Source of the DNA: Escherichia phage vB_EcoS_ESCO30
Direction: 5' to 3' (one strand)
Sequence record: NC_106513.1
Length of the DNA stretch: 64,000 bases
This document shows, one piece after another, positions 1 through 64,000 of the stretch (positions within the stretch are counted from its first letter, which is position 1; the number at the start of each line of letters is the position of its first letter). Both the position numbers and the translations under genes were made by a program. The notes beneath the pieces are model-generated. The model had not been told where the DNA came from. It was given only the letters and a program-made list of their open reading frames with translations, and did not search any database.

Positions 1-2
1 GA

Positions 3-386
3 AGAAGTTCTCCAGTGACTCTGTCCATAGAACTTAACTCCGCTAAAAACCTTAGTGTAGTATCTAATTTTAGAGTAACTAATACTGCTTCTGGAGATGT
101 AACTGAGTTTGTTGGCCCAGATGTGAAACTAGCCTGGGATAAGATACCTGAGGAAGAAATAATTCCAGAAATTTATTATACCCTAGAAATACATGATTCT
201 CAGGATAGAATGCTTCGTAGTATTAGGATAGAGGATGCCTATACTTATGACTATCTATTAACATATAATAAGGCGGATTTTGCTTTGCTGAACTCAGGTG
301 CTCTAGGTATCAATCGTAAATTACGATTTAGAATACGGGCTGAAGGAGAAAGCGGAGAACAATCTGTTAGTTGGGCCACTATTTAA
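3..386 (+). CDS. tail/baseplate protein, C-terminal fragment (ORF open at window edge)
   Basis: Reading frame open from window start with no upstream stop; sits directly upstream of the tail fibre gene block. Confidence 0.4.
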   Translation, partial: RSSPVTLSIELNSAKNLSVVSNFRVTNTASGDVTEFVGPDVKLAWDKIPEEEIIPEIYYTLEIHDSQDRMLRSIRIEDAYTYDYLLTYNKADFALLNSGALGINRKLRFRIRAEGESGEQSVSWATI

Positions 387-2489
387 ATGATTTCAAATAA
401 TGCACCAGCTAAAATGGTTCTAAATAGCGTCTTAACTGGATATACGTTGGCGTATATCCAGCATTCTATTTACTCAGATTATGACGTTATAGGCAGATCT
501 TTTTGGCTAAAAGAAGGTAGTAACATTACTCGTAGAGACTTCACGGGTGTGGATACTTTCTCTGTAACTATTAATAATCTAAAACCTACAACAACTTATG
601 AAGTTCAGGGTGCATTTTATGATTCCATAATAGACTCTGAACTTCTTAATGCACAGATAGGTATTAATCTATCTGATAAACAAACTTTTAAAATGAAATC
701 AGCACCTAGAATCACGGGTGCTCGATGCGAGTCAGAACCAGTAGATGTTGGTGTTGGAGCACCAATAGTTTATATAGACACTACAGGGGAGGCCGATTAT
801 TGTACTATCGAGTTAAAAAATAATTCTAATGCTAATAACCCGTGGGTTAAATATTACGTTGGTGCGCTAATGCCAACTATTATGTTTGGCGGTGTACCAA
901 TTGGATCCTATAAGGTAAGAATTTCTGGTCAAATAAGCCTACCAGACGGTGTTACTATTGATTCGTCTGGGTACTATGAGTATCCTACTGTTTTTGAAGT
1001 TAATTATAATTTTGTTCCTCCTACCGCACCTACTAATATTGAATTTAAAGCAGCGCGTATTGCAGATGGTAAAGAACGCTATGATTTGCGTGTTCAGTGG
1101 GATTGGAATAGGGGTGCAGGTGCTAATGTTCGTGAGTTTGTTCTATCCTATATAGATTCAGCAGAATTTGCTAGAACTGGATGGACTAAGGCACAAAAAA
1201 TTAACGTGGGTGCTGCTCAATCAGCAACAATTATATCATTCCCATGGAAAGTAGAGCATAAATTTAAAGTGTCATCTATTGCCTGGGGACCCGGTGCTCA
1301 AGATGTTACTGATTCCGCAGTACAGACATTTATATTAAATGAGAGCACACCGTTAGATAATAGTTTTGTTAATGAAACTGGTATAGAAGTAAATTACGCG
1401 TACATTAAGGGTAAGATCAAAGACGGCTCTACTTGGAAACAAACTTTCCTGATAGATGCTGCTACTGGTGCAATTAACATTGGACTTCTAGATGCCGAAG
1501 GAAAAGCACCAATATCTTTTGACCCTATTAAAAAGATAGTTAACGTTGATGGAAGTGTAATAACTAAAACCATTAATGCTGCGAACTTTGTCATGACTAA
1601 TTTGACTGGTCAAGACAACCCTGCAATCTATACTCAAGGTAAGACTTGGGGAGATACAAGGTCTGGTATCTGGATGGGCATGGATAATACTACTGCCAAA
1701 CCAAAGCTAGATATCGGTAATGCTACACAATATATCCGCTACGATGGTGATACTCTAAGAATTTCTAGTGGGGTTGTGATTGGTACACCTAATGGCGACA
1801 TTGATATAGCAACAGGTATACAGGGTAAGCAAACAGTATTTATTTATATTCTAGATACTTCATTACCTGCTAAACCAACAAGCCCTGCATACCCACCTTC
1901 TGGTTGGTCTAAAACTCCACCGAATAGAACATCTAATACTCAGAATATTTACTGTTCTACTGGTACTCTGGACCCTGTTACTAATCAATTAGTATCGGGA
2001 ACTAGTTGGTCAGACGTAGTTCAGTGGAGTGGTACAGAAGGTGTTGATGGTAGGCCTGGAGCAGACGGTAAACCAGGTGCCGATGGCAGGCCAGGAGATA
2101 CAGGACAACGTGGTCCTGGAATGTATTCTCTTGCTATCGCTAATTTAACAGCATGGAATGATTCACAAGCTAATTCATTCTTTACATCTAACTTTGGTAC
2201 TGGCCCTGTTAAATATGATGTATTAACCGAGTATAAAAGTGGGGCACCAGGAACAGCGTTTACTAGGCAGTGGAATGGTTCAGCATGGGCTAGCCCTGCA
2301 ATGGTTTTACATGGTGACATGATAGTTAATGGTACAGTAACTGCTAGTAAAATTGTTGCTAATAACGCTTTCTTATCACAAATTGGTGTAAATATTATAT
2401 ATGATCGTGCAGCAGCACTATCCTCTAATCCAGAGGGATCTTACAAAATGAAGATAGACCTGCAAAACGGGTATATCCATATAAGGTAA
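387..2489 (+). CDS. tail baseplate/straight-fibre protein (T5 pb4-like) with collagen-like G-X-Y repeat
   Basis: 700 aa; [24 protein letters not shown] collagen-like stretch; Ser/Thr/Gly-rich beta-type composition; position upstream of L-shaped tail fibre. Confidence 0.55.
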
Positions 2490-2493
2490 AATA

Positions 2494-2916
2494 ATGAGTA
2501 CAGAAAATAGAGTTATTGATTTAGTAGTAGATGAGAACGTACCTTATGGTTTACTTATGCAATTTATGGATGTAGATGATAGTGTTTATCCTGCTACATC
2601 TAAGCCAGTAGATCTTACTGGCTTCTCTCTTAGAGGGAGTATTAAAAGTAGCTTAGAAGATGGAGCTGAAATTTTAGCATCCTTTACCACTTCTATTGTG
2701 GATGCTAGACAAGGTGTAGCGTCTATAAGTCTACCTGTTAATGCTGTAACTACTATTGCATCTAAAGCATCTAAAGAAAGAGATAGATATAACCCTAGAC
2801 AAAGGTTGGCTGGATACTATGATGTAATTATTACTAGAACAGCTGTTGGTAGCGCTACTAGTTCTTTCCGCATTATGGAAGGCAAGGTTTATATTAGTGA
2901 TGGGGTAACTCAATAA
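2494..2916 (+). CDS. small tail protein (possibly collar/Ig-like, T5 p132-like)
   Basis: 140 aa ORF tightly coupled between the two fibre genes (stop/start overlap with next gene). Confidence 0.4.
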
Positions 2917-5900
2917 TGGCTATAACTAAAATAATTTTACAGCAAATGGTCACTATGGACCAGAATAGCATAACTGCAAGTAAGTATCCTAAATATACAG
3001 TTGTGCTTTCTAATTCCATTAGCTCTATTACGGCAGGAGAACTAACTACTGCTATAGAATCCTCTAAAGCTTCTGCTGCAGCAGCTAAACAATCAGAGAT
3101 TAATGCTAAACAGTCAGAGCTAAACGCTAAAGACTCTGAGAATGAAGCAGAAATTTCCGCAGCATCTTCCCAGCAATCTGCAACTCAGTCTGCATCTTCT
3201 GCTACTGCTTCTGCTAATAGCGCTAAAGCTGCTAAGACTTCTGAGACTAATGCAAAAGCTAGTGAGACGGCTGCAAAAACTTCAGAAACCAATGCAAAGG
3301 CTAGTGAAACAGCGGCTAAAACTTCTGAGACCAATGCTAATAGTAGCAAAACTGCTGCTGCTGCATCTGCTTCCGCAGCAAAAACCTCAGAAACTAATGC
3401 TGCTGCATCTGCTTCTGCCGCTAAAACCTCTGAAACTAACGCTAATAGTAGTAAAACTGCTGCTGCTAACAGTGCTAGTGCTGCTAAAGCATCAGAAACC
3501 AATGCTAAGACCTCAGAAACTAATGCGGCTGCTTCTGCTACTAAAGCTGAAAACGCAGCTTCCGGTATGCGTGATTCTATAGGTTTAGGTAATGCCCCCC
3601 GTAATTGTCCTGATATTTCTGGTAATCCTTCTGCGTATATTGGCTTTATGCGTATCATGAGTACTGCGGTAGGCTTTCCATCAATAGCCTCTGGAGAAAG
3701 TAGTCTTACAGGATTTATTAGTCAAGTGGATGGTAGTCCAGCGTACACTGGTGTTTTCCAAGGATGGGCGTCCCGCTCATTATATACATATCGTTGGGCA
3801 AGCAACATAGGCCCACAGTGGACACGTCATGCTCGTAAGAATGAGGTTGATAAGCTCGTCCAACTAAGTTCTGAGACCCACCTATTAAACCCGGGTGATA
3901 ATGCTAAAATAATTATTACTTCCAATAAACTCTGGGGAGCTTATGATATAGAGAATAGGACATACATACCTCTTGCAGTAGGACAGGGAGGTACCGGGGG
4001 TAGATCAGCTGCTGAAGCAAGAGCTAATCTACAGCTAAACCGCTTCCAACGTTCCAGTGATACAAGAACCATCGTTTGTTCAACAGATGTTCAGGCGGAT
4101 GGCTGTTATTTACAGGTTGATGCTAGTGGTCAGTGGGGCGCATTTAATCCTATAACTGGTAAATGGCAACCTCTCGCAATAGCTCAGGGTGGCACTGGTG
4201 CTCTTAATACTTCTGACGCACGTAGAAATCTGGAAGTAATGTATCGTAGATTTTCTACCTTAACAGACCAGAACTTGAATGATCTTACGGGTGAGTCTAC
4301 AGGTTTCTACTACCAGGGTCTATCTGCTAATGCAACTGCAGCCCGTAATTATCCTATTCAAGAAGCGGGAAACTTAATGGTACTACAAAATGGTGCTAAT
4401 GGGGTTGCTGGATGTTGTCAAATATACATTACCTTTAGTACTAATAGGATATACGAACGTAGTTATAACCCAGGTACCTCAACATGGTCTGCCTGGGGAT
4501 CTATCCTTAATAGTTATGATCCTAGCTACTGTAGACAGCTTATTGAGCTAGGTTCCCAGCATGCACCATTATTTGCTGGTCTAGCATTAACTGGATATAG
4601 TAATAGTACGGTAGCTGCTGGAGGTATTATTAATAGCTATCTAAGAGCTACAGATGGTACTCAAAGGGTACGTATGCGCTTATATCCAGAGAAACTTGCT
4701 GATGGGGTTGCGGCTGCAACGCTACAGGTTATGGGGGAAGATACTGGTCCATCTTATAAAACATTCCATTTTAAACACAATGGCCAATTATACGTACCAA
4801 ATGAAATAAATACGGAGACTATATCTGTTAGGGATCTTACTGTAACCCAACGAAATTTAGGTATACCTACTACTGGATTTATGGGTGATTACCAGACTAT
4901 CAATGCACCCGCAGGTGCTGTAGATGGAAAATACTACCCAGTTATATTCTATACTGGAGGTACCAGTGGTTATGGTATTACGCCTGTACCTATATTTGTG
5001 CGTACTCCTGGTAGATCTGCATCCCATGAGATGAACAATAATGTTTTCTCTGGATATGTAGCTTGTGGGGGTTGGAGTGATAGTCCCACTATGGCACACG
5101 GCATGTTTACAACATACGATCCTAATGAACTAGGGATCTTATGTATAAAGGGTAGTAACAAAGACTACTCTCAGCATATAGCAGTGTATGTACACTATAA
5201 GGCATTCCCTGTAAATATTATGACAGACCCTAAGGTTGTGATAACTGTTCCAACTGAGGATTATGTATTGGGTACTAACGGTGTTAAATTTAAGTTTGGG
5301 GTAACAGATGCGGGTGATGGGAACACAGAAGGTAATGTGAGTAATATTCTAAACTTTACTGGTGGTGGTTCTGGTTACTACTCTACCCATCCTTTCCGCC
5401 AGGGATTATCTAATAATTTTGCCCTAACTAATAACCTTAGTACTGGAGATGCTTTTTCTGCTACTGCACCTTCTTTTACTTTTAATGGTAGTGTTGTCGG
5501 TGCTAATAGTTATTCTGCTAGAGGTGATGCTGTAACAAAAAATACGTATATATCTCAACTGGTAAATAGTGCCGATAACATAGTAGGACAGAGTGAGTTT
5601 AGGGCAACCGAAGAAGCAGGACAAATTATTGTTAGGGATATGACTAGTTCTGCTAGTCATAAATTCTTTAATTTTAATAAGGATGGGACCTTTTCAGCTC
5701 CTTCCGGTATTTTATCCTCTACTGGTATAGACTGGAATACACAACATAATATTATCAATAAGTTTTATGGTATTGCTGGTCAAGTTAATAGTCCTGAAAA
5801 CAATGTTGTTTTTGGTGGTGTACATATAGGTTTTAGTGGTAACTTTGCTACTCAACTAGCCGGTAGGGGTAGTAGATATTACCTGAGAAGTATTGAATCT

Positions 5901-6845
5901 GGCACTATAGGTGCATGGAATCGTATAATTACGGATCAATATGCTGATTTTAAAGCACAAATTTTTGCTAACAAAAATGGCGAAGCTATAACCATTAAAT
6001 CGACAGTGAATGACAACTCGGAATCTGGATATATCGCTGGTAGAAATAATACCAATACCCGTTTATGGTACGTAGGAAAATCCGGTCCTCAAGAAACTGT
6101 GGTTATCCGTAATGAGATGAACGGAAACCAAATACTATTAAGGGATGGTGCTGGCGATATAAGCTTGGATACAAAGGGTGGGAATAAGGTCGTATACGCA
6201 AACGCGTCGAACTTTAGGCTTATTAATAGTAACGGAAAGTATACAAGATTAGTAACATCCGGAACTTCAACTCATGCAATTAGCCTGGATAACTGGGGTA
6301 CAACTACAAGACCAACTGTATTTGAATGTAAGTACGAAAATCCTTCTACTTCTGCTAACGTTGGTTGGATATTCTATGGTCAAGTAAATACCGATGGATC
6401 TAGAGTATTTCAAGTTAATGGTGCCGTTAACTGTGTAACTTTAAATCAAAGTTCCGACCGTGATCTTAAAGACAATATTAAACCAATCAAAGACGCAACA
6501 AATGCTTTGCGGAAAATGAATGGTTATACATATACACTTAAAGAAGACGGCTTACCTTATGCGGGTGTTATTGCTCAGGAAGTGATGGAGGCTCTACCTG
6601 AAGCTGTAAGTGGATTTACAAAATATACAGATCTTGAGGGACCTACTCTTACTGGAGAACAATTAGTTGGTGAAGAAAGATTCTACTCAGTAGACTATGG
6701 AGCAATTACCGGGTTATTAGTACAGGTAAGTAGGGAATCTGATAGTAGGATCACAGCTCTAGAATCAGAAGTATCTGATCTTAAAAAGCAAATTGCAGAC
6801 CTAACTCTAGTAGTTAACTCTTTGTTAGCAAATAGGGCACAGTAA
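2916..6845 (+). CDS. ltf: L-shaped tail fibre protein with C-terminal intramolecular chaperone (peptidase S74-like) domain
   Basis: 1309 aa; N-terminal AKTSETNAKASETAAKTSETNA tandem repeats; C-terminal SDRDLKDNIKPI...GYTYTLKEDGLPYAGVIAQEV...coiled-coil chaperone-domain signature. Confidence 0.8.
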   Translation: MAITKIILQQMVTMDQNSITASKYPKYTVVLSNSISSITAGELTTAIESSKASAAAAKQSEINAKQSELNAKDSENEAEISAASSQQSATQSASSATASANSAKAAKTSETNAKASETAAKTSETNAKASETAAKTSETNANSSKTAAAASASAAKTSETNAAASASAAKTSETNANSSKTAAANSASAAKASETNAKTSETNAAASATKAENAASGMRDSIGLGNAPRNCPDISGNPSAYIGFMRIMSTAVGFPSIASGESSLTGFISQVDGSPAYTGVFQGWASRSLYTYRWASNIGPQWTRHARKNEVDKLVQLSSETHLLNPGDNAKIIITSNKLWGAYDIENRTYIPLAVGQGGTGGRSAAEARANLQLNRFQRSSDTRTIVCSTDVQADGCYLQVDASGQWGAFNPITGKWQPLAIAQGGTGALNTSDARRNLEVMYRRFSTLTDQNLNDLTGESTGFYYQGLSANATAARNYPIQEAGNLMVLQNGANGVAGCCQIYITFSTNRIYERSYNPGTSTWSAWGSILNSYDPSYCRQLIELGSQHAPLFAGLALTGYSNSTVAAGGIINSYLRATDGTQRVRMRLYPEKLADGVAAATLQVMGEDTGPSYKTFHFKHNGQLYVPNEINTETISVRDLTVTQRNLGIPTTGFMGDYQTINAPAGAVDGKYYPVIFYTGGTSGYGITPVPIFVRTPGRSASHEMNNNVFSGYVACGGWSDSPTMAHGMFTTYDPNELGILCIKGSNKDYSQHIAVYVHYKAFPVNIMTDPKVVITVPTEDYVLGTNGVKFKFGVTDAGDGNTEGNVSNILNFTGGGSGYYSTHPFRQGLSNNFALTNNLSTGDAFSATAPSFTFNGSVVGANSYSARGDAVTKNTYISQLVNSADNIVGQSEFRATEEAGQIIVRDMTSSASHKFFNFNKDGTFSAPSGILSSTGIDWNTQHNIINKFYGIAGQVNSPENNVVFGGVHIGFSGNFATQLAGRGSRYYLRSIESGTIGAWNRIITDQYADFKAQIFANKNGEAITIKSTVNDNSESGYIAGRNNTNTRLWYVGKSGPQETVVIRNEMNGNQILLRDGAGDISLDTKGGNKVVYANASNFRLINSNGKYTRLVTSGTSTHAISLDNWGTTTRPTVFECKYENPSTSANVGWIFYGQVNTDGSRVFQVNGAVNCVTLNQSSDRDLKDNIKPIKDATNALRKMNGYTYTLKEDGLPYAGVIAQEVMEALPEAVSGFTKYTDLEGPTLTGEQLVGEERFYSVDYGAITGLLVQVSRESDSRITALESEVSDLKKQIADLTLVVNSLLANRAQ

Positions 6846-6851
6846 AAAAGA

Positions 6852-6886
6852 AACCCCAGTGGACAAAATCCACTGGGGTTTTTTCT
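6852..6886. terminator. bidirectional rho-independent terminator
   Basis: AACCCCAGTGG-loop-CCACTGGGGTT hairpin flanked by A-run upstream and T-run downstream, between convergent gene blocks. Confidence 0.7.
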
Positions 6887-6887
6887 A

Positions 6888-7097
6888 TTATTCGCTTCTA
6901 CAACCTTCTATAATACCAAGATTATAAATAGTTAATAGTATTTTTAAATGCTCATTGTCGTTATTAGTACAAAGTTCCACAAAACCTTCAGGATCCCAGA
7001 AAATAACATTACCCTCTTTATCTGTTTTTAGTACAACCATTTCTGGTTCAGTAGTTTTAATCTGATAAGTTGACGCATTAGTATCAATACCTACCAT
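6888..7097 (-). CDS. hypothetical protein
   Basis: Six-frame ORF trimmed to internal Met to avoid overlap with dut. Confidence 0.35.
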   Translation of the reverse strand: MVGIDTNASTYQIKTTEPEMVVLKTDKEGNVIFWDPEGFVELCTNNDNEHLKILLTIYNLGIIEGCRSE

Positions 7098-7113
7098 ATT
7101 AGGATCAACAAAA

Positions 7114-7560
7114 TTACTTGCTTCCTGAGCTTCCAAATCCACCTTCTCCACGAATAGTCTCCCCTAGTTCGTCAACGATTTCAAAATTATGAGTTGAGTA
7201 GTGTGGTACTACTACTAGCTGACAAAGTCTTTCAAAATTTTCCAGAGTTTGAATTTCAGAACCATAGTTATAAAGGTTCATCTTAATAGTTCCACGATAG
7301 TCTGAGTCAATCACTCCTGCGGTGTTTGCAATCATCAGATGACGCTTACCTAAGGAGCTACGAGGGACCACCAAACCGAACCAACCTCGCGGAATTTCTA
7401 CCGCGACACCGGTGTCAATCATAAGAGATTTGCCTGGTGCAATAGCACGTAAATCTGCAGCAGGATTAGTACCAAAGAATGCTCGCAGATCCATACCTGC
7501 TGCATCTTCGGAACCAATCTTAGGCATACAATCTGGATGGGTTAATTTAATTTTAATCAT
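7114..7560 (-). CDS. dut: dUTP diphosphatase
   Basis: 148 aa; dUTPase motifs (AAGMDLRA, IDSDYRG, GGFGSSG). Confidence 0.85.
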   Translation of the reverse strand: MIKIKLTHPDCMPKIGSEDAAGMDLRAFFGTNPAADLRAIAPGKSLMIDTGVAVEIPRGWFGLVVPRSSLGKRHLMIANTAGVIDSDYRGTIKMNLYNYGSEIQTLENFERLCQLVVVPHYSTHNFEIVDELGETIRGEGGFGSSGSK

Positions 7561-8432
7561 TGTCCTGCAATCTCCAAAATATCTTTTGTAAATTTATCTA
7601 ATACATCTTGACCTACCGCAGCAATAGCATCCACACAGTAGGTAGGTAAATCAACCAGAATTAGGTTTCGATAAAGCAATTCTTCTGAAGCATTTAAATT
7701 CTGTATATATTTCTGTTTTCCAGGCAGTGGAAGCTGATCAATAATATCCAGAACGTTACCAAATTCACGAATAATGTTATATCCGCGCTTTGCCCCAATA
7801 CCTTCAACACCTCGGATATTATCTCCTAAATCACCCATAATTGCTTTCAGGGAGATGAACTGCTCTACATCGTCAACATTATGATGCTCATACATATCAC
7901 GAAGATGATATTCACGACGTGTTGTGAAAGAGAAGCGAGAAACTTTGTCAGTTAATAAAGTATCCCAGTCACCATCGGTAGAAATTAGCCAAACATGATC
8001 ATATAGATGCCCAATCAGCTTAACAATATAAGCTGCCATGTCGTCTGCTTCTACGCCCCGAATAGTGAAAGTTGGGAATGTAGTTTCACATAACTCGAAA
8101 GCATCTTTCAAATATTCGAAGAACTGCTCATCTAACGCTTTCTCCTCTTCCGTACGCTGCGAGTATTTCTCATCTCGGTTCCCTTTATACTCGGGGAGAT
8201 GCTCTAGGCGGAATGCGGACTTCCCTTTATCTCCTAAAACTATTGTAGTTCTAGCAGAATAAGATTTTGCTAGAGACTGAATAGTGGAAACATAACTTGA
8301 GGCAAATGGTTTTTTACTATTGTTATGCTTGAAGCGAAAGCCTAAGTTAGTTCCATCGACAATCATTAGGTTACGACGGGAAGCCATTTCAGCTTCCTCT
8401 TCTTCAATAAATTTTCCCCAGGATTTACTCAT
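7557..8432 (-). CDS. flap endonuclease / 5'-3' exonuclease (T5 D15-like)
   Basis: 291 aa; MIVDGTNLGFR N-terminus and acidic-residue pattern of the FEN/5'-nuclease family. Confidence 0.8.
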   Translation of the reverse strand: MSKSWGKFIEEEEAEMASRRNLMIVDGTNLGFRFKHNNSKKPFASSYVSTIQSLAKSYSARTTIVLGDKGKSAFRLEHLPEYKGNRDEKYSQRTEEEKALDEQFFEYLKDAFELCETTFPTFTIRGVEADDMAAYIVKLIGHLYDHVWLISTDGDWDTLLTDKVSRFSFTTRREYHLRDMYEHHNVDDVEQFISLKAIMGDLGDNIRGVEGIGAKRGYNIIREFGNVLDIIDQLPLPGKQKYIQNLNASEELLYRNLILVDLPTYCVDAIAAVGQDVLDKFTKDILEIAGQ

Positions 8433-8914
8433 TATTTAATTAAGTCCTCAACAGATGCATGATGTAGCCACGGCTCAAATAAACCAATTACGATTTCCAT
8501 GTCTTTCTTATTTAACACCATATGGGTACGACTCATTAAGTTGTCAACCATCGGGTCTGAGCTATCCAAAGCTATTAACCACTGTCCTCTGTCTTTTTTG
8601 AATATTAATGCAGGTTTGGAGTTCATCTGCTCACCTTCACGTGAGCACTGCTGCCACCACTTCTCTAGAGTGGATTCACCAACATTAAATAAATTACTTG
8701 ATATATTATCATCTTTATACCACTTAACTTCGAAGCAGTATTTACTAATGTGTCCGCTTTGTGGTGGAAGGTAGATGTCGCCCTTCAGTCCGTGGCTCTG
8801 GCCAAAAGCACCAGAGCCGGGAACACGTTCCCACTCAAGACCTGTACGCTCACGTAAAATATCTCTTACCTGATATTCACCACGTTTACCTTTCTCTCTA
8901 CTATCTACAGCCAT
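8432..8914 (-). CDS. hypothetical protein, possible nuclease/recombination accessory
   Basis: 160 aa ORF between FEN and SbcC-like genes; no confident motif. Confidence 0.4.
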   Translation of the reverse strand: MAVDSREKGKRGEYQVRDILRERTGLEWERVPGSGAFGQSHGLKGDIYLPPQSGHISKYCFEVKWYKDDNISSNLFNVGESTLEKWWQQCSREGEQMNSKPALIFKKDRGQWLIALDSSDPMVDNLMSRTHMVLNKKDMEIVIGLFEPWLHHASVEDLIK

Positions 8915-8917
8915 GTT

Positions 8918-10756
8918 TTATTCTAAGTAGGAAAATCCTTCTGCATCTTTTTTGACAGTAATCTTATGAGCTAATGGATGCGTATGCCCATGAGAAACAA
9001 TGATAGAATTTAGACTTTCTTCCTCATTTAATAGTTCAACGAGAGTATCAAGTCCTTTCGTATCAATAAAGCTAATTACTTCATCAAGGAATAGAAGATT
9101 AATATTAACTTTACTAATAGATGTTAACAGCATCCGAATAGCTAACAGGGTTGCTAGATTAATTCTACTTTGCTGACCAGTAGAGCAGTTCTCCATACTG
9201 GTACGATTTCCATCATTGAAGATTACTACTTGTAATTTCGTTTCATCAAGTTCAAACCCAAGTGCGAATTTACCACCAGTCATAATGGAAAGGTATTTAT
9301 TAATTAGTTCTTCAAATACTTTCACACTATGCTCTAGTTTATACCCCACCAGATTTTTCAAAGCAGCAATTAGAATATCAAGATCAGCTACAGCTTCTGA
9401 TACTCCATCAAGTTTGGAAGTAATTTCAGTCATTTCTGCTTCAGCTTTCTCAATCTGTTCTAGTTTCGCTTTATATTTTGCATTAGCTAATTCGACATTT
9501 GCATTATGCTCTTTGGCAATTGCAACCTTAGAGCGGCCATCAGCGATTTCCTGTTCTAATTGTCGGATTTGCACCTGTAGGATTTGCACATTGAGTTCTT
9601 CAAAAGAAGCATCACTCATTGAATTTTTGAACTCGTCTCTAGCTACCACTGCTTTATCCAAAGCATCCTTTGCTCTAGAATACGCAATGTACTCAAGTTG
9701 TTCTTTTTTCAACTGTCCTAGCTTAGCTTCAAGGGATTGCTTCTCTTTGAACAGAGGATCATATTCTACTCTAGCCATATCCATTGCTTTTTGAGCAGCA
9801 GTTGTATCCAGGTGAGTACCACAAGTAGGGCATTCAGTATTTGAAGCCTCTTGCTTGAACTTCTGATAACGTTTCTTAACTTCGCTCGCACGTGAGGTCA
9901 CAATCGTTAGGTCACGCGTAACACTCGAGATCTCTTCATTTTGGTCGGTGGGCGCGGGCAAATTTTTGAAAGGTTCAAAAGATTGTTCGGCAACTTGTAC
10001 AGCTTTGTCCAAATTACGCAACTTAGTAATATTAGCCTCTTGAGACTTGGCTAATGCCGCCTTAATTTTCGATTCAGTAAGTTCTTGTGCTAATGGCTCT
10101 TCATCAAACTCCGGCACCTCTACAGGTTCCTGCAAAGTTCCTAGATTATTTTTTCCATTAAGGATTTTCGTAATTACAGCCATTTGGCCCTGCAAATTAT
10201 TTAAGGTATTTGCTATTTCTTTACGGTCGGCCTTAATAGTTTCCGACATTTCTTTGTATTGTTCTTGGTTGAACAAGTTAACAAGAAAAGCCTTACGTGT
10301 TGCATCTGTTGCTTTTAGAAAATCTAGATTAGAACCCACTGATTGATAAATCAGTTTGGTGAATGTTTGAAAGTCACCACCCATAATTTCTTCAATCATC
10401 TTATATGTTTGGGTTGCCGTATGCCCACTAATATCTTCTCCATTCTTAATGAGTGTAACCTTAGCAGTTGATTTAACTACTTTATGCAATTCATACTCAT
10501 CTTCATCTTTTGAGAAGTAAGCGTGCATATCATACTCTTTTTTCGGAGAAGACCAAGAGAACAGAGCATCCTTCTTAATACCACGTGAGTTCTTATTATA
10601 GAACAGCTCTTCTATAACCGTGGCGATGGTAGATTTCCCTAGCCCATTGCCCCCGATTAGTTGAGTAACTGGATTCTTATCGAAATGAATTACGATATCC
10701 TTACCGTAAGACATAACGTTACTAAATTTTAGTGTCTTAATTGTAATCTTTGACAT
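8918..10756 (-). CDS. SbcC/Rad50-like recombination ATPase
   Basis: Walker A GGNGLGKST near N-terminus, long coiled-coil middle, CPTCG zinc hook, C-terminal LLFLDE Walker B-like signature; start set at MSKITIK. Confidence 0.75.
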   Translation of the reverse strand: MSKITIKTLKFSNVMSYGKDIVIHFDKNPVTQLIGGNGLGKSTIATVIEELFYNKNSRGIKKDALFSWSSPKKEYDMHAYFSKDEDEYELHKVVKSTAKVTLIKNGEDISGHTATQTYKMIEEIMGGDFQTFTKLIYQSVGSNLDFLKATDATRKAFLVNLFNQEQYKEMSETIKADRKEIANTLNNLQGQMAVITKILNGKNNLGTLQEPVEVPEFDEEPLAQELTESKIKAALAKSQEANITKLRNLDKAVQVAEQSFEPFKNLPAPTDQNEEISSVTRDLTIVTSRASEVKKRYQKFKQEASNTECPTCGTHLDTTAAQKAMDMARVEYDPLFKEKQSLEAKLGQLKKEQLEYIAYSRAKDALDKAVVARDEFKNSMSDASFEELNVQILQVQIRQLEQEIADGRSKVAIAKEHNANVELANAKYKAKLEQIEKAEAEMTEITSKLDGVSEAVADLDILIAALKNLVGYKLEHSVKVFEELINKYLSIMTGGKFALGFELDETKLQVVIFNDGNRTSMENCSTGQQSRINLATLLAIRMLLTSISKVNINLLFLDEVISFIDTKGLDTLVELLNEEESLNSIIVSHGHTHPLAHKITVKKDAEGFSYLE

Positions 10757-11714
10757 ATTTTGCAGCTCTAGCCAAGATTCTATCAATGTCGCCTTGAGAT
10801 AGCTTCTCGACTTCACGGAAGTAAAGTTCAAGTTCGCCCAACATATCAAGATCAACAAGATTTAACTTAGCATCTTTAGTAACTCGATGGTTAATCTTCT
10901 TATCTAATAAATCAGAGTCTTTAATAGACTTTAATTGAACAACGTCACCAGTAACTTCATAGACTACACGATCATAATCACTAGGTTCCATCTCTTCACC
11001 TGCTCCGATTGTTTTACGAATCAGTTGTGGTAAATCACCTAGTTCAATCCATTCTACTTTTAATGTGTCGGTATCAATGATAAAGCAACCATTTGTACCT
11101 TTTGTGCGTTCTCTATGGAACGATGTAGTTAATGGAGACCCTGGGTAGAGAAGTCTAGTAGATCCGATAGTCTGGCTATTAGTATAAGAATGTAAATCTC
11201 CAGCAATTACAGTATCATAACAGTTGTACTTAGTTAGATCAATTTCTGGTTTTACATGTGGAGGGATTTCACCACGAACATGCGTGAAACATAGTTTTGA
11301 TTCAGCAGGTTTCCACTTGGGTTTATGAATCTCATCATATGGGACAATATCAAATTCAGGGGAACGATATGGTTTGGTAATTACTTCCCACTTCCCACTA
11401 GTTACTTTATTAATAACTCCCGCATAATGGTATAGACATGAAATGGTTTTAGTTAACATTTCATGATTTCCAGTAAAGATTTTGCCTGGATGGTCAAGTC
11501 TTGACATGAACTGTTCAAGCAGTTCTATTTCTTCTGACGACGGGTCGGCAACATCAAGTATATCACCACCAGCAATATGAAGATCACAGTTATGATTATG
11601 GAATATATCATTTAACCGTTCTCCTAGCATCAGGAAGCGACGCTTCTGCCATTCCTTTGGAACTTTATCTTGTCCTAGTTTGATATGATGATCAGCACTA
11701 AATAATATTCTCAT
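10737..11714 (-). CDS. SbcD/Mre11-like nuclease
   Basis: MRILFSADHH...GDILD...GNHE calcineurin-like phosphoesterase motifs; adjacent to SbcC-like gene. Confidence 0.75.
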   Translation of the reverse strand: MRILFSADHHIKLGQDKVPKEWQKRRFLMLGERLNDIFHNHNCDLHIAGGDILDVADPSSEEIELLEQFMSRLDHPGKIFTGNHEMLTKTISCLYHYAGVINKVTSGKWEVITKPYRSPEFDIVPYDEIHKPKWKPAESKLCFTHVRGEIPPHVKPEIDLTKYNCYDTVIAGDLHSYTNSQTIGSTRLLYPGSPLTTSFHRERTKGTNGCFIIDTDTLKVEWIELGDLPQLIRKTIGAGEEMEPSDYDRVVYEVTGDVVQLKSIKDSDLLDKKINHRVTKDAKLNLVDLDMLGELELYFREVEKLSQGDIDRILARAAKYVKDYN

Positions 11715-11718
11715 TGGT

Positions 11719-11744
11719 TAAAAAGAAAGGGGCCGAAGCCCCTC
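11719..11744 (-). terminator. rho-independent terminator hairpin
   Basis: AGGGGCTTCGGCCCCT hairpin followed by T-run on minus strand after the 257-aa gene. Confidence 0.55.
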
Positions 11745-11750
11745 TATTTA

Positions 11751-12524
11751 TTAGTCATCCAGATCGCTTGCAGCTTCCTGGTCAATACCTTTCTGGGAAC
11801 CAGCATTGCTGTTACCAGATTTGGCATCATCATCTTTATTCTCACGACCTTCCATGAAGGCTAGAATTGCTTCTTTCTGCTCTTCATAGGTAGGAACCGG
11901 ATAGGTTTGTTCCAGAGAAGGAACTTTTTCGAACTTAATGATGTCGCCATCTTCATCACACATAGCTTCACCGATCAGATCTACATCCGCAGCATATTGC
12001 TTAGATTCCGCACTGTTAGGATCTTGCAGCTTAATCTGGAACTGCATAGCAGCAATCTGCTGTACATCATACTCAGTATCGAAACCTTTACCTTTTTTCT
12101 CGATAGAAATATCAATATCAAACGGAGTTGCCAGGTTCAACTGCTTCATGATAGACTGGATGCCTTTCAGAATAGTAGCCTTGACTTCCATTACTTTCAG
12201 TTTGTTATCAGAACGGTCAATAACAAAGGCGATATAGTTTTTCTTCGGTTTCAGCGGAACACGATTACCATCTTTATCCAGCTCTTTCTCGAAGAAGCCC
12301 ATCTCATGAACCGGATCAGCTTTACCACGAACAAAGCTCTCTTTGTCACGGTTAAAACGGAGACATTCGAAAGGAGCTACGTTACCCTCTTTATTAGTCA
12401 GCCAATAGACATAACGTGGAAGAACACCAGAAACGATACGAACACGAGTGATACCGTTGTTGAACTTCAGGAATTCGATTTTATCGTTAGAACCGCCAGT
12501 AGTTTCGCCCCAAGACTTAGCCAT
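11751..12524 (-). CDS. putative ssDNA-binding protein (acidic C-terminal tail)
   Basis: 257 aa; strongly acidic C-terminus ...QEAASDLDD typical of phage SSBs; replication-module context. Confidence 0.4.
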   Translation of the reverse strand: MAKSWGETTGGSNDKIEFLKFNNGITRVRIVSGVLPRYVYWLTNKEGNVAPFECLRFNRDKESFVRGKADPVHEMGFFEKELDKDGNRVPLKPKKNYIAFVIDRSDNKLKVMEVKATILKGIQSIMKQLNLATPFDIDISIEKKGKGFDTEYDVQQIAAMQFQIKLQDPNSAESKQYAADVDLIGEAMCDEDGDIIKFEKVPSLEQTYPVPTYEEQKEAILAFMEGRENKDDDAKSGNSNAGSQKGIDQEAASDLDD

Positions 12525-12801
12525 ATTTTATTTCCTCTTTAAAGATTAATTTCGATTTGTTAATTGCGATTAGTGGGTTAGTGTCGATTACTAAACGTGG
12601 TATCCATACTGGAACATATTGTATGTCCAAACTGGGATCGTTTGTAAACTTGTATTCGGCATAATTTCGTAGACTTAAAATTCCTAGATATTCTGCCAGT
12701 TGTCTATTAGACAATTTATTTGGATTATCAACTATTGTTGATTCATTCAAAATGAATGAGGAACCTACCAATAATTGGTGAGCATCAGGCTCTGTAAGCA
12801 T
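12517..12801 (-). CDS. hypothetical protein
   Basis: 94 aa ORF downstream of tandem minus-strand promoters. Confidence 0.4.
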   Translation of the reverse strand: MLTEPDAHQLLVGSSFILNESTIVDNPNKLSNRQLAEYLGILSLRNYAEYKFTNDPSLDIQYVPVWIPRLVIDTNPLIAINKSKLIFKEEIKYG

Positions 12802-12908
12802 TCTTTTGAATAGCTTAATAATTAGGTCGGAATTTCCTCTAGCTAGTAAGTATAGCTTTTCATAATCGAAGAATTTAATTTTTGTTTTCTCCTCGAATTT
12901 ATGTATAT

Positions 12909-12938
12909 ATTATACTAGATTTCGAGAGAATTTAGCAA
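12909..12938 (-). promoter_or_regulatory. sigma70-like early promoter (TTGCTA-18-TATAAT)
   Basis: Reverse-complement reads TTGCTA...TATAAT; member of repeated promoter family. Confidence 0.5.
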
Positions 12939-13009
12939 CTAAAATTTTTATTTTTCTGCTTCGGACTTTCTTATCAATCCGAAACTTTCTCTCTCAAATT
13001 TATGTATAT

Positions 13010-13038
13010 ATTATACATCATTTATGAGCTGTTGCCAA
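13010..13038 (-). promoter_or_regulatory. sigma70-like early promoter (TTGGCA-17-TATAAT)
   Basis: Second tandem promoter; -10 followed by conserved ATACATAAATTTGAGAGAG leader. Confidence 0.5.
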
Positions 13039-14374
13039 ATGCAATTTTAGCTAATTGAACTGCTTTCTCAGGAGTCATGGTAATAGTTTTCCACCCATTG
13101 TTACGATATACTGCCATCCGTCCAGAAGCCTGCCTTAGTCCAGTGCCACCTTTCATAATTAGATCTACAACAATAGGGTCGAGTTTACCATCGACAATAC
13201 GTTGAACACGTCCTGCAAGCTGTTCAATGAGAGATTCATTATTAATGAGGCTTCCCATTATTAAACAAGACAGCTCATTAAGGGAAATACCTTCAGAGAA
13301 GATACTTTGAGCTGCTGCAAGTACACAAGGCCCACCTTTTGCTATATCTTCCTGAATTTTTAATCGGTCATCCAAGTGGGTTGCCCCTATAATTTCATAT
13401 GTTGTAACACCACGCTGTGCAAGAGCTTCTAGTACTGTTTGGATTAACTCTGTTCTATCACTTACAATGAGTACTTTATGCCCCATATTCACATATAGAT
13501 GTGCTAGGTTTATAATAGTCTCTCGGTATTCAGGATGGTTATACACATCGTTAGCACGTAATGCCCACGGTACGTTTTGGTTCCCTGATAACTCAACAGG
13601 TACGGAGTATCTATGGATTGTAGGTGCAACAGTATTATTAACCGGTGGGCTAAAGATATTATATCCAAAGAAATCTTTGAACATAACTTGTAGACCATCT
13701 TTACGTTTTAATGTTCCAGATAGCCCAATCTTATAGCGAGCACATGATATTTCTAGGAAGTTAGTGAAAGTTGTAGCCACACAATGGTGAACTTCATCAA
13801 CTATAACAGTACCGAATACTTTAGAAAGATTATTCGCATGTTTATTCACTGTTTGAATATTACTGACCACAATTGGTGGATCAATATTGTATTTTCCAGA
13901 ACCTATGATACCTGGTTCAAACCCAAACCATTTACGAACTTCTGCTGCCCACATCTCACGAATAGATGTGTTAGTACAAATTACCAGAGTTTTCTGGCCA
14001 AATTTATACGCAAGTGCAAGGGCTAGGATAGTTTTGCCAAATCCAGGCTTACCATTAATAATACAGGTATCATCGCATTCTTCGTATATTGGAAGCTGGT
14101 CTTCTTCACGCAGCTTGAACTTAGGTTTTGGTATTTCTACCGGAGCTAATGTGCGTTTATCTACTAATTCGTACTTTACTCCTTTAGCATCTAGTAAATC
14201 CAGACGCGTAATAGGAATCCACTTAATCTCTTTGGCGACAACACCACTATTCTTATACATAATAGGGTATTTACTAGTCATTGTCTCGATGTGATAAGTG
14301 GTTTGTTTACTACAATAATCCCAAAGTTCATCATCGGGCTTGAAATAGGCTTTATTAGATATAACAACCTTCAT
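13022..14374 (-). CDS. SF2 (DEAD/DEAH-box-like) DNA helicase
   Basis: 450 aa; Walker A GKPGFGKT, DEVH box, C-terminal helicase motifs (QLAGRVQR). Confidence 0.75.
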   Translation of the reverse strand: MKVVISNKAYFKPDDELWDYCSKQTTYHIETMTSKYPIMYKNSGVVAKEIKWIPITRLDLLDAKGVKYELVDKRTLAPVEIPKPKFKLREEDQLPIYEECDDTCIINGKPGFGKTILALALAYKFGQKTLVICTNTSIREMWAAEVRKWFGFEPGIIGSGKYNIDPPIVVSNIQTVNKHANNLSKVFGTVIVDEVHHCVATTFTNFLEISCARYKIGLSGTLKRKDGLQVMFKDFFGYNIFSPPVNNTVAPTIHRYSVPVELSGNQNVPWALRANDVYNHPEYRETIINLAHLYVNMGHKVLIVSDRTELIQTVLEALAQRGVTTYEIIGATHLDDRLKIQEDIAKGGPCVLAAAQSIFSEGISLNELSCLIMGSLINNESLIEQLAGRVQRIVDGKLDPIVVDLIMKGGTGLRQASGRMAVYRNNGWKTITMTPEKAVQLAKIAFGNSS

Positions 14375-14868
14375 AATTTTATTCTAAGTCTAGGAATTTC
14401 AGGCTCCTCTTGATGGACTTGATAAATAACAGGGCTATTATTTACCAGAATATAGCTTATATAAGCTGGAACATAGGATAATACAAATGGATATGGAACT
14501 TTAGCTACATAGCATTGGTATTTTCCGTTATAAATTCTAGCTGAATGCAAAACTTTAGAGGTGACAACATCATAGAACGTAGTTTTCTTCCAGTTAATAA
14601 GATTTCCATCAGAATCTATAAATTGGCTACGCTTTGACCCAACTAATTGAGACAACATTGATATTCTACCTCTAATAGGGTAGAGCTTGTATGGTAATTC
14701 TTTCCGTTTCTCAAATAGGATAAGCCTACGTTGAGAAAACGTGCCAGGCAACTTCCTGTTATCTAGCACATATTTATTATATCTTGTTGTAATTACGGAA
14801 TAATCACCTTCTTGCTCAATTGATACAAACGCCCGTAAAGCATATACGGGCAATTTGAAATCAAGCAC
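14371..14868 (-). CDS. hypothetical protein
   Basis: 165 aa ORF translationally coupled between polymerase and helicase genes. Confidence 0.45.
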   Translation of the reverse strand: MLDFKLPVYALRAFVSIEQEGDYSVITTRYNKYVLDNRKLPGTFSQRRLILFEKRKELPYKLYPIRGRISMLSQLVGSKRSQFIDSDGNLINWKKTTFYDVVTSKVLHSARIYNGKYQCYVAKVPYPFVLSYVPAYISYILVNNSPVIYQVHQEEPEIPRLRIKL

Positions 14869-17428
14869 CGAGAATCCTTCTCACGTTATCCAAATCTTTA
14901 CATACAGCAATAAACTTATCATCCTTGTATTTGCTATGATCTGGATGCTCTTTATCCATTGCAGCTAGTTTCTTATACTCGAATTCTGCATCAAGTAATA
15001 CACCCTTGACATAACGAGTGTATTCATCATCATCAATACAAGCGATTGATGGATGCTGCTTCTTCATCTTACCACAAGAGTAGTCACGAGAACCTCCAGC
15101 TTCAGAATCAGAATCAATACCAATCGGACAACCAGGAATACTGATACCACGGTCTTTCTGAATATTACGAATCAGGATTTCATTGTATTGGTCGATCAAG
15201 TCTTCACGAACAATAGCAACTACGGAGTCATGAACCAGCATAACAATCTTCATCTCTTGTTCTAGGCCAAGAGAAATGATCTCATTATCTGTATCTACAG
15301 CACCTAAAAGGAGACTATCAGAAGAAGCAGACTGAATGATTGCGTTAAATCCAGAACGGATTTCTTCACCCTGAACACCACGGTCTTCGGAGTGGATATT
15401 ATGCAGACGACGTTTACGACCAAAGTGACTGTAGATAAATCCATGATTCTTGATCTGATCGTGGCACTTATCAATCCAACGCTTAAGCTGCGGGAACTGA
15501 CCGAAGTAAGTTTCAATGTACTCTTTAGCATCTGCAACAGTACACTCCACAAACGGTTCACCTGTCTTAGCAGCTTGTTCCAGAAGAGCTTCATTAACAG
15601 AATGAGCTACTTTAGCCGGGCCAGAACCGTACAAAATACCGAAGGTGATTGCTTTAGCTGCTTGACGCAGAGCTGGGAATAACTTTTTAACATCACGAGG
15701 CTCGCACTGGAGCTTAAATACCATGTGTGCGATGTTAGAGTGGAAGTCAGGATATTTATCAGGTTCATTTCTCATGTTGATAAATACTTGTTGCATATTT
15801 CTATCCCCAGATAGAACAGCAGCATAATAAACTTCCGCAGTTGTTAAGTCCCATGCGATTACACGATACCGGGGAGGAGCTACTACACAACCCTTGATAA
15901 TAGATTCATCACGAGGTAACTGTTGAAGGTTCAGTTTACCAGAAGAACTCAGACGACCAGAAGTAGTCATGTGTTCGTGGAAGCCAGTACGAATGCAACC
16001 ATCAGCATCAATGCTCAGAAGAATCTTCTCAACGTAAGTAGAGATCAGCTTAGTCAGCTTACGAATCTCTAGCAGAGTTTTAGCAATTGGATGCTGCGTA
16101 GACAGTTCGTTCAGAGCTTCTGCATCTGTAGAGTCCGCTCCAGTATCTGTCAATTTACCTGTTGGAGTTAAGCCAACATAATCAAACAGAAGAACACGCA
16201 GCTGCTTAACAGAGTTTGGGTTAAACGCCTCGTTCTGGTCTTTTTCTAGCTGAACGACTTCTGGATAAGTATACAGTTTCTCACGAGCCTTATTCAGGTT
16301 ATGGGTTAACTGGTACTGTGCTTCTTTCAAGCGATCAATAGAAATTGGTACACCACGATCTTCAACACGTTGCAGGAACACGCAACCAGGCATCAAAACA
16401 TCGTAGTATAGACTGCAAAGTTTTTCATTCTTCTCAATTTTTGGTAAGAAGAAGTTGTGCAAACGTATGGTTGCATCGGTATCTTTTGCAGCGTAAGGCC
16501 ACATAATATCAAACGGAATTAAATCATAGGTGAAATCTTCTTTCTTGATTTTATGTGCTTTGCAGTAATCATCCTTGAACTTATCTAGTTCAAAGTCATA
16601 GTCACCCATATCGGTGTACTTCATTGCTAGAGATTTCAAGCCGTGAGTACCACGACGTTCATCTAGAACATAATGCTGCAACATTGTATCATGGAGCCTG
16701 CGTTCTTTATGTGCTTTATCAAAAGTAAGTCCCAGATGGTACTTATAAAAGTGCATATCAAACTTCAAGTTGTGAAAAACAATAGTGTGGTTTTCACTAT
16801 CCAGAATTTTCTGGAGATAATATACTGCAACCTCTGTGAGACAATCAGAATCGATATACACACCCTGATACTCTTGGTGAGACATAGAAACACCAAGCAG
16901 ATAACCATCTCGACAGTATAGTGCTGAGGTTTCGGAGTCGAATGCTACAGGTCCGATAACCATATTATACACCATCTTGATATATTCTTCCGCCTCGTCA
17001 GGGTCAGTAATAGGGCGGTAATCACCAGCTTTTGCAATCTTCTCGCGACCATTGATAATATCGTGGATATTCTCTACTGTTGCATCAAAAACTGGTTTCA
17101 TTTCAGGCTTAAAGTGTAACTGGGCTGGGCTGATACTCGCAATCCAGTTAGCATATCCATTATACTCTACACGTTTACCAGTATAGTCACCAATGCCTTT
17201 CTTACCTGCGAAGTACAGGAAAGGTTCAGCACCTACTAGTATAACAAAATCGTAATCATTCGGATCAAATGGGTTTTCTGGTGTTCCAATAGTAATATGC
17301 TTTTTAAGCAAACGACCAGATAACTTCTCGTTACACATATGGAATACATCAACTTCCTCGCCGTATAGCTGGAAATGTTTATCGTAACGAGTGTTGTTTA
17401 GCGCTTTATCAACTACTGCGATTTTCAA
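14861..17428 (-). CDS. DNA polymerase, family A (T5-type, with 3'-5' exonuclease domain)
   Basis: 855 aa; Pol A motifs (DYSQ-like region, ...ILYGSGPAKVA..., ...MLVHDS...); size matches T5 polymerase. Confidence 0.85.
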   Translation of the reverse strand: MKIAVVDKALNNTRYDKHFQLYGEEVDVFHMCNEKLSGRLLKKHITIGTPENPFDPNDYDFVILVGAEPFLYFAGKKGIGDYTGKRVEYNGYANWIASISPAQLHFKPEMKPVFDATVENIHDIINGREKIAKAGDYRPITDPDEAEEYIKMVYNMVIGPVAFDSETSALYCRDGYLLGVSMSHQEYQGVYIDSDCLTEVAVYYLQKILDSENHTIVFHNLKFDMHFYKYHLGLTFDKAHKERRLHDTMLQHYVLDERRGTHGLKSLAMKYTDMGDYDFELDKFKDDYCKAHKIKKEDFTYDLIPFDIMWPYAAKDTDATIRLHNFFLPKIEKNEKLCSLYYDVLMPGCVFLQRVEDRGVPISIDRLKEAQYQLTHNLNKAREKLYTYPEVVQLEKDQNEAFNPNSVKQLRVLLFDYVGLTPTGKLTDTGADSTDAEALNELSTQHPIAKTLLEIRKLTKLISTYVEKILLSIDADGCIRTGFHEHMTTSGRLSSSGKLNLQQLPRDESIIKGCVVAPPRYRVIAWDLTTAEVYYAAVLSGDRNMQQVFINMRNEPDKYPDFHSNIAHMVFKLQCEPRDVKKLFPALRQAAKAITFGILYGSGPAKVAHSVNEALLEQAAKTGEPFVECTVADAKEYIETYFGQFPQLKRWIDKCHDQIKNHGFIYSHFGRKRRLHNIHSEDRGVQGEEIRSGFNAIIQSASSDSLLLGAVDTDNEIISLGLEQEMKIVMLVHDSVVAIVREDLIDQYNEILIRNIQKDRGISIPGCPIGIDSDSEAGGSRDYSCGKMKKQHPSIACIDDDEYTRYVKGVLLDAEFEYKKLAAMDKEHPDHSKYKDDKFIAVCKDLDNVRRILGA

Positions 17429-17489
17429 ATTTAATCTCCTCTTGGTAAGTAAGTATAACTTCAGTGTTTCTTCTCTAACTTACCAATAT

Positions 17490-17519
17490 ATTATACCAAA
17501 TCTTTAAGCGATTCAGCAA
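17490..17519 (-). promoter_or_regulatory. sigma70-like promoter (TTGCTG-18-TATAAT) upstream of polymerase gene
   Basis: Consensus hexamers on minus strand overlapping the 3' end of the primase ORF. Confidence 0.45.
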
Positions 17520-18381
17520 CTAAAATTTCAATACGTTTTGCTAACATATCAATTTCATCTTTGTTTAAATCACCCGGATCTTTACCTTCAGGCAGAAGAA
17601 AGTTAGCAACTACAGGTATTAAACGCGTTTTTGTACGAATTAACTTGGCCAACGCTTGTGCAGCCTTATTACCAGAAGCATCATTATCTAGTAAGATAAC
17701 AACAACTTTTACACCAGCAATAATATAAGGGCTGAACTTATCCGCAATGTTATCCGAAGTAAACTGATGTGTACCAAAGCAGCAAGAAGCGTAGTCTATA
17801 CCACTATCTTCTAGATTCAGCATATCAAAGATACCCTCAACTAGAATAAGAACTGGAGTATTATATCGTACAGGAAAAATTGGTGGTGAAACTTGTTTTG
17901 GTTTTACTAAGTATTTAGGAGGGGCAGAACTGTTTATAGAACGACCCAAAAATAGGATATTGCGTCCAACAGCATCTGTGATTGGGAATACAATTCTGCC
18001 TTCCCAGTCTGCTTGGTGTTGGAAAGCAAAATATTTCTTCAAGGTCTTAGAACTTATACCTCGGAAATCACCTTCGAAAAGGTAAGCAGATTCAGGAATT
18101 GCAAGATTCGTTGATCCATTCCTAATCTCTGAAATCTTTTTACGTACTTGCGATAGCCTTGGGGACTGTCGGTACTGAGTCTCATTAAAATAATGGTAAA
18201 TGCTCGGTATACCTTTACCGAAGCCACAACTCAAGCAGTGCATAATACCTGTTTCAGGGTCAATACGCAAACTTGGGTGTTTATCGTCATGATCTGGATT
18301 TAAGCAACAGATTAAAATATCTCCACCAGTATCTTTATACTCAATTCCCTTAAGATCAAGTAATTCTGTTATTCTACTCAT
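17491..18381 (-). CDS. DNA primase (DnaG-like, zinc-binding + TOPRIM)
   Basis: CCLNPDHDDKHPSLRIDPETGIMHCLSCG zinc ribbon; TOPRIM-like EG...DND acidic motifs. Confidence 0.75.
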   Translation of the reverse strand: MSRITELLDLKGIEYKDTGGDILICCLNPDHDDKHPSLRIDPETGIMHCLSCGFGKGIPSIYHYFNETQYRQSPRLSQVRKKISEIRNGSTNLAIPESAYLFEGDFRGISSKTLKKYFAFQHQADWEGRIVFPITDAVGRNILFLGRSINSSAPPKYLVKPKQVSPPIFPVRYNTPVLILVEGIFDMLNLEDSGIDYASCCFGTHQFTSDNIADKFSPYIIAGVKVVVILLDNDASGNKAAQALAKLIRTKTRLIPVVANFLLPEGKDPGDLNKDEIDMLAKRIEILVAESLKDLV

Positions 18382-18908
18382 GAATTTAGCTCCTCCAGTG
18401 AAGGATACTTAGTTGGATCAAAGATCTCTTGAACAGCATTTTCTCCATGTAATTGTAGACGTAGTTCATTGGCTTTAGTGACTGCAAGCTTTAGATCTGC
18501 GTAATTAAAGAGCCCACCGTGAACTTTTTCTCCCGTAGAATTTACTACTCTTACATGCCATTTGTGATCCCGCTTAAACCAGAAAACTCCCAAGTATCCA
18601 GATTTACTTCTAGCTGTTTTATTTCTACTATTTTCTTGCCGGGTGGATGGCCTAATATTAATCCATCTATTATCCCAAGTAATTCGATTAATATGGTCTA
18701 CTTCCTCTGGCATATATCCTTCCATATATAGGAAGGCTAGTTGGTGTGCAAAGTATAATTTTCTATCTACCTTTATCCGTATGTATCCACTATCTAGAGT
18801 ACCCGCAATACTACCAGCTTTCTGATTGCCTCTAGATACTTTTCTAGTAAACTCCCCAGTCTCTGGGGAGTAGTCAAACAGTTCTTTTAGTCGTTCCTGT
18901 GTTATCAT
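18378..18908 (-). CDS. HNH homing endonuclease (HNH + AP2-like DNA-binding domain)
   Basis: HINRITWDNRWINIR HNH core and GYLGVFW AP2-like motif; paralog of ORF at 42536-43090; inserted between primase and helicase. Confidence 0.75.
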   Translation of the reverse strand: MITQERLKELFDYSPETGEFTRKVSRGNQKAGSIAGTLDSGYIRIKVDRKLYFAHQLAFLYMEGYMPEEVDHINRITWDNRWINIRPSTRQENSRNKTARSKSGYLGVFWFKRDHKWHVRVVNSTGEKVHGGLFNYADLKLAVTKANELRLQLHGENAVQEIFDPTKYPSLEELNS

Positions 18909-20377
18909 ATATCGCTGGCCTGTTCACCTGTTGAATTTTCAGTTTTGTCTTTCTTAGCACGTTTAGGTTGAGCCGGCTTATCCTTCTCAATAGGGATAAC
19001 GAACTCAGCTTCCATTTGAGATATATCTTCCATTGCTAGGTTGGTAGTGTTATCCATTCGCAGAGTTTCCCAGTTCATCTTAGGCATAAACTTCACGCTA
19101 TCAGAAGAACGAGTTTTAACGAAGTCAAACATAATAGCACCTTGGCCATTATCAGCTTTTGCAGCATTAAGATTAGCAGCCATGTCTGCAGAATCAAGAA
19201 TCCCCTTTGACATACGTGTTCTACCATCTTGATCGATCTGGTAAGGAGCTACGCCAGCCACGTTATGTTTCTGGCAGATAGATTTGAAAGACGAGCTAAC
19301 AACCATCTGTTCTTTCCAGTCATACATATCAATGGTTTTAGAATCTGGAAGTCGGGTTTGGTTAATATAGTCCAGTAAAGCTACTGTAACTTTATCACCA
19401 TATCTAGCAACTAATTTATTTAGTTCTACGTCAACTGTTGTAATGGACAGCTCAGGATCATAAACAATAATCATAGGAGTATGTAGTTCATATCCCTCTA
19501 TTAGCTTACTCTCCATATCGTAGAAATCACTCATCTTAGCCATTGTGTACTGTTTAACGAAGTTATCAAAAAGCTCTTCACCTCCATTAAACATTCTAGC
19601 TCTAGTTCTGGCCAATCTCAACAGAGCTGCACCTTCTAGAGTATTATTACGCATTGCTAATGCTGATACACCAGCTAACATGGCTAGATTACGTCTAAAT
19701 ACTTCATGTTCTTTCATCTCAATTGAGAAGTATGGAGCAATATCTCCATTCAAATATTGCTGAACCTGTATGTTTGAACAGATAATGGATTTACCAGTAC
19801 CACGCCAACCACCAAGCAGTAACGTTTCTGTGCGAGCTAAACCGATTTGAGCGTCGAACTCATTACAAATACCAAGAGCGATTAAGTTCAGTTTGGTATC
19901 TTCTTCTCTCTGGAAAATACGCATGTTATCTGCGTTGAATACTTTTCCAGTATTCGTTACTTTCTCTTCTAATTTTAAGTGAAGGGAGGCAACTCGGTTG
20001 AGAATTTCTCCCTGATCCAGCATTGTTAAATCTTGAAGCACGTCTGTTTCTAGAAGCTTCAGGAATAAATCCTGTGTATATTCGGCTTCTAGGACTTCAA
20101 GTGCCTGTTCCATGCTCACTTCTGGAATTTGAGTGTTAGCTAAGACGACTAGAGCTTGAGAAAGGCGGGCGTTCCTATTAGCTTCAAGCATAAGTGCGTC
20201 AATGGACGGCATTGTGTTATATTTTTTATAATAATTCTGGACGGCTTGGTAAATTGAGGAGAAAGCGTCATTAAAATGATCTTTATGCAGTTTTGAGAAT
20301 GTTTCCAATGCTATTTGCTTCTGTTCGGAAGCTAGAAGCATCTTCAACACTACAGCTTGCACGTTAAACAAGGTCAT
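18905..20377 (-). CDS. DnaB-like replicative helicase (RecA-fold ATPase)
   Basis: GGWRGTGKS Walker A-like motif; start set at MTLFNV, which follows an AGGAG SD. Confidence 0.6.
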   Translation of the reverse strand: MTLFNVQAVVLKMLLASEQKQIALETFSKLHKDHFNDAFSSIYQAVQNYYKKYNTMPSIDALMLEANRNARLSQALVVLANTQIPEVSMEQALEVLEAEYTQDLFLKLLETDVLQDLTMLDQGEILNRVASLHLKLEEKVTNTGKVFNADNMRIFQREEDTKLNLIALGICNEFDAQIGLARTETLLLGGWRGTGKSIICSNIQVQQYLNGDIAPYFSIEMKEHEVFRRNLAMLAGVSALAMRNNTLEGAALLRLARTRARMFNGGEELFDNFVKQYTMAKMSDFYDMESKLIEGYELHTPMIIVYDPELSITTVDVELNKLVARYGDKVTVALLDYINQTRLPDSKTIDMYDWKEQMVVSSSFKSICQKHNVAGVAPYQIDQDGRTRMSKGILDSADMAANLNAAKADNGQGAIMFDFVKTRSSDSVKFMPKMNWETLRMDNTTNLAMEDISQMEAEFVIPIEKDKPAQPKRAKKDKTENSTGEQASDI

Positions 20378-20459
20378 TCTCCTTTGCACGCTTTCGTGCC
20401 TTCTAAATGCAAAAAGGGGAAGGAGCATAGCCCCCTCCCCTTAGGTTTAATTTACCAGA

Positions 20460-21227
20460 TTATTCAGCAGCCGCAGCTTTTGCATCCAGTTTAGCACGCT
20501 TAGCGGCACCATCATAGTCCTTAGCAACCAGACCACGACGAGACAGCATAGATTTAACACCGCGCTCAGATTTACCAGTTTTCTCAGCGATCTCAGCAAC
20601 AGTCATGTTAACCAGATCCAGGCCTTCTAACAGATCTTCACGAGTTTTAGCACTTGAGGTTTCCTGTACCGGCATAGCAGCGATACGACCTTCACGAAGC
20701 AGACTCAGAGCTTTACCGCGGATCTGCTTGATATTACGACCGAAGTGAGCAGCGATAGCTTCAATAGTAGCACCAGCAACAACCTGATTAACAAAATCAG
20801 TTTCTTCATCCGGAGTGAAGGAACGAACAGCAGCAGCTTTTTCGGTTGGCTTAACAGAAGCGGTCATTTCCAGACTCAGGATCTTACCCTGTACCTGTTT
20901 AGCACCGAACTGACCACCAGCTACAGCAGCAGCGATTTCAGCATAGGTATACTGACCAGCATGAGCATTCAGGAAATCAACCAGTTCAGCTTCCTGCTCA
21001 GGAGTCCACGGGGATTTCTGTACTTCGTTAGCTTTTTGTACTTCGAAACCTTCTTTACGCAGCTTAGAGCCAACAGAGCGAGCGGTAACGTCTTTGCCAG
21101 TTTCAGCAGCCAGTTCAGCGGCGATAGCAGCTACTTGTTCTTGAGAGATTACATCAACACCCAGAGCAGTGGCTTTTGCTTTCAGAGACTCGGTTACACC
21201 TTCTACGTTCCAGTTCAGTTTAGACAT
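20460..21227 (-). CDS. putative DNA-binding protein with repeated HTH-like modules (T5 D5-like?)
   Basis: 255 aa, Ala/Lys-rich, repeated xIAxxTGKxxxxVxSKLRxxG modules. Confidence 0.35.
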   Translation of the reverse strand: MSKLNWNVEGVTESLKAKATALGVDVISQEQVAAIAAELAAETGKDVTARSVGSKLRKEGFEVQKANEVQKSPWTPEQEAELVDFLNAHAGQYTYAEIAAAVAGGQFGAKQVQGKILSLEMTASVKPTEKAAAVRSFTPDEETDFVNQVVAGATIEAIAAHFGRNIKQIRGKALSLLREGRIAAMPVQETSSAKTREDLLEGLDLVNMTVAEIAEKTGKSERGVKSMLSRRGLVAKDYDGAAKRAKLDAKAAAAE

Positions 21228-21999
21228 TATTATTTTTCTCCAATAGTTCTTTAATCGACAGGATTTCTATCCCATTCGTTTCGGCTTTCTTATAAGATGA
21301 GGAAGAACGCTTCGATTCATCCTCACAGATTAGGTATTTGACGTCTTTGGTAACGGATTTCTTAACCGTATATCCTAGACCTTCTAAATAGTTTGTTGCA
21401 TCCGTTCTATTTGCAAAATCTTGCAAAGATCCGGTAATACACACCGTGATTCCATTTGGCTGGGCAACTAATTCATCTGTAATGATGTCAGCTTTAGCAC
21501 CCTTAATACCATTTGAGAATTTCCACGGTAGTTCGATAACATCCTTGCCTTGTGGGGAACTTAGCCAGGCTTTATAATTTTCTCCAGCCTTGCCGTCAGC
21601 CTTCACATCGTGGAAGCTAGTGCAATTTTGGGATAATTTCTTTGCTGCAACCTCTCCAATTAGAGGGATTCCTAAAGAACCGAGAACTGAACCAAAGTCA
21701 ATGTCTCCGCGAACTTTAGTATTTAATTCGCTAATTAACTTAGCGGCAACCTTGCTACCCACGGCTCTAACCAAATCTTCTTCGGTTAGGTAAAACAGTT
21801 CTGAAATCTTCGTCAGCTCCAGCTTCTCAATAGTTTTTGGGCCAAAGCCCTTTAACTTCATTTTTGAACAGAAGTTCTCAATTAACTTACTTGATTGCGC
21901 TGGACAGTTGGACTTATTCCGACAGAATAATTGTCCGTTGACAAGATCTAGCTTAGAACCACAAGAGGGACATTGTGTTGGAATTTCGATTTTCATCAA
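21220..21999 (-). CDS. NAD-dependent DNA ligase, C-terminal subunit (Zn-finger, HhH, BRCT-like)
   Basis: CPSCGSKLDLVNGQLFCRN zinc finger followed by HhH-like GFGPKTIEKL; begins 200 bp after the adenylation-domain gene. Confidence 0.75.
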   Translation of the reverse strand: MMKIEIPTQCPSCGSKLDLVNGQLFCRNKSNCPAQSSKLIENFCSKMKLKGFGPKTIEKLELTKISELFYLTEEDLVRAVGSKVAAKLISELNTKVRGDIDFGSVLGSLGIPLIGEVAAKKLSQNCTSFHDVKADGKAGENYKAWLSSPQGKDVIELPWKFSNGIKGAKADIITDELVAQPNGITVCITGSLQDFANRTDATNYLEGLGYTVKKSVTKDVKYLICEDESKRSSSSYKKAETNGIEILSIKELLEKNNNV

Positions 22000-22026
22000 A
22001 TTTCTTCCTTATCAATTTATATAAAT

Positions 22027-22055
22027 ATTATAGCAAGTATTTAAGCATTTAGCAA
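22027..22055 (-). promoter_or_regulatory. sigma70-like early promoter in the ligase inter-subunit spacer
   Basis: Minus strand TTGCTA-17-TATAAT. Confidence 0.5.
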
Positions 22056-22198
22056 CTACAATTTTAACTAACTTTGCTTACCCTCGCCATAACTTTCTAT
22101 CCCTCAACTGAATGATAATAGTATATACCTAAGCGGCGAAAATGTCAATAACCACTTTATAATTCCGATATGGTAGATGGGTAGCAAAGGGTTATGTA

Positions 22199-23170
22199 TT
22201 AATCGTATACTCTCTCTACTATGCACGGGATTACACCACCAGCACGAATCACTCGAATCTGGCAACCGATCTCTAGATCAAGAGAGTTAATATAATCAAC
22301 GTTATTAAGAGTCGCTTTAACAATTGTAGCATCATCAATAATTACCGGTTCGAAATAACCAACTGGAGTTACTTTACCAGAAGCCCCTACCTGCCATTCA
22401 ACTTTAGTAAGAGTTGTAATCTCGCCTTCTTCATCCTCTTTAATAGCGAATGCCCCGCGAGGGAATTTATTAGTCCAGCCTTCTCGGAAGAATTTGTTGT
22501 TGTCATTAATACGAACAACTTTACCATCCGTCGGAATCCATTTAAAGAAGGAACGCACATTAACAACTGTTAAGAAGTTCTCATTCTCTAGCCAGAGCAT
22601 ATCTTTTAAATACGATTCTGTAATACCTACAGATTCAGCAGAACATTGGATACCGTATGCAACGAAGATTAAACCACCTTCCCCGATACGTTGTGCGAAA
22701 TCATCGCTATCTTTGAGGTTAATAGCACCAGAGGCAAAGTTACGTTTATTTTCTACTTCTTTTGTAATTAGAACTTCACCAGTGATTTGAGTAGGTACTT
22801 TTTGGGAAATCTTTTTAGGGATGTTCAGCAATCTTACGTTGCTTGTGACATCATTCCCTAGAATACCATTACCACGAGTTAGCGCTTGAACAAATTCGCC
22901 ATTAATATATAACAGAGAAATCGCACAACCATCTAACTTATCAGTTTCTACCTGACCTAATGGGTTAAACGGAGGTTTATCTCCACGATTATAATAAACT
23001 TTCTGTAAAGAATACATACGATACAGATGTGGAATATCACCCTTAGGCCCGATCTCTTCCTCTAATGGGAAGCGTTTTACCAGGCGATCATATTCTTCAT
23101 CAGAGATTAAAGACATGCCTTGATAATATGCTTCTTGACAGCGTTTAATAAATTCTTTTACATTGGTCAT
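22199..23170 (-). CDS. NAD-dependent DNA ligase, N-terminal subunit (adenylation + OB domain)
   Basis: KLDG adenylation-site lysine motif (VETDKLDGCAISL), NAD-ligase Ia-like N-terminus. Confidence 0.8.
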   Translation of the reverse strand: MTNVKEFIKRCQEAYYQGMSLISDEEYDRLVKRFPLEEEIGPKGDIPHLYRMYSLQKVYYNRGDKPPFNPLGQVETDKLDGCAISLLYINGEFVQALTRGNGILGNDVTSNVRLLNIPKKISQKVPTQITGEVLITKEVENKRNFASGAINLKDSDDFAQRIGEGGLIFVAYGIQCSAESVGITESYLKDMLWLENENFLTVVNVRSFFKWIPTDGKVVRINDNNKFFREGWTNKFPRGAFAIKEDEEGEITTLTKVEWQVGASGKVTPVGYFEPVIIDDATIVKATLNNVDYINSLDLEIGCQIRVIRAGGVIPCIVERVYD

Positions 23171-23201
23171 TTATTTATATCTCTCATTAATTTATATAAA
23201 T

Positions 23202-23230
23202 ATTATATAACAAAACTGAGTTGAAAGCAA
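23202..23230 (-). promoter_or_regulatory. sigma70-like early promoter
   Basis: Minus strand TTGCTT-17-TATAAT followed by conserved leader. Confidence 0.5.
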
Positions 23231-23236
23231 ATACAT

Positions 23237-23548
23237 TTATTCTTTTTCCGCCAGGCGTCTAGCTTCTTTTTCTACTTCTAATAAAACCTCACTATTAGAC
23301 AATATTTTAGTAAATGCCTTAAATAAATGAGATGTTGTTTCTAGAGTGTATGGCATACTGAATCCACTTTTTGTTGGAAACCATTCGCCTTCTATATCTT
23401 GGAGCCAGTACCTAATTCCTAAGTATAGATTCCCCCTAAACTCAGATACAGTTAGCCTAACCTGTTGGCCATCTTCTCTTTCCCAGATAACTATGGACTG
23501 ATCATCTACATGCCCAACATAATCCTGATTTACATTATCTCCCGACAT
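23237..23548 (-). CDS. hypothetical protein
   Basis: 103 aa ORF. Confidence 0.4.
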   Translation of the reverse strand: MSGDNVNQDYVGHVDDQSIVIWEREDGQQVRLTVSEFRGNLYLGIRYWLQDIEGEWFPTKSGFSMPYTLETTSHLFKAFTKILSNSEVLLEVEKEARRLAEKE

Positions 23549-24195
23549 TTTATTGCTCCCTGACTTAGGAGATATTCCTCTGCCTCCTCTGGTTGAATAT
23601 TAAAAAACTCAGTAGAACCATCAAATATTGATTCTGTAAATATCTGTGTAGTACTAAAAAATCTATGAGCTTTATTTTCTAGATTATACGCTGACTCATC
23701 ATAAGAGTATACTCCATGTATACTCAAGTCCTCCAGATTAGAGTCTTTTTTGATCTCTAAAAGTCTTCTATCTGGACTTTTAGATGTTCCTATTTTTGTT
23801 CCTAACCGTGGACTATAGAATATATACAAATAGCTTGTAGTTACACAAATAGGACAAGACCTTCCTGCATTTTTAACTTTATCCACGCTACTAGTCCACC
23901 TATGCCCCTCTGCACACTCGAATACTGCTTGACTATGTGCATTGATATAGGGAGGTATAAGTTTTATGCCTCTATTGGCTAATTGTTGATTTATTTGCTC
24001 TATAGTAAGTTTAGCTTTACCGCTACAATGTGGGCAACCACTGCCTTTTCTTATATTATTTAGGTATGCCTTCCACTGGTGGCCTTTTGAGCATCTAAAT
24101 ATGGCGGGTGTTCTTATGTTAATCCACTCACTTACTATACTAAAACCTCGCGGCTCTAATTCTTTATTTATTTGCTTTACTGTTAACTTTTTCAC
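23530..24195 (-). CDS. T5orf172-domain protein (GIY-YIG-related) with tandem zinc ribbons
   Basis: Two CxxGHxW...CPxC zinc-ribbon repeats followed by ...KIGTSKSPDRRLLEIK... T5orf172-type motif. Confidence 0.65.
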   Translation of the reverse strand: MKKLTVKQINKELEPRGFSIVSEWINIRTPAIFRCSKGHQWKAYLNNIRKGSGCPHCSGKAKLTIEQINQQLANRGIKLIPPYINAHSQAVFECAEGHRWTSSVDKVKNAGRSCPICVTTSYLYIFYSPRLGTKIGTSKSPDRRLLEIKKDSNLEDLSIHGVYSYDESAYNLENKAHRFFSTTQIFTESIFDGSTEFFNIQPEEAEEYLLSQGAIKCREIM

Positions 24196-24200
24196 TATAA

Positions 24201-24240
24201 CCCATATACAGCAAAGGAGAGCCGAAGCTCTCCTTTTCTT
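24201..24240. terminator. terminator-like hairpin
   Basis: AAAGGAGAGC-CGAA-GCTCTCCTTT hairpin flanked by T/A runs. Confidence 0.45.
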
Positions 24241-24242
24241 TA

Positions 24243-24533
24243 TTATTTTTTGCCTACTGGCGTAGCTCTATCAAGTTCACTAGACAATGAAGTGATACGT
24301 TTCACCTTATTTACAGGAATAAATCGGAAGCTGTCATTAGTGCGACTAAACACTAGAATTTCGTCATCTTTTGGTTGACGGATACGCTCCTGAGCAAAAC
24401 GTTTACTTAGGTACTTATCAGAAAAATCCATAGTACCCTGAAGGTACGTAGTACCTTTTTGGCGTAGTTTCTCATAATGAAGGTAGAACTCATTATGGGC
24501 TTCACATGCGGAGATAATTTCTTGTTTGTTCAT
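24243..24533 (-). CDS. hypothetical protein
   Basis: 96 aa ORF. Confidence 0.4.
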   Translation of the reverse strand: MNKQEIISACEAHNEFYLHYEKLRQKGTTYLQGTMDFSDKYLSKRFAQERIRQPKDDEILVFSRTNDSFRFIPVNKVKRITSLSSELDRATPVGKK

Positions 24534-24547
24534 GTATAATCTCCCTA

Positions 24548-24958
24548 TTACTTAGTGATAGCTCGGATCGCTTCTGCCAGATGAGCAGCCGCTTTACCGG
24601 TCAGTTTGTCGATAATTGCATCATCCAGAAAATCTGGTGCTAAGCCAGCATCAGAGAATGCTGAACGAAGGTCGGCATGGGCTTGAGCTTTGGAGGTACG
24701 AGAGCCACCGGAAGCTTTTTCTCCAGTAGATGCGCTAGATTTAGAAGCAGAACCAGCAGCTTTCTTAATATACAAGCCCGCTTTAGTCAGCTTCATACGA
24801 AAACCGTTCGGAGTTACACCATTTTCCTGGGCAATTTCGCTAACAATTTCCATGCTAACACTCGGACGTTCATCCTCTGGGAATTGCTCCATACGAGCAA
24901 CGTATTCGGAAGACATTTTTTCGAACAGTTCATCAGTCCACTGAGTTGGAGTAGTCAT
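24548..24958 (-). CDS. hypothetical protein with HTH-like module (related to the 20460-21227 product)
   Basis: 136 aa; shares VSEIAQENGVTPNGFRMKLTKAGL module type with the 255-aa protein. Confidence 0.4.
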   Translation of the reverse strand: MTTPTQWTDELFEKMSSEYVARMEQFPEDERPSVSMEIVSEIAQENGVTPNGFRMKLTKAGLYIKKAAGSASKSSASTGEKASGGSRTSKAQAHADLRSAFSDAGLAPDFLDDAIIDKLTGKAAAHLAEAIRAITK

Positions 24959-25015
24959 ATTTTATATTTCCTTAATTAAGAATTAAACAGAATAGTTCTT
25001 TCAAACTATGAGAAT

Positions 25016-25044
25016 ATTATATCAAGAATTGTAGGATTAAGCAA
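25016..25044 (-). promoter_or_regulatory. sigma70-like early promoter
   Basis: Minus strand TTGCTT-17-TATAAT. Confidence 0.5.
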
Positions 25045-25064
25045 CTGAAATTTTTCGGTAATTG

Positions 25065-25325
25065 CTACACGTCTAGCTCAACAATCTCCCAATCATCCGC
25101 TAGAGCTTCATCTAGAGTTAATTCAACCTCTTCATCACTGGGCAGCAGCGTAGTATCTGAAGGCATCCACACGTACTGGCGTACAGTATTGCTGTCTACG
25201 TCAAATTTCAATAGTACAGTATACTCTCTATTATTTTCCCAGCTATCCCGCTGGAGATATTTTACTTCCCCATCTTTAAGTAAATCAGTTAGTCTACTCA
25301 CGGCGTTTTCCTTTTTCTTTATCAA
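25065..25325 (-). CDS. hypothetical protein
   Basis: 86 aa acidic ORF. Confidence 0.4.
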   Translation of the reverse strand: MIKKKENAVSRLTDLLKDGEVKYLQRDSWENNREYTVLLKFDVDSNTVRQYVWMPSDTTLLPSDEEVELTLDEALADDWEIVELDV

Positions 25326-25998
25326 GTTTCAAGGCGGCCTTAACAGCTTCGTTAATCAACGTAATGACTTCTTCCCGAGTCCACTTATACCCCAGAGACT
25401 TTACATCAACCCCTAACTTTTCCAGGTGTTTAACAGAAGCCAGTTCATAATTCATATAATGAACGTTCTGTTGTTTGCCTTCTGATAGAAGCCATACACG
25501 GTAACAACCAACAGGGTTATCCATTGCTTTTTTGATTTCACCGATACACTGGTATCCAGGAACCCAAACAAGCTCACCTACCTCAAATTCTTCTGCTACA
25601 GCATCGTCAGGAATAATTGGTGGATTCAATGGATCTACAATATCGTTCAAACGAAGTAGAGCACCATATCGTTCCAGAACAGATTTAACCATTGCTACAG
25701 AGCGATAATTACGATCGGCAATCTCTTCAAAAGAATCACCAGATAAATACTGCTCAATAACGTTGGCTAACTCAATGCCTTCAATGAGTGTGCCACGTTT
25801 CTTTTTCTTCATCTCGGCAACTTGAATTTGGCGATCTTGCCACTCTTCAATCATCCTTTCCATAGTTGGATTGGAGGATACTCCGAGCATTTCACATGCT
25901 GCTTTCTTAGTACCACCGTTCTCCAGATGCTCTATAACTTTTTTAAAGACTTCATCCGGGATTTCATGGATATGTTTCTTTCTGCGAGAACCAGCCAT
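25294..25998 (-). CDS. hypothetical protein, possible HTH regulator
   Basis: 234 aa; N-terminal ...GGTKKAACEMLGVSSNPTMERM... HTH-like segment. Confidence 0.4.
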   Translation of the reverse strand: MAGSRRKKHIHEIPDEVFKKVIEHLENGGTKKAACEMLGVSSNPTMERMIEEWQDRQIQVAEMKKKKRGTLIEGIELANVIEQYLSGDSFEEIADRNYRSVAMVKSVLERYGALLRLNDIVDPLNPPIIPDDAVAEEFEVGELVWVPGYQCIGEIKKAMDNPVGCYRVWLLSEGKQQNVHYMNYELASVKHLEKLGVDVKSLGYKWTREEVITLINEAVKAALKLDKEKGKRRE

Positions 25999-26029
25999 AT
26001 TTAAACTCCTCTCTCAAATTTATGAATCT

Positions 26030-26058
26030 ATTATACAGAAAAATTTTCCTGAAAGCAA
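26030..26058 (-). promoter_or_regulatory. sigma70-like early promoter
   Basis: Minus strand TTGCTT-17-TATAAT plus conserved leader ending in SD. Confidence 0.5.
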
Positions 26059-26066
26059 ATAAATTT

Positions 26067-26300
26067 TTACGATTCCTTGAGCAAAGAAGAAAGTTCAGCA
26101 TATACTTTATCTAATTCAAACCCTATGCGAAGAGATACGTTAGTCCTCCGTTGTTTAAGTAACCACTCGGATATGTTAGGGATGCCAGCTAGTCTGTGTG
26201 GTACCACCCTACATAGCTTTTCCGAAGTATCGTAAGCAGGAACTTTACGCTCTTTTACTGGAAACTTCCTTGTTTCCCATTTTTTATTCTTCACTGTCAT
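26067..26300 (-). CDS. hypothetical protein
   Basis: ORF trimmed to internal Met to limit overlap with upstream HNH gene. Confidence 0.3.
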   Translation of the reverse strand: MTVKNKKWETRKFPVKERKVPAYDTSEKLCRVVPHRLAGIPNISEWLLKQRRTNVSLRIGFELDKVYAELSSLLKES

Positions 26301-26814
26301 ATCTCTCCGAGGGATTAAATTCACCAAACAGCTCTTTAACTCCCCTAAGGTATAGCTGATGGGCTTCTTCCGGGGTATCTCGTCTACCAAAAATATGCTG
26401 CTTTCCATCGCAGTAAGCGTAGGCCATATACCTATTACCTCGTTTTACAACTCCAGTGAATCCGGTAGAATTAGTAGAACACTTCTTATTCTTTCCATTT
26501 TCGGAATAGGTAGCCTTACGTAAATTATCCCACAAGTTATTTAAACTATCACCGTCTTTATGGTCGATAGTTTTATCTCCAGGATCTTCGCCTGTCTTTA
26601 TAAACCAGATTATTCTATGGGCTAAGTAAGCTGTCCGCTCCCCATTTATCGTAAACTCTAGTTGTCTCCCAGTTTTCATTTTGGAGCCCGCTACCTTTCC
26701 CTTCCTTGGGCCAGATAACCAAATTAAGTCCCCAGTACTTTCGTCATACCTAAGCTTTTCTAGGATAAATGCCATAGGAGGCATTGGTTTATGCGTCTTC
26801 ATTAGTTGCTCCAA
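26284..26814 (-). CDS. HNH homing endonuclease (HNH + AP2-like domain)
   Basis: ...IDHKDGDSLNNLWDNLR... HNH core, ...TGFTGV... AP2-like motif. Confidence 0.65.
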   Translation of the reverse strand: MEQLMKTHKPMPPMAFILEKLRYDESTGDLIWLSGPRKGKVAGSKMKTGRQLEFTINGERTAYLAHRIIWFIKTGEDPGDKTIDHKDGDSLNNLWDNLRKATYSENGKNKKCSTNSTGFTGVVKRGNRYMAYAYCDGKQHIFGRRDTPEEAHQLYLRGVKELFGEFNPSERYDSEE

Positions 26815-29653
26815 GTTCTGACAGTACTTCTTCTGCCATAGCCTTCTCTTCCTCTGTCATGAATTTGAAAGGAATCGGCATACACTCGATTTTACAATAG
26901 GTTCTGTACCAGTCTACTATATTTTCAGTGTTCATATCCTTACCAATACCCATCATACCAAGATACATTCTAGCATATTTTGGGTTAGCACTCTGACCTG
27001 TTTTAAGGAAGAAGTCTTTCTTCTTACCTTTCAGAGCTTCTATGAAGGGTTTAATGGTTACATTTGAACACTTCTTAATGTCTTCCCAGAACATCTCGTG
27101 CATCTTATGGAAGAATGCAGCTCGATCGTTCGGCTTATCTTTGATATATTGTTCAACATGCTCAACTGTTACATCTTTAATAGACTCAAGATGATAATAG
27201 CGAACAAGAAGTAGTTTAGCTTCATACGCATCCGCATGACGTGGAGCACAATAATCTGGAGTTGAATGCAGAATAGCTTTGATTCGCTCTTCTGTGTACT
27301 CTTTACCAGCACCTTCGATAGTTCCCCAGCTTTCACTGAAAATATCAATAGTTGCACCTTGATCAAGTAAGTAATAACGTAAAGTACTAGTATAGTTCCT
27401 AGATTCCAGCTCCCTGCGACGTGCGTATAATTGCTGTGCTAATTCCAGCCAGCCTTCATCAATATTATATTGTTCAGAACCTGCGGAGAATCCACTCGTA
27501 GATTTATCAATAAAATAATAGATGTTCTGGGCACCACGGTCGCGCCTGATTGCTTGGAAACGCATGTTCGGCGCTTGATTACTGGTTCTAGTAATAACAA
27601 ATACGTTATCAAAATAGTTGAAGTCAACGCCACTCGTTACGGATGGACTACATAATAAACAGTCAATCTGTTGGTCAATTAGCTCATTAGTTGTATAATC
27701 CAGAATACGTCGAATATCCACATCTGAGGTGGAGTTTGAATGGATTTCCTTAACTAACGCACCAGTATTACGACGTAGTGCCATACCCTTCTCATTCAGC
27801 TCATCAGGGCCACAATCAGATACCAGAATAGATTTCTCACCCATCTCTAGAGAAGTCTGAAGTGCAACCCAAATACTGGATTCATCAGGGAACTCATAAG
27901 CATGAGCTTTTGACAGCATCTTACGGTGATGATTATAGAATGCAACTGGTTTATCGAACTCAATCAAAGAACCATATGCTTCAATTGTTTCCGCACTAAT
28001 ATCACCATCGGATAGTATAATGATTTTTGCAGTTGCAAGAATATCCCGAAGAACCTGAATACACTCGCGACGTTGCTTAACAACCGGGGCGAATAATAGG
28101 TCATTCATTACTGCATCACATTCATCAATAAAGATTGCATCAATTTGACCAATAAAACTTTTGAACTTATGTAAAGAGTGAATAGTTGTGGACATACGAT
28201 CAATAGCACCACGCTTGAAATTAAGCATATCTACAGACTTATCATATTGTCCTGCACTAAATTTCTTGGCATTTGAAGATACCAGTGCTCTAGTATTTGT
28301 AATTGCTAAGAAATTACCTTTAATAACCCCTGAATCTAACCAACGCACAACCGCCGTGGTTTTACCTGTGCCTAGACTTGCTTTTACAAAAGTCATATGA
28401 CCTTCTGGTGGCACAGTGTTTAATTTCAAGAAATTATCTGTTTCTAGAGAGTTAGTTTCTAGCTTTTTAAGTGGAATACCTTTTAAAACATCAGGTATAT
28501 CACGTTTAGAATTATTAACAAATGCTTTCAGAGCCTGTTTTCGACCGTTATTAAAGTAATCTTGAATATTACGACTATTATCTTTAGTTGCAATATACTC
28601 AGATAAAGCTGGGCGGATCTCCTTCTCTAGCCAACCAAAATCTACACCATCCTCTAACGCTCGGTGATAGAGTTTAGGAATAATACGTAGATACACTCCA
28701 TCTTCAGCTTCTTCTAGTTCGCTGATAGTTTCCTCTACTTTATCAGAGGCAGCTTTTTTACCTTTAATTTGATCGAGTAAAGAGTAGAATTCCTCTTTAA
28801 ACTCTCCTCTAGTTGTTTCATAGTCAACTAGATTATTAGGTAAATTTACTTTTGAGCCTTTAACAAATACCAGACGTGAAGCACCATCCGCTTTAAACGG
28901 ATCAACTATACCATCAGTAAATAAAGGATCTGCAAAATAGTGGAGCTGTACTGAAGAGTAATAAGCTAAGTCGGCAATATCAAAACCATACTTTTGTCTA
29001 CTACTTTCGTTGATAGATGTAAATAAGAACTTGATCTGACCCTGTGTAACTTTAACATTAGATTCTAGTATTAAGTGCATTCGGATACCTGGTTTTAGTC
29101 CAGCCGAAGACGATGCATGAGCAATAAACCCTGCATCAAGAGGAAACATATCCTCACTAATACTATTCAACATCCTAATAATATGACGCGCCATGCCAAC
29201 AAGATCAAACTTGTTACAACCTCCTGTATCTACAATACCATCCACATCCATTGCGATTATATGACTTGGATTAGATACATTAAAGTTGCCCTTCTTACGT
29301 CGCACATTATTTTTAGGTGCAAGACATCGACCTCGTACCACAACGATATGAGGGTCAGACGTTAAACGTCTCATAAGAGGAAGCATTTCTACTAGGGTTT
29401 GAGGATCAACTTCATCAATTACATCAAACTTGAAGGGCATTGAAGCTGGTTTACCTTCAGGATGCTTTGAGGAAAATCTTTTAGCAAAAAGATAATCTTC
29501 TGCTTTAACTTCTCGCCAATTGCCTGTGGCTAAATCGCGATGAAATCCTGCATGACCTTGTAGGATTGAAAACACAACAATACTCCTGTGTTGGAAATGA
29601 AATAAATTTTCTTTAGGACTATTCAGAAAGAATAGAACAACTGTTACTGTCAA
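26789..29653 (-). CDS. replication ATPase/helicase with N-terminal primase-polymerase-like domain
   Basis: 954 aa; N-terminal HIIAMDVDG acidic motif; Walker A SLGTGKTT, Walker B IFIDECD; start codon choice uncertain. Confidence 0.55.
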   Translation of the reverse strand: MTVTVVLFFLNSPKENLFHFQHRSIVVFSILQGHAGFHRDLATGNWREVKAEDYLFAKRFSSKHPEGKPASMPFKFDVIDEVDPQTLVEMLPLMRRLTSDPHIVVVRGRCLAPKNNVRRKKGNFNVSNPSHIIAMDVDGIVDTGGCNKFDLVGMARHIIRMLNSISEDMFPLDAGFIAHASSSAGLKPGIRMHLILESNVKVTQGQIKFLFTSINESSRQKYGFDIADLAYYSSVQLHYFADPLFTDGIVDPFKADGASRLVFVKGSKVNLPNNLVDYETTRGEFKEEFYSLLDQIKGKKAASDKVEETISELEEAEDGVYLRIIPKLYHRALEDGVDFGWLEKEIRPALSEYIATKDNSRNIQDYFNNGRKQALKAFVNNSKRDIPDVLKGIPLKKLETNSLETDNFLKLNTVPPEGHMTFVKASLGTGKTTAVVRWLDSGVIKGNFLAITNTRALVSSNAKKFSAGQYDKSVDMLNFKRGAIDRMSTTIHSLHKFKSFIGQIDAIFIDECDAVMNDLLFAPVVKQRRECIQVLRDILATAKIIILSDGDISAETIEAYGSLIEFDKPVAFYNHHRKMLSKAHAYEFPDESSIWVALQTSLEMGEKSILVSDCGPDELNEKGMALRRNTGALVKEIHSNSTSDVDIRRILDYTTNELIDQQIDCLLCSPSVTSGVDFNYFDNVFVITRTSNQAPNMRFQAIRRDRGAQNIYYFIDKSTSGFSAGSEQYNIDEGWLELAQQLYARRRELESRNYTSTLRYYLLDQGATIDIFSESWGTIEGAGKEYTEERIKAILHSTPDYCAPRHADAYEAKLLLVRYYHLESIKDVTVEHVEQYIKDKPNDRAAFFHKMHEMFWEDIKKCSNVTIKPFIEALKGKKKDFFLKTGQSANPKYARMYLGMMGIGKDMNTENIVDWYRTYCKIECMPIPFKFMTEEEKAMAEEVLSELGATNEDA

Positions 29654-30074
29654 TTTCTCAACAAATTAATCGCAAATACTGAAGTGGGGTGGCAACTTCC
29701 ACTTTCACGCTACACTGCCGCTTCACTATACCGCACAAATCCTTGAGGATGGCCGCTAAGCCAGATTTGCTCACCTAATGCTTCATGTACTAGCTCATAC
29801 TAGATGTAGTATACCTTACGTCATCACTTCTCAGAGTTTTTCACTCTTCCCGTCTCACTTCACAACCACCTCACACTAGGTTGCTTCGAGGCCTTACCAG
29901 GGTTCCTACGGGATGTAGATCGCTAAGTATTCTATTAATTATTTGTTTAAAAACTAACACGTAACAGTTAAAACAACCCTTAATGGGGCAGCCTAACTGT
30001 TCCGTATCGCGGATTGTAAACAAGAAAAATTAGCAAAATCAATTTTTACTAATGTCTCTCAATTCAATATAAAT

Positions 30075-30103
30075 ATTATATCAAGATTTTGAGCATCGTG
30101 CAA
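30075..30103 (-). promoter_or_regulatory. sigma70-like early promoter
   Basis: Minus strand TTGCAC-17-TATAAT. Confidence 0.45.
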
Positions 30104-30179
30104 GTAAATTTTTAAAGAGAATGCTATCATTGGTCTTGAGTACGGATAAAACCGAGCCAAAATGACTCGGTTACGTGGA

Positions 30180-30377
30180 TTAGACACTTAAAATACTTCT
30201 AATCTCTTCTATATACTTATCTACTTTTTTAGCATCTACTTTGCTTAGTTTTTCTATATCAAAATTAGGATCAGTAAACATTCTAGCTATCTCTATCTCT
30301 AGAGACTTACTAATTTTCCCTGTAGTATTCCACTTAGAAATCTTCCCTTTTATTTTCCAAAATTCCTTATTCATCAT
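30180..30377 (-). CDS. hypothetical protein
   Basis: 65 aa ORF. Confidence 0.35.
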   Translation of the reverse strand: MMNKEFWKIKGKISKWNTTGKISKSLEIEIARMFTDPNFDIEKLSKVDAKKVDKYIEEIRSILSV

Positions 30378-30759
30378 TTAATCCCGGAACATAAATCCCA
30401 ACACGATTTAATTGTTCTTTAGCTTCTGCGAGAATATCTGGAGTGTACTCCCAAATATCATTTTCCACCTGTAAAAGATGGGGCGAACAACCGTCATCAG
30501 GCACACGACATATGGCCAAACCACGTGGATGGAACAAAGAGAAATTTAGTGCAACAATTAAACCCATAGCAGACAACTCATTCCAATCCAATTCCCATTC
30601 CCTAGCGTAGCCTGATAGGAAAACACCAATACAGGGATAGTCTATTTGCTGCTTCGGAAAAGTGAAGGAAGCTTGTCTTACCCCCAACCAACGTTGTAGC
30701 AGCTTCTCCGCACGCTTCACCAAACTAGGATCAATCTGACGCCAATATACTTGTTCCAT
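30367..30759 (-). CDS. hypothetical protein (paralog A of tandem pair)
   Basis: 130 aa; shares PCIG...W.ELD.MGL..ALN..LF.P... and C-terminal G(I/Y)xxPGL with neighbour. Confidence 0.5.
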   Translation of the reverse strand: MEQVYWRQIDPSLVKRAEKLLQRWLGVRQASFTFPKQQIDYPCIGVFLSGYAREWELDWNELSAMGLIVALNFSLFHPRGLAICRVPDDGCSPHLLQVENDIWEYTPDILAEAKEQLNRVGIYVPGLNDE

Positions 30760-30768
30760 TGTGCCCCC

Positions 30769-31197
30769 TTAGGCAGTTAAACCAGGAATCTGATAACCAA
30801 AACGACGAAGTTTCTGGATACCATCATTTACCTCTTCCGGCGAGTAAGACCAACCGTAGTGTTCATTAACTTGAAAGCCCGGAGATTCACTGGTTTTATA
30901 ATTAACAACAATACGGTGTTTATTGGGCATAAATAGCTTATAGTTTAATGCAAAAACCAATCCCATTTCATCCAGCTCTTTCCATCCGACAATCTCTTCA
31001 AGACCATCCTCTACCTGCACAATTAAACCAATACAGGGAGCCTCTTCAATCTCACCTTTAAAAGCAAAGGAGATTTCATTATTCTCACACCATATTTTCA
31101 GAGCATTAATAGCCTCGTTGTACAGGTTGGCTGGAAGAGTACGCCAAAAATTAACCAATATTGGGTTAGCTTCTTTAGAAAATACATTATTGAACAT
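30769..31197 (-). CDS. hypothetical protein (paralog B of tandem pair)
   Basis: 142 aa; same motif pattern as 30367-30759. Confidence 0.5.
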   Translation of the reverse strand: MFNNVFSKEANPILVNFWRTLPANLYNEAINALKIWCENNEISFAFKGEIEEAPCIGLIVQVEDGLEEIVGWKELDEMGLVFALNYKLFMPNKHRIVVNYKTSESPGFQVNEHYGWSYSPEEVNDGIQKLRRFGYQIPGLTA

Positions 31198-31199
31198 AT

Positions 31200-31706
31200 T
31201 TACACCTTAAATTGTTGTAGGGCTTTACACATTTCAAGATCTGGACTAAATTCTAACATATAGCTAACAGCTCTTAAATCTTGAAGATTTATTCCAGTCC
31301 TACCGTTGACTATAACCGTTGGATACTGATACATCATAGCACCCGCATCATCAAGCACACACCAATGTTTGAGCTTATGCTTTTCAACGAAACGAAGAAC
31401 AGAATTACCCCTAGATAATCCACCCCCAGTAAAATCCGTTGTACCAAGAAAACGATCGATAAGACCTAATCCGGTCATAATCTGAACGTTCTCCATCTCA
31501 TTTCTGACAGAGAACCAAGATGATACTCCAACAATCATTATCGGAGAAGGACGAATAAAGTCCTGAAAAGCCTTGAGAAGCGGTTTAAAAACCCAGTCAC
31601 TTCCAAAGAAAATCTTTTCATCATCAGGTGCATGGTGATGAGAGATGCTCGAGTTGAGTACCCCATCAATATCTAGAAAAATAATTGGAGTATTACTTAT
31701 TTCCAT
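31200..31706 (-). CDS. HAD-superfamily hydrolase (possible 5'-deoxynucleotidase)
   Basis: IIFLDIDGVLN motif I of HAD phosphatases; later VLDD acidic motif. Confidence 0.55.
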   Translation of the reverse strand: MEISNTPIIFLDIDGVLNSSISHHHAPDDEKIFFGSDWVFKPLLKAFQDFIRPSPIMIVGVSSWFSVRNEMENVQIMTGLGLIDRFLGTTDFTGGGLSRGNSVLRFVEKHKLKHWCVLDDAGAMMYQYPTVIVNGRTGINLQDLRAVSYMLEFSPDLEMCKALQQFKV

Positions 31707-31875
31707 TTTTGTCCCTTTCTAAGAACGTATCATACTCAACCGTATCAACATATATGACACCATAGTCATCAGATTTATAGTCCATTTCCCATAGCTCACA
31801 TCGATAACACCAACTACCATCCGCCCATACAAATATATCATCGGGATGTGTATATACAGATTTAACTATGGACAT
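31693..31875 (-). CDS. hypothetical protein
   Basis: 60 aa ORF overlapping neighbours by a few codons (translational coupling). Confidence 0.3.
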   Translation of the reverse strand: MSIVKSVYTHPDDIFVWADGSWCYRCELWEMDYKSDDYGVIYVDTVEYDTFLERDKNGNK

Positions 31876-32698
31876 ATCTGTTTCCCCTCATCTCCGGTAC
31901 ATAAGGTCTACCCTCTAGATGGGCTTCTACACGAGCAATAAAATCAGGGTCACTGAAAGCATCTACCGCACCTTTACTCCAGTAAGGGATACCGCGTTCT
32001 TCCAACTGGTACATCTCACTACGAGTCATACCTTGATAGCCTGGTTCCGCCGCTAGGGCACTATCGTAGTAGTTAACTACCATAAGTTTCGCAGCAGTAC
32101 GATTAAGAGTAGGAAATAGTTCCCAGTAGAAGTTAATTACTTGGTTAGAGCAACCAACTACAACGATCATATCTTGACTGGTAATACCATCAAAAATATT
32201 GTACATTTCTGCGTACGCTGGAGCATGCTCACCAAAGAAGATTACATTAGGTTTAACCCATTTATAATCATCTGGGTCAATAGAGTTATACCCAACATCA
32301 ATAACTCGTTTATTACTACTATTGTAGCTGTCAGCTACAACAACCTCTTTTAAATATCCGTGAATGTGCAGAATGTCACTATGTGGAACACCAGCACGCT
32401 CAATAAGATCATCAACGTTAGTAGTCAAATTTACTACTTGACCCGGATATTTCTTATACCATTCACCAATACGCAGGTGTGCAAGATTGGGTTCAACAGT
32501 TTCTAACTCTTCACGACGTTTGTTGTAAAACGTGTGGGTTTTATGATAAAAATTACCACGAAAGGCATGAATATTACATATCTCTTCTAAGTCATAATCA
32601 TCCCACAATGCTTTACCACTAGCAGTATCAGTACGGAAGGCTCGTACACCACTTTCAACACTCAAACCTGCACCGCTAATAATAATTAATCTACGCAT
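31862..32698 (-). CDS. Sir2-like (sirtuin-family) protein lacking zinc-ribbon cysteines
   Basis: GAGLSVESGVRAFR matches sirtuin NAD-binding motif GAGxSxxSGIPxFR; catalytic HG (HIHGYL); no CxxC pairs. Confidence 0.6.
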   Translation of the reverse strand: MRRLIIISGAGLSVESGVRAFRTDTASGKALWDDYDLEEICNIHAFRGNFYHKTHTFYNKRREELETVEPNLAHLRIGEWYKKYPGQVVNLTTNVDDLIERAGVPHSDILHIHGYLKEVVVADSYNSSNKRVIDVGYNSIDPDDYKWVKPNVIFFGEHAPAYAEMYNIFDGITSQDMIVVVGCSNQVINFYWELFPTLNRTAAKLMVVNYYDSALAAEPGYQGMTRSEMYQLEERGIPYWSKGAVDAFSDPDFIARVEAHLEGRPYVPEMRGNRYVHS

Positions 32699-32912
32699 TT
32701 TTCACCTGTTCTCTGAAGTTTTTACTAAGGTTATGGAGTATATCAGATACTTCTGGATGGGCTTTCCCAACTACAGAATTAGCCATAATATCCATTATTT
32801 TTGCACAAGATTCAACCCCATCCTTATACCCAGCCTCCCACTGCTGCATCAATGCATTTTCCAGCGCAGCATTTAAGCCGTTATCGGGTAGCATCGGCTT
32901 CGAGAATGCCAT
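32691..32912 (-). CDS. hypothetical protein
   Basis: 73 aa ORF. Confidence 0.35.
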   Translation of the reverse strand: MAFSKPMLPDNGLNAALENALMQQWEAGYKDGVESCAKIMDIMANSVVGKAHPEVSDILHNLSKNFREQVKNA

Positions 32913-33084
32913 AAAGTTTCTCCTCTAGTTCCATAATACGACTTTCATAAGAAGCACGCAACTTTTCAATTGCTAGCGCACGCACCATAACCTCATTAGA
33001 GTTAATAGCTAATTGAGCTAGCTCTTCAGTTTCCATACGTCCGTTATAGATTAAGCGATATTTAAGGTGTTTTACGTTTTTCAT
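32881..33084 (-). CDS. hypothetical protein
   Basis: 67 aa ORF. Confidence 0.3.
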   Translation of the reverse strand: MKNVKHLKYRLIYNGRMETEELAQLAINSNEVMVRALAIEKLRASYESRIMELEEKLYGILEADATR

Positions 33085-33293
33085 TCTATGTCCTCAAACA
33101 ATTCAATTTCTGCATTTGCAATTAAAAGAGCTGGTTCCGATAAGCATATGCCTGATCTAGGGTCAATCTTCTCCTTATCCATCCAAGTATTTATTAAGCA
33201 AAATTTAGTAACATCTTCTCTTAGAATAGATCCATATGCTCCTGAGTCCATAACAAAATAGATACGATCTTTATCTACCTTATGAATCCTCAT
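33081..33293 (-). CDS. hypothetical protein
   Basis: 70 aa ORF directly downstream of conserved promoter/leader. Confidence 0.4.
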   Translation of the reverse strand: MRIHKVDKDRIYFVMDSGAYGSILREDVTKFCLINTWMDKEKIDPRSGICLSEPALLIANAEIELFEDIE

Positions 33294-33321
33294 ATCTTTC
33301 TCCTCTCAAATTTATAAATCT

Positions 33322-33350
33322 ATTATACATATATTTTTAGCTGAAAGCAA
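33322..33350 (-). promoter_or_regulatory. sigma70-like early promoter
   Basis: Minus strand TTGCTT-17-TATAAT plus conserved leader. Confidence 0.5.
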
Positions 33351-33392
33351 ATAAAATAAAAGCCAGGTCGACTAGCAACCTGGCTGATTATC

Positions 33393-35219
33393 TTACTTAA
33401 GATTTAAGTGTTTTACTCTACCAAGCACTTCTTTTTGTTTCCCAGAATTGAAAGGCCTACTGCCCGGGGATCCCAGGTACCCGCAAACCCTACGTGTAAC
33501 CTCTATTTCTTCAGACCCACAACTTGGACATACAAACCCACGCTCAGAGGCAATAGATTCACCCATATATCCGCAGTTGAAACACTCGTCAATCGGTATA
33601 TTAACACCGATATAATGGCTACACTCTAGTCCCTTATCTACTACGTATTCAAGAGCTTTATGGAATTTTTTCATTTGTGGTAATTCCACAAACGATATAT
33701 TACCCCCATTAGCTATTTTGGTAAAATGAGCTTCGTACTCAAATTTAGTATCTGGGGCTACCTTCTCTCTTACGTCCAAATGGTGACTATTAGTAAGATA
33801 GCCTTTGTCTGTTAACCAAGAATACTCTGGGAATCTACGTTCTAGTAATTTATTAAAACGATTACATAGAGACTCACTAGGAGTAGCGTATAAGCTAAAT
33901 CCAAGATTAGTCTCATTAGCTTTAACTTCGCAACGATTTTTTAAGTGAGTGAGAACTTCCTCTGTAAATTCAATACAGTCCCTATGAGTCTGTGGTAAAC
34001 TAAACATTATTTGGCACATCTCATAGACTCCAATATACCCAAGAGATACAGAAGATCTACCCTCAAAAATAGGCCATACATATTCTTCCCCCTCTAAACG
34101 TACACCAAAACCACCGTGCATATAAAGAATAGGGGCTTGTTTAGCCTTCACTTTCTTAAGTCTATCCAAGAAAAAATCATGAGCTTCAAAAGCCTCATCC
34201 ACATATTTGTCCAGAATATCCCAGAAATCTTCAAAAACCCCATCTGCCTCAGCAGCAACCATAGGTAGATTAATAGACACTACACCTAAATTATTGCGCC
34301 CTGCAATTTCTCCGGAGGGGATAGCAGATAAAAAGCTACGACAACCCATAGGGGCTTTAAAATCACCAGTAACAGCTACAACTTTCTCATAGCTTAAATA
34401 GTCTGGGTACATACGGGTAGCAGAACACTCAAGTGCTAGCTGTTTTATATCGTAGTTAGGATCGCCTGGATTTTTATTTAACCCTTCTTTAACTGAGAAT
34501 ACTAGTTTAGGGAAGATAGGGGTTGACTCAGCAGCACCTAAACCTTTAATACGATTTTGGAGGATGGCTTTCTGAATCATCCTTTCCTCCCACTCCTGAC
34601 CTAATCCAAAGCCAAGCGTAACAAAAGGGGTCTGCCCATTAGAGTTAAATAATGAATTAGTTTCATACTCTAGAGCTTGGAATGCATCATAACACTCTTT
34701 TTCAGTAAGCTCAGTGGCATACACAGCAGCTTTTCTTTCATCCTTGAGCCAACGTAGCCCACGACCCAGATGTTTATTGTAAGACTTTCTGACATACGGG
34801 GCTAGAACCTCGTCGATACGATCAATAGAGGTGCCACCATACTGAGCACCAGATACTTGGGCAATAATCTGAGCAGTGATTGCACATGCAGTAGTTATGG
34901 ATTTAGGAGTTTCAATATTTGCATTACCAATTTTAGTACCATTCTTCAGCATGCCACCAAGGTCTACTAAGCAACAGTTAGTGTACCCCTGCGCCCTGTA
35001 ATCCATATCATGAATGTGTATCTTACCTAGATTATGGGCGTCTAATAGATGTTTGGGTAATTCCTGCGATACTAAATACTTGTTGATTTCTCCGGCCAAT
35101 AAGTCTCTTTGAGTATGGAACATCTCACTAGGCTTATTAGCATTATTATGTTGTAAGTCTTTATCCGCAGTTAGAGTGAGCAGACCTTTGCAATTCTCAA
35201 TTAATTCATTCTCTGTCAT
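33393..35219 (-). CDS. nrdD: anaerobic ribonucleoside-triphosphate reductase (class III)
   Basis: 608 aa; C-terminal zinc site CxxC...CPxC and glycyl radical motif RVCGYLG. Confidence 0.85.
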   Translation of the reverse strand: MTENELIENCKGLLTLTADKDLQHNNANKPSEMFHTQRDLLAGEINKYLVSQELPKHLLDAHNLGKIHIHDMDYRAQGYTNCCLVDLGGMLKNGTKIGNANIETPKSITTACAITAQIIAQVSGAQYGGTSIDRIDEVLAPYVRKSYNKHLGRGLRWLKDERKAAVYATELTEKECYDAFQALEYETNSLFNSNGQTPFVTLGFGLGQEWEERMIQKAILQNRIKGLGAAESTPIFPKLVFSVKEGLNKNPGDPNYDIKQLALECSATRMYPDYLSYEKVVAVTGDFKAPMGCRSFLSAIPSGEIAGRNNLGVVSINLPMVAAEADGVFEDFWDILDKYVDEAFEAHDFFLDRLKKVKAKQAPILYMHGGFGVRLEGEEYVWPIFEGRSSVSLGYIGVYEMCQIMFSLPQTHRDCIEFTEEVLTHLKNRCEVKANETNLGFSLYATPSESLCNRFNKLLERRFPEYSWLTDKGYLTNSHHLDVREKVAPDTKFEYEAHFTKIANGGNISFVELPQMKKFHKALEYVVDKGLECSHYIGVNIPIDECFNCGYMGESIASERGFVCPSCGSEEIEVTRRVCGYLGSPGSRPFNSGKQKEVLGRVKHLNLK

Positions 35220-36111
35220 TGATTATTTCCTCGATAAACTTTATAGCTACTTTTGGTTCAATATTGAAGAATTCCGTAGCGCCGTCAAAATCTTTGTACT
35301 GGCAATTCTGCTCTTTAAAGTAGTTATGGGCTAATTTTTCTATTCGAACTGCACTACTATATTCTCCAATTTCAAATACTTTAATTATTTCCAAATCAGT
35401 AAGGTGGCTACTAGATCTAATTTGTAGAAGCCTACGCTCTGGGTTGTTAGATCTACCTATTTTAACCCCATGTGAGGGGCTATGCATAATATATATCCTA
35501 GTACTTTCTAAATCTCTATAATTACAGTAAGGACAACCGTTCCCTCTTAATACAGATCCTGGAGTAGCTTCCCACCTATGCCCTGCACCACAAAGAAAGG
35601 CGGTCTTAGTATTCGCGTTACTATACTCACCCACTATTCTGATATTTCTGGCAGCAAGACGATCATTTATAGTATTAACACTAAGTTTTTGTTTATTAGT
35701 AGCACAAGATGGGCAGCCACTACCTCTATTAATTATACTATTAAGTGTAGTAGCCCACTCATGACCACAAACACACCTAAATTTAGTATTTATATCGGCA
35801 CTATTTTTATAGCCGTTCAACAATGTAATACCTCTGTCCTGTAATACAGTATTAATTCTATCAATATCTAGTTTACGGCTACTAATAGAGCAAGTAGGAC
35901 AATTGGTCTTTCCATTCCTAATAGCGTCAAATTTAGCTGTCCATTGGTGACCGTATTCACACTGATACGTATGCCTATACCTAGAATTTTGATATGGCTT
36001 ATCCACCATAGTAAAACCACGCTCGGCTAGGCATTTATCTACTTCTTCTTGAGTTAATTTTTTCGGCATTCCACTTCTCCACAGAATTTTTACGGCATTC
36101 CACTTCTCCAC
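35206..36111 (-). CDS. T5orf172-domain protein with three zinc-ribbon repeats
   Basis: Three CxxGHxW...CPxC repeats, then ...VKIGRSNNPERRLLQIR... T5orf172-type motif; true start probably the internal Met (MPKKL). Confidence 0.6.
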   Translation of the reverse strand: MEKWNAVKILWRSGMPKKLTQEEVDKCLAERGFTMVDKPYQNSRYRHTYQCEYGHQWTAKFDAIRNGKTNCPTCSISSRKLDIDRINTVLQDRGITLLNGYKNSADINTKFRCVCGHEWATTLNSIINRGSGCPSCATNKQKLSVNTINDRLAARNIRIVGEYSNANTKTAFLCGAGHRWEATPGSVLRGNGCPYCNYRDLESTRIYIMHSPSHGVKIGRSNNPERRLLQIRSSSHLTDLEIIKVFEIGEYSSAVRIEKLAHNYFKEQNCQYKDFDGATEFFNIEPKVAIKFIEEIINDRE

Positions 36112-36123
36112 AGAATTTTTACA
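36064..36123. repeat. perfect 30-bp tandem direct repeat (2 copies)
   Basis: CGGCATTCCACTTCTCCACAGAATTTTTAC occurs twice back to back. Confidence 0.9.
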
Positions 36124-36292
36124 CCTATTATACTAAACATTATCCACTATGTCAATTAAAATTTTCTTTCGTCATCTAATACTGTAATATTTCGCATATA
36201 AATAAATGATTATCTAGTATCATATTTCTACCTTTATAAGCAAGTAAATTTTTTACTTAAAAGCAATATCATAGGTTTATTTAAAATTATAC

Positions 36293-36321
36293 TTGCTTTT
36301 TGCTGTAAACCTTGTTATAAT
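36293..36321 (+). promoter_or_regulatory. sigma70-like early promoter (TTGCTT-17-TATAAT)
   Basis: Consensus hexamers with AT-rich upstream region, upstream of phoH. Confidence 0.5.
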
Positions 36322-36397
36322 ATATTTGTAAGTTGATAAACAAGATCTCTTTGTTGATCCTCTGTTAGAAGCGAAGTACACTATAGGAGTGTTATTT

Positions 36398-37150
36398 ATG
36401 GGAAAAGCACGTCAAAAAAGAGAGAACCGCAATGGTTCAAGAAAGCGTGGCAACAAATATGAGAATAACGTAATTCAGGCTGATTTTTCTAATGATTACG
36501 CTAATCCAGTTGCTAAATCCCTAGTAGGTAAAAACCGCGAGCAAAAATCATATATCAATATGATCAAGAACAACACAGTGACTGTGGGTATTGGTGAGCC
36601 AGGTACAGGTAAAACCTTTATTCCGTCTGTTCTTGCAGCTCAGGAACTCGTAGACATTCACTCAGATATTGAGCAAGTGATCCTCGTACGTCCTAATGAA
36701 CCTCTAGGTAAGTCTCTTGGTATGCTTCCTGGTGATCTAGCGGAAAAGCTAGAGCCTTGGTTAGAGCCAATAGCTGATGGTATGAAATGGGCCATCGGTG
36801 ATCATGCCTATAAGGGATATGTCGAACGTCAGAAAATTAAATTTTTGGCTATAGAACATGCTCGTGGCAGAACTTTCAACAACTCCTATGTAATTGTCGA
36901 TGAAGCTCAGAATATTTCCGTTGAGGCAATGGTTTGTCTCCTAACTCGTGTAGGACAAGACTGCCGTTTAATTATCTGCGGAGATATAGCTCAGAAAGAC
37001 ATTAAAGGTGACTCAGGTCTAGCACTACTTATGGAAGTCTATGAGAAATACGAAAATGCCCCATTCTCAATGATCGAATTGATTGATAACGTTCGTTCTG
37101 TTGAGTCTAAAGCATTCTATGATATTTTTAAAGACATGGGGAAGGTGTAA
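36398..37150 (+). CDS. phoH: PhoH-like ATPase
   Basis: Walker A GEPGTGKTF, Walker B VIVDEAQN; start set at ATG after TAGGAG SD. Confidence 0.8.
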   Translation: MGKARQKRENRNGSRKRGNKYENNVIQADFSNDYANPVAKSLVGKNREQKSYINMIKNNTVTVGIGEPGTGKTFIPSVLAAQELVDIHSDIEQVILVRPNEPLGKSLGMLPGDLAEKLEPWLEPIADGMKWAIGDHAYKGYVERQKIKFLAIEHARGRTFNNSYVIVDEAQNISVEAMVCLLTRVGQDCRLIICGDIAQKDIKGDSGLALLMEVYEKYENAPFSMIELIDNVRSVESKAFYDIFKDMGKV

Positions 37151-37151
37151 T

Positions 37152-37349
37152 ATGGGAAACGTCGTACATCTACACCGTAAAACTAAAATACATCGTACTT
37201 CACTGAGTGCTGCTAATATGATTACACGTAAGGAAGGGGAAGAAAGTCCTAAGACTACCCTAGCGTGGAAAATTGTAACCTCAAATCCAAATCGGCCCTT
37301 CAATTATAATGAACTAAGTACCTCAATAGATATTCTGCTGAGAACTTAA
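37152..37349 (+). CDS. hypothetical protein
   Basis: Small ORF starting 1 nt after phoH stop (MGNVVHLHRK...). Confidence 0.35.
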   Translation: MGNVVHLHRKTKIHRTSLSAANMITRKEGEESPKTTLAWKIVTSNPNRPFNYNELSTSIDILLRT

Positions 37350-37494
37350 GTGGCCAAAAACTAGACTGACAACACAGAAGGCCTGGGTATGAAAATACTC
37401 GGGCCTTTTCTATCAGAAAATTTTATTTGCCAAATGACTGAGAATAAAGTAAACTATTTCCTAAATCCCGATAACCATAAAAAAGGAAAACCAA

Positions 37495-39825
37495 ATGAGC
37501 CATCGCATTGAAAAAGTAATTAAACGTGACGGTACTGTAGAAGACTTTGCTCCTGAAAAACTCAATGGTTGGGCAGAGTATGGTTGCAAAACAGTTGATG
37601 TAAGTTGGTCAGCCATTACTATGGCTGCTCAAAAAACTCTGCCTAAAGGGGTTGTAGATTCCGATACTCTGATGGATGCGTTAATTAAAGCTGCTGAAAG
37701 TCTTATCAAAGATAATCCAGCATACGACGTACCAGCAAAGGAACTACGTCTTGCGCAGATGCGTAAACGTCTTTATGATTCCTTCGAACCACCTTCTCTA
37801 CGCTTCTTCCACGATCATATGGTTAGTGTAGGTGCATGGGAAGACATGAGTGCATGGATTACCGATGAGCAGTTTGAGGCTTTGAATCAGGTTATTGACC
37901 ATGATCGCGACCGACTTTTTACTAGTGGTGGACTGAAGCAGTTCTTTGATAAGTATTCCCGTCGTAACATAGCCACTGGTGAAATTTATGAAACTCCGCA
38001 GTTTGCCTACATGGGTATGGCAATGGCGATGCTATCTCAACCTAACTGGACAATTCTAGATGCAATCGACCTCTACAACGCAATGTCACTCCACAAAATC
38101 AACGTTCCTACGCCGCCACTGGTTGGTCTGCGCTCTAGTGACCGTGGATTTGCTAGTTGTTGCCTCGTTGATTCCACTGACACATTGGATTCAATCGACA
38201 CAGCCGAGCACATCGTCTTCAAAATGGTCGCAGCCAGAGCGGGAATCGGGTATCATCTTGAAAGCCGATCAATTGCTGATCCGGTGCGAAATGGGGCATT
38301 CCCGCATTCCGGAAAACTGCCATATTATCGACACATTGACCGCTCAGTAAAGGCCAATACTCAGCAAACTCGTGGTGGTTCTGCTACAGTGTCTTATTCA
38401 TACTTTGACCCTGAAATCATTCAATTGATGCAGGTTAAGCAGCAACGTGCTACAGATGAGAATAAAATCGATAAGATGGATTATTCTCTGAGCTTCAACA
38501 ATCTTTTGTTAAAACGTTATCTGAAAAATGAAGATATTACGCTAATGTCATACTTCTATGCTCCAGAAGTTCATGAAGCGTTTTATAGTGATGACGAGGC
38601 TAAATTTGAAGAAATCTATGTGGCAGCGGAGAAACGTGTGGCATCTCTTACAAAGATCGACCACGAAGGAAAAACAGTTCCAGCAGCTCCTAAAGTCTCT
38701 GCAAAAGAAATCCTAGATACTTGGCTACGTATCCGAATGGAAACAGGACGTATGTATGCCCACCACATCGGGGAATCTAATCGTCACGGTAACTTCCTTG
38801 ATCCGATCCGTATGACAAACCTTTGTGTTGAGATTACTCAGCCTACACGCCCGTTCCATCATATCACGGAACTGTATAAAACAAAAGAACAACTTGATCA
38901 AATGAAGCCGGAGGATATTGGTGAAGTATCTCTGTGTAACTTAGGTGGTGTTGTACTTGGACGCATGGAATCTCTGGCTGAGTGGGAAAAAACTTGCTAC
39001 ATCCTTCTGAAATTCGTTGATACAATTATCGAAATTCAGGATTATCCGTTCCCAACTATGGAATATACGGCTAAGAAACGTCGTAATGTTGGTATTGGCC
39101 TAATGAACGCAGCAGGTGCAATGGCCGCAGAAGGTCTGGCTTACGAAGGTATTGAAGCCCGTAACTGGATTCACCGTGAGGCTGAAAAACTGTCCTACTT
39201 CCTGCATAAAGCCTCTGTACGCCTAGCTAAAGAACAGGGTGCATGTGAGTGGTTTGATCGTACTAAACCATCTAAAGGAATTCTGGTAATCGACACGTAC
39301 AAGAAAACTGTTGATGAACTGGTATCCGTAGGTCTAGAAATGGATTGGGAGTCTCTACGTGCAGATATTCTGAAATATGGTATGCGTAACTCTGTTCTGA
39401 CTGCTCAGATGCCGGGAGAAAGTTCTTCTGTTCTGTTAGGTGTTACTAACTCTATCGAACCACCACGTAAGATTGTATCTATCAAGGGTAGTGCAGTAAA
39501 TAAAGTAATTGCAATTGCTCCAGGTGCAACCGATTGGGAAACGTTAATGAGCTATAAACTGGCTTATGATGTAGATCGTATCGAGTGGATCAAATGGGTA
39601 GCAACTATGCAGAAATTCTTCAGTCAGTCTATCAGTACGAATATGTACTATGACTACACCAAGTTTGAGAATGAAATCATTCCTGGCCCAGTAGTAGTTC
39701 GTGATTTCATGACTGCTGTTAAGTATGGGTGGAAAACCTTCTACTACGCAAACTTCAACACCGAAAATGGTGGGGGTGCTGGAGAAGAAGCAGCCGGTTG
39801 TGCATCCGGTGGTTGTACTATTTAA
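37495..39825 (+). CDS. nrdA: ribonucleoside-diphosphate reductase large subunit (class Ia)
   Basis: 776 aa; N-terminal ATP-cone-like segment, catalytic-core motifs, C-terminal CxxGGC...redox tail. Confidence 0.85.
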   Translation: MSHRIEKVIKRDGTVEDFAPEKLNGWAEYGCKTVDVSWSAITMAAQKTLPKGVVDSDTLMDALIKAAESLIKDNPAYDVPAKELRLAQMRKRLYDSFEPPSLRFFHDHMVSVGAWEDMSAWITDEQFEALNQVIDHDRDRLFTSGGLKQFFDKYSRRNIATGEIYETPQFAYMGMAMAMLSQPNWTILDAIDLYNAMSLHKINVPTPPLVGLRSSDRGFASCCLVDSTDTLDSIDTAEHIVFKMVAARAGIGYHLESRSIADPVRNGAFPHSGKLPYYRHIDRSVKANTQQTRGGSATVSYSYFDPEIIQLMQVKQQRATDENKIDKMDYSLSFNNLLLKRYLKNEDITLMSYFYAPEVHEAFYSDDEAKFEEIYVAAEKRVASLTKIDHEGKTVPAAPKVSAKEILDTWLRIRMETGRMYAHHIGESNRHGNFLDPIRMTNLCVEITQPTRPFHHITELYKTKEQLDQMKPEDIGEVSLCNLGGVVLGRMESLAEWEKTCYILLKFVDTIIEIQDYPFPTMEYTAKKRRNVGIGLMNAAGAMAAEGLAYEGIEARNWIHREAEKLSYFLHKASVRLAKEQGACEWFDRTKPSKGILVIDTYKKTVDELVSVGLEMDWESLRADILKYGMRNSVLTAQMPGESSSVLLGVTNSIEPPRKIVSIKGSAVNKVIAIAPGATDWETLMSYKLAYDVDRIEWIKWVATMQKFFSQSISTNMYYDYTKFENEIIPGPVVVRDFMTAVKYGWKTFYYANFNTENGGGAGEEAAGCASGGCTI

Positions 39826-39831
39826 TAAAAA

Positions 39832-39866
39832 CAAGGAGATCTTCGGGTCTCCTTTTTCTTTGAAAT
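39832..39866 (+). terminator. rho-independent terminator after nrdA
   Basis: AAGGAGA-loop-TCTCCTT hairpin followed by TTTTTCTTT. Confidence 0.6.
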
Positions 39867-39871
39867 TTTAC

Positions 39872-39900
39872 TTGCTAATCGCTATCAGATTTGCTATAAT
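39872..39900 (+). promoter_or_regulatory. sigma70-like promoter (TTGCTA-17-TATAAT) upstream of nrdB
   Basis: Consensus hexamers. Confidence 0.5.
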
Positions 39901-39931
39901 ATTCCTGAAATAGTGAGAAAGAGGAAAATCA

Positions 39932-41077
39932 ATGACTACTTTACTAAACCTGAATTGGGATCATACTAACGCTGACCTTTTCCTGGGAGATTCTCTCGGT
40001 ATCGCAGATTATGTACGTGTAGCACATCCAGAACTAGAACGTCTGGCACTTCTGCAACGCTCTCAATTTTGGACTGAGACAGAAATCAGTCTGGAGGCAG
40101 ATAAGAAACAATGGCCTAATCTCCCGCGTGAAATTCAGGAAATTACACTCCTGAACTTAGCATGGCAGACTCAAACTGATTCCTTTATCAGTCGTGCCCC
40201 TGAAGCAGCTATTATGCCACTTGTAAGTCGTCCAGAATTGGAAGGTATGCTCAAACAGTGGAGCTATTTTGAAGACCTGCATAGTCGTGCTTATAGCAAT
40301 ATTATTCGTAATGTGCTGACTGATCCAGCAGAATTTATTGATTCTGTAACCAAAAACCAAGAAGCATTCGCGCGCATCGCTGATTCTGTTGAACTATTCG
40401 ATGAACTGTACCAGTTAGGTCAGTATTTCATCGCAGTACGCGATCATCGTGGCGACAATACATACCCAGAAACGGAGTTCCCTGAAGTTAAACGTGAAAC
40501 TCAGGCTAAACTATTAGACGCTTACTTTGCGATCTATGGTCTGGAAGCAATGCAGTTTTACGCATCCTTTGCATGTACCTTTGCATTAGCAGAGAACGAT
40601 ATTCTGCAAGGTATTGCTAAAAATCTGCAATTAATCGCTAAAGATGAAGCTCTGCACACTCAGATGTCAAAAGCAATCATCCAGATTATGTTTCAGCAAT
40701 TTGACAAAGATCTGGTAGATGAGGCAGTGGCTAAAGCACCAGCACAGCTCCTGAAAACTCTGAAAACTGAAATTGAATGGGGTCATTTCATTTTCAAAGG
40801 TCGTAGTCTGATTGGCTTGAATGCAGAACTTCTAGAAGAATATCTGTACTTTGTGGGGCGCAATGCATTTATGCACATCGGTATAGAATGGCCAAGTAAT
40901 CTGCCGGTAATCACCAAAAACCCTATTCCGTGGATCATGAACTGGTTGGATACTACTTCTCTACAGCCTGCTCCGCAAGAAATCCAGATTGGTGCAGCTT
41001 ACCGTGTAGGTCAGGTAACTGAGACCTCTACTGATACTCTGAAAGATCTGGGCAATGAATTTGGAGATTTCCTATGA
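39932..41077 (+). CDS. nrdB: ribonucleoside-diphosphate reductase small subunit
   Basis: 381 aa; di-iron ligand pattern (E...EALH...) and conserved tyrosyl-radical region. Confidence 0.85.
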   Translation: MTTLLNLNWDHTNADLFLGDSLGIADYVRVAHPELERLALLQRSQFWTETEISLEADKKQWPNLPREIQEITLLNLAWQTQTDSFISRAPEAAIMPLVSRPELEGMLKQWSYFEDLHSRAYSNIIRNVLTDPAEFIDSVTKNQEAFARIADSVELFDELYQLGQYFIAVRDHRGDNTYPETEFPEVKRETQAKLLDAYFAIYGLEAMQFYASFACTFALAENDILQGIAKNLQLIAKDEALHTQMSKAIIQIMFQQFDKDLVDEAVAKAPAQLLKTLKTEIEWGHFIFKGRSLIGLNAELLEEYLYFVGRNAFMHIGIEWPSNLPVITKNPIPWIMNWLDTTSLQPAPQEIQIGAAYRVGQVTETSTDTLKDLGNEFGDFL

Positions 41078-41607
41078 TTACAGCAATGTATGCAGTTGGG
41101 CCGAATGGGGAGTTCGGCCTCCGAGGTAAGCTTCCCTGGGGTTCTTTTAAAGAAGAACTAGATGCTTTTTATTCACAATTAGATGTACTAAATCCTGATA
41201 ATATTATTATTGGGGCGGGTACTTATTTAGCTCTTCCATATGCCGTTAGGGAACGTATGATTGGAGCTTCTGACCTATTTATTCGTGCTGATCGTCCACT
41301 GCCAGACGATATTACACATGATATTTACACCCCAATTTCTAAGATTGGGGATACATTGCCCACGTTCTTAAAAGATCAACAGACAGTGGTTTTAGGTGGC
41401 GCAACATTACTGTACGAAATGTATATTCATGGTCATATTGAAAGTGCTTTCGTATCCACAATCTTTAGTAATCAAAAACTAGAGGCAGATGTACATCTGG
41501 ATAATACGATTCTAGATTACAACTATGAATCTACTCGTTTAGTTTACGCAACTGGCGCAAACAGTGATAACAGCCTGCGATTTGTACAGGAATTGGTTAC
41601 TTATTAA
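41074..41607 (+). CDS. dihydrofolate reductase
   Basis: 177 aa; [15 protein letters not shown]...LPW N-terminal DHFR signature. Confidence 0.75.
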
Positions 41608-42461
41608 TGGATCAGTATATCGAAGTTGGAAAACGTATTCTATCAGAGGGTCAGTGGGTAACGAATCCTAGAACAGGGGTTCGTTGCCTCACTATTATTG
41701 ACGCAGACTTTACTTTTAACGTAGGTGCAGGGGAATTCCCCCTTATTACTACTCGTAAGGCGTTTGCAAAACAAGCAATAATGGAAATGATTGGGTATCT
41801 ACGTGGGTATGACTCAGCAGCACAATTCCGCGCTATTGGTGTTAACACATGGAATGCTAATGCAAATGAAAACTTAGCTTGGCTAGACAATCCATACCGT
41901 AAAGGTGAGGATGATATGGGACGAGTCTATGGTGTTCAAGGACGTCAGTGGACTAATTCCGATGGTCTTATGTTTGACCAATTAGCCAAGATTTATCATA
42001 ATCTGAAAAAGGGCATTGATGATCGTGGGGAAATTCTAACCTTCTGGAATCCTGGAGAGTTCTCGAAAGGTTGCTTACGTCCATGTATGCATACTCATCA
42101 GTTCTCTATTTTGGGGGGTACATTATACCTGAACTCTTTCCAGAGATCTAATGACTTCCTGTTAGGCCAAGTATTTAACATGGTTCAGTGCTATACGCTT
42201 CTAGCATTAATGGCACAGATTACGGGCCTTAAACCAGGAATTGCACGCCAGAAGATTATCAATCTTCATATCTATGAGGATCAGTATAATGTTTTGATGG
42301 AGCACAAGCAATTCGATCGTGAACCTTTTGCACTCCCAACTCTAGAAATTAATCCAAATATTAAGACTTTAGATGACGTATTGACTTGGGTAAGTAAGGA
42401 TGATTTTACTGTTCAAGGTTATGAACATCATCCAGCTATTGCATATCCATTCACTGTTTAA
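41607..42461 (+). CDS. thyA: thymidylate synthase
   Basis: 284 aa; ...FWNP... and [10 protein letters not shown] active-site region. Confidence 0.8.
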
Positions 42462-42474
42462 TTTAAAATATTAT

Positions 42475-42504
42475 TTGCTTTAATCCCAGTACTTATAGTA
42501 TAAT
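42475..42504 (+). promoter_or_regulatory. sigma70-like promoter (TTGCTT-18-TATAAT)
   Basis: Consensus hexamers; followed by SD-containing hairpin CTCCTATA-loop-TATAGGAG. Confidence 0.45.
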
Positions 42505-42535
42505 ATCTCCTATATACATTATAGGAGATATATTT

Positions 42536-43090
42536 ATGATCGTACAAGAGGGGTGGACAAAAGAATCCGCACGTAATAGGTTTATCTATAATCCTCTTAC
42601 TGGGGAGATTTTAAATAGAATTAACAGTGGTAGGGCTAAGAAAGGACAGACAGCCGGGTACCTCGACAAGTCTACTGGATATATTCGGGTAACATTGGCA
42701 GGAAAAAGAATGAAAGGACATCAGTTAGCCTTCTTATACATGGAAGGATATATACCTGATACTATAGATCACATCAACAGAATAAAATCTGATAATAGAT
42801 GGTGTAATTTAAAGGAATCTTCACCCCAAGAGAATGCTAGAAATATTAAAGCAAGAAGTAAATCTGGTTATTTAGGGGTTGGGTGGCATAAGCCAAGTCA
42901 AAAATGGTGGGTATATACTAAAGATGTAAAAGGAGCGCAGATTAATGGTGGTTACTTTGATTATACGAAATTAGAGGAAGCAGTCAATAAAGCTAATGAA
43001 CTCCGTCAGCAATTACATGGACATACTGCTATTTTAGAAGTTTTTAATCCTGATCAACCAATACCTACCATAGAGGAACTTAATAAATGA
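42536..43090 (+). CDS. HNH homing endonuclease (HNH + AP2-like domain)
   Basis: HINRIKSDNRWCNL HNH core and GYLGVGW motif; paralog of 18378-18908; inserted between thyA and RNase H. Confidence 0.75.
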   Translation: MIVQEGWTKESARNRFIYNPLTGEILNRINSGRAKKGQTAGYLDKSTGYIRVTLAGKRMKGHQLAFLYMEGYIPDTIDHINRIKSDNRWCNLKESSPQENARNIKARSKSGYLGVGWHKPSQKWWVYTKDVKGAQINGGYFDYTKLEEAVNKANELRQQLHGHTAILEVFNPDQPIPTIEELNK

Positions 43091-43563
43091 GTGTTTTCCA
43101 CATTTACACAGATGGTGCTTGTAAGTCTAATCCAGGTCCAGGTGCTTGGGGTTTTATTGTCTATGATGATAACGACGATCGTTTAGGTTCTAAATCTGGT
43201 TATAATCCTAAAACCACAAATAACGAGATGGAACTCACAGCTATTGTAGAAGCTCTACGTTGGTCCGTTAAAAAAGATAATAGACCAATTGCTATCTATA
43301 CTGACTCTGCTTATTGCAAAAATGGTATGGAAAGTTGGATGTTTTCTTGGCAAAAGAAAGGCTGGAAGAAAGCAGATGGTGAAATCCCTCTTAATCTAGA
43401 ACTTTGGCAAGAAGCATTTAAATTAACTCAGCAATACATTAACTTCCACAATACTAATCCTACTTTTATTAAAGTAAAAGGGCACTCAGGAATTAGTGGT
43501 AATGAAGCTGTAGATGCACTATGTAATACAGTTATTACTGAAGCTGAAATGGCTGAGATGTGA
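43087..43563 (+). CDS. ribonuclease H
   Basis: 158 aa; MSVFHIYTDGACKSNPGPGAWG RNase H1 N-terminal signature, later acidic catalytic residues. Confidence 0.8.
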   Translation: MSVFHIYTDGACKSNPGPGAWGFIVYDDNDDRLGSKSGYNPKTTNNEMELTAIVEALRWSVKKDNRPIAIYTDSAYCKNGMESWMFSWQKKGWKKADGEIPLNLELWQEAFKLTQQYINFHNTNPTFIKVKGHSGISGNEAVDALCNTVITEAEMAEM

Positions 43564-43583
43564 TAAATAAATTAAAAATTTTC

Positions 43584-43612
43584 TTGCTTAAAGCCCTTTA
43601 ATTTAGTATAAT
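43584..43612 (+). promoter_or_regulatory. sigma70-like early promoter
   Basis: TTGCTT-17-TATAAT. Confidence 0.5.
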
Positions 43613-43638
43613 ATTCGTATTGAAAGTGAGGGGGCTTT

Positions 43639-43917
43639 ATGCGAATTTATAACTCAAATTCATTAGGATTTAAACCGTTGAGAAAACGTGCGCAATCACC
43701 TCGTCAAATAAGAAAGGCTAATATTGGTGAACCAGAAACACGTCTTCCACCTCCCCCAGAACAACGTTTAGTTTATCTGGATGAAGAATTAGCTGAACGC
43801 GAAAGAAAAGCTCAAGAAGAGATTGAGCGTAAGAAAATGTGTACTGCTCCAGCGTATAATAAAGGAGCGTATCAATACGTTTCTGATGAAGAACAAGCTA
43901 AGCTGGTCGGCAGATAA
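43639..43917 (+). CDS. hypothetical protein
   Basis: 92 aa ORF with SD. Confidence 0.45.
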   Translation: MRIYNSNSLGFKPLRKRAQSPRQIRKANIGEPETRLPPPPEQRLVYLDEELAERERKAQEEIERKKMCTAPAYNKGAYQYVSDEEQAKLVGR

Positions 43918-43933
43918 TTTTTAAAAAATTCAT

Positions 43934-43962
43934 TTGCTAAACGCTTCAAATTCTCGTATAAT
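43934..43962 (+). promoter_or_regulatory. sigma70-like early promoter
   Basis: TTGCTA-17-TATAAT plus conserved leader. Confidence 0.5.
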
Positions 43963-44000
43963 ATACTTCATAAATTGATAAACAAAAAGGAAAACAAATA

Positions 44001-44516
44001 ATGGCTAAGCAGAAAAACGCAAAAACTCAAGCAGCTACTACAGTTAAAACTTTCCCGCAGACTGAGGCTAACCGCAAAGCTCGTCTGGAACGCCACCTAC
44101 GCAAGCACCCTACTGATGCTCAGGCTGCACAGGCACTGAATCGTCCGGCCCCGATTCGTCAAAAGCCGAAGGCTAAGAATGCTACTCGTTCTGTAGCCCG
44201 CCTTGTGACCTATGTACAGGGTTATGGTCACAAATCTGTTCCAGTAACACTGAGTTTCAATGCTGGAGCTGAATTGTTCTCTCGTAATGGCATGGCCATG
44301 AAAGATTATGAGAAAGCAGTTAACCAGAAACGTAAACCAACGGCAGATGTACTGCGTGATACTCGTGGCCAGTTTGGTTCTGTTAAGCCAAATATCTTTG
44401 GCGTAGAATATAGCAAGGATAATGTTCGTGCTCTGTGTTACGGTGTGGGTATTAAATTCACAGGCGATTCTGCTCGTAAATCTGCTAAACCAGCTCGCAA
44501 ACGTAAAGTGAAGTAA
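44001..44516 (+). CDS. hypothetical basic protein
   Basis: 171 aa Lys/Arg-rich ORF with SD. Confidence 0.45.
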   Translation: MAKQKNAKTQAATTVKTFPQTEANRKARLERHLRKHPTDAQAAQALNRPAPIRQKPKAKNATRSVARLVTYVQGYGHKSVPVTLSFNAGAELFSRNGMAMKDYEKAVNQKRKPTADVLRDTRGQFGSVKPNIFGVEYSKDNVRALCYGVGIKFTGDSARKSAKPARKRKVK

Positions 44517-44575
44517 TAGATAGGGGCGAAAGCCCCTACAGTCAACTAATTCTCTAACCAATCAAGGATATTTTT

Positions 44576-44791
44576 ATGTTCTCTAAGAAACCACGTTCCG
44601 TTACTGAAATCGTTGCTTCCTTTACTACTATTACTGATGAACTTCAAGCTCGTATTGAGGCTGATCAGAAAATTGCTGCTGATATTCAGAAACAACAGGA
44701 AGAACTTGCCCTGAAACTGGCCGAAACTACTAAGAGTGAAAAATCTGCCCAAACTATTATGGAAAATATCCTTAAACTGCTGGGCAAGTAA
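44576..44791 (+). CDS. hypothetical protein
   Basis: 71 aa coiled-coil-like ORF. Confidence 0.4.
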   Translation: MFSKKPRSVTEIVASFTTITDELQARIEADQKIAADIQKQQEELALKLAETTKSEKSAQTIMENILKLLGK

Positions 44792-44833
44792 TTTAAGTTA
44801 GGGGGCGAAAGCCCCTCTTAGTTTGGAGAAACT

Positions 44834-45070
44834 ATGCGTAATTTTGTAGCAAAGAATGATTTTAACCGTGCTAGCACTCATAAGTCCGCTAGAGATTATA
44901 CACGACTTTCTAGTCATGAGGTAATGGATACCTGTTATGAAGAGCTGGAAGATAACTGGAATGAATGGCCAGACTTTTCTATGGAAGAAAACTGGGATGT
45001 CAGTGAGGATATGCTTCCTAGTTTTAAAGACCCCAAGAAGTGGGAGTCTATTAAAGAGACAGCTCTTTAA
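44834..45070 (+). CDS. hypothetical protein
   Basis: 78 aa ORF. Confidence 0.4.
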   Translation: MRNFVAKNDFNRASTHKSARDYTRLSSHEVMDTCYEELEDNWNEWPDFSMEENWDVSEDMLPSFKDPKKWESIKETAL

Positions 45071-45098
45071 TAGTTTTCTACACAATAAAGGATAAGTT

Positions 45099-45800
45099 AT
45101 GAAAGTAAAACCATTTGGTATGTTAGATATTGAATCTCTAGGAACCCCAGGAGATTGTGGTACTACTCATATCGTAATGCCTTCTTTCGCTTTTGTGGCT
45201 ATGCATGGAATTGATAAAGATCCTGATCTAGTGTTTGTTACTTTGGATGTACAAGATCAGCTTAATTCTGGAGCCAAAGTTACGGCATCTACTCTAGCAT
45301 TCTGGATGGATCAAGCTAAAAATAGCCCATCAGCTCTCCATATTATGGAAGCTATGAAGGAATGCAATCCAAAGCTGATTGCTTTTCAAGATGGTAAACA
45401 TCACTGTACTAATAAGCTTGGCTCTAACTATGCAGCTTATTCTATGGCTAAAAACATTATGGAGTTGGCTCTAGGCGAAAATACTTTGTATTATGGCAAT
45501 GGCCCAGAATTTGATATGACTATCTATTCTGCAAATACGTTCCATGCTGGAACCAATGAAGAGGTAATTCCGTGGAAATTCTGGAATTTGGGTAATGTTC
45601 GATCTCTTCGTAATCTCTGGATGCAAGCTGGATATAGTTACAAAGACCTAGAAGCTGAGGGGATTAGCTGGGCAAAAGCTAAGATGGAGAAGATGGACAC
45701 CATTCGTTATGGGATCTATCCGGTTAAGCATGATCCTGCATTTGATGCCTTAGTTGAAAGCTATTGTGTTGCAGCTATGATCGAAAAAATGAAAATTTGA
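45099..45800 (+). CDS. putative 3'-5' exonuclease (DEDDh family)
   Basis: MLDIESLG (Exo I D-x-E), NGPEFD (Exo II), HDPAFD (Exo III H-x4-D) motif order. Confidence 0.5.
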   Translation: MKVKPFGMLDIESLGTPGDCGTTHIVMPSFAFVAMHGIDKDPDLVFVTLDVQDQLNSGAKVTASTLAFWMDQAKNSPSALHIMEAMKECNPKLIAFQDGKHHCTNKLGSNYAAYSMAKNIMELALGENTLYYGNGPEFDMTIYSANTFHAGTNEEVIPWKFWNLGNVRSLRNLWMQAGYSYKDLEAEGISWAKAKMEKMDTIRYGIYPVKHDPAFDALVESYCVAAMIEKMKI

Positions 45801-45801
45801 T

Positions 45802-45830
45802 TTGCTTCCGGCTCCAAAATTCTGTATAAT
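45802..45830 (+). promoter_or_regulatory. sigma70-like early promoter
   Basis: TTGCTT-17-TATAAT plus conserved leader. Confidence 0.5.
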
Positions 45831-45870
45831 ATATTCATAAATTTGAGAAAACAATAAAAGGAAAACAAAT

Positions 45871-46053
45871 ATGCCAGTATCTAAAAATGTTCGTAAAAAT
45901 GGTAAGAAAGCTACTCGTAATCTTGGTATCCGTCGTATGGCTGAACGTCAATCAGGTATCCAGAAAATCTTTGATCTGTTAAATCGTGCTAATCCTAAAA
46001 TTGATAACAGTAATGATACTGTTCTGCGCACTCTGCTGGCAATTGGTCTGTAA
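45871..46053 (+). CDS. hypothetical protein
   Basis: 60 aa ORF with SD. Confidence 0.35.
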   Translation: MPVSKNVRKNGKKATRNLGIRRMAERQSGIQKIFDLLNRANPKIDNSNDTVLRTLLAIGL

Positions 46054-46106
46054 TAGATCAAATTTAAACAAATTCAAATCTCAAACTTCATATAAGGAAG
46101 CAAATA

Positions 46107-46745
46107 ATGACTACTCGTATTTCTAAAACTCGCGCTCTGGCAACTATCAAATCTCTGGAAGCTAAAATCCGTAAAGCTACTGAACAACAGCTTCTGATCG
46201 CTGTTGGTGAAGGTAAGGATAAAAATAAGGTTGTAGTTGGCGCTGCAATCGAAGTAGACGATCTGTCTAATCGTATTAGGACAGATTTCCAGTCTCTGCT
46301 GGATATGATGTCCCAGCGTGACCGAATCAAAGCAGCTTTGATTAAGAGCAATGCGGAAACAATCGTTGAGATTGGTTCTCGTAAAATGACTGTTGCAGAA
46401 GCAATTGAAGCTAAACGTTCTATGGAGCTTAAAGCTCAGTTGCTGGCTAATATGCGTAAGCAGTTCCATGCCGCTACGGTTAAGTTTAATACGCAGAAAG
46501 CACAGTTTGATGCTAAATATGAGCGTTTGCAGGATAGCATGGCTACCCGCGATAAGAAAACTTCCGAAGATGAAGTTAAAATGCAGCTCAACCTGCTGGA
46601 ACTCAAGAATACTCCATTCTTGATTGATCCGCTGGAACTGGAGAAGCTGATTAAACAGCATGACGAGGAATACCAGGACTTTGCAACAAATGTTGACTTT
46701 GTTCTGTCCGAGTCTAACGCCTCTACTTTCATTGAAGTAGAGTAA
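46107..46745 (+). CDS. hypothetical coiled-coil protein
   Basis: 212 aa ORF with AAGGAAG SD; plus strand chosen over the overlapping minus-strand ORF. Confidence 0.5.
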   Translation: MTTRISKTRALATIKSLEAKIRKATEQQLLIAVGEGKDKNKVVVGAAIEVDDLSNRIRTDFQSLLDMMSQRDRIKAALIKSNAETIVEIGSRKMTVAEAIEAKRSMELKAQLLANMRKQFHAATVKFNTQKAQFDAKYERLQDSMATRDKKTSEDEVKMQLNLLELKNTPFLIDPLELEKLIKQHDEEYQDFATNVDFVLSESNASTFIEVE

Positions 46746-47128
46746 TAATTTAAAAGCTAGTAAATCGGTAGACGAAAGCCCAAGCATCTTACCTCGCAGC
46801 AGCGGTTGAAATACGAGGTTAAATAAGACCGCTGACCATACTATAAAGTATAATCTATTGGAGATTATGTTTATTACATCAGACATTTAATCTGACACGT
46901 AAAAACAAAGCGTCGTTGATATTACCGACACAACTTCAAAGATCAACATTTAAGTATGAAAGCTGAAAAGTTTAAAGAACTCAAACTTCTAAACTTCTAA
47001 AGCTAAAAGATGCAAAGTATTCGTTGATGATTCAAACCCTAGATCAAAGGTACATGGCTCGTAAGATATGGCCTGTGGCGCCTCTAGGCTGTTTATCGGT
47101 TTACTAGTTTCACAATTTAAAAATGTAT

Positions 47129-47157
47129 TTGCTAATTTATTAAGTTTTCTGTATAAT
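47129..47157 (+). promoter_or_regulatory. sigma70-like early promoter
   Basis: TTGCTA-17-TATAAT. Confidence 0.5.
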
Positions 47158-47187
47158 ATATTTTTAAATTGATGAAACGAGGCTATT

Positions 47188-47505
47188 ATGACTTTTCATA
47201 TTTTGATTGATGATGTGCGTAATCTTCACGGAATGGACATTATCATTCGAACCCCAGAAGCCGCTGTCGAGTTTCTGAATAAAACTGATACCACAGGCCA
47301 CTTCGTTTATATGGATAATGACTTGGCTGTAGATGGTATGGAAGGTTATCAAATTCTTCGTTTACTCTTAGAATTTGGGCAGAGACCAAAGAAAGTGGTA
47401 CTAGTAACCTCGAATCCCGTAGCTAAGCAAACTATGCGTAATGATTTGCTTGACTTGGGATACAAAGAAAACCCCAATCGTATTGAATATGATTGGCAGG
47501 AGTAA
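47188..47505 (+). CDS. hypothetical protein with receiver (CheY-like) domain-like motif pattern
   Basis: ILIDDV N-terminal acidic pair, YMDNDLAVDGMEG mid acidic pocket, VVLVTS, downstream Lys: order typical of REC domains. Confidence 0.35.
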   Translation: MTFHILIDDVRNLHGMDIIIRTPEAAVEFLNKTDTTGHFVYMDNDLAVDGMEGYQILRLLLEFGQRPKKVVLVTSNPVAKQTMRNDLLDLGYKENPNRIEYDWQE

Positions 47506-47510
47506 AAAGA

Positions 47511-47960
47511 ATGAAGGCAGCTTTGCTTTTAGTAGCTGCCCTTACCTTCAGCTTTAGTAGTCAGGCATCGCACGATGCAAAAGAAATAGATTGCATTGCT
47601 AAAAATATCTATTTCGAAAGTCGTGGTGAGGGCATAAAGGGAATGACGGCGATTGCACATGTTACTAAAAACCGTGTAAACTCCGGTAAATTCCCAGATT
47701 CCTACTGTAAAGTAGTATATCAGTCTAACCAGTTCTCTTGGGTATCTAAGAGACCAAAAGTTGATAAAACTGATGAGGCTTGGCAAACCGCTAAGAATTT
47801 AGCTAGAGTGATATACTACGTTGATTTACCACAAGATCCTACATATGGAGCACTTTACTTCCATAGTGGTAAAGATAAACCTTACTGGACAAAGAAGTTT
47901 AAGAAAACAACTAAGATTAAGGGACATACGTTTTATAAACCTGTTGTCACTAAAACTTAA
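47511..47960 (+). CDS. secreted SleB/CwlJ-like cell wall hydrolase (Hydrolase_2 family)
   Basis: Signal peptide MKAALLLVAALTFSFSSQA; IAKNIYFESRGE...AIAHVTKNRV motif block. Confidence 0.55.
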   Translation: MKAALLLVAALTFSFSSQASHDAKEIDCIAKNIYFESRGEGIKGMTAIAHVTKNRVNSGKFPDSYCKVVYQSNQFSWVSKRPKVDKTDEAWQTAKNLARVIYYVDLPQDPTYGALYFHSGKDKPYWTKKFKKTTKIKGHTFYKPVVTKT

Positions 47961-47968
47961 AAATTTAC

Positions 47969-47997
47969 TTGCTTAAATACTTAAATTTCCGTATAAT
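47969..47997 (+). promoter_or_regulatory. sigma70-like early promoter
   Basis: TTGCTT-17-TATAAT. Confidence 0.5.
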
Positions 47998-48028
47998 ACT
48001 TCCATAAATTAATGAGAGGAAGCGAAAT

Positions 48029-48198
48029 ATGAAATCAGTTGTAATTATTGGTGTTAACACTCGCGGTATTCGTACTACGAAAACTGTTAAAACTTCTAAC
48101 GTTGCTGAGATCACTACGAACCCTAAAAAGTTTGATTTCGCCAAAGTCTCAGCAGTTATGACAGAACAATCTTTTAACCAAGCGTTAGGAATGAAATA
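48029..48198 (+). CDS. hypothetical small protein
   Basis: 56-codon ORF with GAGGAAG SD, coupled to next gene. Confidence 0.3.
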
Positions 48199-48642
48199 AT
48201 GGAAGAGAATATTTTAGATGTTTTGCGTAGAGCTTTGCAGGATTCTAAGTTTAATGGTTCTGATAAAGAAGTCGCTAAAAGCTATCAGACCATAATCGGG
48301 GATCTTCAGCGTATTGATAAAGATTTCATCACTTCTGAACAATTTGTGTCTTATCTCAAAGCTCAACTAAAAAGCATTAACCAGATGAAAGCTAAACTTC
48401 ATGGTCAAGATCTTGATAGTTATAGCTTGCAGTCCGCTCAGTATGAATACATTCTAAATAAGTGGTTGCAGGAGTATCTGCCTCCTCAGTTATCTGATAC
48501 TGAGATTCGTAAATACTTTGCAGAATTAGTTAAGCTAAACCCTGGAATTACAAAAGGTATGCTGATGAAAGCGATTAAGGAAGAATTTCCTGGGCGTTAT
48601 GATGGTGGTACTGCTGCTCAGATTGCTGGCGAATTTAATTAA
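48199..48642 (+). CDS. GatB/YqeY-domain-like protein
   Basis: 147 aa; YLPPQLSDTEI and KGMLMKA...G..DG motif pattern resembling bacterial YqeY. Confidence 0.45.
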   Translation: MEENILDVLRRALQDSKFNGSDKEVAKSYQTIIGDLQRIDKDFITSEQFVSYLKAQLKSINQMKAKLHGQDLDSYSLQSAQYEYILNKWLQEYLPPQLSDTEIRKYFAELVKLNPGITKGMLMKAIKEEFPGRYDGGTAAQIAGEFN

Positions 48643-48650
48643 AAATTTAT

Positions 48651-48679
48651 TTGCTAAATGCTTATAAATTCTGTATAAT
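48651..48679 (+). promoter_or_regulatory. sigma70-like early promoter
   Basis: TTGCTA-17-TATAAT. Confidence 0.5.
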
Positions 48680-48902
48680 ATATTCATAAATTAGAGAACA
48701 GCGAGCCGATTACGCTGAGTGCAGAATCCCAACCGGAGCGCATTGAATAGAGTCGGTGGGTTAGTTGGAAAACTAGTACACAGGGGGCGGCAATCCCGGT
48801 TAGTGGCTAGAACGTGTAAAATGAGGCGTCTGAAACCTCTCCCCTAAACTCTTCTCTAATTTACTGATAGTGGGGTGTGGAAATCACTTATGTAGTAACA
48901 CT

Positions 48903-48974
48903 GCCGATCTAGTATAAACGGTATTATCAAGCCGTAACTGGTGGAAGATGTAGGTTCGAATCCTACGGTCGGTA
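48903..48974 (+). tRNA. tRNA-like element (anticodon not assignable)
   Basis: 7-bp acceptor pairing (2 G-U) and consensus T-arm GTAGG-TTCGAAT-CCTAC; D and anticodon arms do not fold canonically. Confidence 0.3.
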
Positions 48975-49476
48975 AGAACTGGATAACTGGTGCTTTTAAC
49001 GTAAAAGCTTCCGAGGTTAGTTGCGCACTGCCTAAACCACGCGGTAGTTGGTTCCAGACTAACCAACCAGTCTGCTGAATAGTTTTATTACGATTTAACT
49101 ATGTCCAGGCATAAAGAAGAACTTTAGAAGGTATTCTAGGTAGTGAAGTTTTTCCTCCATATCGGAGTAGTTTTTCAAGCTATCCACAAAGTGGGAAATG
49201 ATGGCATGAGAGATGCCACTAATGGTGCACAATAGCACAGGTAATTCGCGATAACCCCTGTTGAGTAGCAGCAAAAAGGTGGGGAGTCATGACCCTAACC
49301 TAACCGAGTCCTCAGTATACCGCAGGACATAACCACTAAGTCACCTTGACTTAAACTGGAAAATAATAGACGTTACTGTATTTTGTCTTGAAATACTTAA
49401 TGAGTGAGACTTATGACTCTCCCGGTATCGTCTGTATTTTTAAGAGTTTTTACGAGAGTTCTTAAAAATACTTAAA

Positions 49477-49548
49477 CGGGGTGTAGTCTAAGGGAGAGGC
49501 AGGAGTCTTCTAAATTCCTTTATGCAGGTTCGAATCCTGTCACCTCGG
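49477..49548 (+). tRNA. tRNA-Arg (anticodon TCT)
   Basis: Hand-folded cloverleaf; loop CTTCTAA; T-arm GCAGG-TTCGAAT-CCTGT; encoded CCA. Confidence 0.6.
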
Positions 49549-49585
49549 CCAATTTTATTAACTGTAACTAAGACAAAGGAAATAT

Positions 49586-50533
49586 ATGTTTAATACTAAA
49601 AATATGAAAGAACTGACTTCTGAGCAAAAAGTAATTCGCACTATTAAACGTTGGGGTATTGGTGCTGTAGTTGGTTTAGCAGGTTTAATCCTAGCTTTTA
49701 ATTCATATACTATTGTTTCTGATGGTACGGTTAAAACCCAAACATTTCTGGGTAAAGTAGATCCTAACCCAGTATTACCTGGTTTCCATCTTGTAAACCC
49801 ATTTGCATCTTTCGATACTTTTAGTACAAAAGATATTGCTGTAAAATTAGATAAACTTCAGGTTCCTAGCCAGGATAAGTTTAAATCCACTGTTGACCTG
49901 ACTGTTATGTTACAATTTGATGGTTCTAAGGCACCGATCAACCGTATTAACGCAGGTACTCAGGATCAGGCGTTAGATAAGTATGTAACTGAGAAATTGC
50001 TATCTACTATTCGTGAATTTGGTAAGTCTGTTCCTAAAGCACAAGATTTGTTTGACGCTAAAATTCAGGCACAATTGCAAACCGCAATTCAACAGGAAGT
50101 TGAAGAGTATGCACGCCCCTATGGTTACACAGTTAAGCAAGTATTCCTTCAGGATATTACATTGCCACCGGTAATTATGGAACAGGTACAGAATACCAAA
50201 GTTCGTGAAGAACAAGTTAATGCTGCGAAAGCTGAATTGGCTCGTGTTGAACAAGAAGCACAGCAGAAGGTTAAACAAGCAGAAGCAGATCGTGAAGCTC
50301 GTAACAACCAAGCTATTGCAAACGAACGTGATGCAGATGCTAAACTGTACGCAGCTAAGAAAGAAGCTGAAGCTAACGCTGCTCTGCAACGTACTATTAC
50401 TCCTGAGATGATTCGTTGGAAACAACTAGAAGTTGAAATGATTCGTGCTCAGAAATATCAAGGTGGTGTACCGCAAACAGTAGTTGGCACTGGTTACGAT
50501 GGCCAGATGATTATGGATATGCGTAACAAGTAA
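49586..50533 (+). CDS. SPFH/band-7 (prohibitin/HflC-like) domain membrane protein
   Basis: N-terminal TM helix, ...PGFHLVNPF... SPFH start motif, long C-terminal coiled coil. Confidence 0.55.
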   Translation: MFNTKNMKELTSEQKVIRTIKRWGIGAVVGLAGLILAFNSYTIVSDGTVKTQTFLGKVDPNPVLPGFHLVNPFASFDTFSTKDIAVKLDKLQVPSQDKFKSTVDLTVMLQFDGSKAPINRINAGTQDQALDKYVTEKLLSTIREFGKSVPKAQDLFDAKIQAQLQTAIQQEVEEYARPYGYTVKQVFLQDITLPPVIMEQVQNTKVREEQVNAAKAELARVEQEAQQKVKQAEADREARNNQAIANERDADAKLYAAKKEAEANAALQRTITPEMIRWKQLEVEMIRAQKYQGGVPQTVVGTGYDGQMIMDMRNK

Positions 50534-50557
50534 TACCCACATGTAATATTCGAAGTA

Positions 50558-50596
50558 AGCCCTGCGTTCCCTGGAGAGCGCAGGGCTTTTCTGTAT
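50558..50596 (+). terminator. rho-independent terminator
   Basis: GCCCTGCG-loop-CGCAGGGC hairpin followed by TTTTCTG. Confidence 0.65.
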
Positions 50597-50607
50597 TTAA
50601 GGTAAAA

Positions 50608-50645
50608 GAAAAGCCCCTAAGTCTTTCGACTAGGGGCTTTATTGT
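50608..50645. terminator. second hairpin terminator (bidirectional)
   Basis: GCCCCTAG-TCTTTCGA-CTAGGGGC hairpin with A-run upstream and T-run downstream. Confidence 0.6.
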
Positions 50646-50653
50646 TTGGTTCT

Positions 50654-50848
50654 TTAGAACCATATACTCTTATTACAGCAACCACCCATACGGGAGGCCA
50701 ATCTTGACTGAAAATCTACTCTAGGGGGCAGGATAAGAGTAGGCTTAAAGGCAAAGGGATTGAACGCCGGTATTTGTGTAAACATTGCTGGAGAGCAACA
50801 ACGTGCTACAGGCATTGGGCAGCACGAAACAGATTTTCTGCAACACAT
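50654..50848 (-). CDS. hypothetical Cys-rich small protein (uncertain)
   Basis: 64 aa ORF, 8 Cys, immediately downstream of Gln-rich gene; may be non-coding. Confidence 0.2.
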   Translation of the reverse strand: MCCRKSVSCCPMPVARCCSPAMFTQIPAFNPFAFKPTLILPPRVDFQSRLASRMGGCCNKSIWF

Positions 50849-50857
50849 AATTCCTCC

Positions 50858-51274
50858 TTAGGAGTTATTATCACCATTTTGAGCTTTTGCAACTTGGCTT
50901 TGGCAGAAGCTATTAAACTTACCCATAAGTGATACAAGCTGTTTCCCATCCTCTGTCTTTGCGAAGTCTTCGAAAAGGGCTAGTACTGCCTGTCCTTCCG
51001 CAGAAACCTGCGGTTGTTGGGTTTGTTGCTGAACTTGCTGCTGAGCCACCTGTTGCTGCATTTGTTGAGGCATTTGCGACTGCCCGCTCATTTGCTGCAT
51101 CATTTGCATAGGACTCACACTTCCAGGGTTTTGCTGGAGTTGTTGCTGCATCTGTTGCGCTTCTGCTAAACGCTGTTGCAACTGTTGTAGGTAAGGGTTA
51201 TCCAGTCCCGGAACGGGCTGCTGGGAGCCCATTTGTTGATTAAATCCGTTGTTTACAAAACCATATTTACTCAT
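50858..51274 (-). CDS. Gln-rich low-complexity protein
   Basis: 138 aa; extended QQ/QM repeats; SD upstream. Confidence 0.5.
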   Translation of the reverse strand: MSKYGFVNNGFNQQMGSQQPVPGLDNPYLQQLQQRLAEAQQMQQQLQQNPGSVSPMQMMQQMSGQSQMPQQMQQQVAQQQVQQQTQQPQVSAEGQAVLALFEDFAKTEDGKQLVSLMGKFNSFCQSQVAKAQNGDNNS

Positions 51275-51295
51275 AATGGGCTCCTCCCCTTAATT

Positions 51296-52276
51296 TTAAG
51301 CCGGCAGTTTAGCCTGCAGACCAGCCAGAGTCTGAGTGATAGCACCAAGACTTACAGCGATTTGGTTGATTACCTGACCGTTTGCACCACTACCTGCAGC
51401 GATTGCTTCGCGCAGACGGCATTCATTCAGTTCGTCCTGGATACGTGCAGTAGTTACACCAGCGATTGCAGTCTGAAGCTCACAGCAACATTCAGCAAGC
51501 TGACGTTCGATAGCGTTCTGGTTAGCACACATCTGAGCCTGAACAGCGGCAAACTGGTTGTTGGTCTGAATAGACTGCTGGAAAGCAATCTGAGCAGAGT
51601 CAAACTTATCTTGAGCACGTGCTATCTGGTTAGCAGCGAAAGACTGATCCATCTGACGAGAAAGATCGAACTGACCCTGAATAACGTTACGAGTTTCAGC
51701 ACAGATCTGATTTGACAGATTAGCACCTGTACCATAGATAGTAGTCAGAACTTGCTGAGTGCTAGCAGCTTGAGCAGCTCCCACACCGTTTACTGCGCTT
51801 AGAACAGCCCCAGTGCCCTGGTTAGCTTCTGTACGAGTAGTATTGATTGCAGCTAGAATACTTGCAGTATCTTGGTTAGAAAGGATCGCGTCCACAGCAG
51901 TTCCTTCAGCGGCAACACCAACACCGCGACCAAAACCACCAAAACCACCAAATCCGCCTGTTAATAGAGCACCGATTAGGATAGCTCCGAATAGACCCAT
52001 ACCTTCTCCACCGAAAGCACTTGCGTTAGCTGGGAATGCACCCATGCCAGGGAAGCCGTTAGTAAATACGTTTACTGGTTCTTGCATTTTATGTTTTCCA
52101 TATTTATGACAATGTTCATCATCGTCATCTTCTTCATCTTTATCATCGTGTTCACGATGTTCTTCTTCGTAGGCTTTGACTTTCTCCCACTTTTTCTTAT
52201 CTGATTCCTCGTGACGATGCAGTTCTGCTGCTACGCTAGCGACGGTTTCAGGACTCTTAGCTACTTCTTCTGTCAT
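51296..52276 (-). CDS. hypothetical protein with acidic/His-rich N-terminus and Gly-rich hydrophobic segment
   Basis: Start set at MTEEV after strong AGGAGGTG SD; GLFGAILIGALLTGGFGGFGGFG segment; Ala/Gln-rich coiled C-terminus. Confidence 0.55.
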   Translation of the reverse strand: MTEEVAKSPETVASVAAELHRHEESDKKKWEKVKAYEEEHREHDDKDEEDDDDEHCHKYGKHKMQEPVNVFTNGFPGMGAFPANASAFGGEGMGLFGAILIGALLTGGFGGFGGFGRGVGVAAEGTAVDAILSNQDTASILAAINTTRTEANQGTGAVLSAVNGVGAAQAASTQQVLTTIYGTGANLSNQICAETRNVIQGQFDLSRQMDQSFAANQIARAQDKFDSAQIAFQQSIQTNNQFAAVQAQMCANQNAIERQLAECCCELQTAIAGVTTARIQDELNECRLREAIAAGSGANGQVINQIAVSLGAITQTLAGLQAKLPA

Positions 52277-52483
52277 TTTTTGACACCTCCTAGTATATAG
52301 AAAATGTGTGTCTCTTTGATCACTCATCCATAACATATACTTTACACTACCCCGGCGAAAATGTCAAGGGGTCTTTAAAAATTGCCCCCGGATTTTTAGT
52401 GGGGTCACAAATTTTGGTCCTCACCACTTATCTGCTACCCTTAAGTGCCCTATGATTTTCCCCTAAAAAGTTAAAAAATTTGA

Positions 52484-52512
52484 TTGCTTGAATGCTAAAT
52501 TCTCTGTATAAT
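52484..52512 (+). promoter_or_regulatory. sigma70-like early promoter
   Basis: TTGCTT-17-TATAAT plus conserved leader. Confidence 0.5.
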
Positions 52513-53061
52513 ATATCTATAAATTTGAGAGAGGAACCAAATATGAATGTTGATGAGCTAACACAGCACCTCTTATCTAGGGGATTTGATACTGATAAAT
52601 ATCATTGCTGGTTAAGTCCGGAAGGATGGCTAACAGTCCCGTTGTATGATTTCTCTGGGATGTTGAGGGGCTATCAAACTTATAATCCTTCTGCTCCAAA
52701 AGGTCATGGTAAGTGCCCCCTTGAAGCTAAATACTTTACTTATTCTACCACCCAGTGTGTATGGGGACTAGAAACTCTCAATGGAGATGAAAAAGTAGTA
52801 TTGATCGCTGAATCTGTATTTAAGGCAGTTGCGTTACATAACGCTGGTTATCCAGCCATAGCAATGTTGGGTTCTTCTCCAGGAAAAGCGTTATTAAAGC
52901 AACTAAAATTACTACCTTTTAAATTGGTAGCTGTTGGTGATAATGATCCTGCTGGTGAAAAATTTGCTAGAAAATTAAACGGTTTTGTTTCTCCCGTAGA
53001 TGTGGATGAGATGTCTACCGAAAACTTGAAAAATTTTCTTGCTATGAAGCTAAATTTCTAA
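52492..53061 (+). CDS. hypothetical protein
   Basis: 189 aa ORF; probable start at internal Met MNVDELT after GAGAGAGG SD. Confidence 0.45.
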   Translation: MLNSLYNISINLREEPNMNVDELTQHLLSRGFDTDKYHCWLSPEGWLTVPLYDFSGMLRGYQTYNPSAPKGHGKCPLEAKYFTYSTTQCVWGLETLNGDEKVVLIAESVFKAVALHNAGYPAIAMLGSSPGKALLKQLKLLPFKLVAVGDNDPAGEKFARKLNGFVSPVDVDEMSTENLKNFLAMKLNF

Positions 53062-53081
53062 TATAATATATCTTATAAATT

Positions 53082-53168
53082 CGGAAGAATAGCATAACGG
53101 TATTGCAGCAGATTGCTAATCTGTCGGTTTGAAATATAGCCTTGTGGGTTCGATTCCCACTTCTTCCG
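53082..53168 (+). tRNA. tRNA-Ser (anticodon GCT), type II
   Basis: Loop TTGCTAA; long variable arm; T-arm GTGGG-TTCGATT-CCCAC; encoded CCA. Confidence 0.6.
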
Positions 53169-53177
53169 CCAGATTTT

Positions 53178-53252
53178 GGTTCTCAAGCTCATATGGTATG
53201 AGCACCCGGCTCATAACCGGAAGGTACGTAGGTTCGAATCCTCGGGGAGCCA
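53178..53252 (+). tRNA. tRNA with CAT anticodon (Met or Ile-lysidine)
   Basis: Acceptor and D-arm fold well; loop CTCATAA; T-stem has mismatches. Confidence 0.45.
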
Positions 53253-53275
53253 CCAACTTAATTAGGGGATTACAA

Positions 53276-53464
53276 GTGGAATTATACATAGTTTATGTTG
53301 TGTTCATTCAAGATAGAGAATACCCTGATGAATATAAAAAAGGATATAGATTAGCCAGAGCTACCTCTGAAGCCCAAGCTATGGATAAAGTGGCAGATTA
53401 TATGATTACGGTAGAAAACGTACACTATATCGACTACCTTGAAGCCTCAAAAGTAATTGACTAG
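53276..53464 (+). CDS. hypothetical small protein (GTG start, uncertain)
   Basis: Portion of the 53129-53464 ORF not overlapping tRNAs; AGGGG SD 7 nt upstream of GTG. Confidence 0.25.
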   Translation: MELYIVYVVFIQDREYPDEYKKGYRLARATSEAQAMDKVADYMITVENVHYIDYLEASKVID

Positions 53465-53473
53465 GGAGACTAT

Positions 53474-53659
53474 ATGTCTAAGTTTCAAGAACTCAAGCAA
53501 GAGCTAGAAGAATGTGCCTGCCCTGAATGTCTGGGGATTGGAGAAAGTTCTGATGCAGAAGCAGGAGATACTTTTTGCAATATCTGGGTTTGCCCAAATT
53601 GCAATGGTACAGGTATTAATCCTAACTGTGGTATTTCTCTAGATATTGAAAGAGGATAA
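53474..53659 (+). CDS. hypothetical Cys-rich zinc-ribbon-like small protein
   Basis: 61 aa; CACPEC...CPNCNGTG cysteine pairs. Confidence 0.4.
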   Translation: MSKFQELKQELEECACPECLGIGESSDAEAGDTFCNIWVCPNCNGTGINPNCGISLDIERG

Positions 53660-53761
53660 TACCTGTGAAACTAAAAGATTATTATATTGGTTGGTTTGTG
53701 GGACTAGTAGTAGGATTTTCACTAGGCTATAATATGTATCAACTAATAAACTGATTACACG

Positions 53762-53835
53762 GGGGGTGTAATCGAATTGGCATAGGTACTGGACTTAAAA
53801 TTCAGGTTTTGTGGGTTCGAATCCCACCACCCCTA
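53762..53835 (+). tRNA. tRNA with TAA anticodon (Leu-type anticodon, short variable loop)
   Basis: Acceptor GGGGGTG/CACCCCT; loop CTTAAAA; T-arm GTGGG-TTCGAAT-CCCAC; encoded CCA. Confidence 0.45.
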
Positions 53836-54013
53836 CCAAATTAAGGAAATAAGATGTATAGACATCCACCTCCGCCAACACGTCGTTCTAGGGAAGTCAT
53901 CCTTATGGAATTGACTAAAAACTTCAAGGCAACTCTTGAAGATAGAGATCTAGGCACGGATGAAGATATTGATTTTATTTGTAGACTATTAAAGATGAAA
54001 CTGGAGAAACAAC

Positions 54014-54220
54014 ATGGCTAATCCTGAAATTACCGCACAACGTTTCATGCTTAAAGGCATGATTGCTGAGGCAGGTATAACTCAAGAGGTTGCAGATTTT
54101 CATAAGCAATTTCTTGACATTATAACTCTAGCTAAAGAGACTGGAGAAAAAGAACATGGAGCGGCAATTATGGCTATATCTCTTATTAGTCTAGACTTGG
54201 CTGAAGAATCTGGAGTTTAG
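54014..54220 (+). CDS. hypothetical protein
   Basis: 68 aa ORF. Confidence 0.4.
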   Translation: MANPEITAQRFMLKGMIAEAGITQEVADFHKQFLDIITLAKETGEKEHGAAIMAISLISLDLAEESGV

Positions 54221-54250
54221 CTCCTCCAAACAGAATTTTTAAAAATGTAC

Positions 54251-54280
54251 TTGCCTTTTGCTTTAAATTTCTGATATAAT
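54251..54280 (+). promoter_or_regulatory. sigma70-like early promoter
   Basis: TTGCCT-18-TATAAT plus conserved leader. Confidence 0.45.
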
Positions 54281-54310
54281 AGTTATATAAATTGATGAAG
54301 GAGTTAACGA

Positions 54311-54586
54311 ATGCAAAATCGTGTTATAGCAGCTGGTATTGAAAGTGCAATCTGTAAATCCTGGGAAGGCTGGGAAGGTGAGATTGAATGGCTTTATTTC
54401 TATGATGTAGAACTTCTGCCGGAAGTTAAAGCTAAATGTGTTAAAGCTGGCATGGCTCCGGATGCAAAAGCTGATATTGATATTTCAATGTCTGAACTTA
54501 AAGGTCGTGTAGTTACCGTTAGTAATGAGGGGGAAGAAGTTTTCGAACTTCCATTCTCCTTAACTGTCACTCCTAAGTTCGACTAA
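54311..54586 (+). CDS. hypothetical protein
   Basis: 91 aa ORF with GGAG SD. Confidence 0.45.
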   Translation: MQNRVIAAGIESAICKSWEGWEGEIEWLYFYDVELLPEVKAKCVKAGMAPDAKADIDISMSELKGRVVTVSNEGEEVFELPFSLTVTPKFD

Positions 54587-54622
54587 CTAATACAGCACTG
54601 AGCAAGTTCTTTAAAATTTGAC

Positions 54623-54651
54623 TTGCTCAGTGCCTTAAAACTTGGTATAAT
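54623..54651 (+). promoter_or_regulatory. sigma70-like promoter inside terminator-like hairpin
   Basis: TTGCTC-17-TATAAT; -35 lies within GCACTGAGCAAG...CTTGCTCAGTGC inverted repeat. Confidence 0.45.
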
Positions 54652-54716
54652 AGTTATCTAATTTGGAAACATATTTAAAAGTGTTTAAATTAGAATTTTT
54701 GAATACTTCTAAATAT

Positions 54717-54801
54717 GGGCGTTTATTCCGTAAGTGGTAGCGGAGGGGATTGTAAATCCCTGGTCATTGCGACTCGAGTGGTTCGACTCCATTAACGCCC
54801 A
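54717..54801 (+). tRNA. tRNA-Tyr (anticodon GTA), type II
   Basis: Acceptor GGGCGTT/AACGCCC; loop TTGTAAA; long variable arm; T-arm AGTGG-TTCGACT-CCATT; encoded CCA. Confidence 0.6.
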
Positions 54802-54821
54802 CCAAATTAAAGGTAAAGGAT

Positions 54822-55313
54822 ATGTATATTGATCGGATAATTCAAGAAGCTGCAAATAGAGGTATTATACAGTTGGGTTCACCAGCTGATATAAATAAAG
54901 ATCTAATATTAGAAAGCCTCACATTTGGTACAGCTAACTTTGGTCGCGATAGTAATCGTCGATATAGCTTGAAGTTATCTGCACTATCTTTTATCAAGTA
55001 TAACAAAAGTATTGGAGAAAAATCCAGCTGTGGTTTTATTTACGCAATAACTAACCCAGCTTGGGATAACTATGTAAAAATTGGTATGTCTTCTGATCCT
55101 AAAACAAGATTAAGAAATTACCAAACCTATTCTCCTTTACGTGATTATAAGTTAATACATTGGTCATTTTGGTTTAATGCTAGAGAAGCGGAGAAAATGC
55201 TTCATAATAGCTTTCCTGAACGGCTTAATGAATGGGTAGTGTTAGACAGAGGTGTAGACGAAATACTTTCCGAGTTTAACAATTTATCCAATAAGCAATT
55301 TAAGTCCTGTTAG
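54822..55313 (+). CDS. T5orf172/GIY-YIG-related domain protein
   Basis: GFIYAITNPAWDNYVKIGMSSDPKTRLRNYQT motif block. Confidence 0.55.
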   Translation: MYIDRIIQEAANRGIIQLGSPADINKDLILESLTFGTANFGRDSNRRYSLKLSALSFIKYNKSIGEKSSCGFIYAITNPAWDNYVKIGMSSDPKTRLRNYQTYSPLRDYKLIHWSFWFNAREAEKMLHNSFPERLNEWVVLDRGVDEILSEFNNLSNKQFKSC

Positions 55314-55377
55314 ACAAACTGGTAAAGTCACTACCCTTTCAAGGTAGGATTTGCGGGTTCGATCCCCGCACAGGACG
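55304..55377 (+). tRNA. tRNA-Glu (anticodon TTC)
   Basis: Acceptor GTCCTGT/ACAGGAC; loop CTTTCAA; T-arm GCGGG-TTCGATC-CCCGC; 5' end overlaps stop codon of upstream CDS. Confidence 0.6.
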
Positions 55378-55386
55378 CCAATTTCT

Positions 55387-55462
55387 GCATTCCTAGAGTG
55401 TTACTGGACAGCATGTCGGTCTCCAAAACCGTACGGTCTAGGTTCGAGTCCTAGTAGGTTTG
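55387..55462 (+). tRNA. tRNA-like gene, possible Trp (CCA anticodon), acceptor stem unresolved
   Basis: T-arm CTAGG-TTCGAGT-CCTAG and CGGT-CTCCAAA-ACCG anticodon hairpin; acceptor pairing not found by eye. Confidence 0.3.
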
Positions 55463-55471
55463 CCAAAATTT

Positions 55472-55543
55472 GCACCTTTAGCTGAGATGGATTAGCGCTT
55501 GCCTGAAGAGCTTGAGAGGTTCGTTCGATTCGAACAGGGTGCA
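55472..55543 (+). tRNA. tRNA (possibly Phe, GAA), anticodon stem imperfect
   Basis: Acceptor GCACCTT/AGGGTGC; D-arm and T-arm GTTCG-TTCGATT-CGAAC fold; loop CTGAAGA with two stem mismatches. Confidence 0.4.
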
Positions 55544-55557
55544 CCAATTTGAAGGAG

Positions 55558-55836
55558 ATGCTGATGCATCCTGAAAACTTCTTTATTTACTGCGCGGATA
55601 AGTCGCTGAAACGTAGAATTAATAAAGTCTATCATTATCGTGCTAGTCAACAGCCTTATGTATATGCTTTTGACGGTGATCACATCCCACTAGAACAATT
55701 ATCTTGTGATTACATGATATTGAAGAACTTTGACGAGACGAAGATCTCAAGCGTTCATAATCGACAGAATCCTTTAACGTGGAAATATAAGAGGAAAAAG
55801 AAAGGCATCAAATTCTTAAAAAATGTAGTTGCTTAG
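55558..55836 (+). CDS. hypothetical protein
   Basis: ORF beginning after tRNA; GGAG SD upstream. Confidence 0.4.
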   Translation: MLMHPENFFIYCADKSLKRRINKVYHYRASQQPYVYAFDGDHIPLEQLSCDYMILKNFDETKISSVHNRQNPLTWKYKRKKKGIKFLKNVVA

Positions 55837-55857
55837 TTTCCAAAAGTTCTGTATAAT
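55829..55857 (+). promoter_or_regulatory. sigma70-like early promoter
   Basis: TTGCTT-17-TATAAT; overlaps 3' end of upstream ORF. Confidence 0.5.
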
Positions 55858-55886
55858 AATTACATAAATTGAACTGGAGAAGCGAC

Positions 55887-56111
55887 ATGACAGAACAAGA
55901 ATTGAATGAACGTAAGTTGGTAATGCTTCGCTTACTAAATATTTTCTCTGGTATGGATGGTGGAATTGACTTTGTTCATCTACGTTCTTTCGTAGAAGAA
56001 GCCGAGGGCGAATCTATCACTAAAATCCTTAAACACATGGGATTACTTTTAGACGCTGCTAATGTGGCTACTGAATATAAACTAGAAGATCTACCAGAGC
56101 GTGTTAAATGA
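55887..56111 (+). CDS. hypothetical protein
   Basis: Start at MTEQEL after GGAGAAG SD. Confidence 0.45.
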   Translation: MTEQELNERKLVMLRLLNIFSGMDGGIDFVHLRSFVEEAEGESITKILKHMGLLLDAANVATEYKLEDLPERVK

Positions 56112-56299
56112 AACGATTAGTTAGATTTAAGTGTTGTGGTTCCGAGCACATTTTCACACATCTTCGTGAATTTAAAATGTGCGATTGTGGTAAATCAGGC
56201 TATGACTCAGGAGATGGGTTCTACACCCGTACTCTAGGGAACTTCAATGATCTAGAATTTGAAGATCTCGAAAAACAAGATAAATCGACCGTTGGCTGA
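56108..56299 (+). CDS. hypothetical Cys-containing small protein
   Basis: 63 aa; CCGSEH...CDCG motif; translationally coupled. Confidence 0.4.
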   Translation: MKRLVRFKCCGSEHIFTHLREFKMCDCGKSGYDSGDGFYTRTLGNFNDLEFEDLEKQDKSTVG

Positions 56300-56358
56300 A
56301 TGGCTTAGGCGAAGGATTGCAAATCCTTTTTATGTGAGTTCAAATCTCATGCGGTCGT
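56286..56358 (+). tRNA. tRNA-Cys (anticodon GCA)
   Basis: Acceptor CGACCGT/GCGGTCG; loop TTGCAAA in AAGGA/TCCTT stem; T-arm GTGAG-TTCAAAT-CTCAT; overlaps 3' end of upstream CDS. Confidence 0.6.
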
Positions 56359-56513
56359 CCAATTTGCTGAAAGAATTGTTAAATCAATTCAGGCACGCGT
56401 AGGAACACTGTCTCCGTAATTGAAAGATGAGGCACGGTTTGGAGAGGTATGCCGCTACACGCTACGGTGCTAACTCCGTCTAGGTGAAAATCCTAGTCAG
56501 CAATATAAATTTA

Positions 56514-56593
56514 GGGTCGTTAGCCAAGCGGTTTGGCGGTGGACTGTTAATCCATGTCGAAAGACAACGTAGGTTCGAATCCTACACGGCCCG
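56514..56593 (+). tRNA. tRNA with GTT (Asn) anticodon and extended variable arm
   Basis: Acceptor GGGTCGT/ACGGCCC; D-stem GCCA/TGGC; loop CTGTTAA; 13-nt variable hairpin GTCGAAAGAC; T-arm GTAGG-TTCGAAT-CCTAC. Confidence 0.5.
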
Positions 56594-56698
56594 CCAAATT
56601 CTGTGTAGAGTTAAGTAAACCGGTAGCCAACCAGCTATCATTGCTGACATCGAATTCAGCCACAGATACCATTTTCATTAATAATTGAGGAAACAAGC

Positions 56699-56884
56699 AT
56701 GTCCAAGAATGTAATTGCACAGCTAGAAGTTCATCGTGATAGCACTATCAACAATATTGAAGTTGAGAAGAAATACATCGAAGAACTTAAACATGATATA
56801 CTAGTAAGTCTCAATCGTCTTAATGTACGAAAAGAGTTTCTTAAAGAACTTAATGCAGCTATTGAAAAACTCAAAGCTGAGTAA
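56699..56884 (+). CDS. hypothetical coiled-coil small protein
   Basis: 61 aa ORF with GAGGAAA SD. Confidence 0.4.
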   Translation: MSKNVIAQLEVHRDSTINNIEVEKKYIEELKHDILVSLNRLNVRKEFLKELNAAIEKLKAE

Positions 56885-56893
56885 ATAAATTAT

Positions 56894-56967
56894 GCGACCG
56901 GGGCTGGCTTGGTAATGGTACTCCCCTGTCACGGGAGGGAATGTGGGTTCAAATCCCATCGGTCGCG
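56894..56967 (+). tRNA. tRNA-Asp (anticodon GTC)
   Basis: Perfect acceptor GCGACCG/CGGTCGC; CTCCC-CTGTCAC-GGGAG anticodon arm; T-arm GTGGG-TTCAAAT-CCCAT; encoded CCA. Confidence 0.65.
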
Positions 56968-56995
56968 CCAAATTAATTTAGTATGAGAATATACT

Positions 56996-57343
56996 ATGCG
57001 TAATGCCAAAGAAGAGTTGTTACTTGCCTTAAAAAATACTAATTCTGAAGTTAAGTGTATTAAAATAGAATTCGGGTATTATGGGGATAAAAAAGTTTGG
57101 GTATTACCTTTAGGTTATACAGAAGAAGACATTGAGGATTTTCTTAATAACCTAGACTTTGAATATGATTCTGGATATGGTGGACAATTACTTTATGGTA
57201 ATGTATGGTTTGCCGACGGAACTTGGCTAGAACGTGGGGAATATGACGGTGCTGAGTGGTGGGAATACAAGGCCACCCCGGCAATCCCAGAGGAATGCCG
57301 AACAATTAATGGTGAAGTAGACAATACTTTACGGTTAAACTAA
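56996..57343 (+). CDS. hypothetical protein
   Basis: 115 aa ORF. Confidence 0.45.
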   Translation: MRNAKEELLLALKNTNSEVKCIKIEFGYYGDKKVWVLPLGYTEEDIEDFLNNLDFEYDSGYGGQLLYGNVWFADGTWLERGEYDGAEWWEYKATPAIPEECRTINGEVDNTLRLN

Positions 57344-57351
57344 TAAAATTT

Positions 57352-57424
57352 CAGTGCGTAGCGCAGTTGGTAGCGTGGGATCCTTGGATGATTCGGGTCG
57401 CAGGTTCGAGTCCTGCCGCACTGA
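57352..57424 (+). tRNA. tRNA-Pro (anticodon TGG)
   Basis: Acceptor CAGTGCG/CGCACTG; GGATC-CTTGGAT-GATTC anticodon arm; T-arm GCAGG-TTCGAGT-CCTGC; encoded CCA. Confidence 0.65.
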
Positions 57425-57433
57425 CCAAACAAT

Positions 57434-57506
57434 TGCGGGTGGGAGGCATAGAGTTCTTCTTAGTCTCATAAGCTAAGTAAGTCCAGGGCAGTACTGGAAC
57501 CCGCTA
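57434..57506 (+). tRNA. tRNA-like gene with CAT anticodon and non-canonical T-loop
   Basis: 6-bp acceptor pairing; loop CTCATAA; T-arm TCCAG-GGCAGTA-CTGGA lacks TTCRA consensus. Confidence 0.35.
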
Positions 57507-57527
57507 CCAATTTCAAGAAAAACGCAG

Positions 57528-57556
57528 TTGCTTAATGCTTAATTTCTTGTTATAAT
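57528..57556 (+). promoter_or_regulatory. sigma70-like promoter driving an untranslated leader into tRNA genes
   Basis: TTGCTT-17-TATAAT; followed by GATGAGGAGAAATCCTCATC hairpin, no ORF before tRNA-Ala. Confidence 0.5.
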
Positions 57557-57794
57557 ATTTATATAAATTGATGAGGAGAAATCCTCATCATAGTTCACTA
57601 AGGTATTAGCTCGACCTAGGACTGGCTGCCAAAAAGCACGATCCCTACTATTTGGGAGAAGTTCTAGATTAGTCCACTAGATTCAGCGGCAACTGAATAG
57701 TGTATTGGGTTTGCGAGATGACGCAGTTCCTTCCGCTCGAAGCGAAGGTGCTGTAGTTACGCCGAGCTAATAGCCTTAGTAAACTAAAGAATTT

Positions 57795-57866
57795 GGGCGA
57801 ATAGTGTCAGCGGGAGCACACCAGACTTGCAATCTGGTAGGGAGGGTTCGAGTCCCTCTTTGTCCA
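57795..57866 (+). tRNA. tRNA-Ala (anticodon TGC)
   Basis: Acceptor GGGCGAA/TTTGTCC (G-U pairs); D-stem GTGT/GCAC; CCAGA-CTTGCAA-TCTGG; T-arm GAGGG-TTCGAGT-CCCTC; encoded CCA. Confidence 0.65.
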
Positions 57867-57874
57867 CCAAATTC

Positions 57875-57956
57875 GGGGCTATGCTGGAACTGGTAGACAA
57901 TACGGCCTTAGATTCCGTAGCTTAAATGCGTGGGAGTTCGAGTCTCCCTAGCCCCA
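57875..57956 (+). tRNA. tRNA-Leu (anticodon TAG), type II
   Basis: Perfect acceptor GGGGCTA/TAGCCCC; loop CTTAGAT; long variable region; T-arm GGGAG-TTCGAGT-CTCCC; encoded CCA. Confidence 0.5.
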
Positions 57957-57976
57957 CCAACTCATAGGATTTATGT

Positions 57977-58561
57977 ATGCAGTTTGTACCAGTAAAAGAT
58001 GCACCAGGGTATTTAGTAAATGAGGCGGGGGATGTGTTCTCTACATTTACTAATAAAGTTTTATCAAGATATATAGTTGATGGATACCCTGCTGTAAAAT
58101 TACAGATAAATGGTAAACAAACCTCTGTACTTATACACCGAATTATTTCTCATGTATTTGGGGACTTATATAATCTATTTGACCCTGAATTAGAGGTAGA
58201 TCATAAGGATAGAGATAGACTGAATCTATCTAAAGATAATCTTCAAGTCCTATCAAAAATAGAACATCAGAGGAAAACTAATAAAGATAATGGGTGGTCT
58301 GACAGTAGAGTACCTTGCCCCCTATGTGGGAGTCTAATGCTTCAGAGATCTGTAACATGTACAAATTGTAAGCCAAAACCTACAGGAAGGTTGATAAAAC
58401 CAGAATTGTCTTTAGACGACATAACTGAAAAGGTTTTATTAATGGGGTGGGTTAAGGCAGCTAAAGAGTTAGAAGTATCAGAGTCCACTTTGCGCAGGAG
58501 GTATACTAAACTAACTGGATTAAGCCCAAAAGTATTAACAGAACAACGGAAAAGCAAATAG
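57977..58561 (+). CDS. HNH homing endonuclease (NUMOD-like N-terminus + HNH)
   Basis: ...LIHRIISHVFGDL...EVDHKDRDRLNLSKDNLQVLSKIEHQRK... HNH core; embedded in tRNA cluster. Confidence 0.65.
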   Translation: MQFVPVKDAPGYLVNEAGDVFSTFTNKVLSRYIVDGYPAVKLQINGKQTSVLIHRIISHVFGDLYNLFDPELEVDHKDRDRLNLSKDNLQVLSKIEHQRKTNKDNGWSDSRVPCPLCGSLMLQRSVTCTNCKPKPTGRLIKPELSLDDITEKVLLMGWVKAAKELEVSESTLRRRYTKLTGLSPKVLTEQRKSK

Positions 58562-58638
58562 ACTGGCGACTAAACCCGATTGGAAATCGGTTGAGTAATA
58601 GCAATATTGCCTTATGGGTTCAACTCCCATCTTTTCCG
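58548..58638 (+). tRNA. tRNA-Ser (anticodon GGA), type II
   Basis: Perfect acceptor GGAAAAG/CTTTTCC; ACCGA-TTGGAAA-TCGGT anticodon arm; long variable arm; T-arm ATGGG-TTCAACT-CCCAT; overlaps 3' end of HNH CDS. Confidence 0.5.
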
Positions 58639-58648
58639 CCAAACAAAT

Positions 58649-58735
58649 GGAAGATAGGACGTAGTGGTACGTAACTGGTCTTGAAAACCAGCCCGCTGTA
58701 GTGATACGGTGATGGTTCGACTCCATTATCTTCTG
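58649..58735 (+). tRNA. tRNA-Ser (anticodon TGA), type II
   Basis: Acceptor GGAAGAT/ATCTTCT; perfect CTGGT-CTTGAAA-ACCAG anticodon arm; long variable arm; T-arm GATGG-TTCGACT-CCATT; encoded CCA. Confidence 0.6.
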
Positions 58736-58754
58736 CCAACTTATAGGGTAATAT

Positions 58755-58937
58755 ATGTCTTTAACGAAAACTGTGAAGGTTACACTAACTGATGGCACAG
58801 AGTTTAGTGCACAAATAACCTTACTAGAAGACGGTTATTGGGAAGTATATCTTCCACACGTTAATTCTACTGGTAGAGGATGGACTCAACAACAGGCTAT
58901 TGTTGATGCTTTAAATGAGGCTTCCGCTGGTTTATAA
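58755..58937 (+). CDS. hypothetical protein
   Basis: 60 aa ORF. Confidence 0.4.
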   Translation: MSLTKTVKVTLTDGTEFSAQITLLEDGYWEVYLPHVNSTGRGWTQQQAIVDALNEASAGL

Positions 58938-59304
58938 AAATTCTTGGAATATGCCGGAATTGGTAGACGGGACTGCCCAATAGGTTTACTAGGAACATCC
59001 ACTCCTAGAAATATACCTTAAAAGCGGTTGAGTTAAATGGTCTAACTCATGAAGGTTCAAGTCCTTCTGCTTCTTGATACATCTATGGCTCAAAGTGTAA
59101 CGGTGCTATTTGATGCTCTTGGAAAGACTTTCCCGACAGGCGTTCGGGGGTAAGCTTCTGAGGCTAGAATAGAAGAGTTTCTGAGAGCCGCCACAATTGA
59201 AAATTCGTACTCGTCTTGAGCTGCGTGCAATAGGAGATAACTTGATTAGTATTCTAGAACATGCTAATTGAGGATGGTTTCGCTAACCCTGCGAGTTTTC
59301 AATT

Positions 59305-59378
59305 GTGGCTATATCATAATTGGTTAATGATCCTGATTGTGAATCAGGCCTATGTGGATTCGAATTCCACTAGCCACC
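59305..59378 (+). tRNA. tRNA-His (anticodon GTG)
   Basis: Perfect acceptor GTGGCTA/TAGCCAC; CCTGA-TTGTGAA-TCAGG anticodon arm; T-arm GTGGA-TTCGAAT-TCCAC; encoded CCA. Confidence 0.65.
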
Positions 59379-59406
59379 CCAAATTAACTTAAATAGGAAA
59401 TAAAAT

Positions 59407-59604
59407 ATGGCTGATTTCTGCAAACAATGCTCCATTGATATGTGGGGCAGAGATACTGGTGATCTTTCTGGTTTGATTACAGAAGCCGAAGTCAAAGAAG
59501 GTTATGGTGCAGTTGTGATTTGCGAAGGATGCGGAGTTATTCGAGTAGATCATGAAGGCAAACGTTTAGAAGAACCGGAAAATTTAGGAGAAACAAATGA
59601 GTAA
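59407..59604 (+). CDS. hypothetical Cys-containing small protein
   Basis: 65 aa; CKQCS...CEGCG cysteine pairs. Confidence 0.4.
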   Translation: MADFCKQCSIDMWGRDTGDLSGLITEAEVKEGYGAVVICEGCGVIRVDHEGKRLEEPENLGETNE

Positions 59605-59833
59605 TGCTTTAATTAGTGAAATTATGTTAACACGTCTTGCAGAACTGCAAACTCTTCGAGATGAATCTCAGAATAACTTAGCCTATCATAAACAGATGGT
59701 AGATACTCTTACTACTCGTATTGAAACTTACGAGCGTGATATTGCAGCATTACAAGCTCTTTTCTCTGTATCAGCACCAGATACATTAGAACAGCCTGCC
59801 GTATCTCAGCCGGTAGAAACAGCATCTAGTTAA
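59597..59833 (+). CDS. hypothetical protein
   Basis: 78 aa ORF overlapping previous by 8 nt. Confidence 0.4.
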   Translation: MSNALISEIMLTRLAELQTLRDESQNNLAYHKQMVDTLTTRIETYERDIAALQALFSVSAPDTLEQPAVSQPVETASS

Positions 59834-59842
59834 TAGCATTCT

Positions 59843-59915
59843 TGGAGTGTAGATCAATTGGCAGATCGTCGGCCTCTGACTCCGAAGGTTCCTGGTTCGA
59901 TCCCAGGCACTCCAG
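59843..59915 (+). tRNA. tRNA-Gln (anticodon CTG)
   Basis: Perfect acceptor TGGAGTG/CACTCCA; loop CTCTGAC; T-arm CCTGG-TTCGATC-CCAGG; encoded CCA. Confidence 0.5.
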
Positions 59916-59924
59916 CCAAACAAT

Positions 59925-59997
59925 TGGAGAGTAGTGTAACGGTTAGCACAACGGCCTTTGACTCCGTTAATGGTAGGTTCGATTCCTCCTTCTCCAG
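59925..59997 (+). tRNA. tRNA-Gln (anticodon TTG)
   Basis: Acceptor TGGAGAG/TTCTCCA; D-stem GTGT/GCAC; loop CTTTGAC; T-loop TTCGATT; encoded CCA. Confidence 0.5.
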
Positions 59998-60008
59998 CCA
60001 AACAATAA

Positions 60009-60081
60009 GCGGTTAAGCACACGGGTTGTGTCGCAGGCCTTCCAAGCCTCGCTGAGTAGGGTTCGATTCCCTCTAGCCGCT
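60009..60081 (+). tRNA. tRNA-Gly (anticodon TCC)
   Basis: Acceptor GCGGTTA/TAGCCGC; AGGC-CTTCCAA-GCCT anticodon hairpin; T-loop TTCGATT; encoded CCA. Confidence 0.5.
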
Positions 60082-60100
60082 CCAACTTTAAGGAAACGTT

Positions 60101-60322
60101 ATGCACGTTTTTGAGTTTCGTAATAAAAGTACCAATAAACGAGTTATTGTTATTGGGGAAACATATCGAGCATATGAACAAACTGACGGCTCTGTTATCT
60201 TGAATGATGAGAAAGGGGGTTTTAGCTTTTATCCAGAAGAAACGTATGAGGGGTTTCGTACTAAGTTTCTTTTACCAGACTGGCTAGCAGTAGCCGAGCA
60301 ACGAGAATCCGAAGATGGCTGA
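60101..60322 (+). CDS. hypothetical protein
   Basis: 73 aa ORF. Confidence 0.4.
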   Translation: MHVFEFRNKSTNKRVIVIGETYRAYEQTDGSVILNDEKGGFSFYPEETYEGFRTKFLLPDWLAVAEQRESEDG

Positions 60323-60479
60323 TAACCTAAAATTAAGAGTTGACAAACAAAAGAAATACGTTGAGGTTGAATTAGGCGAAGAACGCTTAAAGCTAACTTT
60401 CGAGTTTCTTCAGCAGTTGGCTATGACAGTTATGACTGATAAGTCTCCTGTTATTGAAAAAGAAATCCCGTTGAAATAA
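60315..60479 (+). CDS. hypothetical small protein
   Basis: 54-aa ORF overlapping previous stop (ATGGCTGA), coiled-coil-like. Confidence 0.3.
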   Translation: MADNLKLRVDKQKKYVEVELGEERLKLTFEFLQQLAMTVMTDKSPVIEKEIPLK

Positions 60480-60489
60480 CGGGATTATC

Positions 60490-60561
60490 GCTCCTAAAGC
60501 ATTGCTGGCGATGCAGCTGCCTTGTAAGCATCTGAACCGGGTTCGATTCCTGGTGGGAGCA
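60490..60561 (+). tRNA. tRNA-Thr (anticodon TGT)
   Basis: Acceptor GCTCCTA/TGGGAGC; D-arm GCAT...ATGC; loop CTTGTAA; T-arm CCGGG-TTCGATT-CCTGG; encoded CCA. Confidence 0.55.
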
Positions 60562-60579
60562 CCAAATTTAAAAATTCAT

Positions 60580-60608
60580 TTGCCTTCTCTCTTATTTCTT
60601 GTTATAAT
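60580..60608 (+). promoter_or_regulatory. sigma70-like early promoter
   Basis: TTGCCT-17-TATAAT plus conserved leader. Confidence 0.5.
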
Positions 60609-60638
60609 ATTTATATAAGTTAATGAGAGGGAAACCAA

Positions 60639-60932
60639 ATGAAACGTTATCTTTCTGTTGTGTTCCAAACTGGTGGTCAACGCTATACCTATGAATTTCC
60701 TAGCTCTTGGAAGATCAAAGAAGGTGATCAAGTAGTAGTGTTAACACCGCGTGAGGGTTTCAAGGTAGTAACGGTTAAGCAAGTATTTCCAAAAGAGCAT
60801 GAACCAGCTAAAGGCATTCGCTATAAGATGATTCATGGTGTAGTTCGTCAAGTACCACGAGTGGAGGTCGAAATCAAAGTAGATAAAGATGGTAAACTTA
60901 AATATACCTCTTGCTTAGACGAGTTGCTATAA
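60639..60932 (+). CDS. hypothetical protein
   Basis: 97 aa ORF with GAGAGGG SD. Confidence 0.45.
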   Translation: MKRYLSVVFQTGGQRYTYEFPSSWKIKEGDQVVVLTPREGFKVVTVKQVFPKEHEPAKGIRYKMIHGVVRQVPRVEVEIKVDKDGKLKYTSCLDELL

Positions 60933-61138
60933 TGAGGATTACTTTTACAGAAAAGATCATGAGTAATGGTGTTATGATCATTACCGCATGGGATGGCAAT
61001 CAGTGGTGTAGTGTTTCAGGTATTAAGCCTGAAAAACAAACACTAGAAAATATCTCAAAGATTAAGCGAAGAATGGCAGAACGTGCACGACTTCCAGGTG
61101 CACCTAGAAATGGCAAACGTTCTGCTGTAAAATGTTAA
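60932..61138 (+). CDS. hypothetical protein
   Basis: Start at MRITFTEK overlapping previous stop (TAATG). Confidence 0.4.
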   Translation: MRITFTEKIMSNGVMIITAWDGNQWCSVSGIKPEKQTLENISKIKRRMAERARLPGAPRNGKRSAVKC

Positions 61139-61139
61139 T

Positions 61140-61213
61140 GCTTCGGTAGCTTAGCGATCTAAAGCACTCGGCTGATAACCGAGAGATCGGGGGTTTAAAT
61201 CCCTCCCGGAGTA
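61140..61213 (+). tRNA. tRNA-Ile (anticodon GAT)
   Basis: Acceptor GCTTCGG/CCGGAGT; D-stem GCTT/AAGC; perfect CTCGG-CTGATAA-CCGAG; unusual T-loop TTTAAAT; encoded CCA. Confidence 0.55.
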
Positions 61214-61312
61214 CCAAATTTAGGAATTAAGACTATGCGTCCAGGAAAGTTTAAAAAAGCTAATTGGACTAAAGAGTATAAAGAATACTTACTTAGCCTA
61301 ATAAAACATAAT

Positions 61313-61385
61313 AGTTAGTTGGCAGAGTGGTTATGCACCTCCTTCATACGGAGCGACTACAGTGGTTCAAATCCACTACTAACTA
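61313..61385 (+). tRNA. tRNA with CAT anticodon (Met or Ile-lysidine)
   Basis: Perfect acceptor AGTTAGT/ACTAACT; loop TTCATAC; T-arm AGTGG-TTCAAAT-CCACT; no encoded CCA. Confidence 0.5.
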
Positions 61386-61425
61386 TCATTAAAAGAGCTA
61401 GAGATAGCTAACTTTAGGAGCAGCT

Positions 61426-61620
61426 ATGTTAACAATTAAAATAATGTCAGCCAAGAATGGGGAACAGATTCATACAGGCAAAAGTGTAAGCTTTAATCCT
61501 AGAAATAAAAGATTGGCTATAGTTGGAGTAGACCAAGCCATCTTTTTAAAAGAAGATGAAGTAGCATATGTCATGAACCAAACTGGTAAGACAGTTTCCG
61601 TATACTATGGAAAAGTATAA
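61426..61620 (+). CDS. hypothetical protein
   Basis: 64 aa ORF with AGGAG SD. Confidence 0.45.
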   Translation: MLTIKIMSAKNGEQIHTGKSVSFNPRNKRLAIVGVDQAIFLKEDEVAYVMNQTGKTVSVYYGKV

Positions 61621-61662
61621 AGAATAAATAGCTGAGCCAAATTCTAACATCGGGGAGATCTA

Positions 61663-62031
61663 ATGAAAGCATATCAAAATCTTAAATCTGGCGTAATTAA
61701 CCTTGTTCATGAAAATCAGATTATTCAGCTATACTCCGACAATGGTGAACTTAAACAGAAAGTTCTAGTTGAAGATCTAGAAGGTATCACACCACAATTC
61801 GATCCAGAAGCCTTCCGTGAAGTCAAAGTGGAAGTCGCCCCTCAAATCGAAGGTGGTCAGCACCTAAATGTCAATGTATTAAGCCGTGATCAGCTTTTGG
61901 ATGCACAGAAACATCCTGAAAAATACCCTCAATTAACTATCCGTGTTTCAGGGTACGCTGTACGTTTTAATGCACTGACTCGTGAACAGCAGAACGACGT
62001 TATTAGTCGTACATTTACTCAGGCGATGTAA
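61663..62031 (+). CDS. grcA: autonomous glycyl radical cofactor (GrcA/YfiD-like)
   Basis: 122 aa; C-terminal ...[56 protein letters not shown] closely matches E. coli YfiD glycyl-radical region. Confidence 0.75.
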
Positions 62032-62112
62032 TGGGGTTTGGATACGATTTCTCCGAACTACGTGAGGTAGTCGAGCAAATTCCATTTATCTCCCAAGTTT
62101 TAGGAGAAATGT

Positions 62113-62418
62113 GTGGATCGAGCATTAAGACGCCATCATCGGCAACGTGTGAAGAACAACCGCAAGAAGTATTGGACAGTCTTCCCACATGAAGAAAGCC
62201 CTAAGCGGTTAGGTATTATCACTACTACTCCTTGCATTTGTTCTTGTTGGATGTGTGGGAACCCTCGCAAATACTATAAAAATAGTAAAGCAGGTATGAA
62301 AACCTCGGAGATCAGGAAAATGGAAGCGATGATTGCGGACATCACCTATACTGGTGGTATTTCAAATGATGAATTTGATGGCTTCGTAGCGTTCGAAGAT
62401 GAACGTCCCGATCTGTAA
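62113..62418 (+). CDS. hypothetical Cys-containing protein (GTG start)
   Basis: 101 aa; CICSCWMCG motif; TAGGAGA SD 5 nt upstream. Confidence 0.4.
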   Translation: MDRALRRHHRQRVKNNRKKYWTVFPHEESPKRLGIITTTPCICSCWMCGNPRKYYKNSKAGMKTSEIRKMEAMIADITYTGGISNDEFDGFVAFEDERPDL

Positions 62419-62427
62419 TTAATAACA

Positions 62428-62466
62428 AACCCCAGCTATTGAATAAGTAGTCTGGGGTTTTTCTGT
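62428..62466 (+). terminator. rho-independent terminator
   Basis: CCCCAG-loop-CTGGGG hairpin followed by TTTTTCTGT. Confidence 0.65.
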
Positions 62467-62539
62467 ATACAGGAAAATAGTTTATGTATAATAAAATTCA
62501 TCCACATTAGGTTAATTTAAAAGACTTAATGGAGGTAAT

Positions 62540-62887
62540 ATGAGCCGTACTTATCGTAGACAATCTGGTGATCAGTGGTGGAAGTCTAAAGAACAATTCT
62601 CTCAAGAATATTCTTTCCTTAAAGAAAATGGCTACTGGATTCGTGTTATTTATGCTAAATCCTGGGATGATGTAGAACAGGAAATGAAGGAAGCAACCAT
62701 TCGTAATGAGAAAAAGGATGGTTATAACTGGAATTCTATTAGTAAGAATGTTAAGTGGCATTCTAATAAAATGGTTCGTCAAGGGAATCGTCAAGAACTC
62801 CACCGCGTGATGAAAGATCCAGAAAATGATGATTATAATCGCGATCATGACATGCGTAAGCGTGGGTTATGGTGGCGCTATGACTAA
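62540..62887 (+). CDS. hypothetical protein
   Basis: 115 aa ORF with GGAGG SD. Confidence 0.45.
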   Translation: MSRTYRRQSGDQWWKSKEQFSQEYSFLKENGYWIRVIYAKSWDDVEQEMKEATIRNEKKDGYNWNSISKNVKWHSNKMVRQGNRQELHRVMKDPENDDYNRDHDMRKRGLWWRYD

Positions 62888-62904
62888 ATTCTGAAATAAT
62901 TCAT

Positions 62905-62933
62905 TTGCTAAACCTCTCTTTTCTTGCTATAAT
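62905..62933 (+). promoter_or_regulatory. sigma70-like early promoter
   Basis: TTGCTA-17-TATAAT plus conserved leader. Confidence 0.5.
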
Positions 62934-62963
62934 ATGTTTATAAATTGATGAGAGAGGTTTGAA

Positions 62964-63245
62964 ATGAAAACTCGTCTAGACTGTGCTGTTCATGTTCTTG
63001 AACATGATGTTGCGGGAACCTGTATGTCTTACCACGAAGCAGGTCGTTTAATTAAAGAACGTGTGGCAGATGTGTGCGGATTGAAGATTACTGCTGAGGA
63101 AGCTGATGATCTTTTAGGTCAAGCACTGGAGAAAACCGAAATGTTTCTCTGCGATTCTTGTTCTTGGTGGTGTGAAGCTCACGAACGTTCTTTCAACGAT
63201 TATGATGTATGTCGTGATTGTAGTGGGGAGGATGAAGATGAATAA
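62964..63245 (+). CDS. hypothetical Cys-rich protein with acidic C-terminus
   Basis: 93 aa; CDSCSWWCEAHE...CRDCSGEDEDE. Confidence 0.45.
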   Translation: MKTRLDCAVHVLEHDVAGTCMSYHEAGRLIKERVADVCGLKITAEEADDLLGQALEKTEMFLCDSCSWWCEAHERSFNDYDVCRDCSGEDEDE

Positions 63246-63537
63246 GTTTATTATTGCACTGATGATCTCCGCAGTTAGTTTCGGTTCTCTGGCGTCTACC
63301 AAAGTTTCTATGAAAAATGGTAATGTTAAAGTCCAACAGAACGGCATTATTACAGAGTATGGTAAAGTTCGTGATGTTAAGGAACGTAATGGTAAAGTAG
63401 AAATATATACTAATAAAAACTTCTCTACTCCGGCTGTTACTGTTAGCAAACGTGGTGAGATAACTACTCAACGTACTAATAGCTCTAGTTCTTTTACTTG
63501 TCGTTATGATTGCGACTTCGAAGGTGAAGATGAATAA
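63232..63537 (+). CDS. hypothetical secreted protein (signal peptide)
   Basis: Start MKMNKFIIALMISAVSFGSLAS; overlaps previous ORF; ends CRYDCDFEGEDE. Confidence 0.45.
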   Translation: MKMNKFIIALMISAVSFGSLASTKVSMKNGNVKVQQNGIITEYGKVRDVKERNGKVEIYTNKNFSTPAVTVSKRGEITTQRTNSSSSFTCRYDCDFEGEDE

Positions 63538-63925
63538 TTTAGATCCTAGAATTAAATTTGCAATTACAGAAATCCAAGATCAAATTGATGAGGACTTCAC
63601 TGTTTGGTCAAGGTCCGGTAATGGGGAATACTGCCAGCTTTATAGCATGAAAATGGGCATTTCAATCGAGCTTAACATTAACTCTGAAGGTAGAGTAGAA
63701 GCCCAACCACTATTCAGTGTTCCAGGCTTCTCTGGATTTGTTGCAGGTATGAAATTGTGTCTACCAAATAACCATCTTCATCGAGTTATTTGTCAGCTAG
63801 AGACTATTAAACATTTCTTGCCAGAAGGTAACATTAATGACTACTACCATGAAGTTGTAGCAGCTCATATGATGAAAGAACGCAAACGTCGGAGAGAAGA
63901 ACGTGAAAAAGCTAAACATCAATAG
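63530..63925 (+). CDS. hypothetical protein
   Basis: Start MNNLDPRIKF overlapping previous stop (ATGAATAA). Confidence 0.45.
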   Translation: MNNLDPRIKFAITEIQDQIDEDFTVWSRSGNGEYCQLYSMKMGISIELNINSEGRVEAQPLFSVPGFSGFVAGMKLCLPNNHLHRVICQLETIKHFLPEGNINDYYHEVVAAHMMKERKRRREEREKAKHQ

Positions 63926-64000
63926 CACAGTGCAGATTCCAGCAACTAAGGACATCTTAACATTCCTGCGTAGTGAGAATACACAATTTTGGCATGACTA

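What the first reader, a model, noticed from the sequence alone, without database searches (positions are those of the whole stretch)
21220..23170. NAD-dependent DNA ligase split into two genes separated by a promoter-containing 200-bp spacer
The adenylation/OB part (KLDG motif) and the Zn-finger/HhH/BRCT part are separate ORFs (22199-23170 and 21220-21999). The spacer carries its own promoter of the repeated family (22027-22055). This implies a two-subunit ligase or a disrupted gene, with the C-terminal half independently transcribed.
Basis: partly seen in the sequence, partly recalled or inferred. Interest (0 to 1): 0.45.

Follow-up and report, generated by a model that had tools for sequence, protein, structure and literature searches.

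The report
T5-type two-subunit NAD-dependent DNA ligase

Summary
The window comes from a T5-like phage, about 97% identical in DNA to phages fp01 and T5. ORF 22199-23170(-) encodes domain Ia, the adenylation domain and the OB fold (KLDG, Lys78). ORF 21220-21999(-) encodes the Zn-finger, HhH and BRCT part. The 199-bp spacer has stops in all three frames and two sigma-70-type promoters. The T5 record annotates these as ligA, ligB and promoters P-K28a and P-K28b.

The two products join end to end onto E. coli LigA (residue 398|399, the OB/Zn boundary) with nothing missing. All 51 related loci examined keep the two separate ORFs. Both halves are under strong purifying selection. PDB entries 9HU3 and 9I5I hold both chains of the homologue from Providencia phage PR1.

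A frameshift, pseudogene, intron or intein is excluded or unsupported. The "two-subunit ligase" reading holds. ligB is probably also transcribed by read-through from ligA, and it is coupled to D5.

One addition: the spacer is a variable insertion site in relatives (GIY-YIG, NADAR and DprA-like ORFs), and compact fused relatives of 555-578 aa exist.

Already known; low interest.

The parts
22199..23170 (-). ligA: catalytic subunit of 323 aa, with a short domain Ia, the nucleotidyltransferase (adenylation) domain carrying K78-L-D-G, and the OB fold
   Evidence: ORF. Pfam aden 3.6e-24 and OB 4e-22. PDB 9hu3_A at 2.2e-104. Aligns to E. coli LigA residues 1-398, with K115, D117, G118, R136, E173, R200, D285 and K314 conserved. 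Equivalent to T5 gene T5.116 ligA.
21220..21999 (-). ligB: DNA-binding subunit with a Cys4 Zn finger, a shortened HhH domain and BRCT. It is 259 aa from the TTG at 21999, or more likely 258 aa from the ATG at 21996.
   Evidence: ORF. Pfam BRCT 1.5e-8 and HHH_2. PDB 9hu3_B at 8.5e-80. Aligns to E. coli LigA residues 399-671. Four invariant Cys. Equivalent to T5 gene T5.117 ligB.
22000..22198 (-). Non-coding spacer of 199 bp between ligA and ligB. It corresponds to no LigA residues and holds two tandem promoters.
   Evidence: Stops in all three frames, 31% GC. No Rfam match. Fold z-score -1.0. Relatives have gaps of 71-1374 bp at this position.
22120..22148 (-). Distal spacer promoter, equivalent to T5 P-K28b: TTGACA-17 nt-TATACT
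   Evidence: 11 of 12 consensus matches. Annotated in T5. Both hexamers conserved in the Tequintavirus, Sugarlandvirus and Novosibvirus representatives.
22027..22055 (-). Proximal spacer promoter, equivalent to T5 P-K28a: TTGCTA-17 nt-TATAAT with TG extension, followed by the family's conserved downstream ATTTATATAAATT
   Evidence: Annotated in T5. Conserved across three genera. The 19-mer family has 18 copies against 0.2 expected.
22004..22010 (-). Shine-Dalgarno sequence AAGGAAG of ligB, 7 nt upstream of the ATG at 21996
   Evidence: Read directly from the sequence. Conserved in the alignment.
23189..23230 (-). ligA promoter of the same family: TTGCTT-17 nt-TATAAT plus the identical 19-mer TATAATATTTATATAAATT
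   Evidence: Sequence. Exact 19-mer match at 23189-23207. Annotated as a promoter in the T5 record upstream of ligA.
20460..21227 (-). D5 (DNA-binding protein, 255 aa). Its ATG overlaps the ligB stop (ATGTCTAA, 21220-21227), so it is co-transcribed and probably translationally coupled with ligB.
   Evidence: ORFs and sequence. Equivalent to T5 gene T5.118 D5.
20414..20442 (-). Terminator-like hairpin (13-bp stem followed by a T run) after D5. It is the probable end of the ligB-D5 transcription unit.
   Evidence: It is a consensus match only and is not annotated in the T5 record.

Best explanation
These are the ligA and ligB genes of a T5-like phage (family Demerecviridae). Together they encode one NAD+-dependent DNA ligase made of two non-covalently associated polypeptides.

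The LigA subunit (domain Ia, nucleotidyltransferase, OB fold) reacts with NAD+ to form the Lys78-AMP intermediate and carries the chemistry of nick sealing. The LigB subunit (Zn finger, HhH, BRCT) supplies the DNA-binding half of the clamp, which in bacterial LigA is the C-terminal part of the same chain. The inferred picture is that the two close around a nicked duplex as in the E. coli LigA-DNA complex.

The gene was split exactly in the OB-to-Zn-finger linker of a compact phage-type ligase. This happened at or before the root of the family. The gap is non-coding here and serves as a promoter region. Two strong early sigma-70 promoters drive ligB together with the overlapping D5 gene. ligB is probably also read through from the ligA promoter.

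Shown here: domain content, collinearity, conservation, purifying selection, the promoter sequences and their conservation, and the existence of a solved two-chain homologue.

Inferred: the division of labour between the subunits, the heterodimer interface, and promoter activity in this particular phage.
For: - **Identity with T5:** the region is 97% identical in DNA to T5-like phages, where it is annotated as ligA, ligB and promoters P-K28a and P-K28b.
- **Domain assignments:**
- **Collinearity:** the concatenated products align with E. coli LigA with the junction at residue 398|399 and no residues missing. The nucleophile Lys, the other motif residues and the four Zn-binding Cys are all present.
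- **Conservation of the split:** 51 of 51 related viral loci have the same two-ORF order, with 0 fused, down to 42% identity. All 120 best LigB homologues listed from a 5.8-billion-protein database are stand-alone proteins of 190-263 aa.
- **Selection:** dN/dS is 0.015-0.14 for both halves, and dN is nearly equal for the two halves at every distance: 0.22/0.23, 0.32/0.36, 0.41/0.42.
- **Solved homologue:** PDB 9HU3 and 9I5I contain both chains, 'DNA ligase (NAD(+))' of 339 aa and 'DNA ligase subunit B' of 248 aa. tblastn traces them at 100% identity to Providencia phage vB_PreS_PR1.
[quoted passage not shown] An Ia+NTase+OB fragment of another NAD+ ligase still forms the enzyme-adenylate (PMC1684257).
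- **Promoters:** both are conserved across three genera while flanking positions vary.
- **Transcription unit:** no terminator-like site in the spacer, but one after D5.
Against: - I found no biochemical paper on a T5-type ligase in the searchable library. Heterodimer activity therefore rests on the PDB entry names and on homology.
- Three residues reported as essential in E. coli LigA are substituted: K290->R220, R208->N151, R277->F209 (the essentiality is from my own knowledge of the Shuman-lab mutagenesis work).
- Domain Ia is truncated and gives no Pfam Nlig-Ia hit.
- Promoter function in this phage is inferred from sequence and from the T5 annotation, not measured here.
Confidence: 0.92

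Rival explanations
1. The split is a sequencing or assembly frameshift, or a recently disrupted decaying gene. The real or ancestral state in this phage would be one ligase ORF.
For: Bacterial LigA and several phage ligases are single chains: phiXF1 607 aa, vB_pir03 645 aa, and metagenomic proteins of 555-578 aa.
Against: The gap is 199 bp with 4-7 stops in every frame, so no single indel can merge the ORFs. The same arrangement occurs in 51 of 51 independently assembled relatives and in about 428 phage records. Both halves have dN/dS of at most 0.14. ligB has its own Shine-Dalgarno sequence, ATG and promoters.
Confidence: 0.01
2. The two halves are rejoined after transcription or translation to give one polypeptide. 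The spacer would be a group I or II intron, a translational bypass element like T4 gene 60, or the halves would carry a split intein.
For: Phage genomes do carry such elements, and fractured genes with split inteins are known (PMC2677866). A GIY-YIG endonuclease ORF occupies this very spacer in Salmonella phage SP3.
Against: There is no Rfam family match at E<=1 across 20400-24300. The spacer fold is no more stable than shuffled sequence, z -1.0. The spacer varies from 71 to 1374 bp with unrelated content in relatives. LigA and LigB together account for all LigA residues with no extra intein-sized segments. The PDB entries hold two separate chains, with chain B starting at the native Met.
Confidence: 0.02
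3. The two proteins work independently. LigA would be a self-sufficient minimal ligase, and LigB would have acquired another role, for example as a BRCT/HhH DNA-binding or replisome-recruiting factor co-expressed with D5.
For: ligB has its own promoters and is translationally coupled to D5, not to ligA. In relatives ligA and ligB can be more than 1.3 kb apart with other genes between them. Some viral NAD+ ligases, such as the entomopoxvirus enzyme, lack Zn-finger and BRCT modules (own knowledge).
Against: The two genes are always adjacent or near-adjacent, on the same strand and in the same order. They evolve at the same dN. The Zn-finger Cys and the LigB N-terminus are invariant. Both chains are present together in the PDB entries. 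Bacterial LigA truncated after the OB fold adenylates itself, but according to published truncation studies it does not join nicks efficiently (PMC1684257 for the adenylation; the rest is own knowledge).
Confidence: 0.05

Closest known systems
Bacteriophage T5 ligA (T5.116) and ligB (T5.117), with promoters P-K28a and P-K28b (GenBank AY543070, AY692264, NC_005859)
   Same: Same genes, order, strand, neighbours (D5, D6 helicase, PC4-like gene), split point and spacer promoters. DNA identity is 97.3% over 21100-23240, and LigA is 99.4% identical in protein.
   Different: Only point differences. Outside the finding, the window carries an extra 221-aa T5orf172-domain ORF upstream at 23530-24195 that T5 lacks.
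Two-chain NAD+ ligase of Providencia phage vB_PreS_PR1, PDB 9HU3 and 9I5I
   Same: Homologous subunits at E 2e-104 and 8.5e-80, about 54% identity by tblastn (L040), with the same lengths and the same chain boundaries.
   Different: A different genus with about 46% sequence divergence. I could not find or read the accompanying paper, so its biochemical conclusions are unknown to me.
Bacterial LigA (E. coli LigA, PDB 2OWO)
   Same: Same domain order (Ia, NTase, OB, Zn, HhH, BRCT), same catalytic motifs and Cys4 Zn finger, and collinear alignment.
   Different: E. coli LigA is one 671-aa chain, against 323 + 258 aa on two chains here. The phage enzyme has a shortened domain Ia and HhH domain. 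K290, R208 and R277 are substituted.
Compact single-chain phage-type NAD+ ligases of 555-578 aa from metagenomes (for example P0152, P0224, P0228)
   Same: 35-42% identical to the LigA half and 31-36% to the LigB half, collinear, and of similar total length. The contig carrying P0152 also has a gene matching a T5 family, Pfam Phage_T5_A2.
   Different: These are fused, with 3-17 extra linker residues where T5-like phages have the stop codon, spacer and start codon.
Fragmented NrdA of Aeromonas phage Aeh1, split by the mobE homing endonuclease gene ('genes in pieces', PMC3045599)
   Same: An essential phage DNA-metabolism enzyme is encoded as two adjacent ORFs whose products reassemble non-covalently. 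In Salmonella phage SP3 a GIY-YIG endonuclease ORF sits in the ligase gap.
   Different: In this window and in most relatives no endonuclease gene lies in the gap. The ligase split falls at a natural domain boundary and is old and family-wide, so a mobile-element origin is only a hypothesis.

Membership tests
NAD+-dependent DNA ligase (LigA family, EC 6.5.1.2) | Nucleotidyltransferase domain with the KxDG lysine nucleophile and the other NTase motif residues | tested here: met
   Pfam DNA_ligase_aden at 3.6e-24. K78, D80, G81, R99, E132, R143, D215 and K244 align with E. coli K115, D117, G118, R136, E173, R200, D285 and K314. K290 is replaced by R220.
NAD+-dependent DNA ligase (LigA family, EC 6.5.1.2) | N-terminal domain Ia with the NMN-binding residues that confer NAD+ specificity | tested here: inconclusive
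   Y15, Y16, D24, Y27 and D28 align with E. coli Y22, H23, D32, Y35 and D36. However, the domain is about 20 residues shorter and there is no Pfam Nlig-Ia hit at E<=0.01. The solved homologue is named 'DNA ligase (NAD(+))'.
NAD+-dependent DNA ligase (LigA family, EC 6.5.1.2) | OB fold, Cys4 Zn finger, HhH domain and BRCT domain, in that order | tested here: met
   OB at 4e-22, BRCT at 1.5e-8, and HHH_2 at 3.3e-5 (24.4 bits, below Pfam's curated cut-off of 27). C9, C12, C25 and C31 are invariant in 14 LigB sequences. The alignment is collinear.
NAD+-dependent DNA ligase (LigA family, EC 6.5.1.2) | All domains on a single polypeptide | tested here: not met
   There are two ORFs separated by 199 bp with stops in all frames. 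This is the one respect in which it departs from canonical LigA.
NAD+-dependent DNA ligase (LigA family, EC 6.5.1.2) | NAD+-dependent nick-sealing activity | not testable with these tools
   This needs an enzyme assay of LigA, LigB and the two together.
T5-type split ligase (LigA and LigB subunits of Demerecviridae) | Two adjacent same-strand ORFs, ligA then ligB, split at the OB|Zn-finger boundary | tested here: met
   The same arrangement is seen in 51 of 51 related loci and in six sampled genera.
T5-type split ligase (LigA and LigB subunits of Demerecviridae) | Orthology and synteny with T5 T5.116 and T5.117, with D5 and the D6 helicase downstream | tested here: met
   97% DNA identity and the same neighbours.
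T5-type split ligase (LigA and LigB subunits of Demerecviridae) | The two products form one complex | not testable with these tools
   Supported indirectly. The homologous chains A and B are deposited together in 9HU3 and 9I5I.
Gene split by a free-standing homing endonuclease ('genes in pieces') | An endonuclease ORF between the two halves | tested here: not met
   The spacer contains no ORF with a detectable function. The only ORF of 40 aa or more that overlaps it (22104-22265, 53 aa, TTG start) also overlaps the 3' end of ligA and runs through the conserved distal promoter. No intergenic ORF is annotated between ligA and ligB in the T5, SelmaRatti or ZJUN2 records. A GIY-YIG ORF is present at this site only in Salmonella phages SP3 and RUS_R2 among 50,697 phage records.
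Group I or II intron, or split-intein fractured gene | A conserved intron RNA structure, or intein N- and C-fragments at the junction | tested here: not met
   No Rfam match. Fold z-score -1.0. No extra residues at the junction.

The most novel reading that the evidence does not exclude
The split may be adaptive rather than a tolerated accident. With the DNA-clamping subunit on its own strong promoters and coupled to D5, a T5-like phage could set the amount or timing of active ligase independently of the catalytic subunit. That might explain how site-specific nicks persist in packaged T5 DNA despite a phage-encoded ligase. The gap would then also act as a landing pad where accessory genes (GIY-YIG, NADAR, DprA-like) are repeatedly inserted. 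Nothing here tests this. It is only not excluded by the promoter layout, the family-wide retention of the split and the variable gap contents.
Probability: 0.1. Interest if true: 0.5.

Novelty: already known. Interest (0 to 1): 0.15.

Why it matters
It matters little as a discovery. [quoted passage not shown]

It remains a clean natural example of a multidomain DNA-repair enzyme divided at a domain boundary and kept that way across a whole phage family. That makes it useful for protein engineering (modular ligases) and for asking why phages keep essential genes in pieces. The comparative results here add modest context to a known feature: the split is universal in relatives, compact fused relatives exist, the spacer promoters are conserved, and the spacer is a variable insertion site.

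Tried and rejected
- **Frameshift or assembly error:** rejected. There are stops in all frames and ligB is in a different frame, and 51 of 51 relatives are split.
- **Pseudogene:** rejected by dN/dS of 0.015-0.14 for both halves.
- **Intron or other structured RNA in the spacer:** no Rfam match at E<=1, and no unusual stability, z -1.0.
- **Split intein or bypass:** no extra residues at the junction.
- **Homing-endonuclease footprint in this window:** none found. The only ORF overlapping the spacer is a 53-aa TTG-start ORF at 22104-22265. It has no counterpart in the annotated records and runs through the conserved distal promoter. The ORFs found in the gap of Vibrio and Proteus phages gave no endonuclease hits. 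Only SP3 and RUS_R2 carry a GIY-YIG ORF there.
- **Literature searches:** searches for a biochemical or structural paper on the T5 or PR1 two-subunit ligase, and for P-K28 promoter mapping or T5 transcription-start data, found nothing usable.
- **A possible alternative split point:** P0227 (OB+Zn+HhH+BRCT, 341 aa) sits on a low-coverage 3.4-kb contig with an unrelated symporter-like fragment upstream. It is probably a chimera or fragment and was not pursued.
- **Structure prediction:** not run, because a solved homologue exists.
Full report
**What is there.** ORF listing and direct reading confirm two same-strand ORFs on the minus strand. One is 22199-23170 (323 aa) and the other 21220-21999 (259 aa from a TTG; an ATG follows at 21996). 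They are separated by 199 bp.

Pfam assigns the NAD-dependent ligase adenylation domain (3.6e-24) and OB fold (4e-22) to the first ORF. It assigns BRCT (1.5e-8) and helix-hairpin-helix matches to the second. The KLDG motif is Lys78-Gly81 of the first product.

The spacer is 31% GC, has 4-7 stop codons in each reading frame, and ligB lies in a different frame from ligA. No single indel could therefore merge the two ORFs.

**What the window is.** The region is 97% identical in DNA to T5-like phages, with 445 phage records matching. In the T5 record AY543070 the same two ORFs are annotated as ligA (T5.116, subunit A) and ligB (T5.117, subunit B). Two promoters, P-K28a and P-K28b, are annotated in the spacer and a third lies upstream of ligA. 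Downstream come D5 and the D6 helicase.

Two papers cite the T5 enzyme as subunits A and B (PMC3632103; PMC4319617). [quoted passage not shown]

**Split point.** A MAFFT alignment of the concatenated products with E. coli LigA and two single-chain phage ligases is collinear. LigA ends opposite E. coli residue 398 and LigB begins opposite residue 399. This is the linker between the OB fold and the Zn finger, and no residues are missing.

Conserved catalytic residues are K78, D80, G81, R99, E132, R143, D215 and K244. The domain Ia positions Y15, Y16, D24, Y27 and D28 are also conserved. Three E. coli residues are substituted: K290->R, R208->N and R277->F. The four Zn-finger cysteines of LigB are invariant in 14 diverse LigB sequences.

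Compared with E. coli LigA (671 aa), the pair (323 + 258 aa) has a shortened domain Ia and a shortened HhH region.

**Is the split real and maintained?**
- Annotated records from the genera Tequintavirus, Sugarlandvirus, Novosibvirus and Vipunavirus, and further Vibrio phages, all show separate ligA and ligB genes.
- In 51 loci recovered from viral contigs with a LigB profile, all 51 have ligA followed by ligB on the same strand. None is fused, down to 42-47% protein identity. Gaps range from 71 to 1374 bp.
- All 120 best LigB homologues listed from a 5.8-billion-protein database are stand-alone proteins of 190-263 aa.
- dN/dS is 0.015-0.14 for both halves wherever dS is unsaturated. dN is nearly the same for the two halves at each evolutionary distance: 0.22/0.23, 0.32/0.36 and 0.41/0.42.
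- Neither half is decaying, and the two evolve as parts of one enzyme.

**Solved homologue.** Each product has a strong match in the same PDB entries, 9HU3 and 9I5I. Chain A, 'DNA ligase (NAD(+))' of 339 aa, matches at E 2.2e-104. Chain B, 'DNA ligase subunit B' of 248 aa, matches at E 8.5e-80. tblastn traces chain A at 100% identity to Providencia phage vB_PreS_PR1, another T5-like phage. Chain B aligns from its first residue (MKIQ) to the Met encoded by the ATG at 21996.

I could not find the accompanying paper.

**The spacer.** The two best promoter-like matches in a 4-kb scan both lie in the spacer, in the direction of the genes. They are TTGACA-17-TATACT at 22148..22120 (11/12) and TTGCTA-17-TATAAT with a TG extension at 22055..22027 (10/12).

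Promoter-like matches as a class are not enriched in the region (11 found against 10.0 expected). The support therefore comes from position, the T5 annotation and conservation. Both promoters are kept in Klebsiella (72% protein identity) and Proteus (57%) phage homologues while surrounding bases vary.

The -10 element plus downstream motif, TATAATATTTATATAAATT, is identical upstream of ligA (23189-23207) and of ligB (22014-22032). With up to 3 mismatches it occurs 18 times in the window against 0.2 expected, on the strand of the local genes. The 'repeated promoter family' is therefore real.

No terminator-like site lies in the spacer, and a strong one follows D5 at 20442..20414. The ligB stop overlaps the D5 start (ATGTCTAA at 21220-21227). 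The likely units are therefore:
- a ligA-initiated transcript that reads into ligB;
- a unit running from P28b and P28a through ligB and D5 to the terminator.

The spacer has no Rfam match and no unusual predicted stability, z -1.0.

**Origin and variation.** Outside the family, phage ligases are single chains: Xanthomonas phiXF1 at 607 aa and Vibrio vB_pir03 at 645 aa.

An exhaustive search of 1.84 billion cluster representatives with LigB found more than 100 stand-alone clusters of about 230-265 aa, down to about 30% identity. Interleaved with them were compact single-chain ligases of 555-578 aa. These fused proteins are 35-42% identical to the LigA half and 31-36% to the LigB half. They are collinear and have 3-17 extra linker residues at the junction. 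One sits next to a gene matching the Pfam Phage_T5_A2 family. The T5-type enzyme therefore looks like a fission product of a compact phage-type ligase.

The gap is a variable site in relatives:
- a DprA-like ORF in Vibrio phages;
- a NADAR-domain ORF in one Proteus-type phage;
- a 213-aa GIY-YIG ORF in Salmonella phages SP3 and RUS_R2 only. Its start overlaps the ligA stop, the 3' end of ligA is recoded at the DNA level, and homology to the window resumes at 22181.

This resembles free-standing homing-endonuclease behaviour and recalls the mobE-split nrdA of phage Aeh1 (PMC3045599). It is sporadic and recent, however, so it does not show how the ancient split arose.

**Mechanism.** The most likely mechanism has two parts.
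- LigA is adenylated by NAD+ at Lys78. This step needs only Ia, NTase and OB, as shown for a truncated archaeal NAD+ ligase in PMC1684257.
- LigB supplies the Zn-finger, HhH and BRCT DNA-binding part. The two associate non-covalently, presumably through the OB/Zn-finger surface, and close around the nick as in single-chain LigA. This step is inferred from homology and from the two-chain PDB entries.

The rivals (frameshift, pseudogene, intron/intein/bypass, independent functions) are each contradicted by the results above.

**Verdict.** The feature has been annotated and named since the T5 genome papers, and a homologous complex is in the PDB. Novelty is 'already known' and interest is low.

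Noticed in passing
window 23530-24195 (-), within the segment 23534-24312: A 221-aa ORF with Pfam T5orf172/MUG113 (GIY-YIG-like) and DUF4379/CapR zinc-ribbon domains occupies a 779-bp segment that replaces 129 bp of phage T5. The ORF is also present in phages SelmaRatti and HZ_ZJUN2. It looks like a mobile or accessory gene that varies between T5-like phages.
   Followed up: partly
L061 3199-3840 (Salmonella phage SP3, MG387042 64022-64660): A 213-aa GIY-YIG ORF sits in the ligA-ligB spacer with its ATG overlapping the ligA stop. The last ~100 bp of ligA there gave no blastn alignment to the window, although the encoded C-terminal residues remain similar. Homology to the window resumes 17 bp after the stop. 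The ORF is found in only 2 distinct phages among 50,697 phage records, which is typical of a free-standing homing endonuclease.
   Followed up: partly
L053 ~3192-3809; L006 3885-4448; L052 1369-1749: Other relatives carry unrelated genes in the ligA-ligB gap. These are a NADAR-domain protein (Pfam 1.6e-31), a DprA-like protein (phrog_768) and a protein matching a 'cysteine dioxygenase' phrog. The gap is a recurrent insertion site. NADAR next to an NAD+-dependent ligase may or may not be meaningful.
   Followed up: partly
ligA compared with ligB against L024, L026 and L034: Synonymous divergence of ligA (dS 0.57-0.97) is about three times that of ligB (0.20-0.32) against the same genomes. This suggests the two genes have different recombination histories, with a breakpoint near the spacer.
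   Followed up: no
whole window; e.g. 12896, 12997, 22014, 23189 (-) and 45825-62946 (+): The promoter -10 plus downstream motif TATAATATTTATATAAATT occurs 18 times with up to 3 mismatches, against 0.2 expected. All copies up to about 33 kb are on the minus strand and all from about 45 kb are on the plus strand, which marks the switch in transcription direction.
   Followed up: partly
P0152 / L062 2151-3857, and P0170, P0202, P0217, P0224, P0228: Compact single-chain NAD+ ligases of 555-578 aa from metagenomes are the nearest fused relatives of the T5-type pair. The contig carrying P0152 also encodes a protein matching Pfam Phage_T5_A2. This suggests a T5-related lineage that never split, or that re-fused, the ligase.
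   Followed up: partly
window 20414-20442 (-): A strong terminator-like hairpin (13-bp stem, 8 GC pairs, T run) lies between D5 and the D6 helicase. It is not annotated in the T5 record and would end a ligB-D5 transcription unit.
   Followed up: no
LigA residues R220, N151, F209 (window codons within 22199-23170): Positions equivalent to E. coli LigA K290 (motif IV), R208 and R277 are substituted in the T5-type enzyme. R at the K290 position is also present in the solved PR1 homologue. This may reflect a somewhat different active-site arrangement.
   Followed up: no
GenBank OR847187 ('Listeria phage LM 4-11-1', 4772 bp); protein P0040 ('Brucella melitensis'): Public records labelled as a Listeria phage and as a Brucella protein are about 96% identical to this T5-like ligase region. 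They are most likely mislabelled or contaminant sequences.
   Followed up: no
L063 162-1187 (P0227, 341 aa): A metagenomic ORF encodes OB+Zn+HhH+BRCT without an adenylation domain, which would be a different split point. However, the contig has low coverage and a symporter-like fragment lies upstream, so it is probably a chimera.
   Followed up: partly

What the first reader, a model, noticed from the sequence alone, without database searches (positions are those of the whole stretch)
29654..30074. Long untranslated region upstream of the 954-aa replication ATPase gene
About 400 nt separate the minus-strand promoter (30075-30103) from the first in-frame ATG of the helicase-like gene. There is no convincing SD at that ATG and no ORF of 60 aa or more in between. 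The segment could be a regulatory leader, a small-RNA gene or an origin-associated element, consistent with the neighbouring gene being a candidate initiator.
Basis: inference. Interest (0 to 1): 0.45.

Follow-up and report, generated by a model that had tools for sequence, protein, structure and literature searches.

The report
Large structured RNA leading T5 helicase
The "empty" stretch in front of the replication helicase gene of this T5-like phage is a 493-base untranslated leader, most of which folds into a large RNA structure that is conserved in T5 relatives, matches no described RNA family, and has no known function.

Summary
The window is a T5-like phage (Tequintavirus). The gene is the homologue of the T5 D2 helicase, annotated "replication origin binding". 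The true start is GTG at 29575, behind a strong AGGAG Shine-Dalgarno that is conserved in 32 related loci. The leader is therefore about 493 nt and the protein 928 aa, not 954.

The leader is not a spacer. About 430 nt form a multi-helix structure on the transcribed strand: a 5' hairpin, a long closing helix, helices P2 and P3, and several internal hairpins, one carrying an invariant CUUAGCGG. Across 29 distinct sequences, 93% of predicted pairs hold. 43 pairs change on both sides, against 25.7±2.4 in shuffles (0/500). G·U pairs make up 14-17% of pair cells.

Rfam, E. coli genomes and plasmids gave no match. There are no iterons and no DnaA boxes.

Most likely this is a new class of structured leader RNA tied to D2, acting as a cis-regulator or an RNA partner. 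An origin or primer transcript and a processed trans-acting RNA remain open. Function is inferred, not shown.

The parts
30146..30172 (-). Terminator hairpin (AACCGAGTCA/TGGCTCGGTT followed by a T run) that ends the upstream operon
   Evidence: Inverted repeat I10. The equivalent site is annotated as a terminator in T5 and HASG4. The stem covaries in relatives (CGAGTCAAAATGACTCG, CCAGAGGATTATCCTCTGG).
30075..30103 (-). Early sigma-70 promoter: -35 TTGCAC (30098-30103), 17-nt spacer, -10 TATAAT (30075-30080)
   Evidence: Sequence. TTGC-N19-TATAAT is present in 29 of the 32 related loci. Annotated as a promoter in T5 NC_005859.
29576..30068 (-). The full 5' untranslated leader of the D2 helicase mRNA, about 493 nt. 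The transcription start near 30068 is inferred (7th base after the -10), not mapped.
   Evidence: No terminator-like site between promoter and gene.
30022..30060 (-). P0, the 5'-terminal hairpin (16 pairs, loop AUUGA)
   Evidence: Consensus fold of 9 leaders. Pairs change on both sides in the Klebsiella and Pectobacterium phages, for example GC to UA, AU to UA or CG, AU to GC. A hairpin of the same shape is present in the Providencia phage.
29983..30008 (-). Block I, GAUACGGAACAGUUAGGCUGCCCCAU. Nearly invariant and not explained by any supported helix.
   Evidence: 21 of 25 aligned positions are invariant across 29 sequences from lineages whose D2 N-terminus is only 67-73% identical. It occurs once in the window.
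29937..29970 (-). P1 5' strand, part of a long irregular closing helix of about 32 pairs
   Evidence: Helix 3: 15 of 32 pairs change on both sides and 91.6% of cells are paired. Also helices 5-7. The sequence differs completely between leader types while the pairing is kept.
29638..29671 (-). P1 3' strand
   Evidence: As for the P1 5' strand. The G to A change at AACUGUUAC is matched by C to U in GUAACAGUU in 14 sequences (pair 45-387).
29926..29932 (-). P2 5' strand (GAAUAC), followed by block II, UUAGCGAUCU (29917-29926)
   Evidence: Pairs with 29674-29680. The pairing is GAAUA/UAUUU here, GAGCA/UGCUU in DU_PP_V and GGAUA/UAUCU in My1 (helix 4).
29674..29680 (-). P2 3' strand
29913..29923 (-). 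P3 5' strand (GCG-AU-CUACAU, with a conserved AU bulge)
   Evidence: Pairs with 29707-29715. The pairing is CUACAU/GUGUAG here, CUGCGU/GCGCAG in close relatives, CUGUGU/GCACAG in T5 and CUAGAA/UUCUAG in Sugarland. 6 of 9 pairs change on both sides and 98.4% of cells are paired (helix 8).
29707..29715 (-). P3 3' strand, within block V (CAGUGUAGCG, 29708-29717)
29849..29912 (-). Ha domain: helix Ha (CCCGU/ACGGG) enclosing hairpin Hb (GCAACC/GGUUGU, 29862-29884) and a small hairpin
   Evidence: Ha is CCCGU/ACGGG, CCCAU/AUGGG or UUCGU/GCGAA. Hb is CAAC/GUUG, CAAU/AUUG or CGGC/GCCG (helices 6, 9 and 10).
29825..29847 (-). Hairpin Hd (AGAGU-GAAAA-ACUCU, with a GNRA-like loop) and block III, CUGAGAAGUG (29825-29834)
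   Evidence: The stem is AGAGU/ACUCU, GGAGU/ACUCC, GGGG/CCCU or GGUC/GACC in the different lineages.
29772..29806 (-). Internal hairpin H15/H16 (CAUCUAGU...AUUAGGUG)
   Evidence: Helix 15: 94.5% of cells paired and 3 pairs changed on both sides. Supported only among A-like sequences.
29735..29770 (-). Hairpin IV: a covarying outer stem, a 3' internal loop, and an inner stem GGCU/GGCC carrying the invariant CUUAGCGG (29753-29760)
   Evidence: Helix 17: 7 of 8 pairs change on both sides and 97.4% of cells are paired. CUUAGCGG is invariant in all 29 sequences. It is also present, inside a stem of different sequence, in the Providencia and Proteus phages.
29682..29704 (-). Hairpin VI (AAGUGG/CCACUU with loop AAGUUGCCACC), branching between P3 and P2
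   Evidence: The U-A pair becomes G-C in L004, L012 and L034. Helix 21. T5 has AUAUGA/UCAUAU at the same place.
29619..29635 (-). Small hairpin (CUAUUC/GAAUAG) between the structured core and the ribosome-binding site, with no U-run after it
   Evidence: Helix 21 and helix 22, with weak covariation. No terminator was called.
29573..29587 (-). Shine-Dalgarno AGGAG (29583-29587) and start codon GTG (29573-29575) of the D2 gene
   Evidence: Conserved in 32 loci. This is the annotated start in T5 and HASG4 and the start used to express D2.
26789..29575 (-). Homologue of the T5 D2 helicase ('replication origin binding protein'), 928 aa
   Evidence: PHROG 3712 matched over the full length. Pfam Herpes_ori_bp over residues 394-534 in 928-aa numbering. 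Herpesvirus OBP structures at E about 2e-5. Identity with D2 of Wong et al. 2013.

Best explanation
The segment is the 5' leader (about 493 nt) of the mRNA for the T5-type D2 helicase. It is transcribed by host RNA polymerase from the early promoter at 30075-30103. About 430 nt of it fold, as RNA on the sense strand, into a conserved architecture.

Shown:
- The architecture is a 5' hairpin (P0) and a near-invariant 26-nt block, followed by a long rod of stacked helices (P1-P2-P3).
- That rod closes a multi-branched core containing the Ha/Hb domain, a GNRA-capped hairpin, hairpin IV with invariant CUUAGCGG, and hairpin VI.
- The element is non-coding and strand-specific.
- It is conserved by compensatory change.
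- It occurs once in the window.
- In this phage it is co-transcribed with D2.

Inferred: it is a functional RNA domain tied to D2. The reading I favour is that the folded core is bound by a factor and sets how much D2 is made from the mRNA it heads, through mRNA stability and/or access to the ribosome-binding site 50-90 nt downstream. The most economical candidate for that factor is the N-terminal half of D2, which diverges together with the core. This would be autogenous, type-specific control of a dose-sensitive replication protein. The mechanism step is a hypothesis, not a result.
For: Locus identity: the window is a T5-like phage and the gene is D2.

Transcription unit:
- A terminator is followed by the promoter, and there is no terminator before the gene.
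- The promoter is conserved in 29 of 32 loci.

Structure:
- On 29 distinct sequences, 93.1% of cells are paired. 43 pairs change on both sides against 25.7±2.4 in shuffles (0/500). The covariation score is 0.358 against 0.178 in shuffles and about 0.08 when partners are slid.
- On 15 A-like sequences from four genera, with a full model, 57 pairs change on both sides against 18.6±3.0 (0/500).
- Compensatory changes also occur between phages that are more than 95% identical, in Ha, Hd, P3 and hairpin VI.
- Two Providencia phage variants show them too.

Strand: 14-17% of pair cells are G·U and 1.4-2% are A·C.

Non-coding: plus 1-nt indels.

Single copy: model R1 scores 99 bits at 29679-29776; the next hit in the window scores 10 bits.

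Link to D2:
- Window and T5 are 97-100% identical in the promoter and 5' leader, and 30-55% in the core (29955-29660).
- They are about 80-88% identical over D2 codons 1 to about 540, and 93-99% in the rest of D2.
- The core and the N-terminal half of D2 therefore form one divergent block.
- An ORF-free stretch of 490-1300 nt precedes the D2 homologue in every Demerecviridae lineage looked at.
Against: - No conserved expression platform was found. Predicted pairing of the Shine-Dalgarno or start codon differs between lineages, and the candidate anti-SD pairings do not hold in the two Pectobacterium phages.
- The element is far larger than known protein-binding translational operators.
- In Proteus phage Stubb a second perfect consensus promoter lies between the RNA region and D2, so D2 can be made there without the leader.
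- In Enterobacter phage KKP_3711 a terminator-like hairpin sits 30 nt before the start.
- The coupling to D2 expression is therefore not uniform, which fits an RNA or DNA element with a role of its own at least as well.
- The joint divergence of core and D2 N-terminus can be plain linkage.
- No transcript, binding or reporter data exist.
- Folding-energy z-scores are unremarkable: -2.9 for the leader against -1.6 and -1.9 for coding controls.
Confidence: 0.45

Rival explanations
1. Origin-associated transcript. Transcription from the early promoter yields a folded RNA that forms a persistent hybrid (R-loop) or is handed to the replication machinery as a primer. The DNA under it would then be the T5-type origin, placed next to the gene of the helicase that opens it. 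This works like ColE1 RNA II, the T4 oriF/oriG transcripts, or herpesvirus oriLyt RNAs. A variant is that the displaced non-template DNA strand, which has the same sequence, forms the hairpins that a UL9-like helicase recognises.
For: - The element is always adjacent to the UL9-like helicase gene.
- A strong promoter is followed by about 490 nt that encode nothing.
- The RNA-like strand is G-rich (skew +0.10 to +0.24 in all lineages).
- The core diverges together with the N-terminal half of D2, as origin and initiator specificity modules do.
- Variable coupling to D2 expression in Proteus and KKP_3711 phages suits an element with its own role.
- The T5 origin has never been mapped (PMC3632103 and PMC10055335).
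Against: - There are no iterons, no DnaA box and no repeated copies of any conserved block.
- There is no convincing antisense promoter.
- Recombitron strand bias suggests mainly unidirectional T5 replication from one genome end.
- The published GC-skew 'origin' in phiLLS lies about 3 kb away from the leader.
- A 14-17% G·U content, GNRA-like loops and a helix closing 300 nt fit a free folded RNA better than a hybrid or extruded DNA.
Confidence: 0.2
2. Trans-acting non-coding RNA. The structured core is cut out of the leader, or is stable on its own. It then works away from D2 mRNA, as an RNA partner of a phage or host protein (host takeover, anti-defence decoy, ribonucleoprotein), like other large phage RNAs of unknown role.
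For: - The size, number of junctions, invariant unpaired blocks and GNRA-like loops resemble large tertiary-structured RNAs more than operators.
- In Proteus phage the RNA region is bracketed by two consensus promoters, so it can be a unit of its own.
- In KKP_3711 a promoter and a terminator-like hairpin bracket about 1.1 kb.
- The fast-diverging core with retained architecture is what an arms race or a co-evolving partner would give.
Against: - There is no 3' terminator or recognisable processing signal in this phage.
- The position in front of D2 is invariant in all lineages.
- There is no second copy and no complementary target among the conserved blocks in the window.
- Nothing is known about partners.
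- Homology of the KKP_3711, Vibrio and Aeromonas regions to this RNA was not demonstrable.
Confidence: 0.25
3. Riboswitch-type sensor of a small molecule, for example a nucleotide pool signal, that gates the replication helicase.
For: - It is a conserved folded domain in the 5' UTR on the same strand as the gene.
- The neighbourhood is nucleotide metabolism (nrdD upstream).
- The terminator-like hairpin just before the start in KKP_3711 looks like an attenuator.
Against: - No Rfam riboswitch or any other family matches, even at E up to 10.
- The core differs by 45-70% between phages of the same host, whereas ligand pockets are usually the most conserved part.
- No conserved expression platform was found.
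- It is two to three times larger than typical aptamers.
Confidence: 0.05
4. No function of its own: a mis-annotated start, an unannotated small protein gene, the relic of a lost gene, or a spacer whose predicted fold is chance.
For: - ORFs of 38-60 aa exist in some copies.
- Folding z-scores are close to those of coding controls.
Against: - The D2 reading frame cannot extend beyond 29653, and the GTG with its SD is conserved.
- No ORF is shared between lineages and frame-breaking indels occur.
- Covariation far exceeds the shuffled and slid controls.
- 8- to 26-nt blocks are invariant where the neighbouring protein is only 67-73% identical.
Confidence: 0.03

Closest known systems
Large 'ornate' bacterial and phage RNAs of unknown function (GOLLD, ROOL; Rfam families)
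   Same: Several hundred nucleotides long, many helices and junctions, conserved unpaired blocks, carried by phages, no known function.
   Different: There is no match to their covariance models. Those RNAs typically sit beside tRNA genes, whereas here the tRNA cluster is about 19 kb away. This RNA is the leader of a specific protein gene and is restricted to T5-like phages.
ColE1-type primer RNA II, and the T4 oriF/oriG origin transcripts
   Same: A strong promoter gives a roughly 500-nt folded, G-rich, non-coding transcript at a replication locus, and the sequence diverges while the fold is kept.
   Different: There is no antisense RNA I-type promoter, no evidence of a hybrid or of an origin here, and the transcript runs on into a protein gene.
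Leader of the satellite phage P4 alpha (primase-helicase) operon, which encodes the CI/C4-type immunity RNA
   Same: A long untranslated leader in front of a replication helicase or primase gene that contains a functional structured RNA.
   Different: The C4 antisense RNA family was not detected in the all-family Rfam scans. T5-like phages are virulent. The core here is about five times larger, and no target repeats (seqA/seqC-like) were seen.
Autogenous translational operators of phage replication genes (T4 gene 32, gene 43, regA targets)
   Same: A replication protein whose own mRNA leader carries a conserved structure, and a possible type-specific match between leader and protein.
   Different: Those operators are tens of nucleotides long and overlap the ribosome-binding site. 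This core is about 430 nt and ends about 50 nt upstream of the SD, and binding is untested.
Riboswitches and T-box leaders
   Same: A folded sensor domain in a 5' UTR with covariation-supported helices.
   Different: No family matches. No conserved terminator or SD-sequestering switch was found. The core is hypervariable between close relatives.

Membership tests
Any described RNA family (Rfam 15, 4227 models) | Score at or above the family's gathering threshold | tested here: not met
   The whole window yields only tRNAs. For the leader alone at E up to 10, there are only sub-threshold C/D-box sRNA hits of 10-18 bits against gathering scores of 36-54. The leaders of 10 relatives give nothing relevant.
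Riboswitch / cis-regulatory leader | Conserved folded domain supported by covariation, in the 5' UTR and on the strand of the regulated gene | tested here: met
   Promoter and gene are on the same strand with no terminator between them.
Riboswitch / cis-regulatory leader | Conserved expression platform (terminator/antiterminator, or SD sequestration by alternative pairing) | tested here: inconclusive
   There is no terminator in this phage. Candidate anti-SD pairings (UAUUCUU with AGGAGUA) hold in Tequintavirus and partly in others, but not in My1. Predicted SD accessibility varies from 0.01 to 1.0 between lineages. KKP_3711 has a terminator-like hairpin.
Riboswitch / cis-regulatory leader | Specific ligand or protein binding | not testable with these tools
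   Needs in-line probing or binding assays.
ColE1 RNA II-type primer / transcription-activated origin | Antisense regulator RNA promoter on the opposite strand near the 5' end | tested here: not met
   The only plus-strand promoter-like sites score 9 of 12 matches, at 29467-29496 (inside D2) and 30188-30217 (upstream of the promoter). This is no more than expected by chance.
ColE1 RNA II-type primer / transcription-activated origin | Persistent RNA-DNA hybrid and initiation of DNA synthesis at its end | not testable with these tools
   Only a G>C skew of the RNA-like strand is seen.
Iteron or DnaA-box replication origin | Arrays of direct repeats (iterons) and/or DnaA boxes next to an AT-rich unwinding element | tested here: not met
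   Direct repeats are limited to three two-copy families of 9-15 nt. The only DnaA-box-like 9-mer (1 mismatch) is at 29533 inside the gene. The conserved blocks are single-copy in 64 kb.
GOLLD / ROOL large phage RNAs | Match to the family model; usual location beside tRNA genes | tested here: not met
   No match. The nearest tRNA gene is at 48903, about 19 kb away.
P4 CI / P1 C4 antisense RNA | Match to the C4 family model and repeated target sequences in the same leader | tested here: not met
   No Rfam hit. No internal target-like repeats.
Group I / II self-splicing intron | Match to intron models; insertion within a gene with restorable exons | tested here: not met
   No Rfam hit. The element lies between a promoter and a start codon and is present in all relatives, so no intron-less allele is seen.
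Autogenous translational operator (T4 gp32/gp43 type) | Operator overlapping the ribosome-binding site and bound by the gene's own product | not testable with these tools
   There is only indirect support: the core and the N-terminal half of D2 diverge as one block. The core ends about 50 nt before the SD.
T5 D2 helicase (the neighbouring gene) | Full-length homology to T5 D2 / T5.108, with the SF2 UL9-like ATPase domain | tested here: met
   The N-terminal 300-400 aa are 88-90% identical to T5 D2. PHROG 3712 covers residues 1-926. Pfam PF02399 and herpesvirus OBP structures also match. The ORF and start are the same as in Wong et al. 2013.

The most novel reading that the evidence does not exclude
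A previously unrecognised class of large (about 430 nt) tertiary-structured RNA is the RNA partner of a UL9-like helicase. It would be transcribed next to the helicase gene, co-evolve with the N-terminal half of the helicase, and mark or prime the long-sought T5 replication origin through RNA-dependent, type-specific initiation. Equivalent long non-coding regions in all Demerecviridae would be divergent members of the same system.
Probability: 0.2. Interest if true: 0.8.

Novelty: new variant of a known kind. Interest (0 to 1): 0.6.

Why it matters
T5 is a classical model phage whose replication start has never been located and whose D2 helicase has unusual properties. Its reference annotation has shown a promoter followed by about 470 unexplained bases for twenty years.

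This analysis shows that the gap is a covariation-supported RNA of about 430 nt, present in hundreds of sequenced T5-like phages of Escherichia, Salmonella, Klebsiella and Pectobacterium, with recognisable relatives in Providencia and Proteus phages. That adds a new large structured RNA class in a genetically tractable system. It also gives a concrete handle on how a virulent phage controls or starts replication, through leader mutants, D2 binding and origin mapping.

The two sharply different core types flanked by near-identical sequence provide a natural swap experiment for specificity.

Tried and rejected
- Extending the ORF upstream: impossible beyond 29653, and the GTG with its SD is conserved.
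- Known RNA families: nothing was found. The C/D-box sRNA hits come from CUGA...UGAUGA in one subtype and are far below threshold.
- Resemblance to RNase P RNA (ACAGAAC..CGGCU, GUGAAAGGG): this was noticed by eye, but no RNase P model scored even at E up to 10, so it was dropped.
- Mimicry of a host or plasmid sequence: no match in 5,426 E. coli genomes or in PLSDB plasmids.
- Iterons, DnaA boxes and repeated blocks: none.
- Metagenome pattern scan with block I: 120 loci came back, almost all chance hits; only L107 and L166 were real.
- Protein word-index search for more D2 relatives: 2 hits, not useful.
- Folding-energy z-scores: not discriminating.
- Covariance model R1 (hairpin IV to VI) against distant lineages: only a 13-bit local hit in Providencia. 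Nothing in Proteus, Vibrio, Aeromonas or KKP_3711.
- Block searches in those lineages: likewise negative.
- Alignment of four Vibrio phage regions: too similar or too different to test covariation.
- Conserved SD sequestration: not found.
- N-terminal domain of D2: a single-sequence AlphaFold model was unusable (pLDDT 35), and profile searches of PDB and Pfam gave nothing. The 'primase' label in some GenBank records, and my reading of DxD-type motifs, remain unverified.
- Literature searches: no description of this leader was found.
Full report
**What the locus is**

The window belongs to a T5-like phage. The 751 bases around the finding are 98.8% identical to Escherichia phage HASG4 and match 539 phage records, almost all from Escherichia, Salmonella, Klebsiella, Proteus and related hosts. 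The window also carries 21 tRNA genes, as T5 does.

The gene downstream of the finding is the homologue of T5.108, annotated 'replication origin binding protein'. It matches PHROG 3712 over its full length. It carries a weak Pfam Herpes_ori_bp match and weak matches to solved herpesvirus origin-binding proteins in the ATPase region.

It is the protein characterised as the T5 D2 bipolar helicase. The ORF expressed by Wong et al. (AY692264, 51489-54275, 2787 bp) begins GTGTTTTCTATC, the same start as here (PMC3632103).

**Check of the observation**

TTGCAC is at 30098-30103, followed by a 17-nt spacer and TATAAT at 30075-30080. It follows a terminator hairpin at 30146-30172. T5's reference annotation marks the same terminator and promoter. 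The motif TTGC-N19-TATAAT is present in 29 of 32 related loci.

Nothing of 60 aa or more is encoded between promoter and gene.

The gene start was misjudged. In all 32 loci recovered with the N-terminal 300 residues, the match begins at the GTG that corresponds to window 29575; the Klebsiella phages have ATG there. That start codon is preceded by AGGAG. The maximal ORF from TTG 29653 (954 aa) is not the gene.

The protein is 928 aa and the untranslated stretch is about 493 nt, taking the 7th base after the -10 as the start. That transcription start is inferred, not mapped.

**The leader is conserved in an unusual way**

Six leader types were recovered. Type A includes this window. Type B includes T5 itself and the Epseptimavirus variant B'. 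The others are the Klebsiella phage Sugarland type and the two Pectobacterium phages DU_PP_V and My1.

All six share:
- the promoter;
- a 5' hairpin;
- a nearly invariant 26-nt block (GAUACGGAACAGUUNGGCUGCCCCAU);
- short blocks UUAGCGAUCU, CUGAGAAGUG, GGCUUAGCGGCC, CAGUGUAGCG and GGAAGUUGCCACCCC.

The sequence between these blocks differs. Providencia and Proteus phages have longer leaders of about 610 and 790 nt. They carry a related first block and the CUUAGCGG motif inside a stem of different sequence.

**Structure**

The differences are compensatory. Examples follow.

| Helix | Pairings seen |
|---|---|
| P3 | CUACAU/GUGUAG (window), CUGCGU/GCGCAG (close relatives), CUGUGU/GCACAG (T5), CUAGAA/UUCUAG (Sugarland) |
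| Ha | CCCGU/ACGGG, CCCAU/AUGGG, UUCGU/GCGAA |
| Hd | AGAGU/ACUCU, GGAGU/ACUCC, GGGG/CCCU, GGUC/GACC |
| Hairpin VI | AAGUGG/CCACUU, AAGGGG/CCCCUU |

The roughly 32-bp closing helix P1 has entirely different sequences in each type.

Two formal counts were made:
- On 29 distinct sequences with an RNAalifold consensus, 93.1% of cells pair. 43 of 92 pairs change on both sides, against 25.7±2.4 in column shuffles (0 of 500 reach it). The covariation score is 0.358, against 0.178 in shuffles and about 0.08 when partners are slid by 1-3 columns.
- On 15 A-like sequences from four phage genera, using a full model for the window's RNA, 57 of 138 pairs change on both sides against 18.6±3.0 (0/500).

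The helices with support are P0, P1, P2, P3, Ha, Hb, Hd, H15, hairpin IV and hairpin VI. Five predicted helices have none and are not claimed. Both structures were derived from these same sequences, which favours them somewhat. The slid-partner controls and the compensatory changes between near-identical phages argue that the signal is real.

Two Providencia variants also keep a 10-11-bp helix through five or six changes on each side.

**Strand, coding and copy number**

- G·U pairs make up 14-17% of pair cells, and A·C (the antisense equivalent) 1.4-2%. The fold therefore belongs to the transcribed sense strand.
- No ORF is shared between lineages, one lineage has none of 25 aa or more, and 1-nt indels occur among near-identical copies.
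- A covariance model of hairpins IV-VI finds one site in the 64-kb window (99 bits). It scores 80 bits in T5 and 61 bits in a Sugarland-like metagenomic contig.
- The conserved blocks occur once in the window.

**Not a known family**

Rfam 15 gives nothing for the window, for the leader alone at E up to 10, or for ten relatives. The exceptions are sub-threshold C/D-box hits caused by CUGA...UGAUGA in one subtype.

There is no similarity in E. coli genomes or plasmids. Six literature searches found no description of this leader. One genome paper placed a GC-skew 'origin' about 3 kb away.

**Context in other lineages**

An ORF-free stretch precedes the D2 homologue everywhere I looked.

| Phage | ORF-free stretch (nt) |
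|---|---|
| T5 | about 470 |
| Vibrio phages Brizo, BBMuffin, PVo5, PG07 | 636-712 |
| Proteus phage Stubb | about 820 |
| Enterobacter phage KKP_3711 | about 1270 |
| Aeromonas phage TS3 | at least 1300 |

I could not show that the Vibrio, Aeromonas and KKP_3711 regions are homologous to this RNA or structured.

The coupling to D2 varies between lineages:
- This phage has no terminator between the RNA and the gene.
- Proteus phage has a second 12/12 consensus promoter between the RNA region and D2.
- KKP_3711 has a terminator-like hairpin 30 nt before the start.

**A divergent module**

Identity between the window and T5 changes along the locus.

| Region | Identity, window vs T5 |
|---|---|
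| Promoter and first ~110 nt of the leader | 97-100% |
| Core (29955-29660) | 30-55% |
| D2 codons 1 to about 540 | about 80-88% |
| Rest of D2 | 93-99% |

The RNA core and the N-terminal half of D2 therefore differ together between the two co-circulating types. A natural recombinant (L028) with a 75-nt A-type patch between them still has a B-type core and a B-type N-terminus. This is what a specificity pair would look like, but linkage alone could produce it.

**How it most likely works**

Shown: this is a large, conserved, strand-specific RNA structure, co-transcribed with D2.

Inferred: it is a functional RNA tied to D2. I favour a cis-acting role (0.45). In this reading, a factor binds the folded core and sets D2 output from its own mRNA. 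The N-terminal half of D2 is the simplest candidate for that factor.

Against this reading:
- No conserved SD-sequestering switch was found.
- The element is much larger than known operators.
- The Proteus and KKP_3711 arrangements suggest the element has a role beyond gating D2.

The rivals:
- **Origin or primer transcript, or R-loop element (0.2).** It is attractive because the T5 origin is unknown and the helicase is UL9-like. However, it lacks iterons, DnaA boxes and an antisense partner, and recombitron data suggest replication from a genome end.
- **Processed trans-acting RNA (0.25).**
- **Small-molecule riboswitch (0.05).**
- **No function (0.03).**

**Comparison and novelty**

In kind it resembles large phage-borne structured RNAs (GOLLD, ROOL) and the functional leaders of replication genes (P4 alpha operon, ColE1 RNA II, T4 operators). 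It fails every membership test that could be run. I class it as a new variant of a known kind: a new structured leader or non-coding RNA class specific to T5-like phages.

Interest is 0.6. The structure is solid and sits in a model phage at a replication gene, but its function is unknown.

Noticed in passing
L012 about 953-1049 (also L025 and L034; the same contigs as L040, L057 and L066): A 97-nt insertion lies between the 5' hairpin P0 and block I of the leader. It is present in both A-type and T5-type backgrounds and is flanked by TTTTTCTT on both sides. It is predicted to fold on its own (-20 kcal/mol). It looks like an optional extra domain or a small mobile insert.
   Followed up: partly
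L008, L015, L022 and L028, about 700-1000: Some relatives carry an HNH-type homing endonuclease gene immediately upstream, with its own promoter (TTTGCA...TATAAT) that then drives the leader. L028 keeps a duplicated copy of the P0 hairpin beside it, in front of the normal promoter.
   Followed up: partly
window 26284-26814 (-): An HNH endonuclease ORF (Pfam HNH_3) overlaps the 3' end of the D2 gene. T5 has hegI at this place, while HASG4 and phiLLS lack it, so it is a mobile homing endonuclease.
   Followed up: partly
window 30180-30377 (-): A 65-aa ORF (PHROG 29527, function unknown) lies just upstream of the terminator. It is present in this phage and HASG4 but absent from T5 and phiLLS.
   Followed up: no
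L067 705-733 and 1435-1464 (Proteus phage Stubb): Two perfect 12/12 sigma-70 consensus promoters bracket the roughly 700-nt non-coding region in front of the D2 homologue, with no terminator between them.
   Followed up: partly
L071 1404-1425 (Enterobacter phage KKP_3711): A terminator-like hairpin followed by a T run sits 30 nt before the D2 start, at the end of a roughly 1.1-kb ORF-poor stretch that begins with an 11/12 promoter (258-286). It could be an attenuator or the end of a separate RNA gene.
   Followed up: no
window 29566-29593 (-): A small hairpin places the SD in its loop and the start codon in its stem (AACACA/UGUGUU). In Klebsiella phage Sugarland the start is AUG and the partner is CAU (AACAU/AUGUU), which is a compensatory change. 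The hairpin is not seen in the Pectobacterium or Providencia phages.
   Followed up: partly
window 28400-29575 (-), D2 residues 1-390: The N-terminal 390 residues match no Pfam family and no solved structure. A single-sequence structure prediction failed (pLDDT 35). Some GenBank records call the protein 'DNA primase' or 'primase C'. Invariant motifs such as IIAMDVD and SSSAGxKxGxRxH look like a DxD-type catalytic site, but this is my reading only.
   Followed up: partly
window 48903-61385 (+): A cluster of 21 tRNA genes lies on the strand opposite to the replication genes, as in T5.
   Followed up: no
window 29808-29857 (-): CUGA followed by UGAUGA (C/D-box-like, potentially able to form a kink-turn) produces sub-threshold hits to archaeal C/D sRNA models. 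UGAUGA is present only in one A subtype, and other copies have UGAUUC or UGUUAC.
   Followed up: partly

What the first reader, a model, noticed from the sequence alone, without database searches (positions are those of the whole stretch)
30367..32698. Accessory islet: tandem paralog pair + HAD-like hydrolase + Sir2-like gene in one translationally coupled operon
Two adjacent genes (30367-30759 and 30769-31197) encode clearly related proteins (shared PCIG...W.ELD.MGL..ALN..LF.P core and C-terminal G-x-x-PGL), followed without gaps by a HAD-type phosphatase (IIFLDIDGVLN) and the Sir2-like gene. The tight coupling suggests one functional module, possibly nucleotide or NAD metabolite processing or host takeover. 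The paralogs have no motif I can place in a known family.
Basis: partly seen in the sequence, partly recalled or inferred. Interest (0 to 1): 0.6.

Follow-up and report, generated by a model that had tools for sequence, protein, structure and literature searches.

The report
T5 early operon: sirtuin, phosphatase, DUF7415 pair
This is a conserved early-gene block of a T5-like phage: the sirtuin and phosphatase were already predicted in 2022 to repair cut RNA, and the two paralogs belong to a catalogued phage protein family whose function is still unknown.

Summary
On the minus strand, 30367-30759 (A) and 30769-31197 (B) encode paralogs (31% identity, E=1e-19). Upstream lie a HAD phosphatase and a Sir2 protein, all overlapping or ≤9 nt apart. 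The block is part of a nine-gene early unit (33293-30180), equivalent to T5.100-T5.107.

It is not an accessory islet. Composition is ordinary, and nrdD - small ORF - Sir2 - B - A - obp is syntenic across Demerecviridae.

It is not one cassette either. HAD is missing from several lineages. The same Sir2 clade sits in rV5-like phages without the paralogs, beside RNA ligase 1 and cREC. Per-gene divergence separates [Sir2+60-aa ORF], [HAD] and [B+A].

The Sir2-HAD pairing in T5-like phages is already published as a predicted NAD+-dependent RNA-repair system (Iyer et al. 2022, PMC9503650), still untested.

The paralogs are Pfam DUF7415. Their C-terminal half is a widespread, acidic, strongly conserved ~55-aa phage early-gene domain. 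The models are confident (pLDDT 88 and 96) but have no solved structural relative. The duplication is ancient; A is canonical and B degenerate. Function, and any link to Sir2, remain open.

The parts
33361..33385 (-). Intrinsic terminator hairpin ending the nrdD transcript, upstream boundary of the unit
   Evidence: 10-bp stem with 6 GC pairs, followed by TTTATTTTAT. A terminator is annotated at the same place in Bf23 and T5.
33322..33350 (-). Promoter-like site (TTGCTT, 17 nt, TATAAT) for the early unit
   Evidence: Read from the sequence. The -35 matches only 3/6, so the consensus scan did not list it. Promoters are annotated at the homologous position in Bf23 and T5.
33081..33293 (-). o70: 70-aa acidic ORF, first gene of the unit (phrog_20147)
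   Evidence: It is 52-64% identical to the first ORF after nrdD in Sugarlandvirus, L009 and L011, but shows no homology to the Bf23 ORF at that position. pI 4.74.
32881..33084 (-). o67: 67-aa ORF (phrog_5236)
   Evidence: ATGA overlap with o70. 84-100% identical in Seabear and Bf23.
32691..32912 (-). o73: 73-aa ORF (phrog_5827)
   Evidence: It overlaps Sir2 by 8 nt.
31862..32698 (-). Sir2-family protein (278 aa; T5.102 equivalent), a zinc-less sirtuin of the phage 'RNA-repair' clade
   Evidence: PF02146 1.7e-24. Best solved relative is E. coli CobB 1s5p, 1.5e-17. GAGLS at 9, TTNVD at 92, HG at 113, no CxxC. Below the NCBIfam CobB cut-offs. 55-64% identical to rV5-like sirtuins that sit beside Rnl1 and cREC. 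Described in PMC9503650.
   Evidence: Overlaps Sir2 and HAD by 14 nt each. 45-57% identical to the ORF directly after Sir2 in L009, L011 and Seabear, including lineages without HAD. Its divergence tracks that of Sir2. pI 4.26.
31200..31706 (-). HAD-superfamily phosphatase, SAK-type (168 aa; T5.105 equivalent)
   Evidence: PF18143 HAD_SAK_2, 4e-20 over the full length. Motif I DIDGV at residue 12. No solved sequence relative. Present in about 440 T5-like records and absent from Sugarlandvirus, DU_PP_V and L009-L012. Mislabelled 'Sir2' through phrog_18062.
30769..31197 (-). DUF7415 paralog B (142 aa; T5.106 equivalent), the degenerate copy
   Evidence: PF24187 3.1e-33 and phrog_2502. AF2 pLDDT 88.2, pTM 0.82. 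The single-domain profile hits residues 69-130 at only 4e-11. N10, S13, H27, G-L-A and R35 of the family consensus are lost. B-type orthologs exist in Sugarlandvirus and L011.
30367..30759 (-). DUF7415 paralog A (130 aa; T5.107 equivalent), the canonical copy
   Evidence: PF24187 7.1e-30. AF2 pLDDT 96.0, pTM 0.89, with the same element order as B. The single-domain profile hits residues 57-118 at 1e-22. A-type orthologs are found in every Demerecviridae lineage examined.
30180..30377 (-). o65: 65-aa basic ORF (phrog_29527), variable last gene of the unit
   Evidence: Overlaps A by 11 nt; pI 9.5. Absent at this position in Bf23 and T5.
30150..30172 (-). Terminator-like hairpin (AACCGAGTCA / TGGCTCGGTT, then TTTAT) ending the unit
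   Evidence: Inverted repeat I9: 10-nt arms, 90% complementary, 3-nt loop. Sequence. A terminator is annotated at the homologous place in Bf23 and T5.

Best explanation
The finding covers most of one early transcription unit of a T5-like phage (equivalent to T5.100-T5.107). The unit is a composite of three sub-modules that happen to be co-transcribed.

(1) Sir2 plus the 60-aa ORF that always follows it. This zinc-less sirtuin belongs to the phage clade that Iyer et al. 2022 predict uses NAD+ to ADP-ribosylate and remove a 2'-phosphate from nuclease-cut RNA, in the manner of KptA/Tpt1.

(2) The SAK-type HAD phosphatase. It is a lineage-specific addition, predicted either to trim terminal RNA phosphates or to process the ADP-ribose phosphate by-product.

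(3) The B+A pair. These are ancient tandem duplicates of a two-part protein whose C-terminal ~55 residues form the DUF7415 domain. That domain is acidic, very strongly conserved and widespread in early operons of P2-, T4- and T5-like phages, and it has no solved structural relative. I infer that A (canonical motif) and B (degenerate motif) work together, probably as a heterodimer, and bind a conserved protein or small ligand rather than nucleic acid.

Shown here: gene structure, homologies, distributions, the age of the duplication and the fold predictions. Inferred only: the RNA-repair chemistry, A-B pairing and the kind of ligand.
For: Unit structure.

Sir2 clade and RNA-repair context:
- SAK-HAD lies next to it in T5-likes.
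- The same clade, at 55-64% identity, sits in rV5-like FV3 between RNA ligase 1 + cREC and a MazG-like pyrophosphohydrolase, with a P-loop kinase and a calcineurin-like phosphoesterase nearby.
- Both configurations and the KptA-like proposal are published (PMC9503650).

Three sub-modules:
- HAD is absent from five other Demerecviridae lineages that keep Sir2 and at least the A gene.
- Identity of the window to Seabear is HAD 90%, B 73%, A 71%, Sir2 61%, o60 56%.
- o60 is conserved directly after Sir2.

The pair:
- E=1e-19 between A and B.
- A-to-A and B-to-B scores across lineages exceed A-to-B scores.
- Confident models share one topology, and a BFVD A-type model matches the B model at TM 0.86/0.93.
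- About 22 near-invariant positions across 135 members, kept in A and largely lost in B.
- Median pI 4.85 for 107 single-domain members.
Against: - No experiment supports the sirtuin RNA-repair chemistry.
- No RNA ligase, polynucleotide kinase or cREC homolog is detectable in this 64-kb window, so a complete heal-and-seal pathway is not visible here.
- The closest solved relatives of Sir2 are protein deacylases, and its catalytic residues are intact, so ordinary deacylase or NADase activity is not excluded.
- A-B heterodimerisation was not modelled. DU_PP_V keeps A without B, so B is dispensable in at least one lineage.
- Conserved adjacency of Sir2 and the pair across the family, often with overlapping stop and start codons, could mean that they do work together, contrary to my separation of sub-modules.
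Confidence: 0.5

Rival explanations
1. The DUF7415 pair is an integral, previously unrecognised component of the sirtuin-centred RNA-repair system. It would, for example, recognise damaged tRNA or regulate Sir2, and in Demerecviridae it would stand in for the cREC, ligase and kinase partners seen in other phages.
For: - Sir2 followed by B then A is conserved in every Demerecviridae lineage examined, even where A is only 38-51% identical, and the start and stop codons often overlap.
- In T4-like Aeh1, a single-domain DUF7415 gene starts at the last base of rnlA (RNA ligase 1), and a HAD_SAK_2 homolog lies about 2 kb upstream.
- The domain is fused to DUF3850/ASCH and to a thymidylate-kinase-like domain.
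Against: - The whole early region is syntenic in this family, so conserved adjacency is weak evidence.
- rV5-like phages have the sirtuin without DUF7415.
- Of 83 DUF7415 loci, none has Sir2, HAD or Rnl1 within 4 kb, whereas 52 have P2 gene A.
- The proteins are acidic.
- No KH or other RNA-binding profile matches any of 135 members.
Confidence: 0.2
2. The Sir2 protein is a conventional NAD+-dependent protein deacylase, ADP-ribosyltransferase or NADase used for host takeover or counter-defence. HAD would be a nucleotide or metabolite phosphatase, and RNA repair would not be involved.
For: - The best solved and NCBIfam relatives are CobB-type deacylases (1.5e-17 and 2.6e-29).
- The NAD-binding GAGLS motif and the catalytic His are retained.
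- The unit is early-expressed and adjacent to nucleotide-metabolism genes.
Against: - Scores are far below the equivalog cut-offs (102 vs 243 bits; 91 vs 320 bits).
- The zinc-ribbon cysteines are missing.
- The HAD belongs specifically to the SAK RNA-repair clade.
- The same sirtuin clade sits inside a ligase/cREC/kinase cluster in rV5-like phages.
- No PADLOC match.
Confidence: 0.2
3. The DUF7415 proteins are accessories of anaerobic ribonucleotide reduction or of dNTP metabolism.
For: - The unit lies immediately downstream of nrdD in all Demerecviridae.
- In Jiaodavirus the single-domain gene lies exactly between nrdD and nrdG.
- One member is fused to thymidylate kinase.
Against: - A terminator and a promoter separate nrdD from the unit.
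- Only 1 of 83 loci has NrdD or NrdG nearby.
- P2-like prophages carrying the domain show no RNR gene in the flanks examined.
Confidence: 0.08

Closest known systems
Sirtuin-centred predicted NAD+-dependent RNA-repair neighbourhoods of phages, type 3 ('Escherichia phage SP15' type), Iyer, Burroughs, Anantharaman & Aravind 2022 (PMC9503650, section 3.7.3)
   Same: It has the same sirtuin clade and the same SAK-like HAD phosphatase in a T5-like phage. The window's B protein is 98% identical to the SP15 protein. This is the very system described in that paper.
   Different: The text I retrieved does not mention the 60-aa ORF between Sir2 and HAD, or the DUF7415 pair. My survey also shows that HAD is the dispensable partner within Demerecviridae, whereas the pair (or at least A) always accompanies Sir2.
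rV5/Mydo-type sirtuin neighbourhood (type 2 of the same paper): T4-like RNA ligase 1, cREC, nucleotide kinase, MazG, calcineurin-like phosphoesterase
   Same: The sirtuin is 55-64% identical, and I confirmed the RNA-repair context in FV3.
   Different: There is no DUF7415 and no HAD. Conversely, the T5-like window shows no ligase, kinase or cREC.
KptA/Tpt1 RNA 2'-phosphotransferase
   Same: The proposed chemistry is the same: NAD+-dependent ADP-ribosyl transfer to an RNA 2'-phosphate, releasing ADP-ribose 1''-2'' cyclic phosphate. This is a published prediction, not tested.
   Different: The fold is unrelated (ART superfamily versus the Rossmann-fold sirtuin), so the similarity is an analogy only.
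E. coli CobB (class III sirtuin, PDB 1s5p)
   Same: It is the closest solved sequence relative. It shares the Rossmann core, the GAG(I/L)S motif, the catalytic His and the TxNxD motif.
   Different: The phage protein lacks the zinc-binding cysteines, has a 60-residue C-terminal extension, and scores far below the CobB equivalog cut-off.
Pfam DUF7415 (PF24187) / PHROG 2502, 3954, 33705, 1812
   Same: Both paralogs score far above the Pfam gathering threshold (103 and 114 bits versus 27).
   Different: The family has no known function and no paper mentions it. The T5-type proteins add an N-terminal half of about 55-65 residues that my single-domain profile does not recognise.
T4 Pnkp 3'-phosphatase domain (HAD/DxD family) in the Pnkp-Rnl1 tRNA repair pathway
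   Same: It is a HAD-type phosphatase predicted to act on RNA termini and shares the DxDG motif I. The comparison rests on my own knowledge of T4 Pnkp plus the Pfam family name.
   Different: The window's HAD has no kinase domain fused to it, no detectable sequence match to any solved chain, and no partner ligase in the window.

Membership tests
Pfam DUF7415 (PF24187) | Profile score above the gathering threshold (27 bits) | tested here: met
   A scores 103.4 bits and B scores 114.2 bits.
Pfam DUF7415 (PF24187) | Near-invariant core W-N-x-x-S-x-x-G-L ... I-N-x-E-x-L-H-P-L-G-L-A ... R ... G-x-S ... D-G-x-W-x-Y (from 135 members) | tested here: met
   Met for A: W, N, S, G-L, N, H-P, G-L-A, R, G-x-S and W-x-Y are kept, and the single-domain HMM gives E=1e-22. 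For B the core is degenerate: N10, S13, H27, G-L-A and R35 are lost, and E is only 4e-11.
Sir2 / sirtuin superfamily | PF02146 above threshold, NAD-binding GAGxS motif and catalytic His | tested here: met
   87.1 bits against a cut-off of 24. GAGLS is at residue 9, and HG at 113 aligns with the CobB catalytic His.
Sir2 / sirtuin superfamily | Zinc-ribbon module with two CxxC pairs (canonical deacylase sirtuins) | tested here: not met
   There is no CxxC in the protein, and the CobB cysteine region aligns to a cysteine-free stretch.
CobB-type protein deacylase (NCBIfam NF040867 / NF001753) | Score above the curated equivalog or subfamily cut-off | tested here: not met
   91 bits against a cut-off of 320, and 102 against 243.
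Phage sirtuin RNA-repair clade (Iyer et al. 2022) | Conserved neighbourhood with RNA-end-processing genes, and no adjacent Macro gene | tested here: met
   HAD_SAK_2 lies one small ORF away. Close homologs lie next to Rnl1 and cREC in FV3. None of the seven unit ORFs scanned against Pfam (Sir2, o60, HAD, B, A, o65, o73) hits a Macro domain.
Phage sirtuin RNA-repair clade (Iyer et al. 2022) | NAD+-dependent removal of RNA 2'-phosphate | not testable with these tools
   This needs a biochemical assay. No experimental paper was found.
HAD superfamily, SAK_2 clade (PF18143) | Profile above threshold over the full length, and motif I DxDG(T/V) | tested here: met
   73 bits against a cut-off of 27.5, covering residues 8-143 of the 139-position profile. 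DIDGV is at residue 12.
HAD superfamily, SAK_2 clade (PF18143) | Motifs II-IV (S/T, K/R, acidic pair) positioned in a Rossmannoid fold | tested here: inconclusive
   Candidates VGVSS and VLDDAG can be seen by eye in the sequence. No structure was modelled and there is no solved relative.
Complete heal-and-seal RNA repair pathway (T4 Pnkp + Rnl1 type) | A polynucleotide kinase and an RNA ligase encoded with the phosphatase | tested here: not met
   tblastn of Rnl1, Rnl2, the P-loop kinase, cREC and the metallophosphoesterase against the window gives no hit at E<=1. Only these 64 kb were tested.
KH domain (type I), considered for the DUF7415 C-terminal half | Beta-alpha-alpha-beta-beta-alpha fold with a GxxG loop, and profile or structural similarity | tested here: not met
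Known anti-phage defence or anti-defence proteins (PADLOC) | Match to any PADLOC model | tested here: not met
   No hit for any of the five proteins at E<=0.01.

The most novel reading that the evidence does not exclude
The DUF7415 A/B pair, an orphan fold, is a new and dedicated component of sirtuin-based RNA repair in T5-like phages. It would be a heterodimer that recognises nuclease-damaged tRNA or gates the sirtuin, and single-domain relatives would do the same job next to RNA ligase 1 in some T4-like phages such as Aeh1.
Probability: 0.2. Interest if true: 0.55.

Novelty: already known. Interest (0 to 1): 0.3.

Why it matters
T5-like phages carry many tRNA genes and meet host defences that cut tRNA. 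If the sirtuin really removes RNA 2'-phosphates with NAD+, it would be a second, structurally unrelated solution to the KptA/Tpt1 reaction and a new kind of sirtuin substrate. That idea is already in print and only needs testing.

The part nobody has discussed is the DUF7415 domain. It is very strongly conserved, acidic, about 55 residues long, and has a confidently predicted fold with no solved relative. It is found in early operons of three unrelated phage groups (P2-, T4- and T5-like). Such breadth and constraint point to a conserved target in Gammaproteobacteria.

This report also flags a propagated database error: the HAD gene is named 'Sir2' in RefSeq and PHROGs.

Tried and rejected
1. 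Internal duplication of each paralog, suggested by Pfam reporting two stretches per protein. Pairwise half-versus-half tests were not significant. A profile built only from single-domain homologs matched only the C-terminal halves. The two halves have similar beta-alpha-beta-beta element order, but homology is unproven.

3. NrdD/NrdG link, from Jiaodavirus. It is not general: 1 of 83 loci.

4. P2 Orf91 as a DUF7415 member, prompted by a note on T5.106. P2 Orf91 is DUF3850 and Orf83 is DUF5405. They are fusion partners of DUF7415, not members.

5. MazG-like nature of the P0076 N-terminus and of the Jiaodavirus gp67 annotation. No Pfam, PDB or named PHROG support. gp67 is simply DUF7415.

6. General RNA-ligase adjacency of DUF7415, after Aeh1. 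Not reproduced in 83 loci.

7. Technical dead ends:
- The search for related loci with the two-domain alignment found no stretch conserved enough to search with.
- The AFDB50 fold library was unavailable.
- P0114 had no contig on record.
- Rfam and PADLOC gave nothing.
- A profile search of solved structures with the family gave nothing.
Full report
**What the window is.** A megablast of 30000-33400 matches 529 phage records, almost all T5-like (Tequintavirus and relatives), at 88-96% identity. GC in this stretch (0.38) is the same as in the rest of the window.

**Checking the observation.**
- The ORF list shows all genes of the finding on the minus strand: A 30367-30759 (130 aa), B 30769-31197 (142 aa), HAD 31200-31706 (168 aa) and Sir2 31862-32698 (278 aa).
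- HAD hits PF18143 (HAD_SAK_2, 4e-20) and has motif I DIDGV. Sir2 hits PF02146 (1.7e-24).
- Junction gaps along the unit are -4, -32, -8, -14, -14, +2, +9 and -11 nt.
- The unit starts after the nrdD terminator hairpin (33361-33385) at a promoter-like TTGCTT-17-TATAAT. It runs through three small ORFs (o70, o67, o73), Sir2, o60, HAD, B, A and a 65-aa ORF, and ends at a terminator-like hairpin at 30150-30172.
- Bf23 and T5 annotations place a promoter and terminators at the same positions.
- In T5 the genes are T5.102 (Sir2), T5.104 (o60), T5.105 (HAD), T5.106 (B) and T5.107 (A).

**Is it an accessory islet and one module?** No.
- In Sugarlandvirus phiKp_27, Pectobacterium phage DU_PP_V and three divergent metagenomic Demerecviridae contigs, the order nrdD - small ORF(s) - Sir2 - (small ORF) - B-type - A-type - gap - obp is kept. 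The HAD gene is absent from all of them, and DU_PP_V also lacks B.
- tblastn finds HAD in 497 phage records, about 440 of them T5-likes at ≥80% identity.
- The same Sir2 clade occurs at 50-64% identity in rV5-like and phi92-like myophages, which gave no DUF7415 hit.
- Identity between the window and the Epseptimavirus Seabear is HAD 90%, B 73%, A 71%, Sir2 61%, o60 56% and obp 85%. So Sir2+o60 co-vary, B+A co-vary, and HAD behaves separately.
- o60 homologs (45-57% identity) follow Sir2 directly even where HAD is missing, and o70 homologs (52-64%) follow nrdD.

**Sir2 and HAD: already described.**
- In rV5-like FV3 the sirtuin lies between RNA ligase 1 plus a cREC ('cyclic-phosphate processing receiver') protein and a MazG-like pyrophosphohydrolase. 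A P-loop kinase and a calcineurin-like phosphoesterase lie alongside.
- Iyer, Burroughs, Anantharaman and Aravind 2022 (PMC9503650, section 3.7.3) describe this arrangement as their type 2. [quoted passage not shown] SP15 is a T5-like phage whose B protein is 98% identical to the window's.
- They propose that these sirtuins act like KptA, removing 2'-phosphates from RNA cut by metal-independent nucleases. The associated phosphoesterases would resolve cyclic phosphates or process the ADP-ribose cyclic phosphate product.
- I found no experimental follow-up.
- The window's Sir2 keeps GAGLS, TTNVD and the catalytic His, lacks the zinc-ribbon cysteines, and scores well below the CobB equivalog cut-offs.
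- No RNA ligase, kinase or cREC homolog is detectable in the window, so the sealing step is not accounted for here.

**The paralogs.**
- Both belong to Pfam DUF7415 (103 and 114 bits) and PHROG 2502, 'unknown function'. No paper in the library mentions DUF7415.
- An exhaustive HMMER search of 1.84 billion representatives found only 54 at E≤0.001. About twenty of these are two-part proteins of ~130 aa like A and B. The rest match only the C-terminal half.
- A profile search with single-domain sequences found 418 clusters, mostly 75-85 aa proteins, many from Aeromonas, Vibrio and Photobacterium.
- A profile built from single-domain members hits A at residues 57-118 (E=1e-22) and B at 69-130 (E=4e-11). 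It never hits the N-terminal halves, and pairwise tests of the halves are not significant. The internal repeat implied by Pfam's two stretches is therefore unconfirmed.
- Across 135 members, about 22 of ~50 positions are at least 90% conserved. A keeps most of them. B has lost N10, S13, H27, G-L-A and R35.
- Cross-lineage BLAST scores give A-to-A 64-114 bits and B-to-B 67-92 bits, against A-to-B 22-66 bits. The duplication therefore predates the split of Markadamsvirinae, Sugarlandvirus and the L011 lineage.

**Structure.**
- AlphaFold2 gives confident models: B has pLDDT 88.2 and pTM 0.82; A has pLDDT 96.0 and pTM 0.89.
- Both have the same element order: beta-alpha-beta-beta-beta, then alpha-alpha-beta-beta-alpha.

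**Context of the single-domain form.**
- In 80 IMG/VR loci plus three others, tblastn finds P2 gene A within 4 kb in 52 loci, DUF3850/ASCH in 19 and Nudix in 6. Sir2, HAD and Rnl1 appear in none.
- Typical neighbours are P2 early-operon genes (DUF2732, a TraR/DksA zinc finger, DNA methylases). Frequent fusions are to DUF5405 (P2 Orf83-like) and DUF3850 (P2 Orf91-like).
- Rarer fusions are to thymidylate kinase, Phage_Cox, DUF551 and HTH_17.
- In Jiaodavirus the gene lies between nrdD and nrdG.
- In Aeh1 it starts at the last base of rnlA, with a HAD_SAK_2 homolog about 2 kb upstream.
- Links to RNA repair therefore exist but are sporadic.

**Conclusion.**
- The block is an ordinary, conserved part of the T5-type early region, and its Sir2-HAD component already has a published, untested functional prediction.
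- The DUF7415 pair is truly uncharacterised. I think it most likely forms an A (canonical) / B (degenerate) heterodimer that binds a conserved protein or small ligand.
- Whether it serves the sirtuin is open. I put that at about 0.2.

Noticed in passing
window 31200-31706 (HAD); T5.105 in NC_005859: PHROG phrog_18062 is labelled 'Sir2 (NAD-dependent deacetylase)' but matches the C-terminal half of the HAD protein (3.5e-58). This explains why many RefSeq T5-like records, including T5.105, annotate two 'Sir2' genes. It is a propagated misannotation.
   Followed up: partly
window 30367-31197 and orthologs: DUF7415 proteins carry unsupported names in public records: 'tail tube protein', 'exonuclease', 'Phage exonuclease (ACLAME 70)' and 'MazG-like family protein'. 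None of these is backed by any profile hit here.
   Followed up: partly
window 33081-35219 (o70 and nrdD): The window's NrdD is only 61% identical to that of Bf23 and Seabear but 71% identical to Sugarlandvirus. Its o70 has homologs in Sugarlandvirus and L011 (58-64%) but none at the same position in Bf23. From o67 onward the unit is 95-100% Bf23-like. This looks like a recombination mosaic at the 5' end of the unit.
   Followed up: partly
window 29654-30070: An untranslated stretch of about 400 nt lies between the next promoter-like site (TTACTT ... TATAAT, about 30072-30105) and the origin-binding-protein gene. A gap of 400-980 nt is present here in every Demerecviridae lineage examined. The predicted RNA fold is only modestly more stable than shuffles (z=-2.2), there is no Rfam match, and there are only short repeats.
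   Followed up: partly
window 35206-36111 (minus strand, upstream of nrdD): A 301-aa ORF has repeated CPxC zinc-ribbon-like motifs. A gene at the equivalent position in contig L011 hits T5orf172/MUG113 (GIY-YIG-like) domains. It is probably a mobile endonuclease-type gene and is absent at this position in Bf23 and T5.
   Followed up: no
L099 (Aeromonas phage Aeh1) 15958-18519: The single-domain DUF7415 gene (Aeh1p318) starts at the last base of rnlA (RNA ligase 1). A HAD_SAK_2 homolog (Aeh1p322, 34% identity to the window's HAD) lies about 2 kb upstream on the same strand. The wider region also holds pseT, a NadM-like gene and a CCA-adding enzyme.
   Followed up: partly
P0031 (718 aa, metagenomic): This protein has 13 near-identical tandem repeats that each match the C-terminal ~35 positions of the family profile. 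It is most likely an assembly artefact.
   Followed up: no
window 30180-30377: A 65-aa basic ORF (pI 9.5, phrog_29527) overlaps the end of paralog A by 11 nt. It is present in some T5-likes (e.g. KS_S14-type) but absent from Bf23 and T5, so the 3' end of the unit is variable.
   Followed up: no
L020, L021, L062 and similar IMG/VR loci: In P2-like prophages the DUF7415 domain is very often fused to the C-terminus of a DUF5405 (P2 Orf83-like) or DUF3850/ASCH (P2 Orf91-like) domain. These are the two small genes that flank replication gene A in P2 itself.
   Followed up: partly
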